NCBI GenBank assembly: GCA_902765005.1
Contig: CACWYB010000002.1
Coordinates: forward strand, 74,553 to 138,552
DNA from: an uncultured Eubacteriales bacterium
GTDB lineage: Bacteria; Bacillota; Clostridia; Christensenellales; CAG-138
DNA length: 64,000 nt
Direction: 5' to 3'
Shown here: piece after piece, positions 1 through 64,000 of the stretch
Layout of the letters: every line of letters starts with the position of its first letter
Numbering within the stretch: the stretch's first letter is position 1
Notes under the pieces: model-generated
Seen by the model: only the letters and a program-made list of their open reading frames with translations
Told to the model about the DNA's origin: nothing
Database searches by the model: none
Made by a program: the position numbers and the translations under genes

Positions 1-2
1 CA

Positions 3-920
3 TTGGGTATCGCCACCTGTGTGGAGCACACCCGGATGCGGCCCTATATCGTGATCAGCGACAGGAACGACGCCACCAAGGACGCCCTGGAGGAGATGGA
101 CCGGCTGGGGCTGGCGGAGCGGATGCTCATCACCGGGCCCCAAGCCCTGGAGATGGTCCGGGCCAACTCCGTGGTGGTGGTGGTGGACACCCAGCGGCCC
201 ATGATGACCGACTGCCCGGCCCTGCTGGACCGGGTGGAGAAGCTGGTGATCATCGACCATCATCGCCGCAGCGCGGACTATATCGAGAACCCCACCCTCC
301 ACTATCTGGAATCCCGGGCCTCCTCCGCTTCGGAGATGGTCACGGAGGTGATCCAGTATTACGACGAATCCGTGCGGCCGGACAGCTTTGTGTGCAGTTC
401 CCTGCTGGCGGGCATCGAGCTGGACACCAAGCAGTTCGTGTTCAACGTGGGCAGCCGAACCTTTGAGGCGGCCGGGTACCTAAGGCGGAACGGAGCGGAT
501 CTGAACCTGGTGAAGACCATGTTCCAGAACGATTTTGACAGCTTCGTTCACGTAGCGCAAACGGTGCAGAGCGCCCAGATCAACCAGGACGGCATCGCCA
601 TCGCCGCCTGCGAGGAGGGCATCGACAACGTGCAGCTCATCGCGGCCCGGGCGGCGGACGAGCTGCTGAAGGTGAAGGGCGTGAAGGCGGCCTTCACTCT
701 GGCCAACATGGGCGAGTTCATCAACATTTCCGGCCGGAGCTACGGGCTCATCAACGTGCAGCTGATCCTGGAGCAGCTGGGCGGCGGTGGACATCTGACC
801 ATGGCCGGGGCCCAGCTCTACGGCAAGACGCTGGAGGAGGCCACGGAGCTGCTCAAGGGCTGCATCCAGCCCGGGGAGCTTCCCGAAAAAACAGAAACAG
901 ATCCTCAAGGAGGTAATTGA
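3..920 (+). CDS. gdpP: DHH/DHHA1-family phosphoesterase, C-terminal part (GdpP-like c-di-AMP phosphodiesterase); 5' end lies outside the window
   Basis: ORF is open to the window edge. Translation has a DHH motif (VIIDHHRR) and the DHHA1 motif GGGGH. Classical Firmicute synteny gdpP-rplI-dnaB. Confidence 0.75.
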
Positions 921-921
921 T

Positions 922-1368
922 ATGAAGGTTGTATTGGAACAGGATGTGAAGGGCACCGGTAAGAAGGGCGAAGTGGTGAACGTGTCCGACGGATACGCCC
1001 GCAACTTTTTGTTGCCCCGGAAGATGGCCTCTCCCGCGGACGCCTCCGCGGTGAACGCCATGAACATTCAGAAGAGCGCCGCCCAGCACAGGAAATTCAC
1101 CGCCGGGGTCCAGGCCCGGGAGCAGGCCAAGAAGCTGGACAACGCCGTGGTGAAGGTGCCCGTGCGGGTGGGTGAGAACGGGAAGCTGTTCGGCACCGTG
1201 TCCGGCAAGGAGATCGCCGCCGCCATCGAGGAGCAGCTGGGCCTCACCATCGACAAGAAGAAGATCAGCATCGATCCCGTTCGCAGCACGGGGGAATATG
1301 TGGCCAAGCTCTCCCTCTTTGAGGAGGTCAAGGCCAACCTGAAGGTCATCGTCGAGGAACAGAAGTAA
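922..1368 (+). CDS. rplI: 50S ribosomal protein L9
   Basis: 148 aa. N-terminus [36 protein letters not shown] is the canonical L9 signature. Lies between gdpP and dnaB. Confidence 0.95.
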
Positions 1369-1369
1369 C

Positions 1370-2707
1370 GTGGAAGAGCGACTGGAACGGGTTCTGCCCA
1401 ACAATCTGGACGCGGAAAAATCCGTGCTGGGGAGCATGCTGCTGGAGAAGGACGCCCTGGAGCTGGTTCTGGAGCAGCTGCACAGCGAGGATTTCTACAG
1501 CGCCGCCCATCAGCGGATCTTCGAGGCCATGGCCAACATCCGCCAGGCCGGCCAGGCGGTGGACCTGGTCACGCTGAGCGAGGAGCTGGAGCGGCGGGGA
1601 TTCCTGGACACGGTGGGGGGCTCGGTGTATCTCACCGAGCTCATGGCCTTCGTGCCCACCGCCGCCAACGTGAGCTACTACGCCAAGATCGTGGAGGAGC
1701 GGAGCGTGCAGCGGAGCCTGGTCCACGCGGGCAACGAGATGATCCGTGACGGCATGAACGACGACAAGGACGTGGAGGAAAGCCTGAACCAGGCGGAGAA
1801 GCGGATCTACGACATCTCCATGCGCAAGACCGAGGACTCCCTGGCCCCCATCGCCCAGATCGTGCCCGACGCCATCACGGAGATCGGGGATCTGATGGCC
1901 CGGCAGGGGAAGCTCACCGGAGTGGCCACCGGGTTCGTGGAGCTGGATCGGATGACCAACGGCCTGCAGAAGTCGGATTTGATCATCATCGCCGCCCGAC
2001 CCGCCATGGGCAAGTCCGCCTTCGCCCTGAACATCGCCCAGTACGCCGCCCTTCATGACAACCGGTCCGTGGTCATCTTCTCCCTGGAGATGAGCAAGGA
2101 GCAGTTGGTCATGCGGATGCTGTGCACCGAGGCCTCCGTGGACTCCCAGCGGATCAAGGAGGGCCTGCTCACCGACGAGGAGACGGGCCGGCTCATGGAC
2201 GCGGCGGAGCCCATGCAGCGGAGCAAGATCCACATCGACGACGGCGGCAACGCCACCGTGGCCAGCATCCGGTCGAAGTGCCGTCGGCTCAAGGCCCGGG
2301 AGGGGCTGGATTTGGTCATCGTGGACTACATGCAGCTCATGAACGGTACGGGCATGGGGAACCGGAAGAACGATTCCCGTCAGCAGGAGATCTCCGACAT
2401 GACCCGGGCCATGAAGCTGCTGGCCAGGGAGCTGGATGTGCCTATCCTGCTGCTGGCCCAGCTGAACCGGGGTCCGGAGACCCGGCAGGACCACACGCCC
2501 ATGATCGCGGATCTGCGGGAGAGCGGCTCCATCGAGCAGGACGCGGATATGGTCATCCTGCTGTATCGGCCCCAGGTGTACGACGAGACGCTGGACAACA
2601 CCAGCGAGGTCATCATCGCCAAGCACCGCCACGGCCCCACGGGCACGGTGGAGCTGGCCTGGCAGGGAGAGTATACCCGGTTCATGAATCTGGCCAGGGA
2701 ACAATAA
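1370..2707 (+). CDS. dnaB: Replicative DNA helicase (DnaB family; DnaC in B. subtilis nomenclature)
   Basis: 445 aa with a GTG start 2 nt after the rplI stop. N-terminal LPNNLDAEKSVLGSML, Walker A ARPAMGKSAFALN, and RecA-like C-terminal motifs (IIAKHRHGPTG). Confidence 0.95.
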   Translation: MEERLERVLPNNLDAEKSVLGSMLLEKDALELVLEQLHSEDFYSAAHQRIFEAMANIRQAGQAVDLVTLSEELERRGFLDTVGGSVYLTELMAFVPTAANVSYYAKIVEERSVQRSLVHAGNEMIRDGMNDDKDVEESLNQAEKRIYDISMRKTEDSLAPIAQIVPDAITEIGDLMARQGKLTGVATGFVELDRMTNGLQKSDLIIIAARPAMGKSAFALNIAQYAALHDNRSVVIFSLEMSKEQLVMRMLCTEASVDSQRIKEGLLTDEETGRLMDAAEPMQRSKIHIDDGGNATVASIRSKCRRLKAREGLDLVIVDYMQLMNGTGMGNRKNDSRQQEISDMTRAMKLLARELDVPILLLAQLNRGPETRQDHTPMIADLRESGSIEQDADMVILLYRPQVYDETLDNTSEVIIAKHRHGPTGTVELAWQGEYTRFMNLAREQ

Positions 2708-2717
2708 GAATCAGCTG

Positions 2718-2741
2718 CGCCGTCCTTCGGGACGGCGTTTT
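2718..2741 (+). terminator. Intrinsic terminator after dnaB
   Basis: cgccgtcc-ttcg-ggacggcg stem-loop followed by TTTT. Confidence 0.6.
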
Positions 2742-2752
2742 CGGAGGAAATC

Positions 2753-3430
2753 ATGTATCGAATCTTCCTGGTGGAGGATGATCCCATCATCGCCCGAACG
2801 GTGAAAAAACACCTGGAGGGGTGGGGCTGGCAGGTGCAGGCGGCGGAGGACTTCTCCGACGTCATGGGGGCTTTTCGCGCCTTCGACCCCCAGCTGGTGC
2901 TGCTGGACATCACCCTGCCCTTCTACAACGGCTACCACTGGTGCGACCTGATCCGCCGAGAGTCCCGGGTGCCGGTGATCTTCCTCTCCTCCGCCGCAGA
3001 CAACATGAACATCGTCATGGCCATGCACATGGGCGGGGACGACTTCATCCCCAAGCCCTTCGATTTGAACGTGCTCACGGCCAAGGTCCAGGCCCTGCTC
3101 CGGCGGACCTACGAATTCGCTCGGAACCAGGCGGTCCTGCCCCTGTGGGACGGGGTCCTGAACCTGCAGGACGGCACCTTTGTTCGGGGGGAGCAGCGCC
3201 TGGCGCTGACAAGAAACGAGTTTCGCATATTGGAGATGCTTCTCGAAAATCGGGGGCGCATCGTCAGCCGGGACGAGCTCATGGAGCGGCTCTGGTCAAC
3301 GGACAGCTTCGTGGACGAGAACACCCTGAGCGTGAACGTGAACCGGCTTCGCAAGAAGCTGGAGGAGGCGGGGCTCGCTGACACCATCCGCACCCGCAAG
3401 GGAGAGGGGTACATCATCGAAAGGGCATGA
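2753..3430 (+). CDS. OmpR-family response regulator, BceR-like
   Basis: 225 aa. Receiver domain (FLVEDD...LLDITLP...PKPF) plus a winged-helix C-terminus (LTRNEFRILEMLL...GEGY). Overlaps the downstream kinase gene by 4 nt. Confidence 0.9.
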   Translation: MYRIFLVEDDPIIARTVKKHLEGWGWQVQAAEDFSDVMGAFRAFDPQLVLLDITLPFYNGYHWCDLIRRESRVPVIFLSSAADNMNIVMAMHMGGDDFIPKPFDLNVLTAKVQALLRRTYEFARNQAVLPLWDGVLNLQDGTFVRGEQRLALTRNEFRILEMLLENRGRIVSRDELMERLWSTDSFVDENTLSVNVNRLRKKLEEAGLADTIRTRKGEGYIIERA

Positions 3431-4410
3431 AGCTGTTTTCATCCTATGTGCGGCGGCACTACAAGATTTTCATCCTGATGGCGGGCTGCGGCGCCATCCT
3501 GCTGGGGGTGCTGGCCCTGTATGGGGCGCCCCTGGAGGGGGTGGGCTATGGGCTGCTGCTGTGCGCTGCCCTGGGGGCGATCCTGCTGACGGCGGGTTTT
3601 TTGCAGTATCGGAACCGGTGCCACCGGCTGGAGAAGATGCTGCTGACGCTGCCCGAATCCCTGGGTGAACTGCCCGAGCCCAAGGACGCTCTGGAGGAAG
3701 GGTATCAGGTCCTGCTGCGGGAGCTGGCCCAAAAAAGCCGGCTGGCCGCTGCCGACGCCGCCCGGGAGCGGGCGGAGGCCGAGACCTACTACACCACCTG
3801 GGTGCACCAGATCAAGACGCCCATCGCCGCCATGGAGCTGCTGCTGCAGAGCGGGGAGATGGATGGGGAGCTTTTGCGGGGAGAGCTGTTTTCCATTGAA
3901 AAATATGTGGATATGGCCCTGACCTACCAGCGGCTGGGGAGCGAGAGCACGGATCTGGTCCTGGGGGAGTATGCTTTGGACTCCATCATCCGCCGGGCGG
4001 TGAAGGAGTATGCCCGGCTGTTCATCGCCAAAAAGCTTTCGCTCACCTTCTCGCCCACGGAGCTGACCGTGCTCACGGACGAGAAGTGGCTGGGGTTCGT
4101 GCTGGGGCAGGTGCTGAGCAACGCCGTGAAGTACACGGACCGGGGCGGGGTGTCCATCTATGCCCGGGGGGAGACCCTGATCGTGGAGGACACGGGCATG
4201 GGCATCCCCGAAAGCGAGCTGCCCCGGGTGTTCGAGCGGAGCTTCACAGGCATGAACGGCCGGGAGGCGGAGCGGACCACGGGCCTGGGGCTGTACCTCT
4301 GCAAGCGGACCTGCGACATGCTGGGCCACGGGATCCGGCTGTCGTCCGCCGTGGGCCGGGGGACCCGGGTGCTGCTGGACCTGGGGCGGGGAGAAAGCCC
4401 CCGGGAATAA
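3427..4410 (+). CDS. Intramembrane-sensing histidine kinase, BceS-like
   Basis: 327 aa. Two N-terminal TM helices with almost no extracellular loop, an H-box (WVHQIKTPIAAM), and N/G boxes (SNAVKYT, EDTGMGI, GLGLYLC). Confidence 0.85.
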   Translation: MKLFSSYVRRHYKIFILMAGCGAILLGVLALYGAPLEGVGYGLLLCAALGAILLTAGFLQYRNRCHRLEKMLLTLPESLGELPEPKDALEEGYQVLLRELAQKSRLAAADAARERAEAETYYTTWVHQIKTPIAAMELLLQSGEMDGELLRGELFSIEKYVDMALTYQRLGSESTDLVLGEYALDSIIRRAVKEYARLFIAKKLSLTFSPTELTVLTDEKWLGFVLGQVLSNAVKYTDRGGVSIYARGETLIVEDTGMGIPESELPRVFERSFTGMNGREAERTTGLGLYLCKRTCDMLGHGIRLSSAVGRGTRVLLDLGRGESPRE

Positions 4411-4416
4411 CCTTTC

Positions 4417-4441
4417 TTACAAAACTGTAAGCCCCCTGTAA
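4417..4441 (+). promoter_or_regulatory. Candidate BceR-type operator (TTACA-N4-TGTAA inverted repeat plus an extra CTGTAA half-site) upstream of the ABC genes
   Basis: ttacaaaactgtaa at 4417-4430 and ctgtaa at 4436-4441. A possible -10 element TATACT lies at 4475-4480. Matches my recollection of the TNACA-N4-TGTAA consensus for BceR-like regulators. Confidence 0.5.
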
Positions 4442-4512
4442 GCTGAAACCATGGCACGCCCCCGGGAACGGGGGTATACTTTTACCCATCAAGGACATGG
4501 GAGGAGAAGCGT

Positions 4513-5286
4513 ATGTCGCTGTTGGAAGTGAACAACCTGAAAAAGGTCTATACCACCCGCCTGGGCGGGACCGGGGTGGAGGCCCTGAAGAACGTGAGCT
4601 TTGCCGTGGAGGCGGGGGAGTTCGTGGCCATCATGGGCGAATCCGGCTCCGGCAAGACCACCCTGCTGAACATCCTGGCGGCCCTGGACCGGCCCTCCGG
4701 CGGCACGGTGCGCCTGAACGGAGAGGACATGGCCGCGGTCCGGGAGCGGGACCTCACCGCCTTTCGGCGGGACAACCTGGGCTTCGTGTTCCAGGATTTC
4801 AACCTGCTGGACGCCTTCACCGTCCGGGACAACATCTTTTTGCCCCTGGTGCTGGCGGGGAAGACCTATGAGGAGATGAACGCGCGGCTTTTGCCCCTGA
4901 CGAAGGCCCTGGGCATCGGGGAGCTGCTGAACAAGTTTCCCTACGAGCTCTCCGGGGGCCAAAAGCAGCGGACCGCCGTCGGGCGGGCCCTCATCACCCG
5001 GCCGGCCATCCTGCTGGCGGACGAGCCCACGGGGGCCCTGGATTCCAAGGCTTCCGACAGCCTCCTGCGGATATTCGAGAGCTTGAACGAGCAGGGGCAG
5101 ACCATCCTCATGGTGACCCACAGCGTCACCGCCGCCAGCCACGCGAAGCGCACCCTCTTCCTGCGGGACGGCATGATCTACCACCAGCTTTACCGAGGGC
5201 AGCGGACCCGGGAGGAGATGTTCGCCCAGATCTCCCATACCCTCACGGTCATGACCTCCGGCGGCAAGGAGCAGGACCATGAATAA
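4513..5286 (+). CDS. ABC transporter ATP-binding protein, BceA/MacB-type
   Basis: 257 aa. Walker A GESGSGKTT, signature LSGGQKQR, Walker B ILLADEPTGALD. Confidence 0.9.
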   Translation: MSLLEVNNLKKVYTTRLGGTGVEALKNVSFAVEAGEFVAIMGESGSGKTTLLNILAALDRPSGGTVRLNGEDMAAVRERDLTAFRRDNLGFVFQDFNLLDAFTVRDNIFLPLVLAGKTYEEMNARLLPLTKALGIGELLNKFPYELSGGQKQRTAVGRALITRPAILLADEPTGALDSKASDSLLRIFESLNEQGQTILMVTHSVTAASHAKRTLFLRDGMIYHQLYRGQRTREEMFAQISHTLTVMTSGGKEQDHE

Positions 5287-7003
5287 GCGGGGCTTCTATC
5301 CAAGGCTGGCCGCCCGGTCTCTGCGGCTCAACGGCAAGTTTTATCTGCCGTACATCCTCTCCGGCACAATCAGCGCGGCCATGCTCTACGACGTCCTGTT
5401 CCTCGGCATGAACACCGGCATAGCCCGCGGCTCCGTGTCGGCCCTGCTGGGCTTTGGGGCCCTGGTGGTGGCCCTTTTCTCCCTGGCCCTCATTCTCTAT
5501 ACCAATGGCTTTCTCATGAAGCGGCGGCAGCAGGAGCTGGGGCTCTACAACATCCTTGGCATGGAGAAGCGGCACATGGCCCGGCTCCTTCTGTGGGAAG
5601 GGGTGTATACGGCCCTTATCTGCATCGGCGGCGGGCTGCTGCTGGGCATCCTGCTCTCCAAGCTCTTTTTGCTCCTCCTCTGCGCCATCATACGGTTGGA
5701 GGTGCCCTTCGGCTTCGAGGTGCCAGGGGAGGCCGTGCTCTACACGGTCGTGGGCTTTGGGAGCATCTACCTGATCACCTTTCTGCTGAACCTGTTCCGC
5801 CTGGGCCGAGTGAAGCCCATCGAGCTCCTAAAGGGCACCGAGTCCGGAGAGCGGGAGCCCAAAACCAAGTGGCTGCTGGCCCTGGTGGGGTTCGTGTCCA
5901 TGGCCGCGGGCTACTACCTGTCCGTCACCGTGCAGGACCCCCTGCGGGCCCTGGGCATCTTTTTCATCGCGGTGATGCTGGTGATCATCGGTACCTACGC
6001 CCTCTTCACTGCCGGCAGCATCTGGGTCCTGAAGGCCCTGCGGAGGAACAAAAAGTTCTACTATCAGCCCCGCCATTTCACCGCCGTCTCCGGCATGCTC
6101 CACCGCATGAAGCGGAACGCGGCGGGCCTGGCCACCATCTGCATTTTGTCCACCATGGTGCTGGTCACCGTGTCCACCACCCTGTGCCTCTATGCGGGGG
6201 CGGATCAGCTCATCGGGAGCCTATATGGCCGGGAGGTGCAGACCTATGTCTTCGGCGGCGGCCCGGAGAACCGGGAGAAGGTGATGGCCGTCTATGAGCG
6301 GGTGCTTCGGGAACGGGGCGTGGAGGGCAGGAATCTGACCGCCTTTTGCGCCTATGCAGATGAACCGGAATACAACTGGCGCACGGTCGCCGCCCCCTAT
6401 TTCGACCGGGGCGTGACGGAGGAGGTGCTGGGGGATCCCTCCGGCGAGGTTTTCTTCACCTATGTGGGCTGCGACGTGGATAAGGACGTGAATACCTACG
6501 AGCTGCGTCTGGCCCTGGAAAGCGCCGTGTACGATCTGTGCTCCGACCCCACCTTTGCCTACGATCGAACCTTCACCGACGACGGCCGGGGCGACCGATT
6601 CGATTACTGGTCCAGCCTGGGCGGCTTCTTCTTCATCGGCCTGTTCCTGGGAAGCCTGTTCCTCATGGCCGCCGTGCTCATCGTCTACTATAAGCAGATC
6701 TCCGAGGGCTATGAGGACGCCCGGAGCTTCCAGATCATGCAGCAGGTGGGCATGGCCCAAAGCGAGGTGAAGGCCACCATACAGAGCCAGATCATGAGCG
6801 TATTCTTCCTGCCCCTTCTGGTGGCGGCCTGCCACACCGCCGGGGCCTTCCCCATGACCAAGAAGATTCTGCGGCTCTTCGGCCTTTCCAACACGGAGCT
6901 TTTCGTCCTGTGCAGCGCGGCCACGCTGGTCATCTTCGCCCTGGTGTACTACTTCATCTACCGGCTCACGGCCCGGGAGTACTACCGGATCGTGAAGCGA
7001 TAG
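5279..7003 (+). CDS. ABC transporter permease, FtsX-fold, BceB-like
   Basis: 574 aa, overlapping the ATPase gene by 8 nt. Multiple TM helices with a soluble insertion (approx. residues 310-460) before the last TM bundle. Confidence 0.8.
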   Translation: MNKRGFYPRLAARSLRLNGKFYLPYILSGTISAAMLYDVLFLGMNTGIARGSVSALLGFGALVVALFSLALILYTNGFLMKRRQQELGLYNILGMEKRHMARLLLWEGVYTALICIGGGLLLGILLSKLFLLLLCAIIRLEVPFGFEVPGEAVLYTVVGFGSIYLITFLLNLFRLGRVKPIELLKGTESGEREPKTKWLLALVGFVSMAAGYYLSVTVQDPLRALGIFFIAVMLVIIGTYALFTAGSIWVLKALRRNKKFYYQPRHFTAVSGMLHRMKRNAAGLATICILSTMVLVTVSTTLCLYAGADQLIGSLYGREVQTYVFGGGPENREKVMAVYERVLRERGVEGRNLTAFCAYADEPEYNWRTVAAPYFDRGVTEEVLGDPSGEVFFTYVGCDVDKDVNTYELRLALESAVYDLCSDPTFAYDRTFTDDGRGDRFDYWSSLGGFFFIGLFLGSLFLMAAVLIVYYKQISEGYEDARSFQIMQQVGMAQSEVKATIQSQIMSVFFLPLLVAACHTAGAFPMTKKILRLFGLSNTELFVLCSAATLVIFALVYYFIYRLTAREYYRIVKR

Positions 7004-7040
7004 AAAAGAGTTTCTTTGCCGCTCATTCGTTTTTCTCTGG

Positions 7041-7068
7041 GGAGAAGGCTTCGGCCTTCTCCTTTTTT
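7041..7068 (+). terminator. Intrinsic terminator after the Bce-like module
   Basis: ggagaaggc-ttcg-gccttctcc followed by TTTTTT. Confidence 0.75.
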
Positions 7069-7172
7069 GTGTTTTTGCGGATTTCAAATCATTTTACAAG
7101 TCTATGACAACTCTGTGACGTTTTGGACGAATATGGGGGGTAGGATGGTGGGGAAGAAAGGGGGCGCGAAAC

Positions 7173-8594
7173 ATGAAGAGAATCGTTTGCTTGTTTTTTG
7201 CCGCGATCCTGCTGGCGGCGGCCGGCTGCCAGCCCACGCCGGAGGTGGAGTTTGTGGTGAACAAAGGGGACAATACTGTGGAGGAGAAGCTGGCGGAGCC
7301 GGAGGAGGCAGGGGAGCGGCCCGCCGTCCAAACCTTCCCGGACCGGTGGGACGAGGGGCCGACGGCGGTGAACGACCGGCTGACGTTGACCGTGAAGGCG
7401 GAGGTTATTCAAAAGCCGGACGGAATCTATCCCGTCTATCGCACCCGATCCGTGACCTGTACACAGGAGCAGGTCGTGGACCTGCTGAACCAGCTTTTGC
7501 CTCCGCCCACGGCCCGGATGCCCCTGGTGGACACCAAGGCGGATTGGACCCTTGCCTACCAGGAGTGGCTGGACGACCTTGCGGAGCAGCAGGCCTGGAT
7601 CGCCGCGGGCAAGCCCCAGGACGGGGTGGACCGGGACGAGGCCGTCATGAGCGCGGAGGACATCGACCGCCTCTCCAGGGAATATCAGCAGCTGATCCGG
7701 GAGGCGCCGGAGGAGCTGGAGAGCACCCCCGTCTCGGACTTCACGGGCCTGGAGCTGAATGCGGGCACCAGCATCTACGCCCTGTCCGACGGGACAAGGG
7801 CCAGCGTGAATGCCTATGTGAGCCCCGATGTCACCGAAATCAGCGTGTGCAAGGACTGCAGCGGCAGCGGGTACATCTATTACCAATATACCTACGAGCG
7901 GGAGAGGGAGCTGGGGGAAGTGAAGCCCTTTTTGACGGTGAAGCTCTCACAGGAGCAGGCGGAACAGACCCTGCAGGCGGAATTGGAACGGTTGGGGCTA
8001 ACCGACTTCACCGTGGCCCAGGCCGCCCCGGCCAACCTGTGCCTCATGGGCAGGAGTGAGGAAACCCGCCCCCTTTCCGCGGGCTGGGGGTTTCAGCTTC
8101 GTCGGAGCAACGGGGGATATCCCTTGAGCCGCGTCAGCTTCATGGACTCCCGCGCCCTGCTCTGTGGAGACGAGGACGCCTTGGTCTTCAACCGGCCCGT
8201 TCCCGATGAGATGATCGAGCTTTTCATCGACGAGAGCGGCCTGCGGGCCATACGGTATCGGAATCCCAAGGAGGCGGTGTCCCTGGAGAGCGAAAACGTG
8301 GAGCTGCTGCCCTTCGAGCAGATCCAGATGCGGATCAAGAACGCCCTGGTGGTTGGCATCGGCACATCCAAGCTGGACCAGCCCATCCCCTGCAACGTCT
8401 ATAGGCTGCTGCTCACCACCTGCACCGTCCGGGTGAAGGACAGCGACGACTTCTATGAGATGCCCTGCTGGGTGGTCTTCTTCACCTGGAACGACGCCCA
8501 GGCGGATCGCATCGATAACCCCCAGTTCGTGCAGGAGGCCCTGATCCTCAACGCCGTGGACGGGTCCATCGTCCACGGGGAATACGGAGCCTGA
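7173..8594 (+). CDS. Hypothetical lipoprotein
   Basis: 473 aa. Signal peptide with lipobox (LLAAAGC). I recognise no family. Confidence 0.65.
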   Translation: MKRIVCLFFAAILLAAAGCQPTPEVEFVVNKGDNTVEEKLAEPEEAGERPAVQTFPDRWDEGPTAVNDRLTLTVKAEVIQKPDGIYPVYRTRSVTCTQEQVVDLLNQLLPPPTARMPLVDTKADWTLAYQEWLDDLAEQQAWIAAGKPQDGVDRDEAVMSAEDIDRLSREYQQLIREAPEELESTPVSDFTGLELNAGTSIYALSDGTRASVNAYVSPDVTEISVCKDCSGSGYIYYQYTYERERELGEVKPFLTVKLSQEQAEQTLQAELERLGLTDFTVAQAAPANLCLMGRSEETRPLSAGWGFQLRRSNGGYPLSRVSFMDSRALLCGDEDALVFNRPVPDEMIELFIDESGLRAIRYRNPKEAVSLESENVELLPFEQIQMRIKNALVVGIGTSKLDQPIPCNVYRLLLTTCTVRVKDSDDFYEMPCWVVFFTWNDAQADRIDNPQFVQEALILNAVDGSIVHGEYGA

Positions 8595-8687
8595 GGGAGG
8601 AATAGGGAAGATTGGCAGCCATCCTGCACCGTGGGCCCCGTGGCCCCGGGGACATGACCAAGGCGGAATGTAGGGGAAAACTGGGGC

Positions 8688-8715
8688 TTGCAATTTCGAA
8701 CACAGCTGATATAAT
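8688..8715 (+). promoter_or_regulatory. Sigma-A-type promoter for the tyrS leader
   Basis: TTGCAA (8688-8693), 16-nt spacer, extended -10 TGaTATAAT (8707-8715). Confidence 0.55.
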
Positions 8716-8721
8716 GGTGGC

Positions 8722-8968
8722 AATCGACAGCAAGGCTATGAAGGAAAGAGTAGGCGGCGCAAGGCCTCAAGAGAGCATCCGGCCGGTGAAAGGATGCGGC
8801 AAACGCCACTGAAGTACATTCCGGAGCCGCTTCCCTGAAACCGAGTAGGGGGAGACGGGAGCGCCCGTTACAGCGTCCAAGGAGAGGCGGTCCGCCCGCG
8901 GGGCGCGCCTGAATTGAGGTGGTACCACGGCAATTTCGTCGTCCTCTGTTCCCGAAGGGGAGCGGAGG
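8722..8968 (+). promoter_or_regulatory. T-box riboswitch leader, tyrosine-specific (UAC specifier)
   Basis: Stem I elements (AGAGAG, GTGAAAG). Specifier-loop context GAAGUACA with UAC at 8815-8817. T-box sequence tgaggtggtaccacgg at 8906-8921. Terminator cctctgttcccgaaggggagcggagg + TTTTTT at ~8933-8967. Confidence 0.85.
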
Positions 8969-8995
8969 GCTTTTTTATTACACAAACAGGAAAGG

Positions 8996-10231
8996 ATGAT
9001 ATCCATGGGAATCTACGAGGAACTGAAAGAAAGGGGCCTGCTGGCCCAGGTGACCAACGAGGAAGAGATCCGCGACATGGTGAACGCCGGCAAGGCCACC
9101 TTCTATATCGGCTTCGACTGCACGGCGGACAGCCTGACCGCGGGGCATTTCATGGCCCTCACCCTCATGAAGCGGCTGCAGATGGCCGGCAACAAGCCCA
9201 TCGCCCTCATCGGCGGCGGCACTACCATGATCGGCGACCCCTCCGGCCGCACCGACATGCGCAAGATGCTCACCCGGGAGGACATCGACCACAACGCCGC
9301 CTGCTTCAAGCGGCAGATGGAGCGGTTCATCGAGTTCGGCGAGGGCAAGGCCCAGATGGTGAACAACGCGGACTGGCTCATGAACCTGAACTACATCGAG
9401 CTTCTCCGGGAGGTGGGCCCCTGCTTCTCCGTGAACAACATGCTGCGGGCCGAGTGCTACAAGCAGCGCATGGAAAAGGGCCTCTCCTTCCTGGAGTTCA
9501 ACTACATGATCATGCAGAGCTACGACTTCTACTACCTGTTCCAGCACTACGGCTGCAACATGCAGTTCGGCGGGGACGACCAGTGGAGCAACATGCTGGG
9601 CGGCACCGAGCTCATCCGCAAGAAGCTGGGCAAGGACGCCCACGCCATGACCATCACGCTGCTCACCGACTCCCAGGGGCATAAGATGGGCAAGACCGCG
9701 GGCAACGCCGTGTGGCTGGACCCCAACAAGACCAGCCCCTTCGACTTCTACCAGTACTGGCGGAACGTGGACGACGCGGACGTGATGAAGTGTATCCGCA
9801 TGCTCACCTTCCTGTCCCTGGAGACCATCCGGGACATGGACGCCTGGCCCGCCGAGCGGATCAACGAGAAGAAGGAGATCCTGGCCTTCGAGCTCACCAG
9901 CCTGGTCCACGGCAAGGAGGAGGCCGAAAAGGCCCAGTCCGCCGCCCGGGCCCTGTTCTCCGGGGAGGGGGACGAGGCGAGCATGCCCACCACCTGCCTC
10001 TGCTGCGAGCAGGTGCCGGATGAAGGCGTGAACATCATCGACCTACTGGTGTGCTGCGGCCTGGTCAAGAGCAAGGGCGAGGGGCGCCGGCTCATCGAGC
10101 AGGGCGGCGTCAGCCTGAACGGCGAGAAGGTGACCTCCTTCGGGGCCCTGGTGAGCCGGGAGCAGCTGTGCGCCGGCGTGAAGATCAAGAAGGGCAAGAA
10201 GGTCTTCCACAAGGCCACTTTGCAGATGTAA
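8996..10231 (+). CDS. tyrS: Tyrosine--tRNA ligase
   Basis: 411 aa. HIGH-type region (TADSLTAGHF), KMSKS-type motif (KMGKT), and a C-terminal S4-like domain. Preceded by a Tyr T-box. Confidence 0.95.
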   Translation: MISMGIYEELKERGLLAQVTNEEEIRDMVNAGKATFYIGFDCTADSLTAGHFMALTLMKRLQMAGNKPIALIGGGTTMIGDPSGRTDMRKMLTREDIDHNAACFKRQMERFIEFGEGKAQMVNNADWLMNLNYIELLREVGPCFSVNNMLRAECYKQRMEKGLSFLEFNYMIMQSYDFYYLFQHYGCNMQFGGDDQWSNMLGGTELIRKKLGKDAHAMTITLLTDSQGHKMGKTAGNAVWLDPNKTSPFDFYQYWRNVDDADVMKCIRMLTFLSLETIRDMDAWPAERINEKKEILAFELTSLVHGKEEAEKAQSAARALFSGEGDEASMPTTCLCCEQVPDEGVNIIDLLVCCGLVKSKGEGRRLIEQGGVSLNGEKVTSFGALVSREQLCAGVKIKKGKKVFHKATLQM

Positions 10232-10289
10232 GAGGTAAACAGGGGAGGGGAAACTCTCCCCGAAAAGAACAGCAAGCGACAGGATCTAC

Positions 10290-11672
10290 ATGAGCGGCGG
10301 AACGGCGACCATCAAAAAGTATCTCACCCGGCGGGACGTGGACATGACCAGCGGCAACGTATATGGGCTGCTGATCCGCTTCGCGGTACCGCTGCTTTTG
10401 GGGAATCTGTTCCAGCAGCTGTACAACACCGTGGACACCTGGGTGGTGGGGAACTATGTGGGGAAGGAAGCCTTCTCCGCTGTGGGCACCGTTAATCCCA
10501 TCCTGAACATGCTTATCGGCTTCTTTATGGGCCTGTCCACCGGCGCGGGGGTGGTCATCTCCCAATACTACGGCGCCAAACAGGCCGAGAAGGTCAGCCA
10601 AACCGTCCACACGGCCCTGGTCATGACCATGGTGCTGGGCGTGGTATTCACCGCCGTGGGCGTGGGCATGACGCCGCTGATGCTCACCTTCATGAAGACC
10701 CCGGCGGAAGTGCTGCTGGAGGCTCGGACATACCTGACCATCTACTTTTCCGGCATCTTCGGCCTCATGGTCTACAACATGGGCGCAGGCATCCTCCGGG
10801 CCGTGGGGGATTCCCAGCGGCCGTTCTACTTCCTGGTGCTGTCCGCCTCGCTGAACATCGTGCTGGATCTGCTGTTTGTGCTGGCCTTCCGCATGGGTGT
10901 GGCCGGGGTGGCCTACGCCACCATTCTTTCCCAGGGGATCTCGGCGGTGTTGGTGCTCGCGGTGCTGTTTCGGGCGGACAACTGGTGCCGGGTGTCCGTC
11001 AAAAAGCTGCGGATACACTGGGATGTGCTCAAAAAGATCGTCCGGGTGGGGATCCCCGCCGCCATCCAGATGGCTATCACCGCCTTCTCCAACGTGTTCG
11101 TTCAGTCCTACATCAACTACTTCGGGGCGGACTGCATGGGCGGTTGGACCGCCTATACCAAGATCGACGCCTTTTTGTTCCTGCCCATGCAGAGCCTGTC
11201 CCTGGGCGCCACCACCTTCGTGGGGCAGAACCTGGGCATACAGAACGTGGAAAGAGCCCGGCAGGGCATCGGCGCAGCCCTGCGCATCTCCATGCTGATC
11301 ACCCTGGGCATCATGGCGCCGGTGCTGGTGTTTGCGCCCTATCTGGTCCGCTTCTTCAACGACGCGCCGGAGGTGGTGCGCTACGGCACCCTGTTCCTCC
11401 GGCTCATCACCCCCTTCTATGTGCTCTGCTGCATCAACCAGGTCTTGTCCGGGTCGCTTCGCGGGGCAGGGGACAGCCGGGCGCCCATGCTCATCATGCT
11501 GTTCAGCTTTGTCCTCTTCCGCCAGGTGTATTTGTTCATCGTCACCCGTTACATCTCCAACACCATCATCCCTGTGGCCATGGGGTATCCGGCGGGCTGG
11601 CTCATGTGCAGCGCCGTGACCTACCTCTACTACCGGTTCGCCCATTGGGAAAAGCACCGGGTGGTGGAATGA
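10290..11672 (+). CDS. MATE-family efflux transporter
   Basis: 460 aa, 12-TM pattern, N-terminal LLGNLFQQLYNTVDTWVVG typical of MATE/NorM proteins. Confidence 0.9.
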   Translation: MSGGTATIKKYLTRRDVDMTSGNVYGLLIRFAVPLLLGNLFQQLYNTVDTWVVGNYVGKEAFSAVGTVNPILNMLIGFFMGLSTGAGVVISQYYGAKQAEKVSQTVHTALVMTMVLGVVFTAVGVGMTPLMLTFMKTPAEVLLEARTYLTIYFSGIFGLMVYNMGAGILRAVGDSQRPFYFLVLSASLNIVLDLLFVLAFRMGVAGVAYATILSQGISAVLVLAVLFRADNWCRVSVKKLRIHWDVLKKIVRVGIPAAIQMAITAFSNVFVQSYINYFGADCMGGWTAYTKIDAFLFLPMQSLSLGATTFVGQNLGIQNVERARQGIGAALRISMLITLGIMAPVLVFAPYLVRFFNDAPEVVRYGTLFLRLITPFYVLCCINQVLSGSLRGAGDSRAPMLIMLFSFVLFRQVYLFIVTRYISNTIIPVAMGYPAGWLMCSAVTYLYYRFAHWEKHRVVE

Positions 11673-11694
11673 TCCCAAGGCAAGGAGGAAGCCT

Positions 11695-12393
11695 GTGAAG
11701 AAACCGCTGATCCTGACCACGGCCAGCAACAATACCGTGGAGAATATGGACGTGGTCCGCCTGAACCATGAGTACGTGAACGCTCTGGTGCAGGCGGGCG
11801 GCGTGCCCCTGCCGATCACCTCGACCTTCGGGCTGGAGGAGCTGGTAGCTCTGTCCGACGGCCTCCTGCTCACCGGGGGCCTGGACGTGGCGCCCGATCG
11901 CTTCGGCCAGGCGGTGCTGAACGACACCGTGGTCTGCGACCCCCGCCGGGACGAGCTGGAGCTGGCCCTCATCCGGGCCTACTGGCAGACGGGGAAGCCC
12001 GTGCTGGCCATCTGCCGGGGCATCCAGATCCTGAACGTGGCCTTTGGAGGCACCCTGATTCAGGATATCCCCGCCTGGTGCGGCGCCAACCACAGCGGCA
12101 CGGTCCACCCGGTGGCAGTCCGGGAAGGGAGCCTGCTGCACCGGCTCACAGGTCAGCGGGAGCTTTCCGTGAACAGCTACCACCATCAGTGCATCATTGC
12201 GGAGGGTCTGGCGCCGAACTTCGTCCCCACCGCCGTCTGGACGGGCAGCGGCGTGACCGTGATCGAGGCCATGGAGGCGGCGGATCGCCCGGCCCTGGCG
12301 GTCCAATGGCACCCGGAGCGGGCCTACCTGGATCCGGCCCACCTCACCGACATGTCCCCTCTCTTCCGCTGGCTGGTGAAAGAGGCAAAATAA
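11695..12393 (+). CDS. Class-I glutamine amidotransferase-like peptidase C26 (gamma-glutamyl-GABA hydrolase family)
   Basis: 232 aa, GTG start. Nucleophile motif LAICRGIQILN, then HHQ and QWHPE. Confidence 0.85.
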   Translation: MKKPLILTTASNNTVENMDVVRLNHEYVNALVQAGGVPLPITSTFGLEELVALSDGLLLTGGLDVAPDRFGQAVLNDTVVCDPRRDELELALIRAYWQTGKPVLAICRGIQILNVAFGGTLIQDIPAWCGANHSGTVHPVAVREGSLLHRLTGQRELSVNSYHHQCIIAEGLAPNFVPTAVWTGSGVTVIEAMEAADRPALAVQWHPERAYLDPAHLTDMSPLFRWLVKEAK

Positions 12394-12406
12394 GCAGAAC
12401 CAAAAA

Positions 12407-12427
12407 GCTCCCGCGGGGGGGCTTTTT
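12407..12427 (+). terminator. Intrinsic terminator
   Basis: gctccc-gcgg-ggggGc stem (one G-U pair) followed by TTTTT. Confidence 0.5.
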
Positions 12428-12508
12428 AGGGCTTCCCCTCTCCTTTTGCTGTACTCTATCAAATCCAGGTTTCGTTGTAAAGAGTCTTTGAACCTTCCGG
12501 TTACTCTG

Positions 12509-12537
12509 TTGACACCCGGCGGAAGGGAACGTATAGT
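12509..12537 (+). promoter_or_regulatory. Possible sigma-A promoter ahead of the lipoprotein/exporter gene set
   Basis: TTGACA (12509-12514), 17 nt, TATAGT (12532-12537). It would give a ~200-nt AT-rich leader. Confidence 0.3.
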
Positions 12538-12747
12538 AGGGGGCAGTTTGGAAGAAAAGAGGGATCTGTCGCCGTGAAACTTTGGACCTGCGGCTTGGCC
12601 TGCTTTCTGTTCCGAAAGCGGTATATATTTGTAAAAATAAGTAAAAATTAAGGAAAAATCGGGTTTCTTTAACACTTCTGCAACCTTTTGGACACATCTA
12701 TGGTGTTTAATAAAGGAAGCCAAGCGGAAGAAAGGAGTTTATTTCCT

Positions 12748-13758
12748 ATGCATAAAAACCTCCTGGCCGCAGGTGGTCTGATTCTCCTGGCCGCCCTGTT
12801 GGGGTGCGGCGGGCAAAAGGTGCCGGTAGAAGCCTCTTTTGAGAAAGCGCCTCTGGTCATGTCCGAGGGGACGAGCGCGCCCGTTCTGCCAGAGCAGACG
12901 AGTACGCAGGCGCCCGCTGCCACGGCAGCCCCCGCGCCTGAGGAGACGGAAGCCCCCGCACCGGAATGGGAGGGCACCTGCCGCAGTATCGTGGAAGCGC
13001 TGCCCTACACTGCGGATCTGGACATGGACGGCACGGCGGAGGTGGTCGACCTAAGGGCCGTTCCCGGAGAGGACGGGTATCCCCGTTGGGCCATCGTGCT
13101 CACGAAGGGCGGGGCGGAGACCCTCTTTCAAACGGACATCCCCAACGACACCGACTATGGCCTGTGGGTGGGGGACCTGGATGAAGACGGGCAGAACGAG
13201 CTCTTCTTCCACGGGGACATGGCCTCCTACGACTATCTCATCTACGCCTTTCGCTGCGACTTGACCCCCATCCCCTTCGCCCCCGACGAGCGGGCGGAGC
13301 GCTGGGGCGGCAGCGAATCGGCCTATGTGTACGACGGCTTCATCGCCGGCTTTGAGGACGACCATCTGGTGGTGGACGGCATTGTGGACATGCTGGGGAC
13401 CCACGTGGGCGTGCGCAACTTCTCCATCGACGAGGAGGGCGTCATCGGCCCCGTGAGCACGGTGTGGGCCTTCATCTACGAGGACTACGACGATCCGGAG
13501 CTGGACCGGGCCCTCACCGTGAAGCGGGAACTGACGGCCTATCGGGCCGGCGTCCGCAAGGATCCCGGGGAGCCCTTCACCCTGTCCCCGGGAGAAAAGA
13601 TCTATCCCCTGGCCTCCGACGGCTTCAGCCGCATGTGGTTTGAAACGGAGTCAGGCCGCCAGGGCGTGCTGCTGCTGACGCCGGACCAGGAGAGCATGTG
13701 GCTCATCGACGGCGTCCCCGAGGCGGACTGCTTCGAAACACTGCCCTACGCGGGCTAA
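12748..13758 (+). CDS. Lipoprotein with FG-GAP/VCBS-like Asp-rich repeats
   Basis: I take the start as the ATG at 12748 (RBS aaaggag at 12731) rather than the track start 12688. Lipobox LLGCGG. Motifs DLDMDGTAEVV and GDLDEDGQNELF. Confidence 0.65.
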   Translation: MHKNLLAAGGLILLAALLGCGGQKVPVEASFEKAPLVMSEGTSAPVLPEQTSTQAPAATAAPAPEETEAPAPEWEGTCRSIVEALPYTADLDMDGTAEVVDLRAVPGEDGYPRWAIVLTKGGAETLFQTDIPNDTDYGLWVGDLDEDGQNELFFHGDMASYDYLIYAFRCDLTPIPFAPDERAERWGGSESAYVYDGFIAGFEDDHLVVDGIVDMLGTHVGVRNFSIDEEGVIGPVSTVWAFIYEDYDDPELDRALTVKRELTAYRAGVRKDPGEPFTLSPGEKIYPLASDGFSRMWFETESGRQGVLLLTPDQESMWLIDGVPEADCFETLPYAG

Positions 13759-13782
13759 GGGGAATCGACTGAGGGAGAGAGA

Positions 13783-15237
13783 ATGGAAAAGAAGAAAAAA
13801 GGAACCTTTTGGAAAATTTTGCTGACGCTCATCATCCTGGGCGCCATCGGCTACGGCGGCTACTACGCCTACGACCGCTTCTTTGTGAACGTGCCCACGG
13901 AGGGGACGGCCTTCGTCCAGTCCGTGGCCGCCATCACGGGCAGAGGCCCCGCGGGGCTCAACAACCGGTATTCCGGCGTGGTGGAAGCCAAGAACGTCAT
14001 CAAGGTGGACCCGGACAAGAACCTGACCATCAAGGAGTGCTTCGTGGCCGCCGGGGATAAGGTGAAGGTGGGTAGCCCCCTGTTCTGCTACGACGTGGAG
14101 AGCATGCAGCTGAGCTACGAGCAGCTTCTGCTGGACATCCAGGGCCTGGAAAACGGCATCCGCACCGGCAACGAGAAGGTGGAGAGCCTGAATCTGCAGC
14201 TCCAGCGGGCCAGGGAAAACAAGAAGTACGACATCCAGATGAACATCCAGACCGAGGAGCTGGAGGTCCGCAAGAAGGAATATGAGCTGGCCGGCAAGCG
14301 CAAGCAGGCCGCGGACATGGAGAAAGCCCTGAACAACAGCACCATCTATTCCTCCGTGGAAGGCACGGTCCGCTCCGTGAAGTCCACCGACAGCTCCACC
14401 CCTGACTACGGCTACGGGGACAGCGCCCAGGACAACGCCTACATCACCATCGTGGCCGGCAACGACTACTGCGTGAAGGGCACGGTCAGCGAGCAGACCA
14501 TCCGCACCCTCCAGGAGGGGATGGATGTGCGCATCACCAGCCGGGTGGACGATAGGGTGTGGCCCGGCCGCATCTACCGGATCAACACCGAAGAGGTGAA
14601 GCAGACCAACCGCATGTATTATTACGATGAAGGCGCCGGAGAGAAGGCCAGCAAGTATGAGTTCTTCGTGGAGCTGGACTCCATTGAGGGCCTGCTCATG
14701 GGCCAGCATGTGTACATCGAGCCCGGCGCGGGGGACGAGGAGAATGCCGACGCCCTCATGCTGCCCCTCTACTACGTGGTCCGGGAGGAGGGCGACCCCT
14801 TCGTCTACGCCGCGGACAATGAGGGCCGCATCGAAAAGCGGACCGTGGTCCTGGGCGAGGTGAATGAGGAAAACGGGGTAGCAGAGATCCTGTCCGGCCT
14901 CAGCTTCCTGGATCGGATCGCCTTCCCGGACGAGTCCGTTCAGGTGGGCATGACCGTGTCCGAAACCTCCTATGTGCCGGAGGATATGGGCGGCATGGAT
15001 ATGGGCGGCATGGATATGGACTATATGCCTGATCCCATGGACGGCCAGGACATGCCGTATGAAGGCATGGATATGAATGCGCCAGAGGGCATGGACGGCA
15101 TGGACGCCCCCGAGGGCATGGACGGAGCGCCGGTCAGCCCCGAGGAGGGCGCGGCCGACGGGGAACCGCTCCCGGAGGAAGCCTCTCCTGAGGAGGATGA
15201 TCCGCAGACGCCCCCCGCAGAAGGAGCCGGCGCATGA
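13783..15237 (+). CDS. HlyD/MacA-type membrane-fusion (periplasmic adaptor) protein with a Met/Asp-rich C-terminal tail
   Basis: 484 aa. N-terminal TM helix, lipoyl-like half motifs, a long coiled coil (residues ~100-190), and a tail beginning EDMGGMDMGGMDMDYMPDPMDGQDMPYEGMDMNAPEGMDGMDAPEGMDG. Confidence 0.8.
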   Translation: MEKKKKGTFWKILLTLIILGAIGYGGYYAYDRFFVNVPTEGTAFVQSVAAITGRGPAGLNNRYSGVVEAKNVIKVDPDKNLTIKECFVAAGDKVKVGSPLFCYDVESMQLSYEQLLLDIQGLENGIRTGNEKVESLNLQLQRARENKKYDIQMNIQTEELEVRKKEYELAGKRKQAADMEKALNNSTIYSSVEGTVRSVKSTDSSTPDYGYGDSAQDNAYITIVAGNDYCVKGTVSEQTIRTLQEGMDVRITSRVDDRVWPGRIYRINTEEVKQTNRMYYYDEGAGEKASKYEFFVELDSIEGLLMGQHVYIEPGAGDEENADALMLPLYYVVREEGDPFVYAADNEGRIEKRTVVLGEVNEENGVAEILSGLSFLDRIAFPDESVQVGMTVSETSYVPEDMGGMDMGGMDMDYMPDPMDGQDMPYEGMDMNAPEGMDGMDAPEGMDGAPVSPEEGAADGEPLPEEASPEEDDPQTPPAEGAGA

Positions 15238-15911
15238 TCATCGAGCTTGAACACATCGAAAAGACATATGGTTCCGGGGCCAGCCAGGTCCCCGTGCTCC
15301 ATGACGTGAACATGCAGGTGAAGGAGGGGGAATACATCGCCATCATGGGCCCCTCCGGCTCCGGCAAGAGCACCCTGATGAACATTTTGGGCTATCTGGA
15401 CACCCCCACCTCCGGCACCTACCGCTTCGACGGCGAGGACAACGCCCGGGCGGGGGACGCCCGCATGGCCGCCATCCGCAACAAGAAGATCGGCTTCGTG
15501 TTCCAGAGCTTTCACCTTATGCAGCGGCGCCGGGCCTGGGAAAACGTGGCTCTGCCCCTGCTCTACGGCAACGTGCGCCGGAGCGAGCGCCGGGCCCGGG
15601 CGGAGGAAGCGCTGCGCCAGGTGGGCCTGGAGGACAGGATCAGCTTCTATCCCAATCAGCTCTCCGGCGGCCAATGCCAGCGGGTGGCCATCGCCCGGGC
15701 CATCTGCACCCGGCCCAAGCTCCTGCTGGCCGATGAGCCCACGGGGGCCCTGGACTCCAAGGCCGGCCAGCAGATCATGGACATTTTCGACGAGCTCCAC
15801 GCCCAGGGCATGACCATCGTCATGATCACCCACGAGCACGCCGTGGCCGCCCGGGCAAGGAAGATCCTCTACATCTACGACGGATGGCTGAAGGAGGAGG
15901 AACGGCTATGA
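15234..15911 (+). CDS. ABC transporter ATP-binding protein, MacB-type
   Basis: 225 aa. GPSGSGKST, LSGGQCQRVAIARA, LLLADEPTGALD. ATGA overlaps with both neighbouring genes. Confidence 0.9.
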   Translation: MIIELEHIEKTYGSGASQVPVLHDVNMQVKEGEYIAIMGPSGSGKSTLMNILGYLDTPTSGTYRFDGEDNARAGDARMAAIRNKKIGFVFQSFHLMQRRRAWENVALPLLYGNVRRSERRARAEEALRQVGLEDRISFYPNQLSGGQCQRVAIARAICTRPKLLLADEPTGALDSKAGQQIMDIFDELHAQGMTIVMITHEHAVAARARKILYIYDGWLKEEERL

Positions 15912-17929
15912 AAAAGCTGCTGAAGACCCTGCTCATCCTGCTCATCATCGGCGGCGTGGCCGCCGGCGGGCTCTACGGCTATACCCGCTATTCCATGCGC
16001 CAGCCCGCGGACGTGCAGCCCGTGTCCAACTGGCTGCTGGAATATTCCCCCAACCAGACCTACCTGGGGGGCACCGTCACCTCCAACGAGAGCTTCGTTC
16101 TCTACGGAGAGAAGGATAAGACGCTGACCCAGGTTTTCGTCAGCGAGGGCCAGCAGGTTCAGATCGGGGACCCGCTGGTTCAGTTCGACGCCACCAAGGA
16201 TGAATTGGACCTGGCCCAAAAGCTTCTGGATCGGCAAAAGCTCTACGATTCCCTGCAGGTCCAGTATAAGGAGTATGAGCGATACGCCCGGGAACCCTAC
16301 GAGCGGACCGTGCCCACGGCGACCCCTTCCCCCTCTCCCACGCCCCGGGAGGCCCAGGGCATGAGCGCCGGGAGGACGGGCGGTGTGGGGGCCGTGCGGC
16401 TTTCCGTGCAGATCGCCCGGGGCCTTGATCCCCTCTCCGGGGACGGCACGGCCCAGGCCCCCTACCAGTTCAAGCTCTCCGGCAGCGACCCCATCCCGGA
16501 GGCCAAGCTCCTGGAGCTTTCGGCTCAGGCCAAGCAGCAGCGGCAGACGGTCTACGCTACGTTCTTCTCCGACATCGGGAGTTTGGACATCCGCTTTGAT
16601 CCCCCTTCCGGCACCGCGCCCAACGGCAGCACCAGCTTCGCGGCCTTCGCGGAGAAGTGGACCGCGCCCCGGAGCGCCACCGGCACCGCCGCCCTCAAGG
16701 GGGTGGCCCCCGCCGGCAAGGGCACTTCCTCCAGCCCCTTCATCTATCAGTATGAGGCGGGGCAGGAGGTCCCCTGGGACTTCATCAGCTACTGCTGCCG
16801 CAAGGCCGCCTCCACGGGCCGCTACACCTATGTGCAGCTGGTGGGCAAGAACGCCAAGGATATCATGGTGTCCCTGGACTTCACCAGCATGGGCACCTAC
16901 TTCGTGCGTCTGGAGCAGACCCCCGCCTGCACCGTCACCTTCGACGCCAACGGCGGCACCGGCACCACCACCGCCACGGTGGTCTACGGCAGCCCCTACG
17001 GCAAGCTCCCCGTCCCCACCCGGGAGGAGTACATCTTCGACGGCTGGTGGACCGCCCGCACCGGCGGCGAGCAGGTAACGGCCAAGACCGTGGTCACCAA
17101 GGACCACACCCTCTACGCCCGCTGGAACCCCAAGCCCACCCCCACGCCCACCGCCACCCCGGACGGCACGCCGCTGCCCACGGAGACGCCCTATGTGCCC
17201 TACTACGGCGGCGGCATGTCCATCGCCGAGCGGCAGGCCTACGTCATCGAGCTGGCCCAGAAGATCCGGGACGACGAGCTCAAGTATCACCAGCTGTGCC
17301 TGGATATCGTCACCCTGCAGAGCAGCAACGAGGGCGGCATGGTCTACAGCACCATCGCCGGCGTGGTGACCCGGGTGGACCCGGAGGCGAAGGAGGGGGA
17401 CACCCTCCTGGAGATCCGGGGCGGCAGCAGCGCCCGGATCATCACCTGCACCCTGGGGGAGACGGACCTGGAAAAGTATCCGGTGGGTACGGAGATGACC
17501 GGCTTCTGCTATGAGATCGGCGACAACGTGCAGGCCCGGGTCACCTATGTGAGCCCCATGCCCGTCACCGATTCCTACAGCAACGGCGGCAACCCCAACT
17601 CCTCCGGGTATATGATGGTCCTGGAGGTGCTGGACAACCCCGACCTGCCCCTGTACAGCTATGTGGAGTTCACCTCCTTCCAGCCCCTGTCCAAGACCGG
17701 CACCATCTACCTCTACGAGGCCTTCGTTCGGGAGATCGACGGCCAGGACTACATCTTTGTAGACCGGGGCGGGGTGCTGCACCAGGAGCAGGTGCACACC
17801 GGCCGGCGGGTCATGGAGTACATCGAGCTGGTGGGCAGCAACCTGACCCGGGAGGATTACATCGCCTTCCCCTACGGAAAGACCGTGCGGGACGGGGCCG
17901 CCACCCAGGTCAAGGAAGACATCTGGTGA
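15908..17929 (+). CDS. Second membrane-fusion-like protein with a ~330-aa insertion containing a Listeria/Bacteroides (Flg_new-type) repeat
   Basis: I take the start as the ATG at 15908 (MKKLLKTLLILLIIGG). Lipoyl half (VSEGQQVQIGDPLVQFD), a short coiled coil, an insertion, then the second lipoyl half (STIAGVVTRVDPEAKEGDTLLEI). Confidence 0.7.
   Translation: MKKLLKTLLILLIIGGVAAGGLYGYTRYSMRQPADVQPVSNWLLEYSPNQTYLGGTVTSNESFVLYGEKDKTLTQVFVSEGQQVQIGDPLVQFDATKDELDLAQKLLDRQKLYDSLQVQYKEYERYAREPYERTVPTATPSPSPTPREAQGMSAGRTGGVGAVRLSVQIARGLDPLSGDGTAQAPYQFKLSGSDPIPEAKLLELSAQAKQQRQTVYATFFSDIGSLDIRFDPPSGTAPNGSTSFAAFAEKWTAPRSATGTAALKGVAPAGKGTSSSPFIYQYEAGQEVPWDFISYCCRKAASTGRYTYVQLVGKNAKDIMVSLDFTSMGTYFVRLEQTPACTVTFDANGGTGTTTATVVYGSPYGKLPVPTREEYIFDGWWTARTGGEQVTAKTVVTKDHTLYARWNPKPTPTPTATPDGTPLPTETPYVPYYGGGMSIAERQAYVIELAQKIRDDELKYHQLCLDIVTLQSSNEGGMVYSTIAGVVTRVDPEAKEGDTLLEIRGGSSARIITCTLGETDLEKYPVGTEMTGFCYEIGDNVQARVTYVSPMPVTDSYSNGGNPNSSGYMMVLEVLDNPDLPLYSYVEFTSFQPLSKTGTIYLYEAFVREIDGQDYIFVDRGGVLHQEQVHTGRRVMEYIELVGSNLTREDYIAFPYGKTVRDGAATQVKEDIW
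16928..17130 (+). other. Flg_new / InlB-B-type repeat domain embedded in the adaptor-like protein
   Basis: CTVTFDANGGTGTTTATVVYGSPYGKLPVPTREEYIFDGWWTARTGGEQVTAKTVVTKDHTLYARWNP is the hallmark pattern (V.F..NGG.......YG..LP.P.R.GY.F.GW.........D..LYA.W). Confidence 0.7.
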
Positions 17930-17944
17930 GGGAGGGAGCAAGCT

Positions 17945-19195
17945 ATGTTGGAAAACTTTCGGGAAGCCTTTGACGGCATCTGGTCCCACAAGCTCCGCAG
18001 CGCCCTGACCATGCTGGGCATCATTATCGGCATCGCCTCCATCATCGCCATCTCCTCCACCATCATGGGCACCAACGAGCAGATCAAGCAGAATCTGGTG
18101 GGCGCCGGCAACAACACCGTGGAGGTGGGGCTCTATCAGGGGGATTACCTGCTGGACCCCACCTATCAGCAGGTGCCCGAGTATGTGACGCCTCTGGACG
18201 GGAGCATCCTCGCCGAGATCAACAAGATCAAGGAGGTGAAGGACGCCTCCCTCTTCAACCGCCGGGACGCCTACGGCATGATCTGGTACGGCACGGAGGG
18301 GCTGAACCAGGGGTCCGTCTACGGGGTGGATGAGCATTTTATGTCCGTGAATGGGTTCGTCATCCGCAGCGGGCGGGCCTTCCTGCCGGAGGATTTTGCC
18401 CGGTTCAGGAAGGTGGCGCTCATCGACCGGACCGTGTCCGAGACCCTGTTCATGGGAGCGAACCCCATTAACAAGACCATCGAGATCGCTTCCGAGCCCT
18501 ATGTGGTGGTGGGCGAGTTCACCCAGAACAGCGCCTTTACCCCCACCATCACCTCCATCAACGACTACTTCACCTACACCGACCATTCCGGCGGCAAGGT
18601 GCTGATCCCCGCCACCACCTGGCCCACCCTCTTCGGCTACGATCAGCCCTCCTCCGTGGTGGTTCGGGCCGGGAGCACGGATGAGATGACCGAGGCCGGC
18701 AAACAGACCGCCGCCATTCTGAACAAGACCCTCTCCGGCAGCGGGGACGTGACCTACAAGAGCAAGGACCTGCTGGAGCAGGCCAAAAAGCTGCAGGAGC
18801 TCAGCTCCGCCACCAACCGGCAGCTCATCTGGATCGCCAGCATTTCCCTGCTGGTGGGCGGCATCGGCGTTATGAACATCATGCTGGTGTCCGTCACGGA
18901 GCGGACCCCGGAGATCGGCCTCAAGAAGGCCCTGGGGGCCCGGAAGCGGAAGATCTCCGCCCAGTTCCTCACGGAGGCCGGCGTGCTCACCTGCATCGGC
19001 GGCATCCTGGGCGTGCTGGTGGGGGTGGGGCTGGCGTATGTGGTGTCCCGGGTGTCCGGGGTGCCCATCTTCATCAGCTGGTACATCGTGGCGGCCACGG
19101 TGGTGTTCTCCTTCGTGGTGGGGCTGTTCTTCGGGGCGGTGCCCGCGGTGCAGGCCGCCCGCCTGAACCCCATCGACGCCCTGCGGCGCGAGTGA
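17945..19195 (+). CDS. ABC transporter permease, MacB/FtsX family
   Basis: 416 aa. TM1, a large extracytoplasmic domain, and a C-terminal FtsX 3-TM bundle (ISLLVGGIGVMNIMLVSVTERTPEIGLKKALGA). Confidence 0.9.
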   Translation: MLENFREAFDGIWSHKLRSALTMLGIIIGIASIIAISSTIMGTNEQIKQNLVGAGNNTVEVGLYQGDYLLDPTYQQVPEYVTPLDGSILAEINKIKEVKDASLFNRRDAYGMIWYGTEGLNQGSVYGVDEHFMSVNGFVIRSGRAFLPEDFARFRKVALIDRTVSETLFMGANPINKTIEIASEPYVVVGEFTQNSAFTPTITSINDYFTYTDHSGGKVLIPATTWPTLFGYDQPSSVVVRAGSTDEMTEAGKQTAAILNKTLSGSGDVTYKSKDLLEQAKKLQELSSATNRQLIWIASISLLVGGIGVMNIMLVSVTERTPEIGLKKALGARKRKISAQFLTEAGVLTCIGGILGVLVGVGLAYVVSRVSGVPIFISWYIVAATVVFSFVVGLFFGAVPAVQAARLNPIDALRRE

Positions 19196-19365
19196 TGCGG
19201 CTTCTTCTTTCGCCCCTTTTTCTTTTCAGTGAAAAGAAAAAGGGGCACGAAAAAGAAAAGCTTAGGAAGATAAGAAGGGATTGGGGGCATGCCCTAATCC
19301 CTTGTTAAGTTTCTCTTTTTTGGCACTTTTTTCTCTTTGTCGAAAGAGAAAAAAGTGCAAAGAAA
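19196..19365. repeat. Composite palindromic intergenic element, copy 1 (related copy at 53855-54000)
   Basis: Hairpin gcccctttttcttttc/gaaaagaaaaaggggc (19212-19246). Shared core aaaagcttaggaag. Central imperfect palindrome gggattggggg..ccctaatccc. Second hairpin gcacttttttctcttt/aaagagaaaaaagtgc (19323-19358). Confidence 0.6.
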
Positions 19366-19518
19366 AAGAACCCACGTATCTCGCAGAAAAGCCCGCGTTT
19401 TCTGGGAAATCCTGCCGCTCATTTGACATCGGCGGGAAGATGTGATATACAGTAAGCGTAAAGATATGCACAAGAAGACAACCGGGGATCCTCTCCCCGC
19501 CTTTTGGAGGAATATGAT

Positions 19519-21069
19519 ATGCAGAAAAAAAGCTTTCGGCTGAGCGCGCTGCTGCTGGCGGCGGTGCTGCTGCTGTCCGCCCTGATCGGCTGCGGGAAGA
19601 ACGACCCCTCCGTGCTCAAGCTCCCGGACGGCACCCCCGCCCCCGACGCCGCCGCACAGACCACCCCCGCCCCCCTGACGCCCCTGGGGGACCGGACCTG
19701 CCGGGTGGGCCAGGAGACCATCCCGGAGAGCACCCTCTTCTCCTTCATCCTGAACGAGGCCACCTTCGACCCCCTTCAGGGCCTGTTGCTGCGCCTGAGC
19801 TACACCAACAAGTCCCCTGACCGGGATTTCCTGGTGTCCTTGGACTACCTCTCCGTCAACGGCTACATGCAGGACGCCCTCTTCTCCGCCCCCGTGGCCG
19901 CGGGCCAGACTGGCACGGGCGAGATCCGCATCAGCGCCAACGACCTGCGCAGCGCCGGCGTCTCCTCCGTGGACGAGCTGATCCTCTACCCCCTCATCTA
20001 CGACGACAGCGTCCCCATGGGCACGGGCGACGTGGTGGACGGCGCCTTCAGCTTCTACCCCTCCGGTCAGACCCCGGGGAGCATCGTCTACCCCGTGCGC
20101 CAGCGCACCTCCGAGGAGGCCACCCTCTTTGACACGGGCTTCGGCTCCCTGGTGGTCCTGGGCGCCCAGGCGGACAGCGAGGGCCTTTCGGTGGACTGCT
20201 ATCTGGAAAACAAGACCGACCGCTTTTTGAGTTTCTCCTGGACCGACGTGTCCGTGAACGGTACCGCCCTCACCACCACCGACGACACCACCGTGGCCCC
20301 GGGCATGCGCCGCTACGCCACCCTCCTCATCCCGGAGGAGGAGCTCTCCGCCCGGGGCGTCACCGCCCCCAGCGAAGTCTCCTTCCGGACCACGGGCACA
20401 CCCCTCTCCAACAGCGACATCCAGGCCTCCCCCCTCTTTGACCAGCAGGGCACATACCGCTTCGCCGCCGCCTCCGCGGGCTACACCGACCCGGATTCCG
20501 ACGACGAGCCCGCCACCGTCCCCGACGATGCCGAGGTCGCCGAAACCGCCACCCCCGCGCCCACCACCGTCATCTACACCACCCCCACCTCCGCCCAGAA
20601 GAAGAACGCCAAAAACGGCTACGTGAAGGGCGACAAGGTGAACATGCGCTCCGGCCCCGGCACCAACTACAAGACCGTGGGCAACAAGGTCGACAAGAAC
20701 ACCGCCGTCACCCTCTATGAGCTGCAAAACGGCTGGTGGTTCCTGAAGTGCGGCTCCAAGTACGGCTACATCAAGGCGGACTACATCGCCCAGGGCAAAG
20801 CCCCCAAGGCCACCGAGGCCCCGGACAAGGACGGCGACGGCAAGACCTACGACGGCACGGTGAACACCCAGTCCGTGGCCGCCCTGCGCCAGAGCGCGGA
20901 CACCGACTCCCGGTGCGTGAAGGAGCTGTCCGACGGCACCAAGCTCACCGTCTACTACAAGACCAAGGGCAAGGACGGCAGGACCTGGTACTATGTCTCC
21001 GACGGCAGACACAAGGGCTTCATCCGCTCCGACCTTATCAAGGTCACAGGCAAAGTCCCCAGCAAGTGA
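19519..21069 (+). CDS. Lipoprotein with two C-terminal bacterial SH3 (SH3b) domains
   Basis: I take the start as the ATG at 19519 (GGAGG 8 nt upstream). Lipobox LIGCG. SH3b-like segments: GYVKGDKVNMRSGPGTNYKTVG...GWWFLKCGSKYGYIKADYI, and a second copy ending GFIRSDLI. Confidence 0.75.
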   Translation: MQKKSFRLSALLLAAVLLLSALIGCGKNDPSVLKLPDGTPAPDAAAQTTPAPLTPLGDRTCRVGQETIPESTLFSFILNEATFDPLQGLLLRLSYTNKSPDRDFLVSLDYLSVNGYMQDALFSAPVAAGQTGTGEIRISANDLRSAGVSSVDELILYPLIYDDSVPMGTGDVVDGAFSFYPSGQTPGSIVYPVRQRTSEEATLFDTGFGSLVVLGAQADSEGLSVDCYLENKTDRFLSFSWTDVSVNGTALTTTDDTTVAPGMRRYATLLIPEEELSARGVTAPSEVSFRTTGTPLSNSDIQASPLFDQQGTYRFAAASAGYTDPDSDDEPATVPDDAEVAETATPAPTTVIYTTPTSAQKKNAKNGYVKGDKVNMRSGPGTNYKTVGNKVDKNTAVTLYELQNGWWFLKCGSKYGYIKADYIAQGKAPKATEAPDKDGDGKTYDGTVNTQSVAALRQSADTDSRCVKELSDGTKLTVYYKTKGKDGRTWYYVSDGRHKGFIRSDLIKVTGKVPSK

Positions 21070-21141
21070 TTTGAACAGAGCCCCATCCTTTAGGGGCGTA
21101 TTCGAACGCCGCACCTCACTCTGGGGTGATCCACGAAACAC

Positions 21142-21176
21142 AAAAAAAGCCGAAGCGTTTTGCTTCGGCTTTCTCT
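21142..21176. terminator. Bidirectional intrinsic terminator between convergent genes
   Basis: AAAAAAA-agccgaagc-gttttg-gcttcggct-TTCTCTT. Confidence 0.7.
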
Positions 21177-21186
21177 TGCCCTACGT

Positions 21187-22074
21187 TCAATCATCATCCT
21201 CGTCGTCGTCATCATGGTCATAACGGTCGTTGTCTCGATCGCGTTCCTTCTCCTCGCTCAGAACCTCCCCGGTCTCGGCGTCGATTTTGTATTCGTACTC
21301 GATCCCGTTCTCCCTGAACTCCACCTCATACACCGTGCGGCCCTTTTCTTTCTCCCGTTCAGCCTTCAGCCCATCCGCATCCCCGGCGGCCACGCCGGCT
21401 TTTTCCAGGGCGATGCGTTTGGCCTCCTGGGCACCGATGGTGTCAGAAGCCGCTGTCTGTCCCGGCGTTGCTTTGTCGGTGCTGGAAGCCTTTTTCTCCC
21501 GTTGCTTCTCCTTTTCTGCCTTTAGCACCTTCCCGGTCTCGGCATCGATCTCTAGGTCATATTCGTACCCTTCGGCCACGAACTCCACCTCATATACCCA
21601 ACGGCCATCCTCCCTGTCCAGTCTGACCGCAAGATGCTCTGCTTGCTCCGCTGCGGCGCCTGCTTGCTCCAGGGCCACGGCTCGGGCCCGATCCTCCCCG
21701 ACAAAGGCCAGCTCTGGTGTGGCCGAAGACGATACAGCGACGACGATAGCCGGCTCCGGTGTTATGATGGGAGAAGCGGTCGCGGTGACCACAGCAGCCG
21801 TTGGATCGGTTTCGCTGTCTCCGACTTTGGCAGCGGCCTGAAGGGGCGTATTCTCCGGCTCTCGCATTAAATGTGCGCCCACAAACACGCAGAACAGCAC
21901 CACCACCGCGGCGGCGGACACCAATGCCCAGCGGGGCAAGGTCGGCCTGGCGGCCTTGGGCGCCTCATCTCGGACCACAGCGGCCCGGGCGACCGGAGGC
22001 GTTACTCCGGAGGTCTGGGGCGCGGCATGGTCAAAGGCCTGCCGCAGCTTTTTATGTATATCTCGATTGCGCAT
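21187..22074 (-). CDS. Putative anti-sigma factor: single-pass membrane protein with two PepSY-like domains and a poly-acidic C-terminus
   Basis: I take the start as the ATG at 22074 (RBS AAGGAGGAG), 11 nt after the sigma-factor stop; the track ORF is over-extended to 22362. TM helix WALVSAAAVVVLFCVFVGA. Two repeats of the type A.A.ALE.AGV....D.L...REKE.GR.VYEVEF...G.EYE..IDAETG.VL. Tail DRDNDRYDHDDDDEDDD. Confidence 0.7.
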   Translation of the reverse strand: MRNRDIHKKLRQAFDHAAPQTSGVTPPVARAAVVRDEAPKAARPTLPRWALVSAAAVVVLFCVFVGAHLMREPENTPLQAAAKVGDSETDPTAAVVTATASPIITPEPAIVVAVSSSATPELAFVGEDRARAVALEQAGAAAEQAEHLAVRLDREDGRWVYEVEFVAEGYEYDLEIDAETGKVLKAEKEKQREKKASSTDKATPGQTAASDTIGAQEAKRIALEKAGVAAGDADGLKAEREKEKGRTVYEVEFRENGIEYEYKIDAETGEVLSEEKERDRDNDRYDHDDDDEDDD

Positions 22075-22085
22075 ATGCTCCTCCT

Positions 22086-22658
22086 TTATGACAATACTTT
22101 CCTGAGCTTCTTCATGGCCCGATGATAGCGGGACAGCACCGTGGACAACGGCTCTCCCTCGAAGGCGGCTATCTCCCGGAACCGGAAGCCGCCCAGCACG
22201 TGGAGCAGCACCGCCCGCTGCTCCTCCTCCCGGAGCTCCTCCAGGCAGCTGCGGATCACCAGCCGGTCCTCCTGGGAAAGGGCGGGGTCCGCCCAGGGCG
22301 CCGCCTGCTCCAAAAGGGGTTCTGTTCCCCGCAGCTGGCGCGCCCGAAGCCGGTCGTAGCACAGGTTCCGCGTCAAACGCAGCAGGTAGGCCATGGGTTT
22401 GCCCTCCTCCCGGTAGCGCTTCGGGTCGGCGCAGAGCCGCAGATACACCTCCTGCGCCACATCCTCCGCGTCGTGGGCGTTCTTCAGCAGCGAGAGCGCG
22501 AACCCATAGACCGCGCCCCGGGTCCCTCGATAGATCTCCTCAAAGGCCTCCGCCTCACCGGCGGCCATGCGCCCCAGGCAGTCCGCCATAGAGGAAGCGC
22601 CCTTCCAGCGTGTCCAGCTATCCTGTTTTTGAATCGATGTCTGCATGCATGTCTCCAT
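22086..22658 (-). CDS. RNA polymerase sigma-70-family factor, ECF-like
   Basis: Region 2 (FEEIYRGTRGAVYGFALSLLKNAHDAEDVAQEVYLRL) and region 4 (REEEQRAVLLHVLGGFRFREIAAFEGEPLSTVLSRYHRAMKKLR). The start codon is uncertain (22658, 22646 or further in). Confidence 0.85.
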   Translation of the reverse strand: METCMQTSIQKQDSWTRWKGASSMADCLGRMAAGEAEAFEEIYRGTRGAVYGFALSLLKNAHDAEDVAQEVYLRLCADPKRYREEGKPMAYLLRLTRNLCYDRLRARQLRGTEPLLEQAAPWADPALSQEDRLVIRSCLEELREEEQRAVLLHVLGGFRFREIAAFEGEPLSTVLSRYHRAMKKLRKVLS

Positions 22659-22739
22659 TCACCCGGTTAACGCATGTGCGGGCCCGTTTATCGCATCTGT
22701 TTTGAGTATATCACAAAAGACTGTCCGGCCACATATGCC

Positions 22740-22768
22740 GTGACAATCTCCGCCCCCTGTGGTATACT
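22740..22768 (+). promoter_or_regulatory. Possible sigma-A promoter for the HAD/NUDIX/kinase/nucleosidase gene string
   Basis: GTGACA, 17 nt, TATACT (22763-22768). Confidence 0.4.
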
Positions 22769-22800
22769 GATGCCCACAGAAAAGAAACGAGGTGCACCCT

Positions 22801-23634
22801 ATGCGCTTTGACCATGCCGCCATTCTGACCGATCTGGACGGGACCCTGTTCAACAGCCAGGGAAATGTGTCCGGGGAGGACCGGGCCGCCATCCGCGCCT
22901 TCATCGCCAGGGGCGGGCTCTTTGCCGTGGCCACGGGGCGGGAGCCCCACAACGGCCGCCGCCACCTGCCCGACGTGCCCCTCAACGGCCCCTCCATCGT
23001 CCTCAACGGCGCCGCGGTCTACGATTTCGTCCACCGCAGGTACCTGAGCACCATTCCCATGGACAAGGAGGCCGCCCGGGACGTGCTGCTGCACTGCCAG
23101 GCGGAGAACTGGCCCCTGGACCTGCAGGTCTACACCACCGACGGCATCTACTACGCCTCGCCCATCGAGACGGCGGACCCGAACTTTCTGCGCATCCACC
23201 AGCCCACCCGGCAGCTGCCCATGGAGGAGCTGGAGGCAAAGACCTGGATCAAAACCGTTCTCCTGGAGCGGGCGGCGGAGGCCCTGGTCCCCATGCGGGC
23301 GTATCTGAAGGAAAAGGGCTACGACAAGCGCCTGGCCCTGGTGGAGGGCACCACGGACGTGGTGAAGATCGGCAAGTATCAGGAGCTGCTGCCCAAGGAC
23401 GTGAACAAGGGCACCGGCGTGGACGCCCTGCGCCGGCTCCCCGTCTACCGGGGGCGGACCCTCTTTGCTGTGGGCGATTACTGGAACGATGTGGAGCTCC
23501 TGCAGGCGGCGGACGTGGCCTGCGCCCCGGGCAACGCCATCCCGGAGGTCAAGGCCCTCTGCGCCCACATCCTCCCCTCCCACAACGACAGCGCCATCGC
23601 TCACCTGGTTCGCCAGGTGATCCCGGCCCTGTGA
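22801..23634 (+). CDS. Cof-type HAD-IIB family hydrolase
   Basis: I prefer the ATG at 22801 (GAGGTG 6 nt upstream). Motif I LTDLDGTLF and motif IV GDYWNDVELL. Confidence 0.85.
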   Translation: MRFDHAAILTDLDGTLFNSQGNVSGEDRAAIRAFIARGGLFAVATGREPHNGRRHLPDVPLNGPSIVLNGAAVYDFVHRRYLSTIPMDKEAARDVLLHCQAENWPLDLQVYTTDGIYYASPIETADPNFLRIHQPTRQLPMEELEAKTWIKTVLLERAAEALVPMRAYLKEKGYDKRLALVEGTTDVVKIGKYQELLPKDVNKGTGVDALRRLPVYRGRTLFAVGDYWNDVELLQAADVACAPGNAIPEVKALCAHILPSHNDSAIAHLVRQVIPAL

Positions 23635-23643
23635 GGCGGCGGT

Positions 23644-24030
23644 ATGGCTGTCGACGTGGTGGCCGCCCTGGTGGTGGAGAACGGAAAATTCATGATCTGC
23701 CAGCGCCCGGCCCATAAGGCCCGGGGGCTCCTTTGGGAGTTCGTGGGCGGCAAGGTGGAGCCGGGGGAAACCAAGGAACAGGCCCTGGTGCGGGAGTGCC
23801 GGGAGGAGCTGGGCGTTACCGTGGCCCCAGGAGAGGTGTTCATGGAGGTGGACCATGTCTATCCGGACATCACCATCCACCTGACCCTCTTTCGCGCCGC
23901 CATCGCGGCGGGCCGTCCCCAAAAGCTGGAGCACGCGGACATCCGCTTCATCGCCCCGGCAGACATCCCTCTTTACGACTTTTGCCCGGCGGACGCCGCC
24001 ATTTTAGCGCGCATCCGGGAAGGCCTATGA
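23644..24030 (+). CDS. NUDIX hydrolase (MutT-like nucleoside triphosphate pyrophosphohydrolase)
   Basis: 128 aa. Nudix box GGKVEPGETKEQALVRECREELGV. Confidence 0.85.
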   Translation: MAVDVVAALVVENGKFMICQRPAHKARGLLWEFVGGKVEPGETKEQALVRECREELGVTVAPGEVFMEVDHVYPDITIHLTLFRAAIAAGRPQKLEHADIRFIAPADIPLYDFCPADAAILARIREGL

Positions 24031-24542
24031 ACCGGGTTTTGATCCTGGGCTGCCCCGGCAGCGGCAAGAGCACCTTCGCCCGGCAGCTGGGGGCCCTCAC
24101 GGGCCTGCCCCTGGTTCACCTGGACAACGTCTACTGGCGCCCGGACGGGACCCATCTTTCCCGCCCCGCCTTCGACGAGGCCCTCCTTCGCCTGCTCCGG
24201 GAGGACCGGTGGATCCTGGACGGGAACTATAGCCGGACCTATGAAGTCCGCATCAGCGCCTGCGATACGGTCTTCTTCCTGGATTACGACACAGAGGTTT
24301 GCCTGGCGGGCGTGGCGCAACGGGTGGGCCGGCCCCGGCCGGACATGCCCTGGACGGAGGAACGGCCGGACCCGGAGCTGATCGACCTGATCCGCCGCTA
24401 CCCTGAGGAGGAGCGGCCCCGGCTGCTGGCCATCCTGGCTCGATACCCGCAAAAGACCCTCATCCGCTTTGAAACCCGCGGCCAGGCTCAGGCCTGGCTG
24501 GAAAGCAACTTTCCGAAGGAGGAGCCCCCATGGAAAAGATAA
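24027..24542 (+). CDS. P-loop NTPase / adenylate-kinase-like (topology-modulation-protein-like) protein
   Basis: ATG at 24027 forms an ATGA overlap with the NUDIX stop. [22 protein letters not shown]. The track ORF is over-extended upstream to 23733. Confidence 0.7.
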
Positions 24543-25459
24543 AGATGATCCTGGACTGCGACGTGGGCCATGACGACGCCGTTGCCCTCATGGTGGCCGC
24601 CAAGCACCCGGCCTTGGAGCTGCTGGGGGTCACCGCCGTGGCCGGCAACCAGACCCTGGACAAGACCCTGCCCAACACCCTTCACGTGTGCCAGCATTTG
24701 GGGCTGCGCGTTCCCGTCTACGGGGGCATGACGCTGCCCATGGTGCGGGATCAGATCACCGCCGGGGACATCCACGGCAAATCCGGCCTGGACGGCCCCG
24801 TCTTCGAACCCCTCACCTGGAAGCAGGCGGAGCGGGAGCACGCGGTGAGCTACCTCATCCGCACCCTTATGGATTCCGACGGGGATATCACCTTGGTCCC
24901 CGTGGCGCCGCTGACCAACATCGCCATGGCCATGCGCCTGGAGCCCCGGATCATCCCCAAGATCCGCCGCATCGTCATGATGGGCGGCGCCTACGGCCTG
25001 GGCAACACCACCCCCGCCGCGGAGTTTAACGTGTTCGTGGACCCGGAGGCCGCCCATGTGGTTTTCACCTCCTGGGTGCCCCTGGTCATGATGGGGCTGG
25101 ACCTGACCAACCAGACCCTGGCGGACCTTTCCGTCATCCAGCGCATGGAGGCGCTGGGCAATCCGGCGGGCAAGCTCTTCGGGGACATCATGCGCTTCAC
25201 CCACAAAAGCCAGGCCGCCGTGGGCCTTGCCGCCGGCCCGGTCCACGATGTGACCGCCGTGGTCTACCTCTTCGCTCCCGAGGTCTTCACCACCCGCCCC
25301 GCCTATGTGCAGGTGGATCTCTCCCGGGGCCCCAGCTACGGCCGCACGGTCTGCGACTTTGTGGGCCGCCTGGGCCACGCCCCCAACGCCCAGGTGGGCA
25401 CCGGGGTGGACCTTGCCCGCTTCTGGGACATCGTGGCCTCCACCCTGGCCCTCTACTGA
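24530..25459 (+). CDS. Nucleoside hydrolase (IUNH family)
   Basis: 309 aa. N-terminal fingerprint [12 protein letters not shown] (DxDxxxDD). Confidence 0.9.
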
Positions 25460-25476
25460 ACCCCCAAAACCAAAAA

Positions 25477-25501
25477 GGAACGGCCATGCCGTTCCTTTTT
25501 T
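25477..25501 (+). terminator. Intrinsic terminator
   Basis: ggaacggc-cat-gccgttcc followed by TTTTTT. Confidence 0.8.
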
Positions 25502-25558
25502 GCGAAATCTGTTATTTTGGGTTGAATTTGGGCTGGCGGTAGGATATGCTGATAGCAA

Positions 25559-27190
25559 ATGAAACATATATCGATGAAAGCATTTGCGAAGCGAATATGG
25601 TTCCTGGCGGCGTTGTTGGTAATGGCGACGCTGCCTTTGCGTCCGGCATCCGCCCAGGCAAGCTTCACCGGCGTGGTCACCTACAGAAGCGGCAAGAACG
25701 CGTATCTGCAGAGCGGCACCACGGGCATCTTGGCTCACCTGGACAGCTCCAACGACCCGGAGCTCATGGACGGAGTGAAGCGGGGCAAGGTGGTCACCGT
25801 CACCGGCGCGCAGATCCCGTTTAATCAGGGCGGATATGTGATCCCCGAGATCACCGATGCCATGATCGTCAGCATTTCGGACGGCGGCGCCTCAGCGGCC
25901 ACGGTCTCCGCCTCCCTGGGGGCCCTGGGGAACGAGCTGATGGCGGTGCGGGTCCGGGTGGAGGGCACCAAGGGGGACCTGGCGGCCAAGCTGCAGATTT
26001 CCCCGGACAAGCTGGCGGAGTATTCGGAGGACCAGGTGCTGGTGGCCACGGGCGTGCTGTCCGCCAACACAAGCGGCATGATCCTGCTGGGAGCCGGCGT
26101 CCAGCCCAAGGCTACCCCCGCACCCACAGAGGCCCCCACGCCCGAACCAACGTCTGTACCTACGGACACGCCTGAGCCTACGGCGCCGCCCACGGGCACG
26201 CCTGAGCCTACGGCACCGCCCACGGACACGCCGGCACTCACTGCGCCGCCGACGAATACCCCTGCGCCCACAGCCGCGCCCGCCGGGGCGGGAGATGGCG
26301 CCGGCGCCGGATATGGGGCAGGAACCGGGCAGGGAGAAGGCACAGGGGTCCAGGGTACCGGCCCGGGGGCCGATGGCTCCGGCACAGGGTCAGGAGAAGG
26401 GGAGGAACCAGGCACGGCGGTCAGCGGCGGTATCGGCTCCACCGGAGATGGCACGAGCACAGCCGCCCAGGAACCCGGCCATGAGACAGCCGCTGGAGGA
26501 GCGGACACCGCCCCGTCATCCCCTGTCACAGCACAGGCCACAGCGCAGGCTACCGCCAAGCCTTCGCCGGAAGCTACGGCGGCCACGGCCAGTATTACGC
26601 CAAAAGCAACAACGGCGGCCACGGCCGGGAGCACGCCAAAAACAACGGCGCAGGCCACGGCAGAGGTCACGGCGATAGCGACGCCTGCGCCGACGGTGAT
26701 AGCAACCGCATCGGTTACGGCAGCGCCCACGGCGAAGGCAACGAAAAGGGCTACCCAAAGACCCACCCAAACGTCGACGCCGACAGCTGCGCCCACGGTT
26801 TCGCCCACCCCAAAGGCGGCGGAACCGACCCGGCAGAAAGAGACCGCCCCGCCTACGGCCACAGAGGAATCGTTTGCCGCGCCGACGCCCATTGACCTGA
26901 TGCCGCAGACCGCTTCGCCTCAACCTGCGAGCACCCCTGAAAAGCCTGAGCCCACCCCCACGGTCAGGGAGGCGCCCCAGATTGAAGTTCAGGTGCTGGC
27001 GAGCTTCACGCCCGAGCCCACGGCGTCGCCCGCCGCTACGGAGGCGTCCTCCCCGGCACCGGAGGAAGGGCAGGAAAGGGACATAGCCCCCTTTGCAGGG
27101 CTCCTGTTTTTGGGCGGCATGGGGTCCATGGTCCTGGGGTGCGGGTATGTGCTGTTCCGGCAGATCGTAAAGAAAAAGCAGCCCCGATAG
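25559..27190 (+). CDS. Secreted, C-terminally membrane-anchored protein with a long Pro/Thr/Ala/Gly-rich disordered stalk
   Basis: 543 aa. Signal peptide (ALLVMATLPLRPASAQA), a ~170-aa folded N-terminal domain, low-complexity repeats, and a C-terminal TM helix plus basic tail (LLFLGGMGSMVLGCGYVLFRQIVKKKQPR). Confidence 0.65.
   Translation: MKHISMKAFAKRIWFLAALLVMATLPLRPASAQASFTGVVTYRSGKNAYLQSGTTGILAHLDSSNDPELMDGVKRGKVVTVTGAQIPFNQGGYVIPEITDAMIVSISDGGASAATVSASLGALGNELMAVRVRVEGTKGDLAAKLQISPDKLAEYSEDQVLVATGVLSANTSGMILLGAGVQPKATPAPTEAPTPEPTSVPTDTPEPTAPPTGTPEPTAPPTDTPALTAPPTNTPAPTAAPAGAGDGAGAGYGAGTGQGEGTGVQGTGPGADGSGTGSGEGEEPGTAVSGGIGSTGDGTSTAAQEPGHETAAGGADTAPSSPVTAQATAQATAKPSPEATAATASITPKATTAATAGSTPKTTAQATAEVTAIATPAPTVIATASVTAAPTAKATKRATQRPTQTSTPTAAPTVSPTPKAAEPTRQKETAPPTATEESFAAPTPIDLMPQTASPQPASTPEKPEPTPTVREAPQIEVQVLASFTPEPTASPAATEASSPAPEEGQERDIAPFAGLLFLGGMGSMVLGCGYVLFRQIVKKKQPR
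26168..26257 (+). repeat. Three tandem 30-bp coding repeats (decapeptide TPEPTAPPTG-type)
   Basis: acgcctgagcctacggcgccgcccacgggc / acgcctgagcctacggcaccgcccacggac / acgccggcactcactgcgccgccgacgaat. Confidence 0.7.
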
Positions 27191-27217
27191 CGAGGCTGCC
27201 GCTGGAAGCGAAAGCAG

Positions 27218-27991
27218 TCAAGTGAGCTTCTGCTGGCGCATCCAGTAGGTCATGACGAAGCTGTGGGGCAGGAGCTTGGCCAGGACCCCCTGGAACCGGG
27301 CCACGAAGCCGTATTTACTCATATCCCTGCCGGCTTTGGCATCCCGCCAAGCCCGGGAAACGATGTCCTTGGGGTCGTACATGGCGGCGTAATGCTTGAC
27401 CACTGCGTCCCTATCGGGGGCGATGGCCCGGTCGAAGAAAGCCGTCTTTGTCCAGAAGGGGCACACCGCGGTGACGGTGATGCCTTTTTTCTTCAGCTCT
27501 CGGCTCAGCGCCCGGCTGTAGCTGAGCACAAAGGCCTTGCTGGCCCCGTAAACCCCGATGTAGGGAATGGGCTGATAGGCTGCCACGGAGGCGATGTTGA
27601 TGATGCGGCTGCCGGCGCCCATCCGGGGCACGGTCAGCTGGCAGAGGGCCTGCAGGGCCTGGCAGTTCAGATCCACCATGTTGAGGTTCTCCGCCAGGGG
27701 CGTGTCCTCAATGGCCTGAAACTTTCCGAAGCCGCTGGCATTCACCAGCAGCCCCACCTCCACCGGCGCCTCCGAAAGAGCCTTCGCGTATACATCGAAG
27801 CTTTTCCGGTCCGTCAAATCGAGAGGCAGCGCCCGTACCGGGTAGGGCGAAACCGCCTGCAGCTCCACCAGCTTGTCCCGGCTCCGGGCAATGGCCCAGA
27901 CCTCGTCGAAGGGCCCCATCTCCCCACAGGTTTCCACAAACCGGCGGCCCATGCCGCTGGACGCCCCGGTGATCACCGCGATACGCTTCAT
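27218..27991 (-). CDS. SDR-family oxidoreductase
   Basis: 257 aa. Cofactor motif TGASSGMG and catalytic YGASKAF. Confidence 0.9.
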   Translation of the reverse strand: MKRIAVITGASSGMGRRFVETCGEMGPFDEVWAIARSRDKLVELQAVSPYPVRALPLDLTDRKSFDVYAKALSEAPVEVGLLVNASGFGKFQAIEDTPLAENLNMVDLNCQALQALCQLTVPRMGAGSRIINIASVAAYQPIPYIGVYGASKAFVLSYSRALSRELKKKGITVTAVCPFWTKTAFFDRAIAPDRDAVVKHYAAMYDPKDIVSRAWRDAKAGRDMSKYGFVARFQGVLAKLLPHSFVMTYWMRQQKLT

Positions 27992-28156
27992 ATCTTACCG
28001 TCCTTTTTTTGCTTTTGTTTGCAGTATGGGGCAGGCGGGGCGTGTTGTCAAGAGGAGACGAGCCAGCGAAAATGAGATAGAGAAAGAGAGAGCAGAGGAA
28101 AGGTTCCTTAGATGAAGTATATTCAATTATGAAAAGACAATTCGACGTTTCATATC

Positions 28157-28185
28157 TTGTAATCAAGAATTATCCTTGCTATAAT
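28157..28185 (+). promoter_or_regulatory. Sigma-A promoter in the AT-rich region upstream of the giant gene
   Basis: TTGTAA (28157-28162), 17 nt, extended -10 TGcTATAAT (28177-28185). Confidence 0.55.
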
Positions 28186-28331
28186 ATACATGCTACACAA
28201 TCAAATACTGCCGGATTCTGTCAGTAAGGAGGGCTGCGCTTTTTCTTTGGAAAAGACGTATGCCTTTCATCATGTTCTCCTTGCTGAGGCAGGATGCGAT
28301 TGTGTAGCGACAAAGGGCATATGCTTTTCAC

Positions 28332-28360
28332 GCGCAGCCGTTAAGGCTGCGCATTTTTTT
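28332..28360 (+). terminator. Intrinsic terminator-like hairpin inside the 5' leader of the giant gene (candidate attenuator)
   Basis: gcgcagcc-gttaa-ggctgcgc followed by aTTTTTTT, located 40 nt before the ATG at 28400. Confidence 0.6.
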
Positions 28361-28399
28361 GTATAGCACCTGCAATATACAGGATGAAAGGATAGAAAC

Positions 28400-31300
28400 A
28401 TGAAAAAACGTATCTTCTCTTTGTTGCTCGCTGCGATCATGTTGGTATCCATGTTGCCAATCAGCGCTCTGGCCGAGGAAGACGAAGCGCAGCCTGAAGT
28501 GACGGAACCCACCTCAACGGCATCAGAGGCGGAAACGGCCCCGGAGGATGAGGAGACAGATACGGAGGATACGTCCGCAGAGTCGGAACAGCCGGAAGAG
28601 ACCCAGGCACCGGAGGCCCAGACGCCAGCAGAGGAGGTGCCCACAGAGTCGGAGGCACCGGCCGAAACCGAGACGCCCGCGGAGACGGAAGCCCCCGCAG
28701 AGCCGGCTGAGCCTGTGGCGGAAGAGACGGCCGAGACTGAGATGCCCGCAGAAACGCAGGAACCGGAGGAAGAGCCGGTTGAGACGGAAGCTCCGTCCGA
28801 AGAGCCGGAACTGTCTGCCGAAACACCTGCGCTTGTGGCGGAAGAACCGGCGGCGGAAGAGACCCCGGCGACAACGGAGGCTCCTGCTGAGACGCCCGAA
28901 CCGGTCGTGGAAGAGAAGCCCGCTGAAACGGAAGTTCCTGCTGAAACCGAGGCGCCTGTGGCGGAGGAGCCTGCGGAGCCGGAGATCACGCTTTCGCTCA
29001 ACAGTCTGAGCAATGTTCGCCTTGTGAACGGGGCGGCAGAGTTCGTGGTGACGGCCACCTGCAACCGGGCGGATGTGGCGATCCGCTACCAGTGGCAGAA
29101 GCTGAACACCAAGGGCCCCTACACCCAGATCGAAGATGCGGCTGAGCGGGCCGCGGCCCGAGAGGAGGCCTGGGAGAACCTGGGCAACGGGACGAACAAG
29201 CTGACGTTCCAGGGAATCGAAGACTATTCGTCATATGAAGATTTGCTGTTCCGCTGCCGGGTCACGGCAGGGGACGTTGTTGTATACACGCGGGAAGTGA
29301 AACTGCTCCCCGAGGAGCAGGCGGAGGAGCCGGAAGCGGCTGAACCGGAACCCACAGAGGTGCCCGAGGCGCAGGAGCCTGCGGAGGAAACACCCGCCGA
29401 AGACCCTGCTGTTGAACCGGAAGCAACGCAGGAGCCGGAGCCTGAAACCGTAACGGAGGAACCCTCCGCGGAGCCGGAAACTGCAGCGGAGGAGCCTTCC
29501 GAGGAACCGACAACAGAAGCAGAACCTGTCCCCGAAACAGAAGCGGAACCGGAGGAAGAACCCGCAGCCCAGGCAGAGCCTGCGGAGGAAACGCCCGCAG
29601 AAGACCCTGCCGCTGAACCGGAAGCAACGCCGGAGCCGGAGCCTGAAACCGTAACGGAAGAACCCTCCGCGGAGCCTGAGACCGCAGCGGAGGAGCCTTC
29701 CGAGAAACCGACAATAGAAGCAGAACCTGTCCCCGAAACCGAGGCGGAACCGGAAGAAAACCCTGAGGATCCGGAGGAGCCGGAGACTGCCCCGGAAACC
29801 GAGGCGGAACCAGAAGATACAGAAGAGCCGGAAGAACCCGTGGTTCAGGAAGAGACCGTGGACGAGACGCCTGCGGAAGAACCTGCTGCGGAACCGGAAG
29901 ATACCCAGGAGTCGGAAGAGGAAATTCAGCCGGAGCTCCCGGCTTTGCCCAAGACTTTGATACCCATTCGCACCCGGGGCGCGGCCAGCGGCACCTATAC
30001 TTTGGTCACCTCCGCTTCTCAGCTTTCTGCCGGAGATGAAATCATCCTGGTCAGCGATGATGGCGCATACTTCTATACCATGGGCTCCGGCTTTGGTGGC
30101 GTGCAGGCAACGATTGGAGCCAACTCTCTGGAAGCCCCGGCAGGGACGGAGGCTCTGACTCTGGTCGAAGCCGACGGCGGCTGGTTGCTGTCTACCGGTT
30201 CCGGATACCTTTCCGCCAACGGAAGCGCCCTGACCATTGTATCTGATGCTGATGACGCATCCGTATGGACGATCTCCATCGCCAACGAGGAGGCGACAAT
30301 CTCTACCGCAGGCGGAGACATTTGCTTTGATGGAAACACCTTCTTTTATGGTAATGGGGGTTATCCTCTTTCTATATATATTAAAATAGATCTTTCAACA
30401 CCTCAGCCGCTATATAACGACCTGTGGTGGACACTAGTCAACGGTAAGTTGACTATCGGTGGTTGTGGCGAGATGCCTGATTTTTCATCTTCCTATAATC
30501 AGCCGTGGGCATATCAAAATATAGTTGATGTGGAAATACAAGATGAAGTGACAAGAATCGGCAATTATGCTTTTAGTAGTTGCACCGAGCTACAATCGGT
30601 AATGATTGGGGATAGCGTATCAAGCATTGGGATGTTCGCGTTTAACGAATGCACAGGGCTTAAGTCAGTTACTATGCCATGTAGCGCAAGCATTGGCCGC
30701 TATGCTTTTCAAAACTGCAAAGCCATTACTTGTGTTGACTTGACCAAAGGAACAGGAATAATGCCATTATATAAAATGGATCCGTATGTTTCCGGAATAA
30801 ATTATGAATGGACACCATGGTATATTTCTCGCAATCACACATTGACGGTTAGCATAGATAATGGTGTTGAAGTAATCAGCGATTATGCTTTTTACGAATG
30901 CAGTGGATTAAAAGAAATTGAAATACCGGAAAGTGTTAAAAGTATCGGGTGTAAAGCCTTCTATAATACTGGATGGTGGAATATACAAAGCGATGGTGTA
31001 GTATATATAGACGCTTTTTTACTTGGTGTTAAAGGAACCGGCGTCCAGATTGTACGGATAAAAGAGGGGACAAAACAAATAACAGGTCAATCATTTGCTT
31101 ATAATGAACATATTACAAAGGTAACAATTCCAGATAGTGTTATAAGTATTGGTGAGGCTGCATTTGAAAATTGCACTGGGTTGGTGTCGGTTGCTATTGG
31201 AAACGGTGTCACAAGTATCGGAAAGCATGCTTTTCAAAGCTGTACAGCACTTACATCCATTTCCATACCAGACAGTGTCAACAATATTGAGTGGGGTGCA

Positions 31301-34300
31301 TTTAGCAACTGCACGGGATTAGTTTCAGTCGAACTTGGTAGCGGCGTTATCAGTATTGGTGGCAGTGCATTCCACTACTGCACTGGGCTCACATCCATCA
31401 TTATACCGGATGGCGTCACTAGCATTAATGAATTTACGTTCAAAGGTTGTAGCGAATTAACTTCGATTATAATTGGAAATAGCGTGACAAGCATTGGTCA
31501 AGCGGCTTTTGTTGGATGTAGTAAGTTAGCAACAATCACAATGCCTTGTAGCATAAATCTTATAGCAGAGAATTATGATTCTCCAAATTTTTTTAGCGGT
31601 TGCTCAAGTTTGACTAGTTTCCGATTGACTGTTGGAACGGGTACAATGCCAGACTATTCTATAAGCAACAAACATGTAAATCATTATCAACTTGCGCCAT
31701 GGTATATTAGTCGCGAAAATGCGCTTACAATAACCCTAGATGAAGGAATTCAACATATTGGTGCTTATGCTTTTCGTGGCTGCACGGGGCTGACGTCCAT
31801 TACGATTCCGGACAGCGTCACCAGCATCGAAAGCAATGCGTTTAATGGTTGTTCGGGGCTTACAGATGTGCACTATCACGGCACACCGCGAACCCGGAGC
31901 GTTATTGCGTTCAATGATTACAACGATGCCTTGCTTGACGCCACCTGGCATTATCTGCCGGTGAACAGCCTCGAGTGGATGCAGCAGCCCGATAAACTGA
32001 CCTATGATGAGGGTGAGGCTCTGAGCGTGGCTGGCGGTCAGATCAAGACGAGCTATGATTACGATATCGAGGAGACTGAAGACCTAACCCTTGATATGGT
32101 CACCGGGCTTGATAGCAGCATCGTCGGCACGCAGACCCTGACCGTGACCTTTGGCGAAAAGACCCTGACCTATGACGTGACCGTGAACCATGTGCCCGGC
32201 GAGCCGGTGCGGGAGAATGTGGTCGATGCCACCTGCACTGAGGTGGGCAGCTGCGACGAGGTGATCTGTTGCTCCGTCTGCGGCGAGGAACTGAGTCGCG
32301 AGACGAAGACGATCGACGCGCTCGGCCACGATCTTGTCCACCATGACGCTCAGGCGCCCACCTGCACCGAGATCGGCTGGGAGGCCTACGACACCTGCTC
32401 TCGCTGCGATTACACGACTTACGTGGAGATCCCTGTGTCGGGGCATACTCCAAGCGAACCGGTTCAAGAGAATTTGGTCGAAGCCACAATCACTGAGGGG
32501 GGAAGCTATGATGAGGTAGTATACTGCGCTGCCTGCGGAGAGGAGTTGAGCCGTGAGCAGAAGCTCATCGAGAAGCTATCCCCCGATCAGCAGTGCGGCG
32601 ACAATCTCTACTGGTCCTTCGACGAGGCCACCGGCGCCCTGACCATCACCGGCAGCGGGGCCATGTGGGACTTCAATGGGAATGAGGATGAATATGCGCC
32701 CTGGTACGAAATCAGGGATCAGATCCAGAGCGTTTCGCTGCCGGCAGGGTTGACCCATATCGGCGCGTACGCCTTCCATTGCTGCACCAACCTGGGGCTG
32801 AAGTCGATCCCGGATAGCCTCACGTCCATTGGCGAGATGGCCTTCGATCATTGCTATGGGTTGCGCAGCCTGTGCATTTCGGCAAGCATCGAAACCATTG
32901 GGCAGAGCGCGTTTACATACACAGGCTTGGAGGAAGTCGTCTTTGAAGACGGCGTGACCCGGATCGACGAAAGCATCTTCGGTTTCGGCACCGCGGAAGA
33001 GATGACGGTGTATCTGCCGTCCTCCATTACCTATGTCGGCGGCTGGGTGTTCGATCATAAGACGGTGGTGCGCTATGAGGGCACGCTGGCGGACAAGGCG
33101 AAACTTGAGATCGGCGAAGGGAACGAGGATGCCATCTGGAAGTACAGCTATGAGGAGCAGAACCAGATGGAGGTGACCGAAAGCACCGACGCAAAGACCG
33201 TTGTGCTGGAGGGAACGAGCGCGACCCTGCCGGCGGACATCTTTACAACGGGATATAAACCGGTGGAAGTGCATGCGGGCGAGGCGACGGTCGCTTTCGA
33301 TGCGGAGGCGGCGTTTGCCATTGGCGCATTTGAGCAGGAGGTGCAGCTGGCTATCCAGGTGACGCAGGCGAGCGAAACCCAGGTCAATGTGCAGATCGAT
33401 CTCACGGCAGGCGGCGCAAATGCCTTTGCCGAAGGAACGGAAGGCAGCGCCCTGGTCACCGTGCCCTTTGCCTTGCAGGAGGGAAAGCTGCCCGTGGTCT
33501 ATCTGGTGGAAGGGGAAACGCGGACGCAGATGCCGGTGGAGAGCTACACGGAAACTGCCGTCAGCTTCCGGGCAGCCCATTTCTCGGAGTATGAGATTAA
33601 TCAGGTCAATGCGATCACAATCACCTTCATGGATGGGGAAGAAGTGATTGACAGCGTCACCATTCCCGAAGGGACGGCCATTCCCCCGGAGCAGATCCCC
33701 ACGCCTTCAAAGGAAGGCTTTATCCTTGGGGGTTGGATTATTGAGGGTACATCGACCGCAGTGGACATAACGACAGCATTCTATGAGGATGCTGTCCTCC
33801 ATACGAACTGGGTGGAGGCCGTTGGCGTCACCATCGACGAGAACACCTTCCCGGATGAGCAGTTTAGAATGGTCGTTGGGAGAGACATCGATTCGGATGG
33901 CAACGGCATATTGACTGCCGAAGAGATTCGCGCAGCAGAGACGATAGTCTGCGGCGAATCGGAAATTGGTTCTCTCCAGGGGATTCAGCTCTTTACAAAT
34001 CTTAAAAATCTGTATTGCTCGGACAACCTGCTGACTCAGCTGGATGTGAGCGGGAATACAGAGCTGAGTACCTTGTATTGCAGAAACAATCAGCTGACGA
34101 CATTGGATCTAAGTAAAAACACCCTGCTGGAGAGTTTGGACTGCGGTTGGAATCAGCTGACGGTGCTTGATTTGAGCAAGCAGACGCAATTAAAGAATCT
34201 CTACTGTGATTACAATTACCTGACGAAGCTTGACCTTGCGGGCAAGACGTTGGACTATTGCGCCATCGATCAGCATCTGCCCATGGCCAACCTTGTTAAG

Positions 34301-37300
34301 GTGGAAGACACTGAAAACGTGTTCACGCTGGACCTGGCAACCATTTTTGCCCCCGATGCGCTGGAAGGCATTACCATGGTCCGCTCGAGTGATGAAAACA
34401 TGCCTGTGGCGTATGATTCGACTACGCATGTCGTCACGTTTGCGAATGGGATCTATTACGGTCTGGAAATCATTTGCACCGCAAGTACCGGAATCGACGG
34501 CACGGAGATGGATGTGTACATCCCGGTATGTTACATGCCGCCCATCGATCAGGATCGGGCGTACTTTGATCTGCACTTTAATCAGATAGATGGCTGGTTG
34601 ACCAACGATGTGGAGTATGGTGTCACTGTGAAGATCTCCACGATTGAGGAGCTGCAGGCGATCTTTGTCAACAATCATGTGGACGTGAATCTAAACAGCT
34701 GCCCGTCAGAGGATGATCCATTTTTTAAGGAGGTCCTCCATCAGAAGGACCGGATCAGGTCCTTCGGCTTCTACTTCGACGGCGCGTTTACGCTGACGAT
34801 CGAGGAGGGAGACAACTTCGTCGGCTCATTCTACTTGAACAACGAAAACGCGGATATTACGATCATCAGAAACGCGCCTGTGATGGATGGAACGGACGAC
34901 AGCATCGAAGTGAACGCCGGCAGACTGGACTATACCGGTGACGTGTCCAGGCTGCTGCTCAGGGGCCGTTTGAATGGGAATGATACCGCGCAATCTTCCG
35001 TGACTATTCGCGGCAGCGTGCAGGATCTGATTTGGACCACCTTCGCTCAAGGGGAATATACTCCCTATTTGGGGGATGTGTTCGTTTCGGGAACGATTGC
35101 CAACGGCGAGCAGAACGGCAAAAACGAGGTTGACCTGGACAGCCTGAACATCGGCCAGAATCTGGGAAAGGTGGAGCTCAATCTGCCTGTCGTCAAGTTC
35201 AAAAAGGATGCGATCGACTCGGCACCCGTTCAGATCATAGATGACGGCGTGCTGCTGGAAGGAACCGGTCTTGCGGTGGAGGCTGTTTCCATAGGCAGGG
35301 AGGACATTTCACACATTAGCCTGTATTGCGCCATTGGATCTGATTCTCAAGCATGGCGGGTCAGCGTCCAGTTGGATCCGGAAAAGTATACTTCGGATGC
35401 CATGAAAGCGGAGCTGGAAGGCTTCACCATGGCTGATCTTTGGGGCAGCGCGCCGGACGAGGCGGACCATATCGACGTGGATTTGACGCTGAACGGAGAT
35501 AGCACGATCCCGACACAGCTTGAGATCAACGGAAATTATAGGACCGTGTATGTCAGTGGCGGCAACTATACCCTCCAATCCGGCAGCGTGTTTGGAAACA
35601 TGTATGTCAATACACCTGTTAGCCCCGGCCGGTTTGCGGGCTGGAAGGACACGGTCATATCGATCAACTGTCCGGTCAACCAGTTGATATTCTATGGCTT
35701 GTTGCGCAATACAACCGTTATCTTGGGTGAAAATGGCCATGTAAGCGAAGGCCAGAAGAATATTCTTGATCGGTTTACCCTTGGGAGCACGCCGGGCCGC
35801 TTCTTCTTCGATGTGCAGGCGAACACAACTCTGTTGGAGAATGGCGATCTGAAGGTCATGAGCAGCGACGCCAATGATCGAGATGCGCTGGGCGCTATCC
35901 TGACGGACAGCAAGACGTTGAATGCCAGCGTGGATGGCTTGAATGCCGACAGCGAAGCTGCCTTCATGTATATCAATCAGACCGGCAGCGAGGATCTGAC
36001 GGAGGAAGAGAAGGCCGCGCTGCGCTCGCAGGAAACCAATTTGAATATGCTGAGCGCCGCTTTCCAGGTGGATGTGGCGAAGGTGAGCTTCGATGAAAGA
36101 GGCAACGCAACGAATGCGGAGGACGTGTCCCAGCTGAATAATGAAGTGACATTCACCCTGGAGCTCCCCGACGATCAGGCGAGCTATGATGTGTTCCGGC
36201 TCCACGAAGAAAACGGGGAGGTATCCGCTACCAAGCTCATCTCCACGGAGGAGGGTGATGATACAGTCACCTTGAGCAGCGACCTGTTCTCCAAGTTTGT
36301 GATGGTGAACACCAGCCCGGTGGAACTGGATTTTGTGCATCCGGAAGAAAAGTATCACCACTTCGAGTATTCTGAGGGCGGATGGCTTGTAACGGCGGAT
36401 GGCACAAATGAGCGGCTTCCGGTTTCCGCAGCGGATGCAAAGAGGCTTCTGATCAATGATAACTGGTTCTATCTGTCCTTCTTTGAAATTCCGTCCGATG
36501 AGGAGCGTTTCTACAGTGAGTACACAAACCAGCTGCGATCAGTTGAGTTCGTGTGTGCCGGCGAGATGACCTTCGATATCAGTTCTGACGCGCAGAGGCT
36601 AAACAGTATAACGGTCAACCGTCCGGGCGCCAACATTACCGTCAACTATCCTGCAGAGGATCATCCGTATCTATACGTAAATGTCTACAGTGGTAGCTTG
36701 ACATTCACGGGTGACATTAACAGCCTGATGCTGAATGGAAACGACAATTCCAATGCCGATTCTGTAGTTCGAGTAAATGGCAACGTTCAAGAGCTTACCT
36801 GGTATGGGAAAACTGCGGAGGTGGATTCCTATAACAATGGCGATCCATATTTGGGCGACCTGTATGTAACCGGACGGATCGCCAATGGCGAAGAGAGGGG
36901 AAGACGTGAGGTTGACATCCAGAATATCGGCATTGTCACGGTCAATCTGACCGTATCTTCCTTCTCAAAAACTAAAGAGGATGCCTCTTTGGTGATCGAG
37001 GATGGCGAACTGAAGCTTGTTCCTGAGTATACAATTGGCAATCAATTGACAGGCGCAGATGTTTCCTTGCTGTACCAGGCGGAATATGGCGGGACGGAGT
37101 GGACCTTGTTTATCGGATCGCTTTCCGGCGGCGACATGGGCTCTTTCTACCTGGGAGACGAATTTGATGCCTCCAGGATTATGCCTGGGGAAAACGTTTC
37201 TGTCGTCATTTGGGATTCCCCTGCCGACGGGACCCCCATCAGGTTGACTGGCCCCTTTAATATGGTTGATATTTATGCCGGCCGTGTAATACTGGAGGAG

Positions 37301-40300
37301 TCTGTGGATTCGCTGAATATCAGCAACTTCTGGCTGGATCAACACGCTGTCCATCCCGTGATCGATGTGACCATTGACGGTCAGGTGGATTTTCTTTCCT
37401 TAGAAGGAGTAAACAAGGGAACGGCCGTAAAAACCGGCGCAAACGGCAACGTGAGCAGCGGCAATTGGCATTTCTATCTCAACGGATTGGGCCACCTGTC
37501 TTCTCCTCGATGGTTCGATCATTCTATCGGCGCGAACACGCAGATCATGTCCAACGGCAGCTTGCTGCTCATGAGTGTGGACAGAAATGGTGAATATGGT
37601 TCGATTGCATCTCGCGTGGATGAGCTGACCCAGGCGGCTGGCATTGAGGAGGGAAACCAATTCGCTGCCATGGACATTCGGAACGGGGATGTATATCTGG
37701 ATGAGACGGAGCAAGCGCTCGTCAATGAACAAGTGCCGGGGGGAAGAACGGTTACCGAATTCGATGTTCAGGTCACTGCGTATACCGTAGATGACGATGG
37801 AAACCTGACGAGCCAATCCAATGTCTCCAGCTTGACCAATGGCGAAGCCAGCTTTGCTCTGCAGCTGCCGAATGACGATCCGGAGGCAGAGTACAGGATT
37901 GTGCGGATTCACGATGGGGAGGCCCGGGAGGCCCAGATCATGGAAGATGCCGTGATCGAAAACGGCCTTGCCCAGGTGAGCAGCGACCTGTTCTCCAAGT
38001 TCGTGGTGGTGCAAGTGGGCGGGCACGCCTATGTGGCAGAAGTCAACGGCGTGAAATACGAATCCTTTGCCGAGGCGGCGGCCGCAGCGAATAACGGTGA
38101 ACACGTGATCACGCTGCTGGCGGACGTGGAGGAGCTGTACAAGCTGAGCATGGATAACCATACGGTGAAGATCCAGACAAATGGTCATTGGCTGCGGATT
38201 GAAACACCGAAGTGGGGGCGCTTAGATTCGTCTGAAAATGATGGCGTTACCTCCTATCAGCTTATCTACGGGGTTGCCGATCCCACCGAGGACTGGGCCG
38301 GGAGAATCTTTAAGCTTGCGCACTATAATGAAGGATGGTTCATTCAATCGAATGAGAATGAATACTTCCTTGTTACCGCCGAGCAGATGGAAACCATCAT
38401 CAACAGCGGGGTTCGCACGGGAGAGGTGGATGTGTTCGCGGCGCCCGAGGAGAACGATCCTATGTGGGAAATGTTTGGCAGGCATATGGGAACAGGACCC
38501 GATGACCCCAGCATGGTCGACGGCATTGATTTCTATTGTGCGGGAGATGTGACCCTTACCATTCCAGAGGGGGCCTATTACTTTGGCGGATTCACAATCG
38601 AAAACCCGGAAGCAAATATAACCATAAACAGGCACGATACGGGAGTAGCCAACATCTGGGTATACGCAGGCACCCTTACGTATACCGGCAGTGTGGAAGA
38701 CCTGAGACTGTTTGGAAGAGCGTATGATGATCACAGCAAAGATGTGGTCGTTACGGTGAATGGGCACATTCGTACGCTGAACTTTATGGGAGAGAATGCT
38801 CCGGCTAACGATGCGAATCAGGCTCCGTTTAAGGGCAACCTGTATGTGAACGGAACGATTGAGAATGGCTATGAAAAGGGCCAGCAAACCGTTGATTTGA
38901 CCGAGTATAAGATTGGCGTGGTTACCATCGCCATGGCCGTCAAGCAAGTGGAGAATCATACAACAGAAGGGAAAGAACACATTATTGAAAACGGCGTTCT
39001 GAAGGATGAGTATTGCTCAAAGATAATTGAGAATGTAACGAAAGACGACCTTCAGTATTATTTCAATGGGTATGCAGGGAGCAGTATATACCCGAATACC
39101 GATAGAGGAAACTGGACCGTGATTGTCCAGCATGTGGAGACACAGGCTATGTCAGATTCCATCCCGTTAGGGGAGGATTTCTCTGCGGTCGATGTGCAGC
39201 TTACGCCGAAGGAGTATATCTACAATGTGTCCCTGTATGGGAGCAGAGAAGGTGATAGCAGCCTGAATGCCCCCATTACACTTCCGGGAGATTTTAAGGA
39301 CGTTCAGATTCATGATGTGGATTTGATCGTTCCGGAAGGCACCAACTATGATTGGCTGGTGACGCATTCTGACTTTGTAACCGCCGATAGTGGGCTGCCG
39401 TATTCTACCGTGACCGTTTATGGAACGGTGCAAGATCTGAATATTGACGGGCCGTCAGATCATATCACCATTGAGACCAGCGGCAATGGGAAGATACTGA
39501 AAGGCACCTGGACCACCTATAACCTGGGCAATTACTATAACCGTAAGACGCGGTTCTTCACACCGGGTGCGGGCATATTGTTCACAAACGGTTTGTTGCA
39601 AGTATTGAGCTATGATAGCCCCGACATGTCCGATCTGGGCGCCATTATGCCCAGCAGCGCCACGCTGACGGCAGCCACAGAGAATGTGGCCCAGAATCAG
39701 GCGACCTATATGGATATCACCTCGAGCAGCGTAGAGGAGCTGTCCAGCCAGGAAATGACCGCTTTGGAAGGGCTGGGCATCGACCAGAATCAGTTGGCAG
39801 CCGGGTTCCAGGTGGAGGTGGCGAAGCTGACCTTTGAGGATGATGGAACCATCACCGGCGAGGAGATAACTGAGCTGACCAGCGAGGTGCCCATCACTCT
39901 GGAGCTGCCGGACGACGAGAACGAATACCAGATCATCCGCCTCCATGAAGGGGAAAGCGGCATGAGCGCGGATGCTCTCGGCGAGCCGACGACAGGGTCC
40001 GTGGTCACAGTGAGTAGCGACCTGTTCTCCAAGTTCGTGGTGGTCAACACGAAAGCCCCCAGCAGGGAGTACACGATCCGGTTTGTGGATGAAGACGGCA
40101 CGGAGCTGCAGAGCAGCAAAGTGGCTCAGGGTGAGCTGCCTGTGTACACGGGTGAAACACCGACTAAGGCGATGGATGAACAGTTCATCTATACCTTTGC
40201 CGGATGGACGCCGGAGATCGTGGCTGCCACAGAGGATGCAACGTATACGGCAACCTATAGCAGTGCACGGATAACTTGCACGGTGACATTCAATTCAAAT

Positions 40301-41353
40301 GGAGGAACGTCAGTTGAAGCTATAACACTGACAAAAGGGACTGCCGCAGCAGAACCTGCAGAACCGACAAGAGAAGGATATTATTTCGTTGGATGGTATG
40401 TTGAAGGCGAAGAGTCATCCTTTGATTTTGACACGATCATTGTGGAGGATTTGACTTTGACAGCGAAATGGGCAAGGGTTGCCAAGTACTCCGCCACCTT
40501 GACATTGAAAGACAATATCAATATCAACTTCTATGTCAAAGATATTGAGGAAGAGGATAAACAGTGGTATACGGTCAAATGGACCTTTGATGGAAAGGAG
40601 CTTGAGAAAGAGCTAAAGGGTGTTGATCGAGAAGAGGATGGACGATATAAGATCGTTCTTGCAGGAACATACTCCTACCAGATGACCTTGCCAGTGCATA
40701 TCATGGTTTACTGCAATGATGTGCTTGTAAAAGAGGTCGAATCCTATTCAGTACAAACGTATTTCTTGAATATGCTGAATAAGAGCTCAACGGATGCAAA
40801 GACAAAAGCACTTTGCAGAGCGGGGTTGGACTATGGTGCCAATGCGCAATTGTTCTTTGACGGAAAGACCTATGGGGGAGGAATCCCATACGCTTGTGAT
40901 GCGGGGAACCTTGCAAATCGTTCCACAAATCCGAGCAATACCATCACTGCAACGAAGCCAAGCAATGCTGCAAGCAGAGAAGGAGATTTGAACGGGACTG
41001 GAATCAGCAAACTTACGGCTTCTCTGATTCTGGGAACGGAAACCACAATCAAACTTTATATAACGTATGAAGGTGACATTGGTGATCTGACCATCACTTG
41101 TGCCGGAAGGAGCATTACACAGCCGGTGAAAGAAGCAGATGGAAGATACTCCGTTTCAATCCCCGGGATCCGGTCCTTTGAGCTTTGTAAGGATTATGTC
41201 ATTTCCATTGTCAAAGGGACACAAACAATTAAAGTTACCTATTCTGCATATGCGTACGCAGCAAAGAATTGGGATAGTTCAGATAGCAAATTGAAGAACC
41301 TGTGCAGAGCGCTGGTTGCATATGGAGATGTTGCAAAGGAAATATGGGGCTAA
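28400..41353 (+). CDS. Giant (4317 aa) secreted mosaic surface protein: acidic Glu/Pro/Thr/Ala repeats, BspA-type LRRs, Cys-rich motifs, internalin-type LRRs, Flg_new repeats and three large unknown modules
   Basis: Single uninterrupted ORF. Signal peptide [25 protein letters not shown]. See the domain sub-features. No LPXTG, SLH, choline-binding or C-terminal TM anchor is visible. Confidence 0.9.
   Translation: [4317 protein letters not shown]
29375..29776 (+). repeat. Tandem duplication of a 201-bp (67-aa) acidic coding unit
   Basis: gagcctgcggaggaaac(a/g)cccgc(c/a)gaagaccctgc... recurs at 29375 and 29576 with near identity ([12 protein letters not shown](V/A)EPEAT(Q/P)[24 protein letters not shown]...). 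Confidence 0.75.
30550..31880 (+). other. BspA-type leucine-rich repeat block (low-GC segment)
   Basis: About 15 repeats of the pattern IP.SVTSIG..AF..C..L.S. (e.g. [38 protein letters not shown]). A second short block lies at ~32740-33060. Confidence 0.75.
33611..33812 (+). other. Flg_new / Listeria-Bacteroides repeat
   Basis: [46 protein letters not shown]...DAVLHTNW. Confidence 0.65.
33975..34240 (+). other. Internalin-type 22-residue LRR block
   Basis: [79 protein letters not shown]. Confidence 0.75.
34540..40050 (+). repeat. Three divergent ~570-650-aa intragenic modules of unknown fold
   Basis: Shared landmarks in the same order. First, PYLGD(V/L)(F/Y)V(S/T)G(T/R)IANGE, with [15 protein letters not shown] in copy 3. 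Then (F/I)(T/A)L(E/Q)LP(D/N)D...(Y)..(F/I)R(L/I)H(E/D)... Each module ends in SSDLFSKFV(M/V)V, at nt ~36277, 37981 and 40015. Confidence 0.7.
40066..40472 (+). other. Two Flg_new / Listeria-Bacteroides repeats
   Basis: [50 protein letters not shown] and [45 protein letters not shown]...LTLTAKW. Confidence 0.75.
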
Positions 41354-41389
41354 TGAAAAGGTTTATTATATGAGAAAGGAGGAGAAAAA

Positions 41390-41488
41390 ATGAAAGAGTA
41401 TGAAGCGTTGGAGCTTGAAGTGATCAGATTTGATACTGAAGATGTGATCACCGCAAGTCAGGGCGAGACCCCGGAAGACGAACTGTAA
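41390..41488 (+). CDS. Unannotated 32-aa acidic peptide (candidate RiPP precursor): MKEYEALELEVIRFDTEDVITASQGETPEDEL
   Basis: Not in the ORF track because it is below the size cutoff. ATG at 41390 is preceded by agaaaGGAGGagaaaaa (GGAGG 7 nt upstream); TAA at 41486. Followed by a perfect hairpin and then by PqqD/kinase/peptidase/ABC genes. Confidence 0.55.
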   Translation: MKEYEALELEVIRFDTEDVITASQGETPEDEL

Positions 41489-41495
41489 TGGTTGA

Positions 41496-41526
41496 GTATG
41501 AGACGGGTCTTTGACCCGTCTCATAC
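41496..41526 (+). terminator. Perfect 14-bp stem-loop right after the peptide ORF (partial terminator / transcript-stabilising hairpin)
   Basis: gtatgagacgggtc-ttt-gacccgtctcatac. The downstream U-tract is weak (gtattg), so read-through into the operon is expected. Confidence 0.5.
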
Positions 41527-41580
41527 GTATTGAGAACTGAACAGCAGCGTTTCTGTTCTGAGGAAATTTGACGGAAAAGA

Positions 41581-42321
41581 ATGGAACATAACGGTATATA
41601 TCGTTTTGCAAATATATCGGTGCAGGTAGTCTCCTTGTTCCCTTACGCCCAGAAGATGTGTGAGGCCTATCGGTGCCAGGGAGCTCCTGAGCTGACGATT
41701 GCCACCACGCAAAAGGACATTGACTTTGAGCGGCGGAGGGCAAAGGAGGTCGCCAGGAAGGAAGGGCGGCCGGAGCCGGACCATGCCGATGGGTATTTGG
41801 AGACCCTGGCGGTCTATCGGAAGATCGCGGAGAAGATGCCTTTTTACGACAGGATGCTGATGCATGGCTCCTGCGTGGCGGTGGATGGGGCAGCGTATCT
41901 GTTCATCGCCAGGAGCGGCACGGGCAAGAGCACCCACACCCGGCTGTGGCGCAAGCTGCTGGGGGACAGGGCGGTGATGGTCAATGACGATAAGCCCCTG
42001 GTCCAGGTGGCGGAGGGAAAGGCCATCATCTATGGCACGCCCTGGGACGGAAAGCATCGGCTGAGCAGCAACGTGGCTGTGCCGCTGCAAGCCGCCTGCA
42101 TCCTGGAGCGGGCAGAGGAAAACAGCATTCGCCCGCTGATCCGGGAGGAAGCGCTGCCCATGCTGCTGCAGCAAAGCTATCGACCCTTCGACCCGGAGGC
42201 TCTCGCGAAGACGGTGGCGCTGGTGGACCGGTTGGCCGGGGCGGTGAGGCTCTATCGGCTGGGCTGCAATATGAATATAGGGGCGGCTGAGCTGTCGTAT
42301 ACCACAATGAAGGAAGGATAG
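41581..42321 (+). CDS. HPr-kinase/phosphorylase C-terminal-domain-like protein (RiPP-associated kinase type)
   Basis: 246 aa. MLMHGSCVAVDGAAYLFIARSGTGKSTHTRLW...VMVNDD mirrors the HprK core (HG..V...G.G.L..G.SG.GKS......L......L..DD). Confidence 0.75.
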   Translation: MEHNGIYRFANISVQVVSLFPYAQKMCEAYRCQGAPELTIATTQKDIDFERRRAKEVARKEGRPEPDHADGYLETLAVYRKIAEKMPFYDRMLMHGSCVAVDGAAYLFIARSGTGKSTHTRLWRKLLGDRAVMVNDDKPLVQVAEGKAIIYGTPWDGKHRLSSNVAVPLQAACILERAEENSIRPLIREEALPMLLQQSYRPFDPEALAKTVALVDRLAGAVRLYRLGCNMNIGAAELSYTTMKEG

Positions 42322-42325
42322 AACC

Positions 42326-42586
42326 ATGAAACTGAAGAAAGAGTTTATCACCCATATCACCGGGGAGGAGGCGCTGCTGGTGCCCACCGGCGCGGCGAGC
42401 TTTTCCGGCCTGGTGAAGGGAAACAAGACCCTGGGCGCCATCCTGGAGCTGCTGAAAACGGAAACAACGGAGCAGCAGATCGTGTCCGCCATGTGTGCTC
42501 GGTTCAACGGAGCTGAGGAGACGATTGCCAAGGATGTGAAACGGGCGCTTGCGGAGCTGCGCAAAATCGGGGCGCTGGATGAGTAA
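42326..42586 (+). CDS. PqqD-family protein (RiPP recognition element, lasso B1-like)
   Basis: 86 aa. ...EEALLVPTGAASFSGLVKGNKTLGAILELLKTETTEQQIVSAMCARFNGAEETIAKDVKRALAELRKIGALDE fits the PqqD winged-helix pattern. Confidence 0.8.
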   Translation: MKLKKEFITHITGEEALLVPTGAASFSGLVKGNKTLGAILELLKTETTEQQIVSAMCARFNGAEETIAKDVKRALAELRKIGALDE

Positions 42587-43031
42587 GGGTCTCTCTTACG
42601 AAGAATATCTGGAACAAAACGAAACGCTCACCTACACGAATGTGGGTGTGAGCATGCTGCCGCTGCTTCGGCAGGGGAAGGATTTGTTCACCGTTCGAAG
42701 AAAGGGCGAGGAACGGTGCCGGGCGGGAGATGTGGTCCTGTATCGGCGGCCGCCGGATCAGTATGTGCTGCATCGGGTCATCGAGGTGAAGCCGGATGGA
42801 TATGTGATCCTGGGAGACAACTGCGTAGCCAGGGAATACGGCATTCGGGACGCCGATATCCTGGGGGTCATGACGGGCTTTGTGCGGGACGGCAAAGCGC
42901 ACAGCGTATGCGAAGCTGGTTACAGACTATATACTTTTTTATGGCTTCACACCATTGGACCGCGGGTGTTTGCAAAACGAGCAAGGTTGAAATTGGCCAG
43001 GCTATGGCATCGGATCAGACATGAAGGATAG
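42579..43031 (+). CDS. S24/S26-family peptidase, ER/SipW-type (Ser-His) signal-peptidase-like
   Basis: I take the start as the ATG at 42579 (8-nt overlap with the PqqD gene). Ser box GVSMLPLL, GDVVLYRR, a His box YVLHRVIEV where bacterial SPase I has K-R, and ILGDNC. Confidence 0.7.
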   Translation: MSKGLSYEEYLEQNETLTYTNVGVSMLPLLRQGKDLFTVRRKGEERCRAGDVVLYRRPPDQYVLHRVIEVKPDGYVILGDNCVAREYGIRDADILGVMTGFVRDGKAHSVCEAGYRLYTFLWLHTIGPRVFAKRARLKLARLWHRIRHEG

Positions 43032-44730
43032 CGCGGTAAAGTGGCTGTATGCCGTGCCGGGCGGAAAGCGGCTGTATATCGTTTTGTTGGCGGCGGCCCA
43101 GGCGATCCACGGCGCCTCAGGGGTGCTGTATGCCCTGCTGCTGCGAAACATTGTGGATGCGGCTTCCGCAAAAAACGGCCCCGCATTCTGGCAGGGGATG
43201 GCGCTCATCGTCCTGCTGGTGGCCGGGCAGCTGGGGCTCCGGACACTGATTCGATTCTTGACGGAGCTTTCCAAAGCCACATTGGAGAACAGGTTTAAGG
43301 CGCGGTTGCTGGATGTACTGCTGAAGAAGGAGTACATGCGCATCAGCGCTCTGCATTCGGCGGAGTGGATGAATCGGCTGACCAACGACACGGTGGTGGT
43401 GGCCAACGGCTATGTGGACATACTGCCGGGGTTGGTGGGCATGGTCGTGAAGCTGATCAGCGCCCTGGTGATGATCGTGGTCATGGAGCCGCGCTTTGCC
43501 GCGGTCATGATCCCCTGCGGGCTGCTGCTGGTGTTCTTTACCTGGCTGTTTCGCAAGACGCTCAAGCGCCTGCATCGAAACATACAGGAAGCGGACGGTC
43601 GGGTGAGGATCTTTTTGCAGGAGCGGATCGGCAGTCTGCTGATGATCCATTCCTTTGGGGCGGAACAGCAAAGCATGGCAGAGGCAGAGGAGAAGCTGAA
43701 GGAGCATAAGGCGGCTCGCATGCGCCGAAACTGGTTTTCCAACCTGTGCAACGTTGGCTTTGGCGCCGCCATGAACGGCATGTATTTATTGGGTGTGGGC
43801 TGGTGCGGATATGGCATACTGACGGGAACCATCACCTTCGGCACCCTGACTGCCATCACGCAGCTCATTTCGCAGATTCAGGCGCCGTTTGCGAACATCT
43901 CCGGGTATTTGCCTCGCTATTACGCCATGCTTGCCAGCGCCGAGCGGCTGATGGAGGCGGAGCACTTCCCCGAGGGGCCGCAGGAGGCCCTGTGTCTGCC
44001 TGCGGTGGCTGAGTTTTATGAAAAGAAACTGGCCGCCTTTGGGCTGAAGGACGCAAGCTTCATCTACTATCCCGCTACAGAGCGCGTGGACGCCCTCATA
44101 AAGGAGAGCATGCCCGTTGTGCTTTCAAACCTTTCGCTGGAGATCCGCAAGGGAGAATATGTGGCGTTCACGGGCCAAAGCGGCTGCGGCAAGTCCACGG
44201 TACTGAAGCTGCTGATGTGCGTGTACGCCCCTGATACGGGGACGCGGTATTACAAGGATCAGGACGGCAGCCGGGGAGAGCTCTCCTCGGCCTATCGGTG
44301 TCTGTTTGCCTATGTACCCCAGGGAAATCAGCTGATGAGCGGTACCATCCGGCAGGTGGTAAGCTTTGCCGATCCGCAGGCCGCAGCGGATGAAGAAAAA
44401 CTATGGCTGGCGCTGAAGATTGCCTGCGCGGATGATTTTGTGCGGGAGCTGGAGCAGGGGCTGGACACCCTTCTGGGCGAGAGAGGGACGGGCTTATCCG
44501 AGGGCCAGATGCAGCGGCTGGCGATTGCCCGGGCCATTTTCTCCGAAAGCCCTATCCTGCTGCTGGATGAAGCCACCAGCGCCCTGGATGAGGAGACGGA
44601 GAAGCGGTTGCTGAGCCACCTGCGCCGGTTGACCGACCGGACGGTGATCACGGTGACCCATCGGCCGGCGGTGCTGTCGATCTGCGACAGGGTGCTGCAG
44701 TTTACGGAAAGCGGGGTGAAGGAAGCATGA
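43021..44730 (+). CDS. ABC exporter, fused transmembrane + ATP-binding domains (type I exporter half-transporter)
   Basis: 569 aa. Six-TM N-terminal domain, Walker A GQSGCGKST, signature LSEGQMQRLAIARA, Walker B ILLLDEATSALD. Overlaps the peptidase gene by 11 nt. Confidence 0.9.
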   Translation: MKDSAVKWLYAVPGGKRLYIVLLAAAQAIHGASGVLYALLLRNIVDAASAKNGPAFWQGMALIVLLVAGQLGLRTLIRFLTELSKATLENRFKARLLDVLLKKEYMRISALHSAEWMNRLTNDTVVVANGYVDILPGLVGMVVKLISALVMIVVMEPRFAAVMIPCGLLLVFFTWLFRKTLKRLHRNIQEADGRVRIFLQERIGSLLMIHSFGAEQQSMAEAEEKLKEHKAARMRRNWFSNLCNVGFGAAMNGMYLLGVGWCGYGILTGTITFGTLTAITQLISQIQAPFANISGYLPRYYAMLASAERLMEAEHFPEGPQEALCLPAVAEFYEKKLAAFGLKDASFIYYPATERVDALIKESMPVVLSNLSLEIRKGEYVAFTGQSGCGKSTVLKLLMCVYAPDTGTRYYKDQDGSRGELSSAYRCLFAYVPQGNQLMSGTIRQVVSFADPQAAADEEKLWLALKIACADDFVRELEQGLDTLLGERGTGLSEGQMQRLAIARAIFSESPILLLDEATSALDEETEKRLLSHLRRLTDRTVITVTHRPAVLSICDRVLQFTESGVKEA

Positions 44731-45833
44731 CACAGGAGGAAAGCTGGAAAGCCATTCAGGACGTGGCCTACCTTGCCGCCTGCGTGGTGAATGGGACAGC
44801 GCCGGATACGCAGCGGGTCAAAGATATGGATCTAAAGCAGCTCTATCCGGTGGCGAAGAGGCATCTGCTCTCTTCCATCACTGCCTTTGGGCTGGAAGCA
44901 GCAGGCAAACAGGACGCCAGATTTTCCCAAGCGAAGGCTAAGGCAATCCGCAAGGTGGCACTGCTGGATGCGGAGATGGCCAATCTTTTTGAAAAGCTGG
45001 ACGAGGCTGGCATCTGGCATATGCCTCTGAAGGGGACCGTGCTGCAGCAATACTATCCCAAATACGGCATGCGGGAGATGTCGGACCACGATATTCTGTT
45101 CGACGCGACCCGGGCGGCGGACGTGAAAGCCATTATGGAAGACCTGGGGTTTTCCACGGAGAGCTATAACAAAGGGAACCACGACATCTACCACAAGGAA
45201 CCGGTGGTGAACTTTGAAATGCACAGGGAGCTGTTTGGCGCCGGCTCGAAAAAGCAGCTGCGCGACTATTATCACAACGTGGAGGAGCGTTTGGTCAAAG
45301 GAGCGGACTTTGCGCGAAGGTTCACCCCGGAGGACTTTTATATCTACATGATTGCCCACGAGTACAAGCACTTTGCCGGCGGCGGCACAGGGCTCCGCTC
45401 CCTTCTGGACACCTATGTGCTTGAGAGGAAGCTGGGCAGCTCGCTGAACAGAGACTACATCCGCCGGGAGCTGGACAAGCTGGGGCTCACAGAGTTTGAG
45501 GCGAAAAACCGTGCCCTTTCCCTGCATCTGTTTGGCGGGGTTCCTCTTACGGAGGAGGAACAGGGCATGCTGTCATATGTTCTTTCCTCCGGGGCCTACG
45601 GGACCATGCATAACCATGTGGAAAACGAGATCACGGAAAAAGGGCGCTTCGGATACTTTCTCTCCCGCCTGACCCTCCCCAAGGAGATGATGGAGCAGCA
45701 GTTTCCCGTGCTGAAAAAGGCGCCCGCGCTGTATCCTTTCTTTTGGGTGTTCCGTTTGCTGCGGGGCTTTTTCGCCAATCACAAGGTGTTCATGTATCAG
45801 CTGAAAGCTGTGATCAGGCGAAAGAAACAATAA
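44727..45833 (+). CDS. Uncharacterised nucleotidyltransferase-family protein (NTP_transf_5-like)
   Basis: 368 aa, with an ATGA overlap onto the ABC gene. WHMPLKGTVLQQYYPKYGMREMSDHDILFD matches the (KG....YP....R...D.D.L) core I associate with this family. Confidence 0.65.
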   Translation: MTQEESWKAIQDVAYLAACVVNGTAPDTQRVKDMDLKQLYPVAKRHLLSSITAFGLEAAGKQDARFSQAKAKAIRKVALLDAEMANLFEKLDEAGIWHMPLKGTVLQQYYPKYGMREMSDHDILFDATRAADVKAIMEDLGFSTESYNKGNHDIYHKEPVVNFEMHRELFGAGSKKQLRDYYHNVEERLVKGADFARRFTPEDFYIYMIAHEYKHFAGGGTGLRSLLDTYVLERKLGSSLNRDYIRRELDKLGLTEFEAKNRALSLHLFGGVPLTEEEQGMLSYVLSSGAYGTMHNHVENEITEKGRFGYFLSRLTLPKEMMEQQFPVLKKAPALYPFFWVFRLLRGFFANHKVFMYQLKAVIRRKKQ

Positions 45834-45834
45834 A

Positions 45835-45860
45835 AGGCATTCCCTCGAAGGAGAATGCCT
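45835..45860 (-). terminator. Hairpin terminator between convergent genes (U-tract on the minus strand)
   Basis: aggcattccc-tcgaa-ggagaatgcct. On the minus strand it is followed by TTTTA. Confidence 0.5.
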
Positions 45861-45878
45861 GAATAGAATGATGAGGGG

Positions 45879-46919
45879 TCACACGCCCAGATAGCCCTTG
45901 AGGACCAGGAGGGTGTTTTTGACGCCCTCTTTGTGGCTGCGTTCGTAGCCGTGGGAGGCGTAGACGCCGGCGCCGATGAGACCGTGGCGGATGTCGTAGC
46001 CGGCCCGGAGGGTGGCCTCCACGTCGGACCCGTAGTGGGGGTACACGTCCACGGCGTAGTCCGCGCCCTCGGCCTTGGCTGCGGCGATGAGCTTCTTCAC
46101 CACGTCGTAGGAGTAGGGGCCGCCGCTGTCCTTGGCGCAGATGGACACCTGCTTCTCCGTGCAGGTGAGGCCCGTGCCCACGCAGCCCATGTCCACGGAG
46201 ATAGCTTCCGTAACGCCGGCGGGCACGGAGGCGGCGCCGCCATGACCCACCTCCTCATAGACGGTGATGTGGGCGTACACCCGGCGCTTGGGGGTGATGC
46301 CCTCGTCGTGAAGGTATTTGGCCAGGCCCAGCAGGATGCCCACGCTGAGCTTGTCGTCCAGGAAGCGGCTCTTGATGTAGCCCTTCTCCGTGACGCGGGA
46401 GCGGGGGTCGAAGCAGACCACGTCCCCGGCGGAAATGCCCAGCTTCTGGGTGTCCTCGACGGTCTTCACATCCTCATCCAGGACCACCTCCATGCAGGAG
46501 AACTTGCGCAGGGTGTCGGAATAGTCCCCGTTCACGTGGATGGAGGCGTTGTCCAGCTGGAGGGTGCCCTCGTAGATGCCGTCGAACTTGGTGACCACCC
46601 GGCAGTTCTCCGCCTCCGCGTTGTTGGCGTTCAGGCCCCCCAGGGGGGAGATGCGCAGCCGCCCGTTGCTCTTGATTTCAGAGACCATGCCGCCCAGGGT
46701 GTCCAGGTGTGCTTCCAGCCAGAGGGCGTCGCTTTCGTCCGCACCGCCCAGGTCCGCGATGACGCCGCCCTTGCCCGTGAGCCGGGCTTCAAAGCCCAGG
46801 GCCCTGAACTCCTTCAAACAGGCTTCCGCCGCCTGCTGGGTATAGCCGGATGGGCTGTCGATGCTGAGGAGCGAAAGGGTCTTTTCCACCGCAAAATCCA
46901 CATATTTCTGATCGATCAT
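45879..46919 (-). CDS. M42-family metallopeptidase (glutamyl aminopeptidase/FrvX-like)
   Basis: 346 aa. SIDSPSGYT, AHLDTLG, YEEVGHGGA. Confidence 0.85.
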   Translation of the reverse strand: MIDQKYVDFAVEKTLSLLSIDSPSGYTQQAAEACLKEFRALGFEARLTGKGGVIADLGGADESDALWLEAHLDTLGGMVSEIKSNGRLRISPLGGLNANNAEAENCRVVTKFDGIYEGTLQLDNASIHVNGDYSDTLRKFSCMEVVLDEDVKTVEDTQKLGISAGDVVCFDPRSRVTEKGYIKSRFLDDKLSVGILLGLAKYLHDEGITPKRRVYAHITVYEEVGHGGAASVPAGVTEAISVDMGCVGTGLTCTEKQVSICAKDSGGPYSYDVVKKLIAAAKAEGADYAVDVYPHYGSDVEATLRAGYDIRHGLIGAGVYASHGYERSHKEGVKNTLLVLKGYLGV

Positions 46920-46937
46920 ATCTTATCCTTTCCGCCC

Positions 46938-47783
46938 TCAGCTCCGGAGGATCACTTCGCCGGTGCAGGGCATGACGGGGGCCTCCCGGATGATTTCGCC
47001 CACGCTGTCCGCCACGATCCGGCCGGACCGGGGGTTCTTCACGGAATCGATGTGGCCGTTCACCGTGGCATCCACGTCGGAATATTCGAAGGACAGGTCT
47101 GTGCCCTCCATGGTGCAGTCGATGAGCTTCAGGTTCCTGCAGTAGCACAGGGGCTGGGTGCCGATGATCTTGCAATTGATCAGGGTGAGCCCGTCGGAGA
47201 ACCAGGCCAGGTATTCCCCCTTCACGGTGCTGTTCTTCACGGTCACGTTCTTGCTGTGCCAGAAGGCGTCCTTGGTGTCCAGATCGCAGTCCTCAATGGT
47301 CAGGTTTTCCACGTACTGGAAGGAATATTTGCCCTTCATGCGCACGTTTTTCAGGGCAATGTCCCGGCTGTCCAGAAAGATGTATTCGGCGGTGATGTCC
47401 GTGTCGGTCAGGGAGACGCCCCGGCTCTTCCAGCCGAACTCGGCGGAAACCACATGGCACCGCTCCAGGGCGATGTCCCGGCACTCCCGCACGGCCTTGA
47501 CGCCGTTTAGGGTAGAGTCGGTGATCCGGCCCTCCTCGGCGTACCAGATGGCGGCCCGGGTGAGCTCGTCCATGGTGCTGTTGGCCATGGTGAACTTCTT
47601 CACGTGCCACAGGGGGTATCGGAGGGAGAAGGCGCAGTCCTCCACCCGGATGTCCCGAGCCTCCTTCAGCACGGATTCCCCGTCTGCGGGGCCGGCAAAC
47701 ACGCAGTTTACCACGTCCGTATGCTGGGCGTTGTACAGCGCCCGCTCCTGGTCAAACTGCTGATCTCTGATTTCGTTTCGCAT
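46938..47783 (-). CDS. DUF3737-family beta-helix protein
   Basis: I take the start as the ATG at 47783 (RBS GGAGGGAGG). QFDQERALYNAQHTDVVNCVF...DGESVLKEARDIRVEDCAFSLRYPLWH. Confidence 0.7.
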   Translation of the reverse strand: MRNEIRDQQFDQERALYNAQHTDVVNCVFAGPADGESVLKEARDIRVEDCAFSLRYPLWHVKKFTMANSTMDELTRAAIWYAEEGRITDSTLNGVKAVRECRDIALERCHVVSAEFGWKSRGVSLTDTDITAEYIFLDSRDIALKNVRMKGKYSFQYVENLTIEDCDLDTKDAFWHSKNVTVKNSTVKGEYLAWFSDGLTLINCKIIGTQPLCYCRNLKLIDCTMEGTDLSFEYSDVDATVNGHIDSVKNPRSGRIVADSVGEIIREAPVMPCTGEVILRS

Positions 47784-47888
47784 GATTTCCCTCCCTCCGC
47801 CGCCCGAATGAGACGGACAAACGTTTATGTATAATAGTATACCCGGTCCGTGCCGGGTACGCAAATAGGAAAATAAATATATTGGGGC

Positions 47889-48995
47889 TCAGCGGAGCAG
47901 GAGAAGCTTGGCGTCCGTGGTCAGGGTTTTGAGGGAGCAGACGCAGGCCATCTCCTCAATGCTTTCCTGTTCGATGAGTTCATGGACGTCCCCCCGGAAA
48001 AAGCGGGGATCGATCATGAGGATGGTCCTGTAGTGGGGCAGCAGCAGGGGGACGAGGGCATTGGCGAAGGAGTCCTTGATGAGCAGGAGGGAGCCCTCCC
48101 CTCCGGAATGGTTGGTCAGCTTCACCCGGCCGAAGTTGCCGCCGAAGAACAGGTCGTAGGGGTCGTAGGAGGTCAGGGCCTCCCTGTGGTATAGATCCTG
48201 CGCGGGGGCTCCCCCGTCGATCTCCACCTCGTAATCGCAAGGGGGGAGGGGGTAGAGGATGGGCTCATGGGGGGTGAGCCACAGGGCGCTGCGGGAGAGG
48301 GTGGAGCCGTGGAAATCATCGTAGGTCTCGTAGCGGATCTCTTCCGGCGCCGCGGGGGCAAGGCCCTTTGCCTGCAGGAAGGCGGCGTAGGCGGCGTAGG
48401 CCCCGTCGGCGTTCCAGTGGTTGTCCGTGCGGTAGAACCGGGCCCCCTGGCCCTCCGTGAGCGCAGGGATCAGGTCCACGGGCCGCAGATGGGCGCAGGC
48501 GTCCGCCTGCCGGAGCAGTTCGTCGTCCGCATACAGGGGGGCGAGGTATCCGGGCAGATTCTCCCGGGCGGCGTAGCCGGCGCTGGGGGGCACCAGCAGG
48601 AACAGGCCCTTCCCCTCCCGGGCGGCCAGCTCATCCAGGTGGCGCAGGTTTTTCGCTAGGGAGGCCAGATTTTCCTGCGTAGCCGGCACGGGGCTTTCCA
48701 CCAGCTGGCCGGCGCGGGTCACATAGATGTCGCTGAACCGCTCCGTGCCCGCCAAGAGACGCATATAGGCGCTGATCCCCGTGAGGGCGTCCCGAAGGAC
48801 CAGGTGGTCGGACAGATATTCCTCCATGTCGTCGTCCCAGGTCCAGTGCGCCAGGGACAGGCTCTGGGCCTTGGGGAAGGCGCGCAGCACCCGCCGCTCC
48901 GCAGGGGAGAAGGTAGCCCCCAGGTTCAGGCACGTGCCCAGGAACCCGGCGGCCAGGAGGAAGAAGAATGCTATTGTCAGCAGGTGTTTTCGCAT
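47889..48995 (-). CDS. DHHW-family protein (AlgJ/AlgX-like partner of MBOAT acyltransferases)
   Basis: I take the start as the ATG at 48995, 4 nt after the MBOAT stop; the track ORF is over-extended to 49286. N-terminal TM helix. Motif FYRTDNHWNADGAY (DNHW variant of DHHW). Confidence 0.75.
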   Translation of the reverse strand: MRKHLLTIAFFFLLAAGFLGTCLNLGATFSPAERRVLRAFPKAQSLSLAHWTWDDDMEEYLSDHLVLRDALTGISAYMRLLAGTERFSDIYVTRAGQLVESPVPATQENLASLAKNLRHLDELAAREGKGLFLLVPPSAGYAARENLPGYLAPLYADDELLRQADACAHLRPVDLIPALTEGQGARFYRTDNHWNADGAYAAYAAFLQAKGLAPAAPEEIRYETYDDFHGSTLSRSALWLTPHEPILYPLPPCDYEVEIDGGAPAQDLYHREALTSYDPYDLFFGGNFGRVKLTNHSGGEGSLLLIKDSFANALVPLLLPHYRTILMIDPRFFRGDVHELIEQESIEEMACVCSLKTLTTDAKLLLLR

Positions 48996-48999
48996 GGCT

Positions 49000-50400
49000 T
49001 CAGAAGCGGAAGTAGATGAAGGGGTTGTAGCTCTGCCCCGCCAGGGAGGCGACGCAGAGGAGGAACAGCACCAGCAGCAGGGCGATCTTGCCGCCCTCCG
49101 CCAGGCGGGGGCGCTTTTTTGCGACGCGGGCCCAGGCCTTTCGGGGCAGATACCCCATACATAAGAGGCCCAGCAGCACCCACGCCCAGTAGCTGCCCAG
49201 AACGGAGCGGGCATCGGCGCTGAGAAGAGGGCCGCCGAAGCGGAAGAGACCGGCGAAGTAGGCGCACATCTGCCCCAGATCCTCAAAGTAGAAGACCATG
49301 AAGGACAGGGTCACCAGGAGAAACATATACCCATGGCGCAAAAAGCCGGGCAGCCGTTTCAACAGATCCCCCAGCACATACCGCTCCAGCACCAGCAGCA
49401 CCCAAAAATACAGGCCCCACAGCAGGTAGTTGAAGCTGGCCCCATGCCACAGGCCCGTGAGGGACCAGACGATGAGCATGTTGAGGATGGTCCGCCAGGT
49501 GCCCTTCCGGTTGCCCCCCAGTGGGATGTACACGTACTCCCTGAAGAAGCGGGAGAGGGTCATGTGCCAGCGGCGCCAGAACTCCGTGACGGAGGCGGCG
49601 GTGTAGGGATGGTCGAAATTCAGGGGGAAGGAGAAGCCCATCATCCGGCCCAGGCCGATGGCCATGTCGGAGTAGCCGGAGAAGTCGAAATAGATCTGCA
49701 AACAGTAGCAAAGGGCCCCGAACCAGCAGCCCAAAAGGCCGTTTTCCCCGGGGCGGAGGGAAAGATACCGCCAGGCCTCCCCCAGCACGTTGGCCAGCAG
49801 CACCTTCTTGGACAGGCCCAGGATGAACCGCTGGATGCCCCGGGAGACCTCCCCCTGATCGATGGTCATGGTCCGGTGAGCAAGGCCGTCGATCTGGGTT
49901 TCTATATCGGCGTAGCGCACGATGGGCCCGGCGATGAGCTGCGGAAACATGGTGATGTAGGTGCCGAAGATCACCGGGTCCCGCTGCACCTTGGTGTCCC
50001 CCCGGTAGGCGTCGATCACATAGGACATGGCCTGGAAGGTGAAGAAGGAGATGCCCAGGGGCAGGGAGCCGGGGTAGAAGCTGAGCTTGGGCAGGCGGAG
50101 AAAATCCACCATGAAGGGGGTGAAATACTTATAGAAGAACAGGGAGAGCACGTCAAAGGCCACCGCCAAGGTGAGGAGCGTGGACCGATGGCGGGGGGAT
50201 TTGTCCATGAGCAGGGCCATGGCGTAGTTCACCAGGATCACCGCCAACATGAGGGGCAGATACTTCACCTCGCCCCAGCTGTAGAACAGGAGGCTGAACA
50301 GAAACAACAGCCAGACCCGTCCCTTTCCCCGCAGCAGATAGTACAGCAGAAAGAAGACGGGCAGAAAAAAGAAGATGAAGCTGATGGAAGAGAACGCCAT
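49000..50400 (-). CDS. MBOAT-family O-acyltransferase (AlgI/DltB-like)
   Basis: 466 aa, polytopic. FWRRWHMTLSRFFREYVYIPLGGNRKG with the conserved His. Confidence 0.9.
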   Translation of the reverse strand: MAFSSISFIFFFLPVFFLLYYLLRGKGRVWLLFLFSLLFYSWGEVKYLPLMLAVILVNYAMALLMDKSPRHRSTLLTLAVAFDVLSLFFYKYFTPFMVDFLRLPKLSFYPGSLPLGISFFTFQAMSYVIDAYRGDTKVQRDPVIFGTYITMFPQLIAGPIVRYADIETQIDGLAHRTMTIDQGEVSRGIQRFILGLSKKVLLANVLGEAWRYLSLRPGENGLLGCWFGALCYCLQIYFDFSGYSDMAIGLGRMMGFSFPLNFDHPYTAASVTEFWRRWHMTLSRFFREYVYIPLGGNRKGTWRTILNMLIVWSLTGLWHGASFNYLLWGLYFWVLLVLERYVLGDLLKRLPGFLRHGYMFLLVTLSFMVFYFEDLGQMCAYFAGLFRFGGPLLSADARSVLGSYWAWVLLGLLCMGYLPRKAWARVAKKRPRLAEGGKIALLLVLFLLCVASLAGQSYNPFIYFRF

Positions 50401-50418
50401 GCCGCCGGGAAAGGGGCC

Positions 50419-50892
50419 TTATTTTGCCCCGTCCGAAAAGACGGCGTAGAGGGCGTCGGCGTCGTTGGAGACGATCAACAGAACGTATGCGCCCCGGCGC
50501 TCCAGGCGGGCGGCGGCGATCTTCTCATACTCCTCGGGCATGTAGTCCCGGTAGGTCTCCCCCTGGCGGGCGAGCTCCTCGGACAAAAGCTGCTCCACCG
50601 TGGCGGCGTAGGCCTCCTCCTTGGTTTCCACCAGCAGGAATTCCTCCGCCAGCAGGCCGTCCGCCGTTACGTAGTTCACCAGCTGGACGCATTTATCGGG
50701 CTCGATGCCGTAGTAGTCGGAAACCATCTGCTCGTCCCGGCGGATCATCTCCGGAAACAGGTTCAAGGCGGCCATCTTTTCATAGAGCTCCTCGCCGTTC
50801 ACCGGCGCGGCCGCCTCCTTCTTCCCGCACCCCGTAAGGGCGCTCACCAAAAGGACCACCGCCAGGGCGATCGCCATCATCCTTTTGCTCAT
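50419..50892 (-). CDS. DUF4358-like lipoprotein
   Basis: I take the start as the ATG at 50892 (RBS GGAGGA). Lipobox LTGCG. The family call is from memory of the YYGI...LLVE...A pattern. Confidence 0.6.
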   Translation of the reverse strand: MSKRMMAIALAVVLLVSALTGCGKKEAAAPVNGEELYEKMAALNLFPEMIRRDEQMVSDYYGIEPDKCVQLVNYVTADGLLAEEFLLVETKEEAYAATVEQLLSEELARQGETYRDYMPEEYEKIAAARLERRGAYVLLIVSNDADALYAVFSDGAK

Positions 50893-50893
50893 T

Positions 50894-51880
50894 TCAGTTT
50901 TCCTCCAAGCTCCATTTGCCGGCATAATAGGCGTCCCGCGCGTATTCCCGCAGGCAGCGGACCCAGATGCGCTTGCCCTCCTTGCCCAGGTGGAAGCGGT
51001 AGTCCGAGGCGCTGTACTCATACTTCAAAAAACCGTCCTCATCCCGCACCAGGTCCGCCAGCTCGATGTAGGTGATGCCCTTTTCGGCGCAATAGGCCCG
51101 CATGTGCTCGTTGACGGTCTTGTTGATCTCGTAGGTCATGTTCACCTGACCGGCGTAGTCCTTCACCATGGGCATGATGGAATGGATGATGATCTCCAGA
51201 TCCGGGTGCTGGGCCTTGATGAGGGTGATGAGCTGATCGTAGGTGTCCACCATCTCCTCCGGGGTGAACCAGCGGGGGTCGCTGACGCCCAGCATGATGA
51301 AGAGGCGCTTGGCCTCCAGGGTGGTCACCACCTCGGAGATGGTCATATAGCGGCCCTTGCACTTGAGCTCGGAGCCGCGGGCCTTCTGCTCGCATTCCAG
51401 AGCCTTTTTGAGGGTCAGGGCGCTGGCGGGCACCAGCTGCAGATCCCCCAGGCAGGTCCGGCCCTCGTTCCGCTCCTGGAGCACGTAGCCGGACAGGCCC
51501 CCCACCAGGGAGTCGCCCACCAGCACGGCGTCGTCAAACCAGCCGTCCAGATACCCGGCATCCAGCATCTCGTCGGTGACGGGCGCTTCGGTGGGCTGGG
51601 GGACGGCGGCTTCGGTAGGCTCGGCTTCGGCGGCTTCAGCGGGTTCGGGGGTGGGCGCCGGGACAGGCTCCTCCGTGGGGTCGGCCTCGGGAGTATGCTC
51701 AGCCTCCACCTCCACGGAGATGGGTTCCCGGGTGGCGGGCACCTGGGTGGGCGTCGGGGTGGGGGTCGCTTCGGCTTGGGCTTCCGCGGCGGCGGGCCGG
51801 TCAGGTTCGTTCGTGTTCCGGCTGCAGGCTACGCACAGCAGCGCACATAGGATCAATAACGCACAGTATATCTTTTTCAT
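50894..51880 (-). CDS. SGNH/GDSL-like hydrolase lipoprotein
   Basis: 328 aa. Lipobox LLCVACS, a Pro/Glu/Ala/Thr linker, block I VLVGDSLVGG, and a C-terminal D..H-like region (DGFLKYEYSASDYRFH). Confidence 0.7.
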   Translation of the reverse strand: MKKIYCALLILCALLCVACSRNTNEPDRPAAAEAQAEATPTPTPTQVPATREPISVEVEAEHTPEADPTEEPVPAPTPEPAEAAEAEPTEAAVPQPTEAPVTDEMLDAGYLDGWFDDAVLVGDSLVGGLSGYVLQERNEGRTCLGDLQLVPASALTLKKALECEQKARGSELKCKGRYMTISEVVTTLEAKRLFIMLGVSDPRWFTPEEMVDTYDQLITLIKAQHPDLEIIIHSIMPMVKDYAGQVNMTYEINKTVNEHMRAYCAEKGITYIELADLVRDEDGFLKYEYSASDYRFHLGKEGKRIWVRCLREYARDAYYAGKWSLEEN

Positions 51881-52056
51881 TTGTACCTCGTGTGTTTTAT
51901 CATATCATGAATACCGGAAAAAGCAACAGTTTTTCCGGGAGCGGGTCCCGAAACGGAGGGGCCTTCCAAGGGGGAAACAGAGGGCAGGTCACTTTTTTAT
52001 TCGTATTTACAATCGGGGCCGACCCTGATACACTACCAACAAAAGGAGGCGGGACC

Positions 52057-52887
52057 ATGCGAAAAACCATGAGCGAAGAGGAGCGGCTGAGCCGGTTGGT
52101 GCAGGCCTTCAAGGCGGATTCGGGGGCGTATGCCGACATGGGGACGCCTTCGGATACGGACGGGAAGCGGCAGCTGCTGCGGGCGCTGATGAACGTGCGG
52201 CCGCCCCGGCGGATGGATGAGGCGGTGCTCCGCCTCCAGGATGAGTATCTGGCGGAGCGGCTGCAGGCGCGGGGGGTCGTGACCCTGGCGGATATCCCCA
52301 CCCTGAAGGAGCAGGGGAGCCGGGCGGAGGGGGCCGAGATCCTTTCCCTCTGGCAGGGGGACATCACCCGGCTGCAGGCGGACGCCATCGTGAACGCAGC
52401 CAACAGCCAGATGCTGGGGTGCTTCGTGCCGCTCCACGCCTGCATCGACAACTGCATCCACACCTACGCGGGGGTGCAGCTTCGGGCGGAGTGCGCCCGG
52501 CAGATGGAGGCCCTGCGCGCAAAATACGGGCCGGACTATGAGCAGCCCACCGCCGTGCCTCTGCTGACGAAGGGGTACAGCCTGCCGGCGAAGCACGTGA
52601 TCCACATCGTGGGGCCCATCGTCATGGGGCCATTGACGCCGGTCCATGAGCGGGAGCTGGCGGCCTGCTACCGAAACACCCTGGACCTGTGCCGGAAGGA
52701 GGGGCTCAGGAGCGTGGCGTTCTGCTGTATCTCCACGGGGGTGTTCCGATTCCCGGCGCCCCGGGCGAGCGAGATCGCTGTAAAGACGGTCCAATCCTGG
52801 CTGCGGGAGAACCCGGGGCGGATGGAGCGGGTGATTTTCAATGTGTTTACGGATGAAGACAGGAGGCTGTATGAGCGGCAATTTTGA
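52057..52887 (+). CDS. Macrodomain protein (protein-ADP-ribose hydrolase, SirTM-associated type)
   Basis: I take the start as the ATG at 52057 (RBS AAAGGAGG). GDITRLQADAIVNAANSQMLGCFVPLHACIDNCIHTYAG and FCCISTGVFRFP. Confidence 0.85.
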   Translation: MRKTMSEEERLSRLVQAFKADSGAYADMGTPSDTDGKRQLLRALMNVRPPRRMDEAVLRLQDEYLAERLQARGVVTLADIPTLKEQGSRAEGAEILSLWQGDITRLQADAIVNAANSQMLGCFVPLHACIDNCIHTYAGVQLRAECARQMEALRAKYGPDYEQPTAVPLLTKGYSLPAKHVIHIVGPIVMGPLTPVHERELAACYRNTLDLCRKEGLRSVAFCCISTGVFRFPAPRASEIAVKTVQSWLRENPGRMERVIFNVFTDEDRRLYERQF

Positions 52888-53851
52888 AAACGGGTATCTG
52901 GAGAGCATCCAGCGGGGACTCCGGGGGGTGCGGGCCTTCCGGTCCGGCCTGAGCTACGGCCGGGGGGACCGGGCGGAAAACATACAAAAGCTCCGGCAGA
53001 CTCTGCAAGAGGCGGAGGCGGTGGTTATCGGCGCCGGGGCAGGCTTGTCTACCTCCGCCGGGCTCACCTACAGCGGGGAGAGGTTTGAACGGTATTTCTT
53101 TGATTTTCACAGGCGGTTCGGCATCGAGGACATGTACTCCGGCGGGTTCTACCCCTTCCCGGACGAGGGGACCCGGTGGGCCTGGTGGGCGCGACATATC
53201 TATTATAATAGGTATGTCGATCCGCCCCGGCCCGTGTACCGGCAGCTGCGAACGCTGCTGGCGGGCAAGGACTTTTTCGTGATCACCACCAATGTGGACC
53301 ACCAGTTCCAGCGGGCCGGGTTCCCAAAGGAGCGGCTGTTCTACACCCAGGGGGATTACGGCCTGTTTCAGAGCGCGGACCGGCGCATCCAAAGGACATT
53401 CGATAATGAGGCTTGGGTGCGCCAGGCCATGGCCGCCCAGGGGTTCGTTTTGGACGGCGACGGCGTGTATCAGGTGCCGGAGGACAGAAAGCTGTCCATG
53501 CGGCTTCCCGACGAACTGATCCCCACTTGCCCCGTGGGGGGCGGGCCGGTGGTGATGAACCTCCGATCCGACGACAGCTTCGTGGAGGACGAGGGCTGGC
53601 AGGCGGCGTCCGCCCGGTATGGGTCGTTTTTGCGGGCGAGCGAGAAAAAGCGGGTCCTGTTTTTGGAGCTGGGGGTGGGCGGGAACACGCCGGTGATTAT
53701 CAAGTACCCCTTCTGGACCATGACCGCGGAGAACCCCAACGCCACCTTCGCCTGCCTGAACTTCAGCGAAGCCCTCTGCCCAAAGGCCATCGAGAGCCGG
53801 TCCCTTTGCATCGAAGGGGATATTGGAGATGTTTTAGAGGAATTGATATAA
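52871..53851 (+). CDS. SIR2-family protein, class M (SirTM-like ADP-ribosylating sirtuin)
   Basis: I take the start as the ATG at 52871 (RBS AGGAGG), a 17-nt overlap with the macrodomain gene. VVIGAGAGLSTSAGL, FFVITTNVDHQF, and YTQGDYGLFQS at the position of the canonical HG motif. Confidence 0.8.
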   Translation: MSGNFENGYLESIQRGLRGVRAFRSGLSYGRGDRAENIQKLRQTLQEAEAVVIGAGAGLSTSAGLTYSGERFERYFFDFHRRFGIEDMYSGGFYPFPDEGTRWAWWARHIYYNRYVDPPRPVYRQLRTLLAGKDFFVITTNVDHQFQRAGFPKERLFYTQGDYGLFQSADRRIQRTFDNEAWVRQAMAAQGFVLDGDGVYQVPEDRKLSMRLPDELIPTCPVGGGPVVMNLRSDDSFVEDEGWQAASARYGSFLRASEKKRVLFLELGVGGNTPVIIKYPFWTMTAENPNATFACLNFSEALCPKAIESRSLCIEGDIGDVLEELI

Positions 53852-53854
53852 AGC

Positions 53855-54000
53855 ACGCACCCTTTCTTGTAAGAAAGGGTGCAATCCCAAAGAACTTCAG
53901 GAATACAAAAAAGCTTAGGAAGCCTGATTTATTAGTCTTCCTAAGCTTCTCTTTTTTCGGTTCCTTTTTTCTCTTCACTGAAGAGAAAAAAGGAACATAA
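53855..54000. repeat. Composite palindromic intergenic element, copy 2 (related to 19196-19365)
   Basis: Hairpin gcaccctttctt/aagaaagggtgc (53857-53882). 12-bp palindrome arms aagcttaggaag/cttcctaagctt (53911-53948). Hairpin gttccttttttctcttc/gaagagaaaaaaggaac (53960-53996). Confidence 0.6.
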
Positions 54001-54010
54001 ACAAAATGAG

Positions 54011-54712
54011 CTATCCCCCCAAATACGCCTTCTGCACGGCGGGGCTGCGGCTGAGCTCCTCGCCGGTGCCGGCAAGCACGATCCGCCCGGTCTCCATGAC
54101 CGCGGCCCGGTGGCAGAGCTTCAGGGCCAGGGCCGCGTTCTGCTCCACCAGCAGGATGGTGGTCCCGCTCTCGTTGAGCCGGCGGATGATCTCAAAGATC
54201 TCCGCCACCAGCAGGGGCGAAAGCCCCATGGACGGCTCATCCAGCAGCATCAGCTTGGGCCGGCTCATGAGCGCCCGGCCCATGGCCAGCATCTGCTGCT
54301 CGCCGCCGGAAAGGGTGCCCGCGCTCTGCTTTTTGCGCTCCCTGAGCCGGGGGAAGTAGCGGAACACCTTCTCCATATCGGGGGCAAAATCGTCCTTCCG
54401 CAGGTACGCCCCCATCTCCAGATTCTCCAGCACCGTCAGGCCCGGGAACACCCGCCGTCCCTCCGGCGACTGGGAGATGCCCAGCGCCACCCGGCTTTGG
54501 GGCGTCGTCTTCGTGATCTCCTTTCCCAGAAACCGGATGCTGCCGCTCTGGGCCTTTTTGAGCCCGGAGAGGGTGATGAGCGTGGTGGTCTTGCCGGCGC
54601 CGTTGGCCCCGATGAGGGTCATGATCTCCCCCTCCTCCACGGAGAAGGAGACCCCCTTCAGGGCGCGGATGTTGTCGTAATACACGGTCAGGTCCCTGAC
54701 TTCAAGCATCAT
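54011..54712 (-). CDS. livF: Branched-chain amino-acid ABC transporter ATP-binding protein
   Basis: 233 aa. GANGAGKTT, LSGGEQQMLAMGRAL. Confidence 0.9.
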   Translation of the reverse strand: MMLEVRDLTVYYDNIRALKGVSFSVEEGEIMTLIGANGAGKTTTLITLSGLKKAQSGSIRFLGKEITKTTPQSRVALGISQSPEGRRVFPGLTVLENLEMGAYLRKDDFAPDMEKVFRYFPRLRERKKQSAGTLSGGEQQMLAMGRALMSRPKLMLLDEPSMGLSPLLVAEIFEIIRRLNESGTTILLVEQNAALALKLCHRAAVMETGRIVLAGTGEELSRSPAVQKAYLGG

Positions 54713-55529
54713 GGCCGGCCTCCTCCCCCAGATACGCCTCGATGACCACCGGGTTCGTCTGGATCTCCCGGGGGGTACCCTTGGCGATGATCTTCCCGTA
54801 GTTCAGCACGGCGATGCCCTCGCAGATACCCATGACCAGGTTCATGTCGTGCTCGATGAGCATGATGGCGATGCCGAACTCATCCCGGAGCATGCGGATG
54901 TTGTCCATGAGCTCGTGGGTCTCCGAGGGGTTCATGCCCGCCGCCGGCTCGTCCAGGAGCAACAGCTTCGGCTCCGACGCCAGCGCCCGCACGATCTCCA
55001 GCCGCCGCTGGTCCCCGTAGGGCAGGTTCCCCGCCAGGGCGTTGGCCTTGCCCGCCAGGTTGAAAAGGTCCAGCAGCTCCAGGGCCCGGACGTGCTGCCG
55101 TCGCTCGGTCCGCCACCAGCCCGGGAGCCGGAACATGTCGGTGAGGACCCCGTCCGTGTACCCGTGGTTCATGGCCACCTTCACGTTGTCCTCCACGCTC
55201 ATGCCGGCGAACAGCCGGATGTTCTGGAAGGTCCGGGCGATGCCCAGCCGGTTGAGCTGGTGCATGGACTTGCCCCGGGTGTCCTGGCCGTTGAGCAGGA
55301 TCCGCCCCTGGGTGGGCTTATACACGTTGGTCAACAGGTTGAACACAGTGGTCTTCCCCGCCCCGTTGGGGCCGATGAGCCCGGCGATCTCCGTGCGGCC
55401 GATGAGCAGCGTGAAATCGTCCACCGCCCGGAGCCCCCCGAAGTCCACGCACAGGTGCCGGATATCCAGGATGGGGGGCCTACCCGCGTCCCGCTCGGGG
55501 ATGATGCCCAGGCCGTCCAGGGGGACCAT
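54702..55529 (-). CDS. livG: Branched-chain amino-acid ABC transporter ATP-binding protein
   Basis: I take the start as the ATG at 55529 (GAGGAA upstream). GPNGAGKTT, LPYGDQRRLEIVRAL. Confidence 0.9.
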   Translation of the reverse strand: MVPLDGLGIIPERDAGRPPILDIRHLCVDFGGLRAVDDFTLLIGRTEIAGLIGPNGAGKTTVFNLLTNVYKPTQGRILLNGQDTRGKSMHQLNRLGIARTFQNIRLFAGMSVEDNVKVAMNHGYTDGVLTDMFRLPGWWRTERRQHVRALELLDLFNLAGKANALAGNLPYGDQRRLEIVRALASEPKLLLLDEPAAGMNPSETHELMDNIRMLRDEFGIAIMLIEHDMNLVMGICEGIAVLNYGKIIAKGTPREIQTNPVVIEAYLGEEAGHDA

Positions 55530-55551
55530 GTTGCTGCTCACGTTCCTCAGC

Positions 55552-56565
55552 TTAGGCACGGTCCTCACCTGCCTTCTTCGCCCGGGCAAAGAGCTGCCCG
55601 TTGATGAGCTTTTCCAGTATCCGCGTCAGGGAGAAATCGTACCGCCCCAGCAGCCCCGAGGGCTTGAAGATCATCACCGCGATGAGAAGCAGGGCGTAGA
55701 TCACCATCCTATACTTATTGAAGCTCTGCAGCGCCAGGGGCAGGGCCGTCAGGATGGTGGCGGCGATGACGGACCCGGCCATGGACCCCAAGCCCCCCAA
55801 CACCACCATGACCAGGATGTTCACGCTGGTCATGAAGGTGAAATTCCCGGGGGTCAGAATGCCCGTGTACCCGGCGTAGAGGGCCCCGGCCACCCCGGCG
55901 AAAAAGGCGGAGACCGTGAACGCCAGGACCTTGTAGAAGGTGGTGTTCACGCCGCTGGACTCCGCGGCGATCTCGTTCTCCCGGATGGCCAGGATGGCCC
56001 GGCCGTGGCGGGATTTCATCAGGGTATGGATGAGGGCGCAGGAGAGGATCACCGTGGTGTAGACCACCAGGAAGGAAGAGTGCTTGGGAATGTTCATGAG
56101 CCCGGGGGTGCCGCCGGTGATCCCCGGCAGGTTGATGATGAGCACCCGGATGATCTCCCCGAAGCCCAGGGTGATGATGGCCAGGTAATCCCCCTTGAGC
56201 CGCAGGGCCGGCACGCCGATGACCACGCCGAATACCGCCGCCACCAGGCCCCCCAACAGCAGCCCCAGCACGATGGCCCCGGCGGACCTGGGCATGGCCT
56301 TCCAAAGCAGGGCCGCCCCGTAGCCCCCCACCGCCATGAACCCGGCGTGGCCCAGGGGCAGCTGGCCCAGATACCCGGTGGCCACGTTCAGCGACACGGC
56401 CAAAAGGATGTAGATGCCGATCTGCAATATAACGGCGCTTTGGGCCCGGTTCACGGCCCCGGAGGCGAGCAGGGCGTTGCCCCCCAGGAGAAAGGCCCCC
56501 AGCAGCAGGGTGTTGATGAGATACCGCAGATAGACGGGGATCTGTTTATATCCGTTCATAGGCAC
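55552..56565 (-). CDS. livM: Branched-chain amino-acid ABC transporter permease
   Basis: 337 aa, polytopic, LivM-type (GQLPLGHAGFMAVGGY). Confidence 0.9.
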   Translation of the reverse strand: MPMNGYKQIPVYLRYLINTLLLGAFLLGGNALLASGAVNRAQSAVILQIGIYILLAVSLNVATGYLGQLPLGHAGFMAVGGYGAALLWKAMPRSAGAIVLGLLLGGLVAAVFGVVIGVPALRLKGDYLAIITLGFGEIIRVLIINLPGITGGTPGLMNIPKHSSFLVVYTTVILSCALIHTLMKSRHGRAILAIRENEIAAESSGVNTTFYKVLAFTVSAFFAGVAGALYAGYTGILTPGNFTFMTSVNILVMVVLGGLGSMAGSVIAATILTALPLALQSFNKYRMVIYALLLIAVMIFKPSGLLGRYDFSLTRILEKLINGQLFARAKKAGEDRA

Positions 56566-56566
56566 C

Positions 56567-57445
56567 TCACACCTTCTCCGCCACGCCCCGGCCCAGCAGG
56601 CCCGTGGGCTTGACGAGGAGCACCACTATGAGCACGGCGAAAACCACCGCGTCCGTCCAGGCGGAAAACCCCAGAGCCGTCACCAGCACCTCCGCAAAGC
56701 CGATGGCAAAGCCCCCCACCACCGCCCCGGGGATGGAGCCGATGCCCCCCAGCACCGCCGCCACGAAGGCCTTGAGCCCCAGCAGCGACCCCATGGTGGG
56801 GTTCGCCACGGAATAGCGGCAGCAGTAGAGCACGGAGCCCACGCCGGCCAGGGCCGACCCGATGGCAAAGGTGATGGAGATGACCCGGTTGATGTCGATG
56901 CCCATGAGCTGGGCCGCCCCCGTGTCCTCGGAAACGGCCCGCATAGCCTTGCCCATCCGGGTCTTCTGGATGAGCAGGTGCAGCCCCAGCATGGCCCCCA
57001 CGGAGACCAGGATGGTCACCACCGTGGACAGGCTCAGGGAAAGCCCGCCCAGCTGGATGGCCCGGGCGGGGATGATGGCGGTGCTGGGGTAGGCCCGGGA
57101 GTCCGCCGTGAAAAACAGCTGCACCAGGTTCTGCAGCAGCAGCGACACGCCGATGGCCGTGATGAGAAGCGAGATCCGGGGCGCGGACCGCAAGGGCCGA
57201 TAGGCCACCTTCTCGATGAGCACGCTGATGAGCACGCAGCCCAGAATCGTGATCCCCACCGCCAGGGCGGGGTGGAGGCCGGCGCCGATGGTGAGCAGGG
57301 CGATGTAGGCCCCGATCATGATCACGTCCCCATGGGCGAAGTTCAGCAGGCGAATGATGCCATAGACCATGCTGTAGCCCAGGGCCACCAGGGCGTAGAT
57401 GCTGCCCAGCTGCAGGCCGTTGATACATTGGGATAGAAACAGCAT
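56567..57445 (-). CDS. livH: Branched-chain amino-acid ABC transporter permease
   Basis: 292 aa. QCINGLQLGSIYALVALGYSMVYGIIRLLNFAHGD. Confidence 0.9.
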   Translation of the reverse strand: MLFLSQCINGLQLGSIYALVALGYSMVYGIIRLLNFAHGDVIMIGAYIALLTIGAGLHPALAVGITILGCVLISVLIEKVAYRPLRSAPRISLLITAIGVSLLLQNLVQLFFTADSRAYPSTAIIPARAIQLGGLSLSLSTVVTILVSVGAMLGLHLLIQKTRMGKAMRAVSEDTGAAQLMGIDINRVISITFAIGSALAGVGSVLYCCRYSVANPTMGSLLGLKAFVAAVLGGIGSIPGAVVGGFAIGFAEVLVTALGFSAWTDAVVFAVLIVVLLVKPTGLLGRGVAEKV

Positions 57446-57511
57446 TCCTCTGTCCCCTCAGGCTCCGCAGAGCCTGCCTTCCTACATATTATTATTTAAT
57501 CATTCAATTGC

Positions 57512-57652
57512 GTCAAATCCGGCGACATGCGCGGCGGATTTGACACATTGCAGGTCCCGCCGCCCGGAAAACCGGAGGTTTTTAGGCGGGACCTGGAAGC
57601 GAAACGAAGGTGGAGCCTCAGGCTGTTGAAAACGTAGTTTTCAGCAGCCTGA
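57512..57652 (-). promoter_or_regulatory. Three consecutive stem-loops in the spacer between the binding-protein and permease genes
   Basis: 57618-57652 (16-bp stem, one mismatch), 57552-57594 (aggtcccgcc/ggcgggacct) and 57512-57544 (gtcaaatccg/cggatttgac). Confidence 0.5.
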
Positions 57653-57659
57653 AGTCATA

Positions 57660-58856
57660 TTAGTAGTTGCCCCAGAACTTGGCCGCGCCGTTTTCGAAAG
57701 TGATGATGGCCGCGCTCTTCTGCGGGTTGTTATACTGGTCATAGGCCACGTGGCCGGTGACGCAGTCCATGTCGGTCTCTTTCATGGCCGCAATGATGGC
57801 TTTGCGATATTCATCGCCGGTCTTGCCGGAGGCCTCGGCCTTCTCAATGGCGGCAAAGAGGATCATGGCGGCGTCATAGCCCTGGGCGGCGAACATATTG
57901 GGCGTATCGTTGAATTTGGCGGTATAGTTCTTCACGAAGGTCTGGACCTCCGACCGGGTATCATCCTTGGAATAGCCGGAGCAGTAGTATGCGCCCTCCA
58001 CCAGGCTCGGATCGGAGATGGTATCCAGCACGGAATCCCAGCCGTCGGAGCCCAGCATGGTGGCTTTGGATCCTGCGGCGAAGGCCTGCTGGGCCACCAG
58101 GGCCACCACGTTGTAATAGTCGGGCACGAACAGCACGTCGGGCGCCTTGGCGGCGATATTGGTCAGCTGGGACTGGAAGTCCACGGCCCCGTCGGCGTAG
58201 CTCTCCACGGCCACCACCTCCAGGCCCTTTTCCTTGGCGGTCTCCTGGAAGGACTGGGCGCAGCCGCCGGAATAGTCGGAACCCACGTTATAGAGGACCG
58301 CGGCGGTTTTGGCCTTCAGCTCATCCACGGCGAAGGCGGCCATCTTGCTGCCCTGGAAGGGATCGATGAAGCAGGAGCGGAACATGTTCTCATAGACCTT
58401 GACCACGTTCTGATCCGCATCCAGCTGGCAGGTGACGGCGGCGTTGGTGGCGGAAGCGGTGATCATGGGCATGCCGTCCGCCTGGCTCTCAGCCACCACG
58501 GCGATGGTGGGCGCGGTGGTCACGTCGCCGATGATGGCCACCACGCCCTGATCCACCAGGGAGTTATAGCCCGTAACGGCCTTCACCGGGTCCCCCTCCT
58601 CGTCGTAGGGGATGAGCTCGATCTGCTTGCCGTTGATGCCGCCGTTGGCGTTCAGTTCCTCCACAAACTGGATCACGCCGTTGTTGACCGCGTTGCCGTA
58701 TTCGGCCACCGCCCCGGTGAGCGGCGCCAGCACGCCCACCTTGATGGAAGCGGCCGATGCGGTCTCGGCCGGTTTGCCGCCAGAGCAGGCGGCGAAGCTC
58801 ATAACGAATACCACCGCCAATACGACGGCAGCGATTTTGGTAGCGATGTGTTTCAT
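57660..58856 (-). CDS. Leu/Ile/Val-type (PBP type I) ABC substrate-binding lipoprotein
   Basis: I take the start as the ATG at 58856 (RBS AGGAGGGA). Lipobox SFAACSG. KVGVLAPLTGAVAEYG is typical of LivJ/K-like binders. Confidence 0.85.
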   Translation of the reverse strand: MKHIATKIAAVVLAVVFVMSFAACSGGKPAETASAASIKVGVLAPLTGAVAEYGNAVNNGVIQFVEELNANGGINGKQIELIPYDEEGDPVKAVTGYNSLVDQGVVAIIGDVTTAPTIAVVAESQADGMPMITASATNAAVTCQLDADQNVVKVYENMFRSCFIDPFQGSKMAAFAVDELKAKTAAVLYNVGSDYSGGCAQSFQETAKEKGLEVVAVESYADGAVDFQSQLTNIAAKAPDVLFVPDYYNVVALVAQQAFAAGSKATMLGSDGWDSVLDTISDPSLVEGAYYCSGYSKDDTRSEVQTFVKNYTAKFNDTPNMFAAQGYDAAMILFAAIEKAEASGKTGDEYRKAIIAAMKETDMDCVTGHVAYDQYNNPQKSAAIITFENGAAKFWGNY

Positions 58857-58883
58857 GTGGTTTCCCTCCTTGGCGTTTTGCAT

Positions 58884-58919
58884 ATAAAAAGGCGGTCCCG
58901 CTTTTCTTCGGGGCCGCCG
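58884..58919 (-). terminator. Attenuator terminator in the liv leader
   Basis: Minus-strand RNA ggcggcccc-gaagaaaagc-gggaccgcc (one A-C mismatch) followed by UUUUU. Lies 22 nt after the leader-peptide stop. Confidence 0.55.
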
Positions 58920-58940
58920 TTGCTTTCTTCCGGTACGATC

Positions 58941-59024
58941 CTATGCGTACACGAACGGCAGCCCCCTGCGCAGCAGCAGGACGCTGATTCGTACAACGAT
59001 GATCGCGCAAACCCGGTTGGTCAT
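58941..59024 (-). CDS. Candidate 27-aa leader peptide rich in Ile/Val/Leu: MTNRVCAIIVVRISVLLLRRGLPFVYA
   Basis: Below the ORF-track cutoff. ATG at 59024 with AAAGGAGA 8 nt upstream; TAG at 58941-58943. 12 of 27 codons are I/V/L. Located upstream of the liv operon. Confidence 0.5.
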   Translation of the reverse strand: MTNRVCAIIVVRISVLLLRRGLPFVYA

Positions 59025-59259
59025 GGGCGCCGTCTCCTTTCTGAATAATATATTATATCTTAGATTGGTGGTATACTACCACCGATCCTGGCTCCCGTCA
59101 AGAGGGAATTTGCAATTTTTCGTGCATTTTTCCGGAAAAATCTCCCAGCAGGCGATCAGAAAGGGGAAATAGTCTCTTGAAAAGAGAATTCTGGGCGGGC
59201 AGCCGAGACCGTTGACAGCCGGCCGAAGGTTGGTGTATTCTGCCAGCGGAGGGTATACT

Positions 59260-60027
59260 ATGTCTGAATTCGTCAAGCAATTGCTCATCATCTGCCCGCT
59301 GCTGTTCCTGGCGGGCATGTGCGACGCCATCGCCGGAGGCGGCGGCACCATCAGCCTGCCTGCTTTCATGCTGGCGGGGCTGCCCACCCACTTTGCCCTG
59401 GGCACCAACAAGATGTGCATGTCCATGGGCACCGCCGTCAGCGTGTATCGCTACGGCAAAAGCGGCCGCATCCGCTGGTTCGTGTCCCTGTTCGCCGCGG
59501 CCGGAGCGGTGCTGGGGGCCATGCTGGGGGCCCGGATCGCCCTGCTTCTGGACGATTCCTTCATGCGCTACGTGCTCATGGTCCTGCTGCCCGCCTCCGC
59601 CATCTTCCTGGCTCTGAACCGGAACTTCGGCGCGGAGGGCCGGGAGAAGAGCTTTCCGCCCGCCAAGACCGCCCTGATCTCCTTCCTCTGCGGGGGCGGC
59701 GTGGGCATCTACGACGGGTTCTTCGGCCCCGGCGCCGGCACCTTCTATATCATGGCCCTGTCCGCCGCCTTAGGCCTGGGGCTCACGGAGGCCTCCGCGG
59801 ATTCCAAGGTCATGAACACAGCCTCCAATGTGGGCGCCCTGGTCACCTTCATCCTGGGGGGCGTGGTCCTTTGGAAGCTGGCCATCCCCGGCATCATCTG
59901 CACCATGTCCGGCAACTACGTGGGCTCCAACCTGGCCATCAAAAACGGCTCCAAGTTCGTCCGCCCCGTCATGGCCGTCATGATCGTGCTCCTGTTCGTG
60001 AAAACTATCTATGATCTGGTAGCATGA
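59260..60027 (+). CDS. TauE/SafE (TSUP) family anion exporter
   Basis: I take the start as the ATG at 59260. CDAIAGGGGTISLPAF, with an internal duplicated 4-TM pattern. Confidence 0.85.
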   Translation: MSEFVKQLLIICPLLFLAGMCDAIAGGGGTISLPAFMLAGLPTHFALGTNKMCMSMGTAVSVYRYGKSGRIRWFVSLFAAAGAVLGAMLGARIALLLDDSFMRYVLMVLLPASAIFLALNRNFGAEGREKSFPPAKTALISFLCGGGVGIYDGFFGPGAGTFYIMALSAALGLGLTEASADSKVMNTASNVGALVTFILGGVVLWKLAIPGIICTMSGNYVGSNLAIKNGSKFVRPVMAVMIVLLFVKTIYDLVA

Positions 60028-60057
60028 GCTTTGTTGCAAAAGCGCATGAAAAATAAG

Positions 60058-60132
60058 GGGAAGCAGGGCGTCAGCCATGCTTCCCGAATAGAGTTCTTTT
60101 CGCGCCCCCTTTTCCTTCGAGAAAAGGGAGCG
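60058..60132. terminator. Two hairpins between convergent genes
   Basis: gggaagca...tgcttccc (60058-60086) and cgcccccttttc-cttcga-gaaaagggagcg (60103-60132, one mismatch). Confidence 0.45.
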
Positions 60133-60142
60133 AAGCTTTCAA

Positions 60143-61756
60143 TCAATTCCTCTTGCTCATGATCGCCCTCACCAGGAACAGCGCCCCGATCATCAGCACC
60201 AGGGCCAAGGGCAGGGCGATGATCGCGTTGGGCACGAACCCGGCGAAGAGATACGCCACGAAGCTGACCGCGGCCACAGTCATGGCGTAGGGAAGCTGAG
60301 TGGACACATGGGTCACATGGTCGCACTGGGCGCCGGCGCTGGCCATGATGGTGGTATCCGAGATGGGGGAGCAGTGGTCGCCGCAGACCGCCCCGGCCAT
60401 GCAGGCGGACACGCAAACCACGCCAAGAGGCGCCGCCAGGGGGAACACGCCCAAGGTGATGGGGATCAGAATGCCGAAGGTCCCCCAGCTGGTGCCGGTA
60501 GCGAAGGAAAGCCCCACCGCGATCAAAAACACGATGGCGGGCAGGAACGACTGGAAGGACGTGGCGGAGCTCTTGACCAGGGCCTCCACGAACTGCTTGG
60601 CGCCCAGGCTGTCGGTCATGCCCTTCAGCGTCCAGGCAAAGGTGAGGATCAGGATGGCGGGCACCATGGACTTAAATCCCTCGGGAATGCTGCCCGCGAT
60701 CTCCCGGAAGGGGATCACGCCGCGAATAAGATAATAGATCACCGTGATCACCAGGGCCACCGCCGAGCCCAGCATGAGCCCCACAGACGCGTCAGAATTG
60801 GAGAAGGCTTCCACGAACCCGGCCCCCGCGAAGAAGTCGCCGGAGTAGAGCATGCCGGTGACGCAGGCCACGATCAGCACCAGGATGGGCAGCACAAGAT
60901 CCAGCACCTTCCCCTTTGGGTTAGCGGTCTCATTGGCCGCGTCGGCCATGGCCTTCACGCCGGAGAAGACATCGCCCTTCTCTCGGGCATTGCGCTCATG
61001 CTTTGCCATGGGGCCGTAATCCAGGTTGGTTAGGGCCAGGAAGATCATCATGGCGATGGTGAGGATGGCGTAGAAATTAAAGGGGATGGCCCGGATGAAC
61101 AGGTATAGGCCGTTGCCGTCCTCCACATAGGAGCTCACCGCCGCCGCCCAGGAGGACACCGGCGCGATGATGCACACCGGCGCCGCCGTGGCGTCGATGA
61201 GATAGGCCAGCTTGGCTCGGCTGATGCGGCTCTTGTCGGATACGGGCCGCATGACGGAGCCCACGGTGAGGCAGTTGAAATAATCGTCCACGAAGATGAG
61301 CACGCCCAACGCGATGACGGACAGCTGCGCCCCGGCCCGGGTCTTGATGTGTTCGGCGGCCCAGCGCCCGAAGGCGGCGGACCCGCCCGCTTTGTTCATG
61401 AGGACCACCAGGATGCCCAGGATCACCAGGAAAACCAGGATACCCACATTGTATCCGTCGGCCAGGGACCCGACGAAACCGTCGTTGAAGATGTGTGTCA
61501 GGGTCCCTTCAAAGTTGAAGTTGGCGTACAGCAACCCGCCCACCAGGATGCCCACGAACAGGGAAGTGTACACTTCCTTCGTGATCAACGCCAGACCGAT
61601 GGCGATGATGGCCGGTAGCAGCGACCAGAAGGTCTGATAGAAACGGGAGGGAACCTCTGCGTCCCCCTCGCCCTCAGCAAAGGCGGCGACGGTGGTCAAA
61701 AGCAGAAGGATGAGCAGAACGGACAGCAGGGACAGGATTCTTTTTGTGTTTCTCAT
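60143..61756 (-). CDS. NhaC-family Na+/H+ antiporter-like transporter (lysine-riboswitch controlled)
   Basis: I take the start as the ATG at 61756 (RBS AAAGGAG). Polytopic, with FWSLLPAIIAIGLALITKEVYTSLFVGILVGG. Confidence 0.85.
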   Translation of the reverse strand: MRNTKRILSLLSVLLILLLLTTVAAFAEGEGDAEVPSRFYQTFWSLLPAIIAIGLALITKEVYTSLFVGILVGGLLYANFNFEGTLTHIFNDGFVGSLADGYNVGILVFLVILGILVVLMNKAGGSAAFGRWAAEHIKTRAGAQLSVIALGVLIFVDDYFNCLTVGSVMRPVSDKSRISRAKLAYLIDATAAPVCIIAPVSSWAAAVSSYVEDGNGLYLFIRAIPFNFYAILTIAMMIFLALTNLDYGPMAKHERNAREKGDVFSGVKAMADAANETANPKGKVLDLVLPILVLIVACVTGMLYSGDFFAGAGFVEAFSNSDASVGLMLGSAVALVITVIYYLIRGVIPFREIAGSIPEGFKSMVPAILILTFAWTLKGMTDSLGAKQFVEALVKSSATSFQSFLPAIVFLIAVGLSFATGTSWGTFGILIPITLGVFPLAAPLGVVCVSACMAGAVCGDHCSPISDTTIMASAGAQCDHVTHVSTQLPYAMTVAAVSFVAYLFAGFVPNAIIALPLALVLMIGALFLVRAIMSKRN

Positions 61757-61844
61757 GGGAAGACTCCTTTCGCGCAACGGCAAAAATGCAATCAACTGCG
61801 GCATCATGACCCGTCATAACGTCACAGTTGGAAAGATTCCCCCT

Positions 61845-62022
61845 ACCGTCTGACAGCTCTCCGCCCCCTGCGGGAGGCGACAGTGCTGCGGATATTCTCC
61901 GCAGCCCCGGACGCGGATCCGATCAGGCGCTCTTCTCCGCTCCTCGGCGATCCCCCCCTTTCCCCCGTCCGCATGGCCTGCGTCAGGCGGGCTACTCTTG
62001 GTGACCGCAGCCTCTATCATGA
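61845..62022 (-). promoter_or_regulatory. Lysine riboswitch (L-box) aptamer
   Basis: The minus-strand read gatAGAGGctGCggtcaccaAGAGTAgccc...GGAAAGGGGggaTCGCCGAgGagc...GGAGAGCTGTCAgac parallels the B. subtilis lysC leader (ATAGAGGTGCG..AAGAGTA..GAAAGGGGAGCGTCGCCGAAGC..GGCTGTCAAG). Confidence 0.8.
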
Positions 62023-62043
62023 GTATTCAGTTGATGGTGACAT

Positions 62044-62071
62044 AATATACTATATTCCCTCCGTTCGTCAA
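62044..62071 (-). promoter_or_regulatory. Possible promoter of the L-box/NhaC transcript
   Basis: Minus strand: TTGACG (62071-62066), 16 nt, TATATT (62049-62044). Confidence 0.4.
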
Positions 62072-62120
62072 CATGTTTTTTCCCAGTTTCAGGCATTTTT
62101 TGATCGTTCAAACAAAAGCC

Positions 62121-62149
62121 TTGCGCCCCCGGCCCCCGCCTGCTATAAT
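62121..62149 (+). promoter_or_regulatory. Possible promoter of the ThrE-family gene
   Basis: TTGCGC, 17 nt, extended -10 TGcTATAAT (62141-62149). Confidence 0.45.
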
Positions 62150-62184
62150 AGGCTGACTTTAGAAAAACAGGAAGGAACAGGACG

Positions 62185-63447
62185 ATGACGGAACGGGAGC
62201 AGCGGCTGCTGGTGAGCCGGGCGCTGGATATCGGAGAGAGGATGCTGCTGTGCGGCGGCGAGGTGAGCCGGGTGGAGGACACCATCTCCCGCATTCTCAA
62301 GAGCTACGGCGCGGACCGGGTGGAGGTGTTCACCATCCTCTCCTTCATCTCCCTCACCGCCGTCTTCGGCGACCAGGTGCAGACGGAGAACCGCCGGGTG
62401 AGCATCGTGGCCTACTCCAACGATTTCACCCGCCTGGAGCAGCTCAACGCCCTCTCCCGGGACATCTGCCTCAATACGCCCGCCCTCTCTGCCATCGACG
62501 AGAAGCTGGAGGCCATCACCCCCACCCCCCGGCAAAAGCAGCTCAAGGAGCTGTATCTGCTGCTGGGCTATGTGCTCAGCGGCTCGGGCTTCGCGGTGTT
62601 CTTCGGGGGCAGCTGGCTGGACGCCCTGGGGACCGGGCTCTGCTGCATGGCGGTGTGGTTTTTGAACTGGCTGCTGAAAAGGAGCGCCCTGCAGCGGCTG
62701 TTCCACGCCTTCCTCATCTCCTTCATCGCCGGCGCTCTGTGCTATCTTGCCATCCTGCTGGGCCTGGGGGAGCATCCGGGCCAGGTGATGATGGGCGTGA
62801 TCATGGTGCTGATCCCCGGCATCGCCATCACCAACTCCATGCGGGAGATGCTCATCTCCGACACCATCTCCGGCATCCTGCGGCTGGTGGAATCCCTGCT
62901 CATCGCCTCGGCGGTGGCCTTCGGCTTCGCCCTGGCCATGTTCGCCTTTAAGAACTATTTCCCGGAGGAGAACTTCACCTCCCTCACGGCGGACCTGCCC
63001 CTGCTGCAGGTGGCGGCCGCCGCCGTGGGCACATTGGGCTTTGCCATCCTCTTCAACAGCCGGCCGAAGCGGCTGTTCCTGGGCGCCTTGGGCGGAGGCC
63101 TCACCTGGGTGGTCTATCTGCTGGTGTCCCGGTTCCTGGGGCAGGATTTTATCTGCGTGGCCCTGGCCGCAGGGTTCGGCGCCGCCTACGCGGAGATCAT
63201 GGCCCGGGTCTGCAAGGCGCCGGCCACGGTGTTCACCATCCTCTCGGAGATCGCCCTGATCCCCGGCGGGAGCCTGTATATCACCATGCACCACCTGGTG
63301 GGCGGCCGGCAGAGCCAGGCGCTCCAGTTCGGGGCCCACACGATACTCATCGCGCTGGCCATCGCGCTGGGCATTGTGTTCGTCACCGCCTTCTCCACCA
63401 GCTTCTTTTCCCGCAAGCGCCGGGCGGCCACGGGCCACAAGCACTGA
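62185..63447 (+). CDS. Threonine/serine exporter (ThrE) family protein, fused DUF1212+DUF3815-type
   Basis: 420 aa. ALDIGERMLLCGGEVSRVEDTISRIL and 10 predicted TM helices. Confidence 0.85.
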   Translation: MTEREQRLLVSRALDIGERMLLCGGEVSRVEDTISRILKSYGADRVEVFTILSFISLTAVFGDQVQTENRRVSIVAYSNDFTRLEQLNALSRDICLNTPALSAIDEKLEAITPTPRQKQLKELYLLLGYVLSGSGFAVFFGGSWLDALGTGLCCMAVWFLNWLLKRSALQRLFHAFLISFIAGALCYLAILLGLGEHPGQVMMGVIMVLIPGIAITNSMREMLISDTISGILRLVESLLIASAVAFGFALAMFAFKNYFPEENFTSLTADLPLLQVAAAAVGTLGFAILFNSRPKRLFLGALGGGLTWVVYLLVSRFLGQDFICVALAAGFGAAYAEIMARVCKAPATVFTILSEIALIPGGSLYITMHHLVGGRQSQALQFGAHTILIALAIALGIVFVTAFSTSFFSRKRRAATGHKH

Positions 63448-63475
63448 ATATCCAAAGCTGCCCGCCCTTTTCCCA

Positions 63476-63504
63476 TTGACAAACGCCGCCGGCAAGGCTA
63501 TAAT
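63476..63504 (+). promoter_or_regulatory. Consensus sigma-A promoter for the tRNA gene
   Basis: TTGACA (63476-63481), 17 nt, TATAAT (63499-63504). The tRNA begins 16 nt downstream. Confidence 0.75.
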
Positions 63505-63519
63505 AACCATGCTGCGTTT

Positions 63520-63596
63520 GTGCCTGTAGCTCAGCTGGATAGAGCGTTAGACTCCGACTCTAAAGGCCGCACGTTCGAACCGTGTCAGGCACGCCA
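63520..63596 (+). tRNA. tRNA-Arg (anticodon CCG), CCA encoded
   Basis: Manual cloverleaf. Acceptor GTGCCTG/CAGGCAC, D arm GCTC/GAGC, anticodon stem TTAGA/TCTAA with loop CTCCGAC, T arm GCACG-TTCGAAC-CGTGT, discriminator G, CCA. Confidence 0.9.
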
Positions 63597-63598
63597 AA

Positions 63599-63633
63599 AG
63601 AAATACCCCACCGCCTGGTGGGGTATTTCTTTT
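63599..63633 (+). terminator. Intrinsic terminator after the tRNA
   Basis: 12-bp stem agaaatacccca/tggggtatttct followed by TTT. Confidence 0.7.
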
Positions 63634-63651
63634 GCGCACGCTTGCGTGCGG

Positions 63652-63846
63652 GTTCGAACGTAGTTCGCATAGGCGGCGCAGCCGCCTTCCGGCTTCGCTT
63701 CCTATTAGCTTCCATTCAAAGCGAAGCCGTAGCGTGTCAGGCACGTTACTGAGCGCAGTTCGAACATAGTTCGCATACGGGGCGGAACGCCCCGTCCCGG
63801 AATCGTTTCCTTCCGAAGCTTCCATTCAAAACGATTCCGTAGCGTG
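63652..63846. repeat. Two tandem ~90-nt structured repeat units (three hairpins each)
   Basis: Unit 1 is 63652-63736 and unit 2 is 63758-63846. Conserved parts are ttcgaac(g/a)tagttcgcata, agcttccattca and ccgtagcgtg. The variable stems stay perfectly paired. Confidence 0.65.
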
Positions 63847-63919
63847 GAGTTTTGCACATGCAAAACTCCGTGCATCGTCGGCTTGCCCGACGATGCGACG
63901 GCAGAGCACGCCAGAACCC

Positions 63920-63947
63920 CCGAAAACACTGTGTTTTCGGATTTTTT
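63920..63947 (+). terminator. Intrinsic terminator closing the hairpin-rich region
   Basis: ccgaaaaca-ctg-tgttttcgg followed by aTTTTTT. Confidence 0.7.
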
Positions 63948-64000
63948 GTTCTTTATAGCACATACTGTAGCACATTTTTTCTACAAAGCATCGGAAGAGG

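Follow-up and report, generated by a model that had tools for sequence, protein, structure and literature searches.

Linear polyphosphorylated peptides (LPPs) were first described in 2026 in Bacilli, among them Paenibacillus alginolyticus DSM5050 (Popov et al., Nat Commun 2026;17:6633, PMC13381572). Their clusters have the order lppA-K-B-S-D-N and encode a precursor, an HprK kinase, a RiPP recognition element (RRE), a SpI-like peptidase, an exporter and an NTP-transferase (PMC13381572). LppK adds one to four phosphates to core Ser3, a single Ser adjoining the leader/core junction, and LppS, which needs LppB, cuts the leader after T(-1) at the site F(-3)-E(-2)-T(-1) of LppA (PMC13381572). The pathway works without the lasso cyclase C or the B2 protease, and the Bacilli clusters are located in capsule loci (PMC13381572).

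Two other systems share parts of this inventory. Paeninodin/pseudomycoidin lasso clusters contain an HprK-like kinase that modifies a Ser of the precursor, a discrete PqqD RRE (B1), an NTP_transf_5 protein and an ABC exporter. The SynChlorMet (SCM) cassette (ScmC TIGR04249, ScmD TIGR04248, ScmE/ScmF) combines a ScmC-like kinase with a PqqD-family partner. In this study, an operon in a window of 64 kb (the whole stretch of DNA analysed) was compared with these systems. Whereas LPP hosts are Bacilli, the host of the window is a high-GC gut/rumen Clostridium.

Layout of the locus

The six-gene operon read in the first-pass annotation was confirmed. All six genes lie on the + strand in the order listed, with overlaps of exactly 8, 11 and 4 nt (42579/42586, 43021/43031 and 44727/44730), and the mini-ORF is indeed preceded by a strong Shine-Dalgarno sequence.

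41377-41382, + strand: Shine-Dalgarno AGGAGG, read in the sequence, 7 nt 5' of the precursor ATG
41390-41488, + strand: precursor mini-ORF, 32 aa, MKEYEALELEVIRFDTEDVITASQGETPEDEL
41496-41526, + strand: 14-bp perfect hairpin without T-tract, immediately 3' of the precursor stop codon
41581-42321, + strand: lppK-like kinase, 246 aa, predicted HprK/PEPCK-fold P-loop protein, Pfam PF27840 ScmC
42326-42586, + strand: lppB-like discrete RiPP recognition element, 86 aa, PqqD family
42579-43031, + strand: lppS-like putative leader peptidase (Ser/His protease), 150 aa from ATG, archaeal/ER-type signal peptidase I kind
43021-44730, + strand: lppD-like MsbA-type ABC exporter, 569 aa, ABC_membrane + ABC_tran
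44727-45833, + strand: lppN-like NTP_transf_5 nucleotidyltransferase-fold enzyme, 368 aa, PF14907
45835-45860, no strand assigned: GC-rich hairpin directly 3' of the last gene, between convergent genes

The hairpin at 41496-41526 folds as RNA at -25.5 kcal/mol (z = -5.5; equally stable shuffles 0/200) and was not called by the terminator scan. Lying between the precursor and the enzyme genes, it probably serves to stabilise or attenuate the transcript. At 45835-45860, a terminator-like site was called on the - strand, and the next gene (45879-46919, - strand) encodes an M42 peptidase; this hairpin likely marks the operon end. Cell-surface genes flank the operon: upstream lies a gene for a giant LRR surface protein, and downstream are MBOAT/DHHW/GDSL O-acylation genes.

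Relationship of the enzymes to LPP proteins

The reference LPP locus was that of Paenibacillus L086 (LppS 97% identical), which has a lasso cluster adjacent to it. Its genes run PF27840:ScmC, PqqD, a 151-aa peptidase without annotation, an ABC exporter and NTP_transf_5, which is also the order in the window. The six operon genes follow the LPP order with matching Pfam families, the small peptidase lacks a Pfam match in both, and the K, S, D and N proteins share 27-30% identity with their LPP counterparts. The kinase matched the LppK orthologue of L086 at 30% identity (E 2e-15) versus E 2e-7 for the adjacent lasso kinase, and the NTase matched LppN at 27% identity (E 2e-7) versus 3e-5 for the lasso-cluster NTase, both being nearer to the LPP proteins than to the lasso-cluster paralogues.

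The kinase had been annotated as an HprK core with SGTGKST. Its P-loop and fold bear this out: the Walker A motif (S112-GTGKST-118) is invariant in 31 homologues, and the AF2 model (pLDDT 94.9) has Foldseek matches to PEPCK and HprK/P structures, supporting an HprK/PEPCK fold. As to the family, the match to Hpr_kinase_C in the local copy of Pfam was weak (0.031), and the precomputed annotation is the newer Pfam family PF27840 'ScmC', unlike the PF07475 kinases of paeninodin/pseudomycoidin-type lasso clusters. ScmC is also the best NCBIfam model for both this kinase and the LPP kinase, although the window kinase scored 23.6 bits against it (cutoff 125). The SCM cassette further contains the radical SAM proteins ScmE/ScmF, whereas radical SAM genes are absent from the window operon. 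Eleven related loci encode SPASM radical SAM enzymes, which best matched other RiPP maturase families, not ScmE/F.

The PqqD assignment held, with a Pfam PqqD match of 2.9e-10, above the Pfam cutoff. BLAST showed no similarity between this RRE and LppB. The alignment nevertheless placed a conserved Asp opposite LppB D70, which hydrogen-bonds the leader Tyr (Popov et al., PMC13381572). The RREs of Clostridial SpI homologues (SSN clusters 4 and 9) were tabulated as 'RRE others' and not as 'LPP RRE' (PMC13381572), and the window RRE resembles those placed under 'RRE others'.

For the peptidase, the ATG at 42579 was taken as the start; an upstream TTG at 42549 is possible, but the homologues begin at the ATG. 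The S26-type Ser/His box ascribed to it is well founded in motif and fold, since the homologue alignment shows no variation in the Ser box GxSMxP, the His box HR or GD, and the AF2 model (pLDDT 90.5; top Foldseek matches SpsB, SEC11A and UmuD', and also LexA) supports an S24/S26 peptidase fold. Profile searches did not secure the family, as the Pfam scan gave no match and no signal peptidase model scored above its curated cutoff, NCBIfam sigpep_I_arch (6e-9) included, which is also the best model for LppS. It shares 27% identity with LppS (E 1e-9) with S29/H68 aligned, and S25 and H65 with E86 are proposed from the alignment as its catalytic residues, D80 being invariant. The LppS mutants S29A, H68A and D93A are inactive (Popov et al., PMC13381572), and the third position, D93 in LppS, is a conserved Glu (E86) in the window. 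The Ser box GxSMxP and the His and GD boxes are shared with archaeal/ER-type signal peptidase I (SipW, Sec11/SEC11A; MEROPS S26B), but the window protein is only 150 aa long, with no membrane anchor predicted. Judging from its homologue LppS, it would cut an RRE-presented RiPP leader rather than secretory signal peptides. Leader removal by such a serine peptidase would also differ from that in paeninodin/pseudomycoidin-type clusters.

The assignments of the last two genes proved sound, with Pfam matches to ABC_membrane (6e-28) and ABC_tran (6e-26) for the exporter and to NTP_transf_5 PF14907 (3.6e-41) for the NTase. The exporter consists of transmembrane and ATPase domains without an N-terminal C39 peptidase domain, and shares 29% identity with LppD of L086 (E 1e-52). 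Deletion of LppN caused no detectable change in the heterologous LPP system (Popov et al., PMC13381572). A pseudomycoidin homologue of the NTase has been linked to glycosylation.

The precursor and its proposed processing

An HMM of the precursors at homologous loci matched the 32-aa ORF (E 3.6e-16) and no other ORF in the window. The peptide aligns with Bacilli LPP precursors through the leader pattern Y..P..[IV]xF[ED][T/small], in which Y4-x-x-L7 is the equivalent of YxxP and I12-x-F14-D15-T16 that of IxFET. A Y-x-x-P ... [IV]-x-F-E-T-type leader, the peptidase Ser/His and the Tyr-binding Asp of the RRE are therefore common to the window and LPP, whereas paeninodins have W in place of the leader Y. 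The leader Pro, which matters for LppB binding (Popov et al., PMC13381572), is Leu in the window precursor, and leaders of the Clostridial branch are 3 aa shorter than those of Bacilli LPP. The Clostridial branch also has an extra conserved EDVITxS box absent from Bacilli LPP (E17-D-V-I-T-A-S23 in the window), followed by short, acidic tails (QGETPEDEL here). Bacilli LPP cores have 20-45+ aa and are rich in G/N/P/K/H, while the window core would be 9-16 aa and strongly acidic. The phosphorylated Ser3 of LppA aligns with V19, so that an equivalent Ser is missing there and the acceptor, perhaps along with the cut site, should differ from those of LPP.

Ser polyphosphorylation, RRE-dependent cleavage and cyclase independence were demonstrated in the Paenibacillus homologue and would apply here by analogy. 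For the acceptor residue, cut site, NTase chemistry, export and biological role at the window locus, we infer the following route. The PqqD-type protein would bind the 32-aa precursor via N-terminal Y4-E-A-L7-E-L9, and the HprK-like kinase would then put at least one phosphate on a Ser/Thr of the conserved box that follows the leader, most likely on S23, its last conserved residue. The signal-peptidase-like Ser/His enzyme would take the leader off the RRE-bound precursor, most likely after F14-D15-T16, which aligns with F(-3)-E(-2)-T(-1) of LppA, leaving the 16-mer EDVITASQGETPEDEL. The NTP_transf_5 enzyme may further decorate the phosphate, and the MsbA-like ABC transporter would export the linear, very acidic product.

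The same gene set could serve another end chemistry, in which the phosphate is an activating intermediate followed, for example, by dehydroalanine elimination or by phospho-glycosyl/nucleotidyl transfer through the NTase. Under that scheme, the Clostridial pathway would yield something other than a polyphosphopeptide, with the EDVITxS box retained in the mature, functional peptide. The different offset of the acceptor Ser, the extra box and the glycosylation link of the pseudomycoidin NTase fit such a route, as does the retention of the NTase in 31/80 loci, with other tailoring genes (SPASM radical SAM, methyltransferase) swapped in elsewhere. This route is nevertheless unlikely, given that the operon contains no lyase or glycosyltransferase gene and that the phosphates left by LppK and the paeninodin kinases, the nearest characterised enzymes to the window kinase, are stable.

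Distribution and alternative readings

Members of the mini-ORF family, in up to six tandem copies, were found beside homologous operons in 32/80 species-level loci; 15 of these carry the full five-enzyme set, 13 of them in the same order. Since both the family and the five-enzyme set recur across species-level loci, neither the mini-ORF nor the operon is a chance arrangement. It is very improbable that the cluster is an intact but silent passenger, one that arrived on an island gained by horizontal transfer and is neither expressed nor functional in this host. GC3 is 0.63-0.77 in the cluster and 0.60 in the giant upstream gene against 0.85-0.95 in the flanking genes, and the only promoter-like site found was weak; yet the ORFs have no frameshifts, their translational coupling and the strong Shine-Dalgarno sequence are kept, and several metagenome samples hold near-identical copies.

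Neither Asn_synthase nor Transglut_core3 genes were detected in the 64 kb by tblastn or by Pfam scans of 20 other window genes, in agreement with the earlier statement that C and B2 are missing, which sets the window apart from paeninodin/pseudomycoidin clusters. The accompanying statement that the accessory parts are never seen apart from C and B2 did not hold: none of the 80 Clostridial loci examined carries either gene, tblastn gave no match to lasso C or B2 in 85 loci, and in the published set no more than roughly a third of SpI-type peptidases are linked to lasso genes (PMC13381572). Likewise, a lasso cluster lies beside some Bacilli LPP loci but beside neither the window operon nor the 80 related loci. 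A kinase, PqqD, NTase and ABC exporter are typical Firmicute lasso accessory parts, and about one third of such loci in Bacilli adjoin lasso genes, which would fit a paeninodin-type remnant that lost its cyclase and B2 and makes nothing. This reading is already largely refuted and has hardly any probability left, because the neighbourhood survey showed that the set, with its dedicated signal-peptidase-like protease, recurs in many species without C/B2. Moreover, compared with homologues none of the six ORFs is disrupted or truncated, the kinase and NTase resemble their LPP counterparts more than the lasso paralogues, and the LPP pathway functions without either gene. The cell-surface neighbours and the capsule loci of Bacilli LPP clusters might suggest a cell-envelope glycopolymer as the substrate of the kinase, NTase and MsbA-like exporter, with the mini-ORF a chance ORF. 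This is just as implausible, since the mini-ORF is one of a conserved family of peptides and has a strong Shine-Dalgarno sequence, a PqqD RRE and leader peptidase are sensible only with a peptide substrate, and the Bacilli homologue modifies its own peptide.

The locus is thus probably (about 0.8) an LPP-type RiPP gene cluster, lppA-K-B-S-D-N, of a divergent Clostridial branch. Counted against this identity were the 27-30% identity, an RRE unlike LppB by BLAST, the tabulation of Clostridial RREs under 'RRE others', the Ser3 offset, the YxxP Pro to Leu change and the Glu in place of the catalytic Asp. The earlier proposal of a stand-alone, leader-dependent pathway, with a signal-peptidase-like enzyme in the protease slot and a tailored, exported linear peptide, agrees by analogy with the Bacilli LPP experiments. 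Its belief that no such system had been described is superseded, as LPP, with the identical gene order, was named by Popov et al. (Nat Commun 2026;17:6633). With the operon as a Clostridia version of LPP, the earlier reading of its biology would therefore be right, yet the system is no longer undescribed. The window is one member of a large, divergent Clostridial branch, whose kinase is carried by at least 570 species-level genomes.

Gene layout, family assignments and genomic context

An ORF listing recovered the six plus-strand genes that the first-pass annotation had placed at 41390-45833:

41390-41488, + strand, precursor (mini-ORF), 32 aa
41581-42321, + strand, kinase, 246 aa
42326-42586, + strand, PqqD recognition protein (leader-binding protein, RRE), 86 aa
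42579-43031, + strand, peptidase, 150 aa counted from the ATG used by homologues
43021-44730, + strand, ABC exporter, 569 aa
44727-45833, + strand, nucleotidyltransferase (NTase), 368 aa

The three start/stop overlaps described earlier were confirmed as 8, 11 and 4 nt, and an AGGAGG lies 7 nt 5' of the mini-ORF ATG. Between the precursor and enzyme genes, 3' of the mini-ORF stop codon, there is a perfect 14-bp hairpin without a T-tract (41496-41526; -25.5 kcal/mol, z = -5.5), a placement that would suit unequal transcript stability of precursor and enzymes.

Clear Pfam matches were obtained for PqqD (2.9e-10), ABC_membrane/ABC_tran and NTP_transf_5 (3.6e-41). The kinase matched the Pfam family Hpr_kinase_C at E = 0.031 only, and its top NCBIfam model, ScmC (2.8e-5), was under cutoff; precomputed protein-database annotation assigns it to the newer Pfam family PF27840 'ScmC'. 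Its P-loop SGTGKST is unchanged across 31 homologues, and the structural matches of its AlphaFold model (pLDDT 94.9) were to ATP-dependent PEP carboxykinases and HprK/P, which share one common kinase fold. The peptidase had no Pfam hit, and its matches to sigpep_I_arch, SipW and the Ni-SOD maturation protease were all under cutoff. Its GxS25MxP, H65-R and G79-D80 motifs are invariant in the homologue alignment. Its model (pLDDT 90.5) matches S. aureus SpsB, human SEC11A, UmuD' and LexA and shows a soluble beta-core, preceded by one helix and followed by amphipathic helices at the C-terminus. Together, the profile matches, the invariant P-loop and Ser/His boxes and the model folds therefore uphold the motif-level assignments of the first-pass annotation.

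An SCM radical SAM cassette was rejected as the identity of the locus, given an ScmC score of 23.6 bits against a cutoff of 125 and an operon without a radical SAM gene; a literature search on ScmC/SynChlorMet returned only unrelated acronyms. The peptidase was likewise not placed within the archaeal/ER signal peptidase I group (S26B), with 36 bits against the TIGR02228 cutoff of 51.85, no Pfam hit and a soluble model without membrane anchors. It is homologous to S26B and is predicted to work alike, yet is no housekeeping member.

The GC3 of host genes is 0.85-0.95, versus 0.63-0.77 in the cluster. Immediately 5' of the cluster, ending 36 nt before the precursor gene, a plus-strand gene (28400-41353; GC3 0.60) encodes a 4,317-aa secreted surface protein with LRR_5 BspA-type and Flg_new repeats and an acidic Pro/Glu-rich N-terminus. 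Judged by the low GC3 of the cluster and of this gene, 28.0-45.9 kb looks like an acquired island, at whose borders no convincing direct or inverted repeats were found. The LRR_5/Flg_new protein and the cluster may have been co-acquired or be functionally linked. Five other loci likewise have LRR_5 proteins close to their homologous cluster. Elsewhere in the window lies an unrelated plus-strand operon (13783-19195), with genes for an ABC ATPase and three further proteins: one of 484 aa that has no Pfam match, one of 681 aa that combines a Flg_new repeat with a lipoyl-like motif, and one of 416 aa.

Comparison with the published LPP system and with lasso clusters

The pathway type found in the window has already been described. 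The first-pass annotation had taken it to be undescribed, a claim not borne out, as the linear polyphosphorylated peptide (LPP) pathway lppA-K-B-S-D-N, with the same families and gene order, was published by Popov et al. (Nat Commun 2026;17:6633; PMC13381572). LPPs were defined only in 2026, with ~126 loci, mostly in Bacilli, and lasso genes were linked to only about one third of the SpI-type peptidases in the published set (PMC13381572). The Paenibacillus alginolyticus lppA-K-B-S-D-N genes were expressed in B. subtilis; LppK places 1-4 phosphates on core Ser3, which is abolished by S3A, and LppS cuts after T(-1), with unphosphorylated precursor being a poor substrate (PMC13381572). Cleavage depends on leader F(-3), E(-2) and T(-1) and requires the RRE LppB, and the LppS variants S29A, H68A and D93A are inactive (PMC13381572). 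Crystal structures of LppB showed Y(-16) held via D70 and P(-13) sandwiched, while deletion of LppN caused no detectable change and the pathway's end product was not detected (PMC13381572).

The LppS, LppB and LppA sequences were taken from Supplementary Data 1 of that paper (PMC13381572), and an authentic Paenibacillus LPP locus (L086) was reached via a protein-database LppS 97% identical to the published one. This locus encodes a 72-aa precursor, a PF27840:ScmC kinase, PqqD, a 151-aa peptidase without a Pfam hit, an ABC exporter and NTP_transf_5, and the window has identical families in identical order. All five components of the LPP core set (SpI-like peptidase, discrete RRE, HprK-like kinase, NTP transferase and MsbA-like transporter) are thus present and colinear with lppK-B-S-D-N. 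In BLASTP, identities to the LPP proteins were 30% for the kinase (E 2e-15), 27% for the peptidase (E 1e-9, Ser and His aligned), 29% for the exporter (E 1e-52) and 27% for the NTase (E 2e-7). The next cluster in L086 is a paeninodin-type lasso cluster (Asn_synthase, PF07475 kinase, PqqD, Transglut_core3 and NTP_transf_5), whose paralogues matched the window kinase and NTase at E 2e-7 and 3e-5, respectively; for the peptidase, a lasso paralogue was not applicable. PF27840:ScmC is the family of both the window kinase and the LppK orthologue, PF07475 that of the lasso kinase next to the latter, and LppK and LppS share their best NCBIfam models with the window kinase and peptidase.

Of the LppS residues Ser29, His68 and Asp93, the first two align with the invariant S25 and H65 of the window peptidase, whereas a Glu (E86) stands at position 93 in the window enzyme and its clade. 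The window RRE gave no BLASTP alignment with LppB, so a multiple alignment was used instead, in which the leader-Tyr-binding Asp of LppB is kept in the window and its clade. The LPP RREs form a monophyletic clade in the published analysis (PMC13381572). Judged from a MAFFT alignment, the window RRE resembles the authors' 'RRE others', which accompany a few Clostridial SpI homologues (SSN clusters 4 and 9). The window peptidase is likewise nearer to these clusters (2e-20 to a cluster 9 Ruminococcus sequence, 1e-12 to cluster 4) than to LppS (1e-9). Compared with Bacilli LPPs, the window system has a shorter leader, an added conserved box, very short acidic cores and no co-occurring lasso cluster. 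On the shared architecture and families, we thus file the operon as a predicted member of the LPP kind, in a divergent subfamily at 27-30% identity; the locus is real but no new class.

The operon might instead be a decayed lasso cluster, and the paeninodin-type cluster does contain kinase, PqqD and NTP_transf_5 genes. However, the Paenibacillus cyclase (C) and transglutaminase-like leader peptidase (B2), used as tblastn queries, matched neither the window nor any locus of the 85 surveyed. Pfam scans of 20 further window genes, ten long ones among them, found neither Asn_synthase nor Transglut_core3, in agreement with the earlier observation that C and B2 are missing from the 64 kb. Clustering of all neighbouring genes across loci likewise revealed no recurrent Asn_synthase or transglutaminase family, and on these searches of the 64-kb window and of related loci the decayed-lasso reading was rejected. 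A rumen lasso-peptide survey (PMC7533575) concerns true Butyrivibrio and Lachnospira lasso clusters and not this system. With no macrolactam cyclase found within 64 kb, an LPP-type product would here be linear, and a multi-phosphate Ser is predicted by homology.

The downstream genes, on the opposite strand, encode an M42 peptidase and DUF3737, followed by DHHW/AlgX, MBOAT and GDSL genes for envelope O-acylation. The latter form an envelope polymer O-acylation module (47889-51880, - strand; DHHW/AlgX-like, MBOAT, GDSL-lipase) 2 kb beyond the cluster. LPP clusters are often found in capsule loci (PMC13381572), and this neighbourhood recalls the cell-surface/capsule-locus setting reported for Bacilli.

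Precursor peptide and predicted maturation

A precursor HMM, refined over successive rounds from mini-ORFs lying close to homologous operons, matched 53 peptides in 37 of 85 loci and exactly one in the window, the mini-ORF already reported (E 3.6e-16). Clostridial precursors share the consensus M-x-K-Y-E-x-P/L-E-M/L-E-I/V-I/V-x-F-E/D-x-E-D-V-I-T-T/A-S, behind which the tail varies. MAFFT aligned this consensus with that of the Bacilli, YxxPxVLxHQxIxFETxxS, with a single 3-residue gap, a deletion in the Clostridial leader, and placed F-E-T on F-[ED]-[T/A/S/V]. The window precursor has Y4, L7 (the Pro position), L9, I12 and F14-D15-T16, then E17-D-V-I-T21-A-S23. Its Y4 and I12-x-F14-D15-T16 align with the Bacilli consensus, with Leu for Pro and an EDVITxS box instead of the Ser at +3. 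The phospho-Ser3 of LppA aligns with V19, and the aligned residue therefore cannot be the acceptor here. Because the final conserved residue is Ser in the Clostridial and Bacilli clades alike, S23 is the likely phosphate acceptor in the window precursor.

Beyond the conserved Ser, the tails have a median of 12 aa and contain 13% D, 12% E and 18% G, with K+R only 2%; Bacilli LPP cores, in contrast to these short acidic tails, are longer and rich in G/N/P/K/H. The closest precursor relatives (P0326-P0337; 41462-41485 in the window) share a loose C-terminal T/x-P-E-x-x-E/D-L/F pattern (e.g. QGETPEDEL, YPEDPEL and TPEIDF), and therefore the tail may not be wholly free to vary within this sub-branch. 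One locus (L045, 2284-3223) has six tandem precursor genes with a common conserved leader and differing short acidic tails directly 5' of one kinase-RRE-peptidase-NTase operon, constituting a natural core library. An exhaustive search with the 32-aa precursor, a query of little statistical power against 1.8 billion sequences, returned only 13 representatives at E <= 1e-3, and a text search with EDVITTS and variants of this motif gave no relevant result. No obvious precursor gene was seen immediately 5' of the kinase in 12 complete loci without an HMM match, so the precursors of 48 of the 80 best loci are probably encoded elsewhere or too divergent.

By homology with the Paenibacillus system, the RRE would bind the YxxL/P leader. 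The kinase would phosphorylate a Ser/Thr of the EDVITAS box, most likely S23 on the alignment. The Ser25/His65 peptidase, with Glu86 at the position of LppS D93, would then cut the RRE-presented precursor, most likely after F14-D15-T16 because these residues align with the cleavage determinants, releasing EDVITASQGETPEDEL, with a computed net side-chain charge of -6 prior to phosphorylation. The exporter, which has no C39 peptidase domain, would secrete the product, and the phosphate may be extended by the NTase, whose homologue in a lasso cluster, PsmN, has been linked to glycosylation in pseudomycoidin. We put forward tentatively, at about three chances in ten, that the Clostridial branch is a distinct RiPP subfamily and not a mere orthologue set. 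Its mature peptides would be ~10-25 aa and extremely acidic, retain the EDVITxS head, be phosphorylated at a residue other than in Bacilli LPPs, and be further decorated by NTP_transf_5 or, in sister loci, by a SPASM radical SAM enzyme or methyltransferase.

Distribution, tailoring variants and significance

Within 90%-identity clusters, a cutoff of E <= 1e-3 yielded more than 7,400 kinase relatives, most of them from metagenomes of gut and rumen; the peptidase has 1,788 relatives. Kinase relatives were encoded on at least 570 stretches of genomes that represent species. The best 80 of these at least 570 loci belong to Ruminococcus, Oscillospiraceae, Lachnospiraceae and other Clostridia, with a few Atopobiaceae, one Kandleria vitulina and one Bacteroidales-labelled MAG contig. 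In Oscillospiraceae, Ruminococcus and Lachnospiraceae from rumen and gut, the branch is highly abundant. The genome mapping in the LPP paper covered Bacilli, and its main text does not mention Clostridia, Ruminococcus or Lachnospiraceae (PMC13381572).

Kinase neighbourhoods were counted in the best 80 loci and in a subset of 43 with adequate flanks (second fraction). PqqD was near the kinase in 63/80 (36/43), the peptidase in 54/80 (29/43), the orthologous exporter in 34/80 (22/43) and the NTase in 31/80 (17/43). The conserved core is thus kinase, RRE and peptidase, the exporter and NTase being frequent yet dispensable. The five-gene set without a lasso cyclase, as sought from the first-pass annotation, recurred in 15/80 (13 in K-B-S-D-N order; 10/43), and a recognisable precursor lay near the kinase in 32/80 (15/43).

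A SPASM-type radical SAM RiPP maturase lies within the kinase/RRE/peptidase operon of 11 of the 80 loci (L006, 8431-11428; L030, L036, L037, L047, L048, L049, L052, L061, L069 and L071). Cys occurs in the precursor tails of 10 of these 11, versus 3 of 21 precursor-bearing loci without the enzyme. Cys-rich tails alongside a SPASM enzyme suggest a hybrid subfamily of phospho- plus thioether-type peptides, which is absent from the main text of the LPP paper (PMC13381572). In four loci, a SAM-dependent methyltransferase follows the RRE (L002, 10993-11788; L017, 10140-10823; L039, 2300-3001; L073, 11420-12088). In L002 it does so directly, with no peptidase homologue detected and the NTase gene reduced to a 42-aa fragment. 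Kinase and RRE are therefore a constant core around which the tailoring genes are swapped.

Outside Clostridia, kinase homologues 51-60% identical to that of the window were found in Atopobiaceae/Coriobacteriaceae MAGs (L011, L014, L032 and L069), Kandleria vitulina DSM 20405 (L084) and a Bacteroidales-labelled MAG (L085). Such hosts, including Actinomycetota of the same gut and rumen habitats, point to horizontal spread, although for the Bacteroidales contig a binning error is an alternative.

The same six-gene pathway is thus present in a much larger branch, the anaerobic gut and rumen Clostridia, with the kinase present in at least 570 genomes at the species level and in metagenomic protein clusters by the thousand. 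LPP recognition proteins have been proposed to have evolved to avoid cross-talk with lasso pathways (PMC13381572); with no lasso clusters nearby, this idea is inapplicable to the Clostridial branch. The precursors are very small and acidic, and their products should be easily tracked by mass spectrometry, while the natural variation among loci in their tailoring enzyme (NTase, SPASM radical SAM or methyltransferase) offers a route to the role of each step. If the Clostridial branch is indeed a distinct subfamily, the Paenibacillus system would not allow its chemistry to be predicted, nor its role at the cell surface or in the community.

Follow-up and report, generated by a model that had tools for sequence, protein, structure and literature searches.

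We found that the leader of an ABC importer operon in an uncultured Eubacteriales bacterium probably functions as a ribosome-mediated (leader-peptide) transcription attenuator. The operon belongs to the LIV type, which imports branched-chain amino acids (BCAA), and the leader lies in a 64,000-nt stretch of DNA, the whole of which is hereafter called the window. Sequence comparison and modelling showed the parts of the element, their conservation, their mutually exclusive pairings and a dependence of these pairings on ribosome position. Through this element, importer expression would be coupled to the supply of charged tRNA-Ile, tRNA-Val and tRNA-Leu.

The liv operon and its leader

A binding protein, two permeases and two ABC ATPases are encoded downstream of the leader, and together they are assigned by sequence to a livK-H-M-G-F-type importer operon, of which the livK/livJ-type gene would be the first gene under leader control. 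The operon and its upstream neighbour were located as follows.

58871-58865, minus strand: SD (AAGGAGG) of the livK-type gene
58856-57660, minus strand: gene of a livK/livJ-type substrate-binding lipoprotein (Pfam Peripla_BP_6, E = 7e-58)
56567-57445, minus strand: livH (Pfam BPD_transp_2)
55552-56565, minus strand: livM (Pfam BPD_transp_2)
54702-55589, minus strand: livG (Pfam ABC_tran and BCA_ABC_TP_C)
54011-54712, minus strand: livF (Pfam ABC_tran)
59260-60027, plus strand: divergent TauE-family gene upstream

Because the TauE-family neighbour diverges on the plus strand, the gap of about 400 nt is a divergent promoter region, and therefore the terminator described below cannot belong to the gene upstream. 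A scan of 58500-59500 on the minus strand found TTGACG-17-TGgTAGTAT as the sole sigma-70-like site, and no second promoter was detected between the leader ORF and livK. This promoter (TTGACGGG...GGTGGTAGTAT) was conserved in those short-type relatives, described in the next section, that were aligned across the promoter region, and its position would place the transcription start near 59066, upstream of the mini-ORF. The leader itself comprises the following features.

59101-59073, minus strand: leader promoter, with -35 TTGACG (59101-59096), a 17-nt spacer and extended -10 TGgTAGTAT (59081-59073)
59066-59025, minus strand: predicted AU-rich 5′ UTR of the leader, which contains the SD and a conserved block resembling AUAUAGUAUAU
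59040-59033, minus strand: SD AAAGGAGA, 8 nt before the ATG
59024-58941, minus strand: leader ORF of 27 codons plus TAG, with an ATG start and the predicted peptide MTNRVCAIIVVRISVLLLRRGLPFVYA
59003-58971, minus strand: putative regulatory run spanning codons 8-18 (I I V V R I S V L L L)
58993-58950, minus strand: intra-ORF hairpin joining segments 1 and 2, which may act as an anti-antiterminator or a pause hairpin
58965-58954, minus strand: segment 2, the predicted antiterminator 5′ arm GGGGCUGCCGUU (codons 20-24)
58950-58933, minus strand: stop-codon hairpin GUACG-cauaggau-CGUAC, with the leader UAG in its loop, nested within the antiterminator
58921-58910, minus strand: segment 3, the predicted antiterminator 3′ arm AACGGCGGCCCC, overlapping the terminator 5′ arm
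58918-58886, minus strand: intrinsic terminator, with its stem at 58918-58891, an 8-nt loop and U5 at 58890-58886

An earlier note, made from the letters of the sequence, had already described a 27-codon minus-strand leader ORF, an SD 8 nt before its ATG, a hairpin with U5 beginning 22 nt past its stop and a 12-nt complementarity with one G-U pair, and all four were found at the positions listed. The ORF was also present in the mechanical list of open reading frames. The terminator hairpin (GGCGGCCCCG-aagaaaag-CGGGACCGCC) has 9 of 10 stem positions paired and a folding energy of -18.1 kcal/mol; the remaining position is a C.A mismatch, because of which a simple scan flagged the hairpin only on the plus strand. 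The complementarity joins GGGGCUGCCGUU with AACGGCGGCCCC, and the 15-mer GAAAGCAACGGCGGC at segment 3 occurs only once in the window. The two halves of the intra-ORF hairpin lie at 58993-58976 (5′) and 58969-58950 (3′), with the Leu codons at its apex.

Conservation and coding character of the leader ORF

Related loci were retrieved via the neighbouring LivK protein and not via the leader, and therefore the conservation result is not biased by the retrieval. Scans of genome contigs and metagenome contigs contributed three and five loci, respectively, and most of the diversity came from protein-based look-ups. Every locus whose LivK was 71-98% identical carried the same kind of leader, termed short-type, which gave 9 distinct leader ORFs and 10 distinct antiterminator-module sequences, a sample that is phylogenetically narrow, its 9-10 distinct sequences all belonging to a single clade of uncultured Clostridia. 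Short-type leaders mostly adjoin TauE, and those of one sub-clade adjoin holA. The promoter and SD were conserved throughout this set, GGGGGCTGCCGT and the 15-mer GAAAGCAACGGCGGC were invariant, and both antiterminator arms and a GAAAGC block were likewise invariant in all short-type leaders.

The window's leader ORF has Ile, Val or Leu at 12 of its 27 codons, including 9 of the 11 codons from 8 to 18; long ORFs have about 23% of such residues. The count of 12 agrees with the earlier note, which had placed all of them within codons 5-18; in fact 10 lie there and the other two are codons 22 and 25. Among the 342 small ORFs of 20-45 aa in all six frames of the window, only two have 9 I/V/L in 11 residues, and the leader ORF is the only one of these two that is preceded by an SD.

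Evidence for translation came from the pattern of change among relatives. All 9 distinct short-type leaders start with ATG or GTG at a fixed position (the start in locus L019 sits exactly one codon further upstream), with the SD conserved at a spacing of 6-10 nt, and they end at a stop whose position is fixed and whose identity is TAG or TAA. Three indels were found within the ORF, each of 3 nt, so that the ORFs have between 25 and 28 codons; outside the coding part, in spacers and loops, indels had mixed lengths, 1, 2, 4 and 5 nt among them. In the codon alignment, the N-terminal residues drifted (T/R/N/K, N/R/T/I, C/H/R), and columns 9-11, 13 and 15-18, which correspond to the same codons of the window leader, held exclusively I, V or L in the 9 distinct leaders while using 17 distinct codon/column combinations. 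At column 13, an ATC to CTG change removed two pairs of the intra-ORF hairpin and retained a BCAA codon. The hydrophobic run of the window-type leader consists of 4 + 6 residues split by an invariant Arg and followed by RR. This substitution pattern fits what would be expected of a regulatory leader, in which composition matters and peptide sequence does not, and it is at odds with a functional peptide or a purely structural RNA. From these features, we infer that the leader ORF is actually translated.

Alternative structures and their dependence on ribosome position

Folding of the leader yielded two competing states. State A combines the intra-ORF hairpin, the stop-codon hairpin and the terminator; state B consists of the antiterminator formed by segment 2 and segment 3, which encloses the stop-codon hairpin. 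The two states were near-isoenergetic, and which of them was the minimum free energy (MFE) state differed between relatives. The MFE of the whole leader did not stand out against shuffled sequences (z = -0.93), a measure that is uninformative here because the RNA is bistable, as expected. The antiterminator duplex reached -26.6 kcal/mol in the window, and none of 300 dinucleotide shuffles, which gave -15.2 +/- 2.6, did as well (z = -4.35). In all 9 lineages its z lay between -3.1 and -4.8, with 0-1 of 300 shuffles as good, and the RNAalifold consensus picked the antiterminator unprompted.

Covariation was then considered helix by helix. The antiterminator helix was 99% paired and essentially invariant, and it is because its arms are invariant that it has no covariation support; it rests instead on invariance, thermodynamics and geometry. 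In the terminator, 92% of cells were paired, with one compensatory pair (CG to UA in 4 sequences). The stop-codon hairpin was present in all 10 distinct sequences with different stem bases, including GUACG/CGUAC, UACGC/GCGUA, CACGCG/CGCGUG and CGCG/CGCG; 85% of its cells were paired, and changes occurred on both sides at 3 of 5 pairs. The intra-ORF hairpin, with a fold energy of -24.5 kcal/mol, had 95% of its cells paired in 12 sequences, where slid controls reached 37-48%, its changes being one-sided only, and at equilibrium it did not outcompete the antiterminator in most leaders. Covariation support is thus moderate and limited to two helices, and the shuffle-based covariation statistics were modest, e.g., 26/500 and 31/500. 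The alternative structures that the earlier note had expected from folding were accordingly found as two near-isoenergetic states, and of what it had expected from relatives, the mini-ORF was conserved and compensatory changes appeared in the terminator and the stop-codon hairpin but not in the invariant antiterminator arms.

We next modelled ribosome position by forcing a footprint, assumed to extend from -15 to +12 around the A-site, to be unpaired and computing pair probabilities for each A-site codon; the footprint size is an assumption and the masking models are thermodynamic. In the window leader, P(antiterminator) was 0.8-0.9 with the A-site at codons 8-16, except for 0.43 at codon 11, and P(terminator) was 0.81-0.87 with the A-site from codon 17 through the stop. 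The predicted switch point therefore lies between codons 16 and 17, and Leu codons 17-18 fall beyond it. In the full-length equilibrium model, the leaders with stronger terminators (L005, L001 and L002) never switched. A second model used the transcript truncated just 5′ of the terminator 3′ arm, which is the kinetically relevant moment, and it is more appropriate than the full-length equilibrium model; here, in 8 of the 9 lineages, the antiterminator formed only if the A-site had not moved past the first Leu codon of the Leu run. Such modelled footprint-dependent switching is the behaviour that an attenuator would require. Without a ribosome, several leaders including the window's favoured the antiterminator at equilibrium, so that basal termination would depend on kinetics, with segment 1 pairing with segment 2 first, or on translation.

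These results point to the following course of events. Transcription would begin near 59066, and the leader ORF would be translated while RNA polymerase proceeds. When BCAA are plentiful, the ribosome would clear the I/V/L run (codons 8-18), occupy codons 17 to stop and so cover segment 2 (GGGGCUGCCGUU) and the stop-codon hairpin; segment 3 would then pair with segment 4 to form the terminator, and transcription would end at U5 before livK. When any one of Ile, Val or Leu is scarce, the ribosome would stall with its A-site at about codons 8-16, melting the intra-ORF hairpin and exposing segment 2, which would capture the emerging segment 3 in a 12-14 bp antiterminator enclosing the stop-codon hairpin. 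The terminator would thereby be blocked and livKHMGF transcribed. Stalling and BCAA-dependent read-through are predicted by the model, and the logic of stalling and masking proposed in the earlier note held in silico in the conservation, shuffle, RNAalifold and footprint-masking tests.

Known systems, distant relatives and rival explanations

T-boxes, CodY or Lrp are the usual assumed regulators of such operons. An Rfam search of the window leader (58800-59250, E <= 10) returned chance matches only, the best leader match (E = 0.0035) lying on the opposite strand and scoring 22 bits where the threshold is 65, and nothing relevant was obtained from six related loci at gathering and permissive thresholds. 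Identity with a known riboswitch was rejected for lack of a relevant Rfam match in the window leader and these six loci, as was a T-box (RF00230) leader, which had no match in 58800-59250 at E <= 10. CodY control was likewise rejected, the box AATTTTCWGAAAATT having no match in the window with up to 3 mismatches. Elsewhere, the window's only T-box was located at 8729-8949, upstream of a tyrS-like gene, and the window also carries a lysine riboswitch. The Pseudomonas livK motif, a riboswitch candidate without a leader ORF, is a cis-RNA before a LIV binding-protein gene. The Streptomyces livJ motif (PMC11109978) shares the context of the window leader, namely the 5′ leader of a LIVBP-type gene, but unlike it is a riboswitch candidate without a leader ORF, for which SD sequestration has been proposed. 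T-boxes on amino-acid transporter genes of Firmicutes (PMC2494555) are alike in signal (tRNA charging) and terminator/antiterminator output; they sense uncharged tRNA directly without translation, however, and the window leader has no T-box match.

The earlier note had likened the peptide to the E. coli ilvGMEDA leader, and this likeness stands for composition but not for homology: BLASTP of the peptide against E. coli IlvL gave no alignment, and RF02744, which matches E. coli ilvL at E = 2e-48, did not match the window leader. In composition the window leader is nearest to IlvL, without being homologous to it, and its predicted mechanism is that of the ilv/leu/trp/his leader-peptide attenuators. 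The E. coli/Salmonella ilvGMEDA (ilvL) and ilvBN leaders also encode multivalent Ile/Val/Leu-rich peptides of similar size and composition (IlvL, MTALLRVISLVVISVVVIIIPPCGAALGRGKA, has 32 aa with 15 BCAA residues, PMC6123439; the window peptide has 27 aa with 12), and in the E. coli ilv leaders the position of the ribosome decides between mutually exclusive terminator and antiterminator hairpins, as predicted here. The E. coli attenuators, however, serve biosynthesis in a Proteobacterium, whereas the window leader precedes an uptake ABC transporter in Clostridia.

Within Firmicutes, the framing of the earlier note, that T-boxes or CodY are usual for these genes, proved dated, as ribosome-mediated ilv-leu attenuators are experimentally established in S. 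aureus, with a Leu-rich peptide (PMC5794164), and in Listeria, with a BCAA-rich one (PMC5864092); ribosome-mediated BCAA attenuators have been reviewed (PMC6123439). These two share with the window leader the phylum, BCAA responsiveness and, as predicted here, the mechanism class, but they control ilv-leu together with CodY, whereas here the operon is livKHMGF without a CodY consensus and the sequence is unrelated. BCAA attenuation has also been predicted in Lactococcus, Streptococcus and Corynebacterium (PMC6123439, PMC10272879, PMC11109978), and a His leader peptide in bacilli (PMC2965389). The Corynebacterium ilvB uORF/ilvB-II motif (PMC10272879; uORFC-75-1, PMC11109978) has a conserved I/L/V-rich uORF like that of the window, combines a P1 antiterminator with a P2 intrinsic terminator and was likewise found via comparative genomics; it differs in belonging to Actinobacteria, in its biosynthetic downstream gene and in its sequence. 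The full-text literature searched, which was incomplete, yielded no account of a LIV-type importer under a BCAA leader-peptide attenuator.

More distant LivK orthologues (67-72% identical), a Candidatus Pelethousia MAG (Eubacteriales incertae sedis) among them, are likewise encoded downstream of a promoter, an SD, an ORF rich in Ile, Leu and Val, and a terminator. These long-type ORFs have 70-77 codons according to gene callers and up to 100-116 depending on the start. The family of 74-77-aa leader ORFs is narrow, comprising 8 clusters that always adjoin livK. Their N-terminal half is Ala/Gly/Ser/Cys-rich and conserved, and in the TM-like, Ile/Leu/Val/Ser-rich C-terminal half, order and length vary with composition kept; conservation of the nucleotide motif CCGUCUGAGAAC does not depend on the frame, which is different in L015. 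No convincing antiterminator was found in long-type leaders by the duplex test, which was not significant in L012 and L020 and marginal in L013 (20/300) and L015 (7/300), or by RNAalifold on four sequences, which gave an extended terminator only. BLASTP between short and long leader ORFs gave no alignment. By eye, the two share only a TTGTACG..TCAGC stretch and an 'IVR' motif, so that an origin of the short ORF by truncation of a long one is a conjecture. At loci with LivK at 65% identity (L017 and L018), the leader is of another kind and lacks an ORF of this sort. Tentatively, and with considerable doubt, the element may be regarded as belonging to a rapidly evolving family of leader ORFs that would sense BCAA and precede orthologous liv operons of uncultured gut and rumen Clostridia, with the window clade (25-28 codons) at one end and ORFs of 70-77 codons or more at the other. 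The long forms, if attenuators, would to our knowledge be among the longest amino-acid-sensing leader peptides; if so, they might be dual-function, serving as both membrane micro-protein and sensor, or they might alternatively use a different switch.

Several other explanations of the short-type leader were weighed. The arms and the GAAAGC block remain invariant although LivK diverges to 71% identity, as might be seen in an RNA-only switch in which a ligand, protein or tRNA binds the invariant blocks GGGGGCUGCCGU and GAAAGCAACGGCGGC and the ORF is incidental; GAAAGC without an assigned pairing partner, the near-isoenergetic conformers and the existence of other cis-RNAs before LIV binding-protein genes, e.g., the Streptomyces livJ motif (PMC11109978), would agree with this. 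We consider it unlikely, since it does not account for the SD, the start at ATG or GTG, the indels that keep the frame or the stop at a fixed position, core substitutions remain I/V/L even where RNA pairs break, no complex conserved aptamer-like fold was seen (whole-leader MFE z = -0.93), and Rfam gave no match, T-box included. The ORF could instead be the gene of a small hydrophobic protein, for example a transporter-associated membrane micro-protein, followed by a leaky terminator, with liv expressed by constitutive read-through. This is quite improbable for the window-type leader, whose Arg-interrupted hydrophobic run of 4 + 6 residues is too short for a membrane helix, whose N-terminal residues are unconstrained and whose strong antiterminator overlapping the 3′ end of the ORF would have no purpose, even though the 70-77-aa ORFs of the distant relatives are annotated by gene callers, always adjoin livK and have TM-like hydrophobic stretches and a conserved N-terminal half.

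Stalling might also be caused by peptide sequence or antibiotics and not by BCAA-tRNA supply, as in nascent-peptide arrest or translation-stress sensors of the erm/cat/hflX type. A CGA codon for Arg that is both invariant and rare (8% of Arg codons), the conserved ..RRGLPF and the P-x-R-L-R-T ends of the long-type ORFs could be read in this way, R-L-R being known from antibiotic-responsive leaders (PMC8632094). Nevertheless, the downstream operon is a BCAA importer and not a resistance or ribosome-rescue gene, the conserved C-terminal residues coincide with an antiterminator arm, so that RNA constraint suffices, and in the model a stall at codons 19-27 would result in termination and not induction; an arrest sensor is therefore very improbable. 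Lastly, a chance ORF beside an ordinary hairpin has next to no probability and is effectively refuted by the conservation of all elements across relatives and the strong pairing statistics, although short ORFs abound in a genome with 62% GC (the window has 342 of 20-45 aa) and the folding energy of the whole leader is unremarkable.

Leader-peptide attenuation is a mechanism about 45 years old, and its probable use here overturns no concept, as Firmicute examples are already on record. The novelty lies in the regulated function, an uptake transporter, and in the lineage, uncultured Clostridia, and not in the principle; the noteworthiness claimed in the earlier note thus holds for the ABC importer target and the lineage but not for attenuation in Firmicutes as such. 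Very few ABC transporters were known to be under attenuation, according to Naville and Gautheret (PMC2965389). The hypothetical small proteins called upstream of MAG liv operons are probably regulatory leaders, and the leader offers a compact part of about 180 nt from gut anaerobes that is predicted to be BCAA-responsive, with a clear switch point. The element would extend leader-peptide attenuation to amino-acid uptake in Clostridia, where cells starved of Ile, Val or Leu would switch on import instead of synthesis.

Pairing and codon usage within the leader

RNAalifold placed the Shine-Dalgarno (SD) region of the leader ORF in a pairing with the 3′ arm of the terminator. The two paired segments, and separately two slow-codon candidates inside the ORF, are listed below.

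59025-59045, minus strand: leader SD region, GAAAGGAGAcGGcgCCC
58881-58900, minus strand: terminator 3′ arm and U-tract, GGGaCCGCCUUUUU
58989-58994, minus strand: codons 11-12 of the leader ORF, GTA CGA

In the folding model this pairing stabilizes the antiterminated state, and a simulated ribosome on the leader start codon flipped the equilibrium to the terminator. The pairing may constitute a feedback on leader translation, or may be a by-product of the anti-SD-like sequence. Within the ORF, the Arg codon CGA was invariant among the leaders and was preceded in most of them by the Val codon GTA. Both are rare in the long ORFs of the window, CGA making up 8% of Arg codons and GTA 13% of Val codons. 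GTA CGA may be slow codons that aid ribosome positioning, or the intra-ORF hairpin may be the only constraint on them.

Further downstream, the 215-nt gap between livK and livH (57445-57660) carries three strong hairpins, e.g., CAGGCTGCTGAAAACTACGTTTTCAACAGCCTG and GGTCCCGCC...GGCGGGACC. These hairpins probably act as a partial terminator or stabilizer, leaving the binding protein in excess over the membrane components.

Leaders of orthologous liv operons

In six loci of relatives, an Ile/Leu/Val-rich ORF of 70-116 codons lies immediately 5′ of the orthologous livK and is followed by a terminator. Each is annotated as a hypothetical small protein.

L012, 1180-1413: long I/L/V-rich ORF
L013, 1173-1406: long I/L/V-rich ORF
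L026, 1501-1725: long I/L/V-rich ORF
L029, 1007-1237: long I/L/V-rich ORF
L020, 1197-1409: long I/L/V-rich ORF
L015, 1012-1362: long I/L/V-rich ORF

Near the ORF end, a nucleotide motif, CCGTCTGAGAAC, was conserved, the reading frame differing in L015. L017 and L018, two loci with LivK homologues of 65% identity, carry another kind of leader, ~330 nt long (1171-1500). Its promoter, TTGACT..TGTATAAT, is a good one, and a LysR-family gene lies upstream; no I/V/L ORF, obvious terminator, or Rfam match was found in it. The same operon may thus be regulated in another way in these loci.

Other elements in the window

8729-8949, plus strand: T-box leader, 126 bits
40320-40418, minus strand: small ORF MTLRLQHTIQRNNILLLSVLQVLLRQSLLSVL, 9/11 I/V/L residues
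59172-59188: dyad TCTCTT-N4-AGAGAC (ttctcttttcaagagact), located between the TauE promoter and the divergently oriented liv promoter
61846-62024, minus strand: lysine riboswitch RF00168, 82.7 bits

The ORF at 40320-40418 is the only other small ORF of the window with such I/V/L density; it lacks an SD and sits in a low-GC stretch (~36000-44000; GC 0.49-0.52 versus ~0.62 elsewhere), which may be horizontally acquired DNA. The lysine riboswitch precedes a Na_H_antiporter-family (NhaC-like) gene (60143-61807, minus strand), presumably encoding a lysine-related transporter. The T-box precedes a class I W/Y tRNA-synthetase gene (tyrS-like; 8996-10231, plus strand); therefore, T-box and leader-peptide attenuation are both used in one genome.

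The dyad is kept in six loci (L001, L002, L005, L009, L011, and L024), and a conserved A-rich block, AAAATGCACGAAAAATTGCAAA, adjoins the −35 element. As a candidate operator, the dyad could be bound by some transcription factor, which would add a second regulatory layer.
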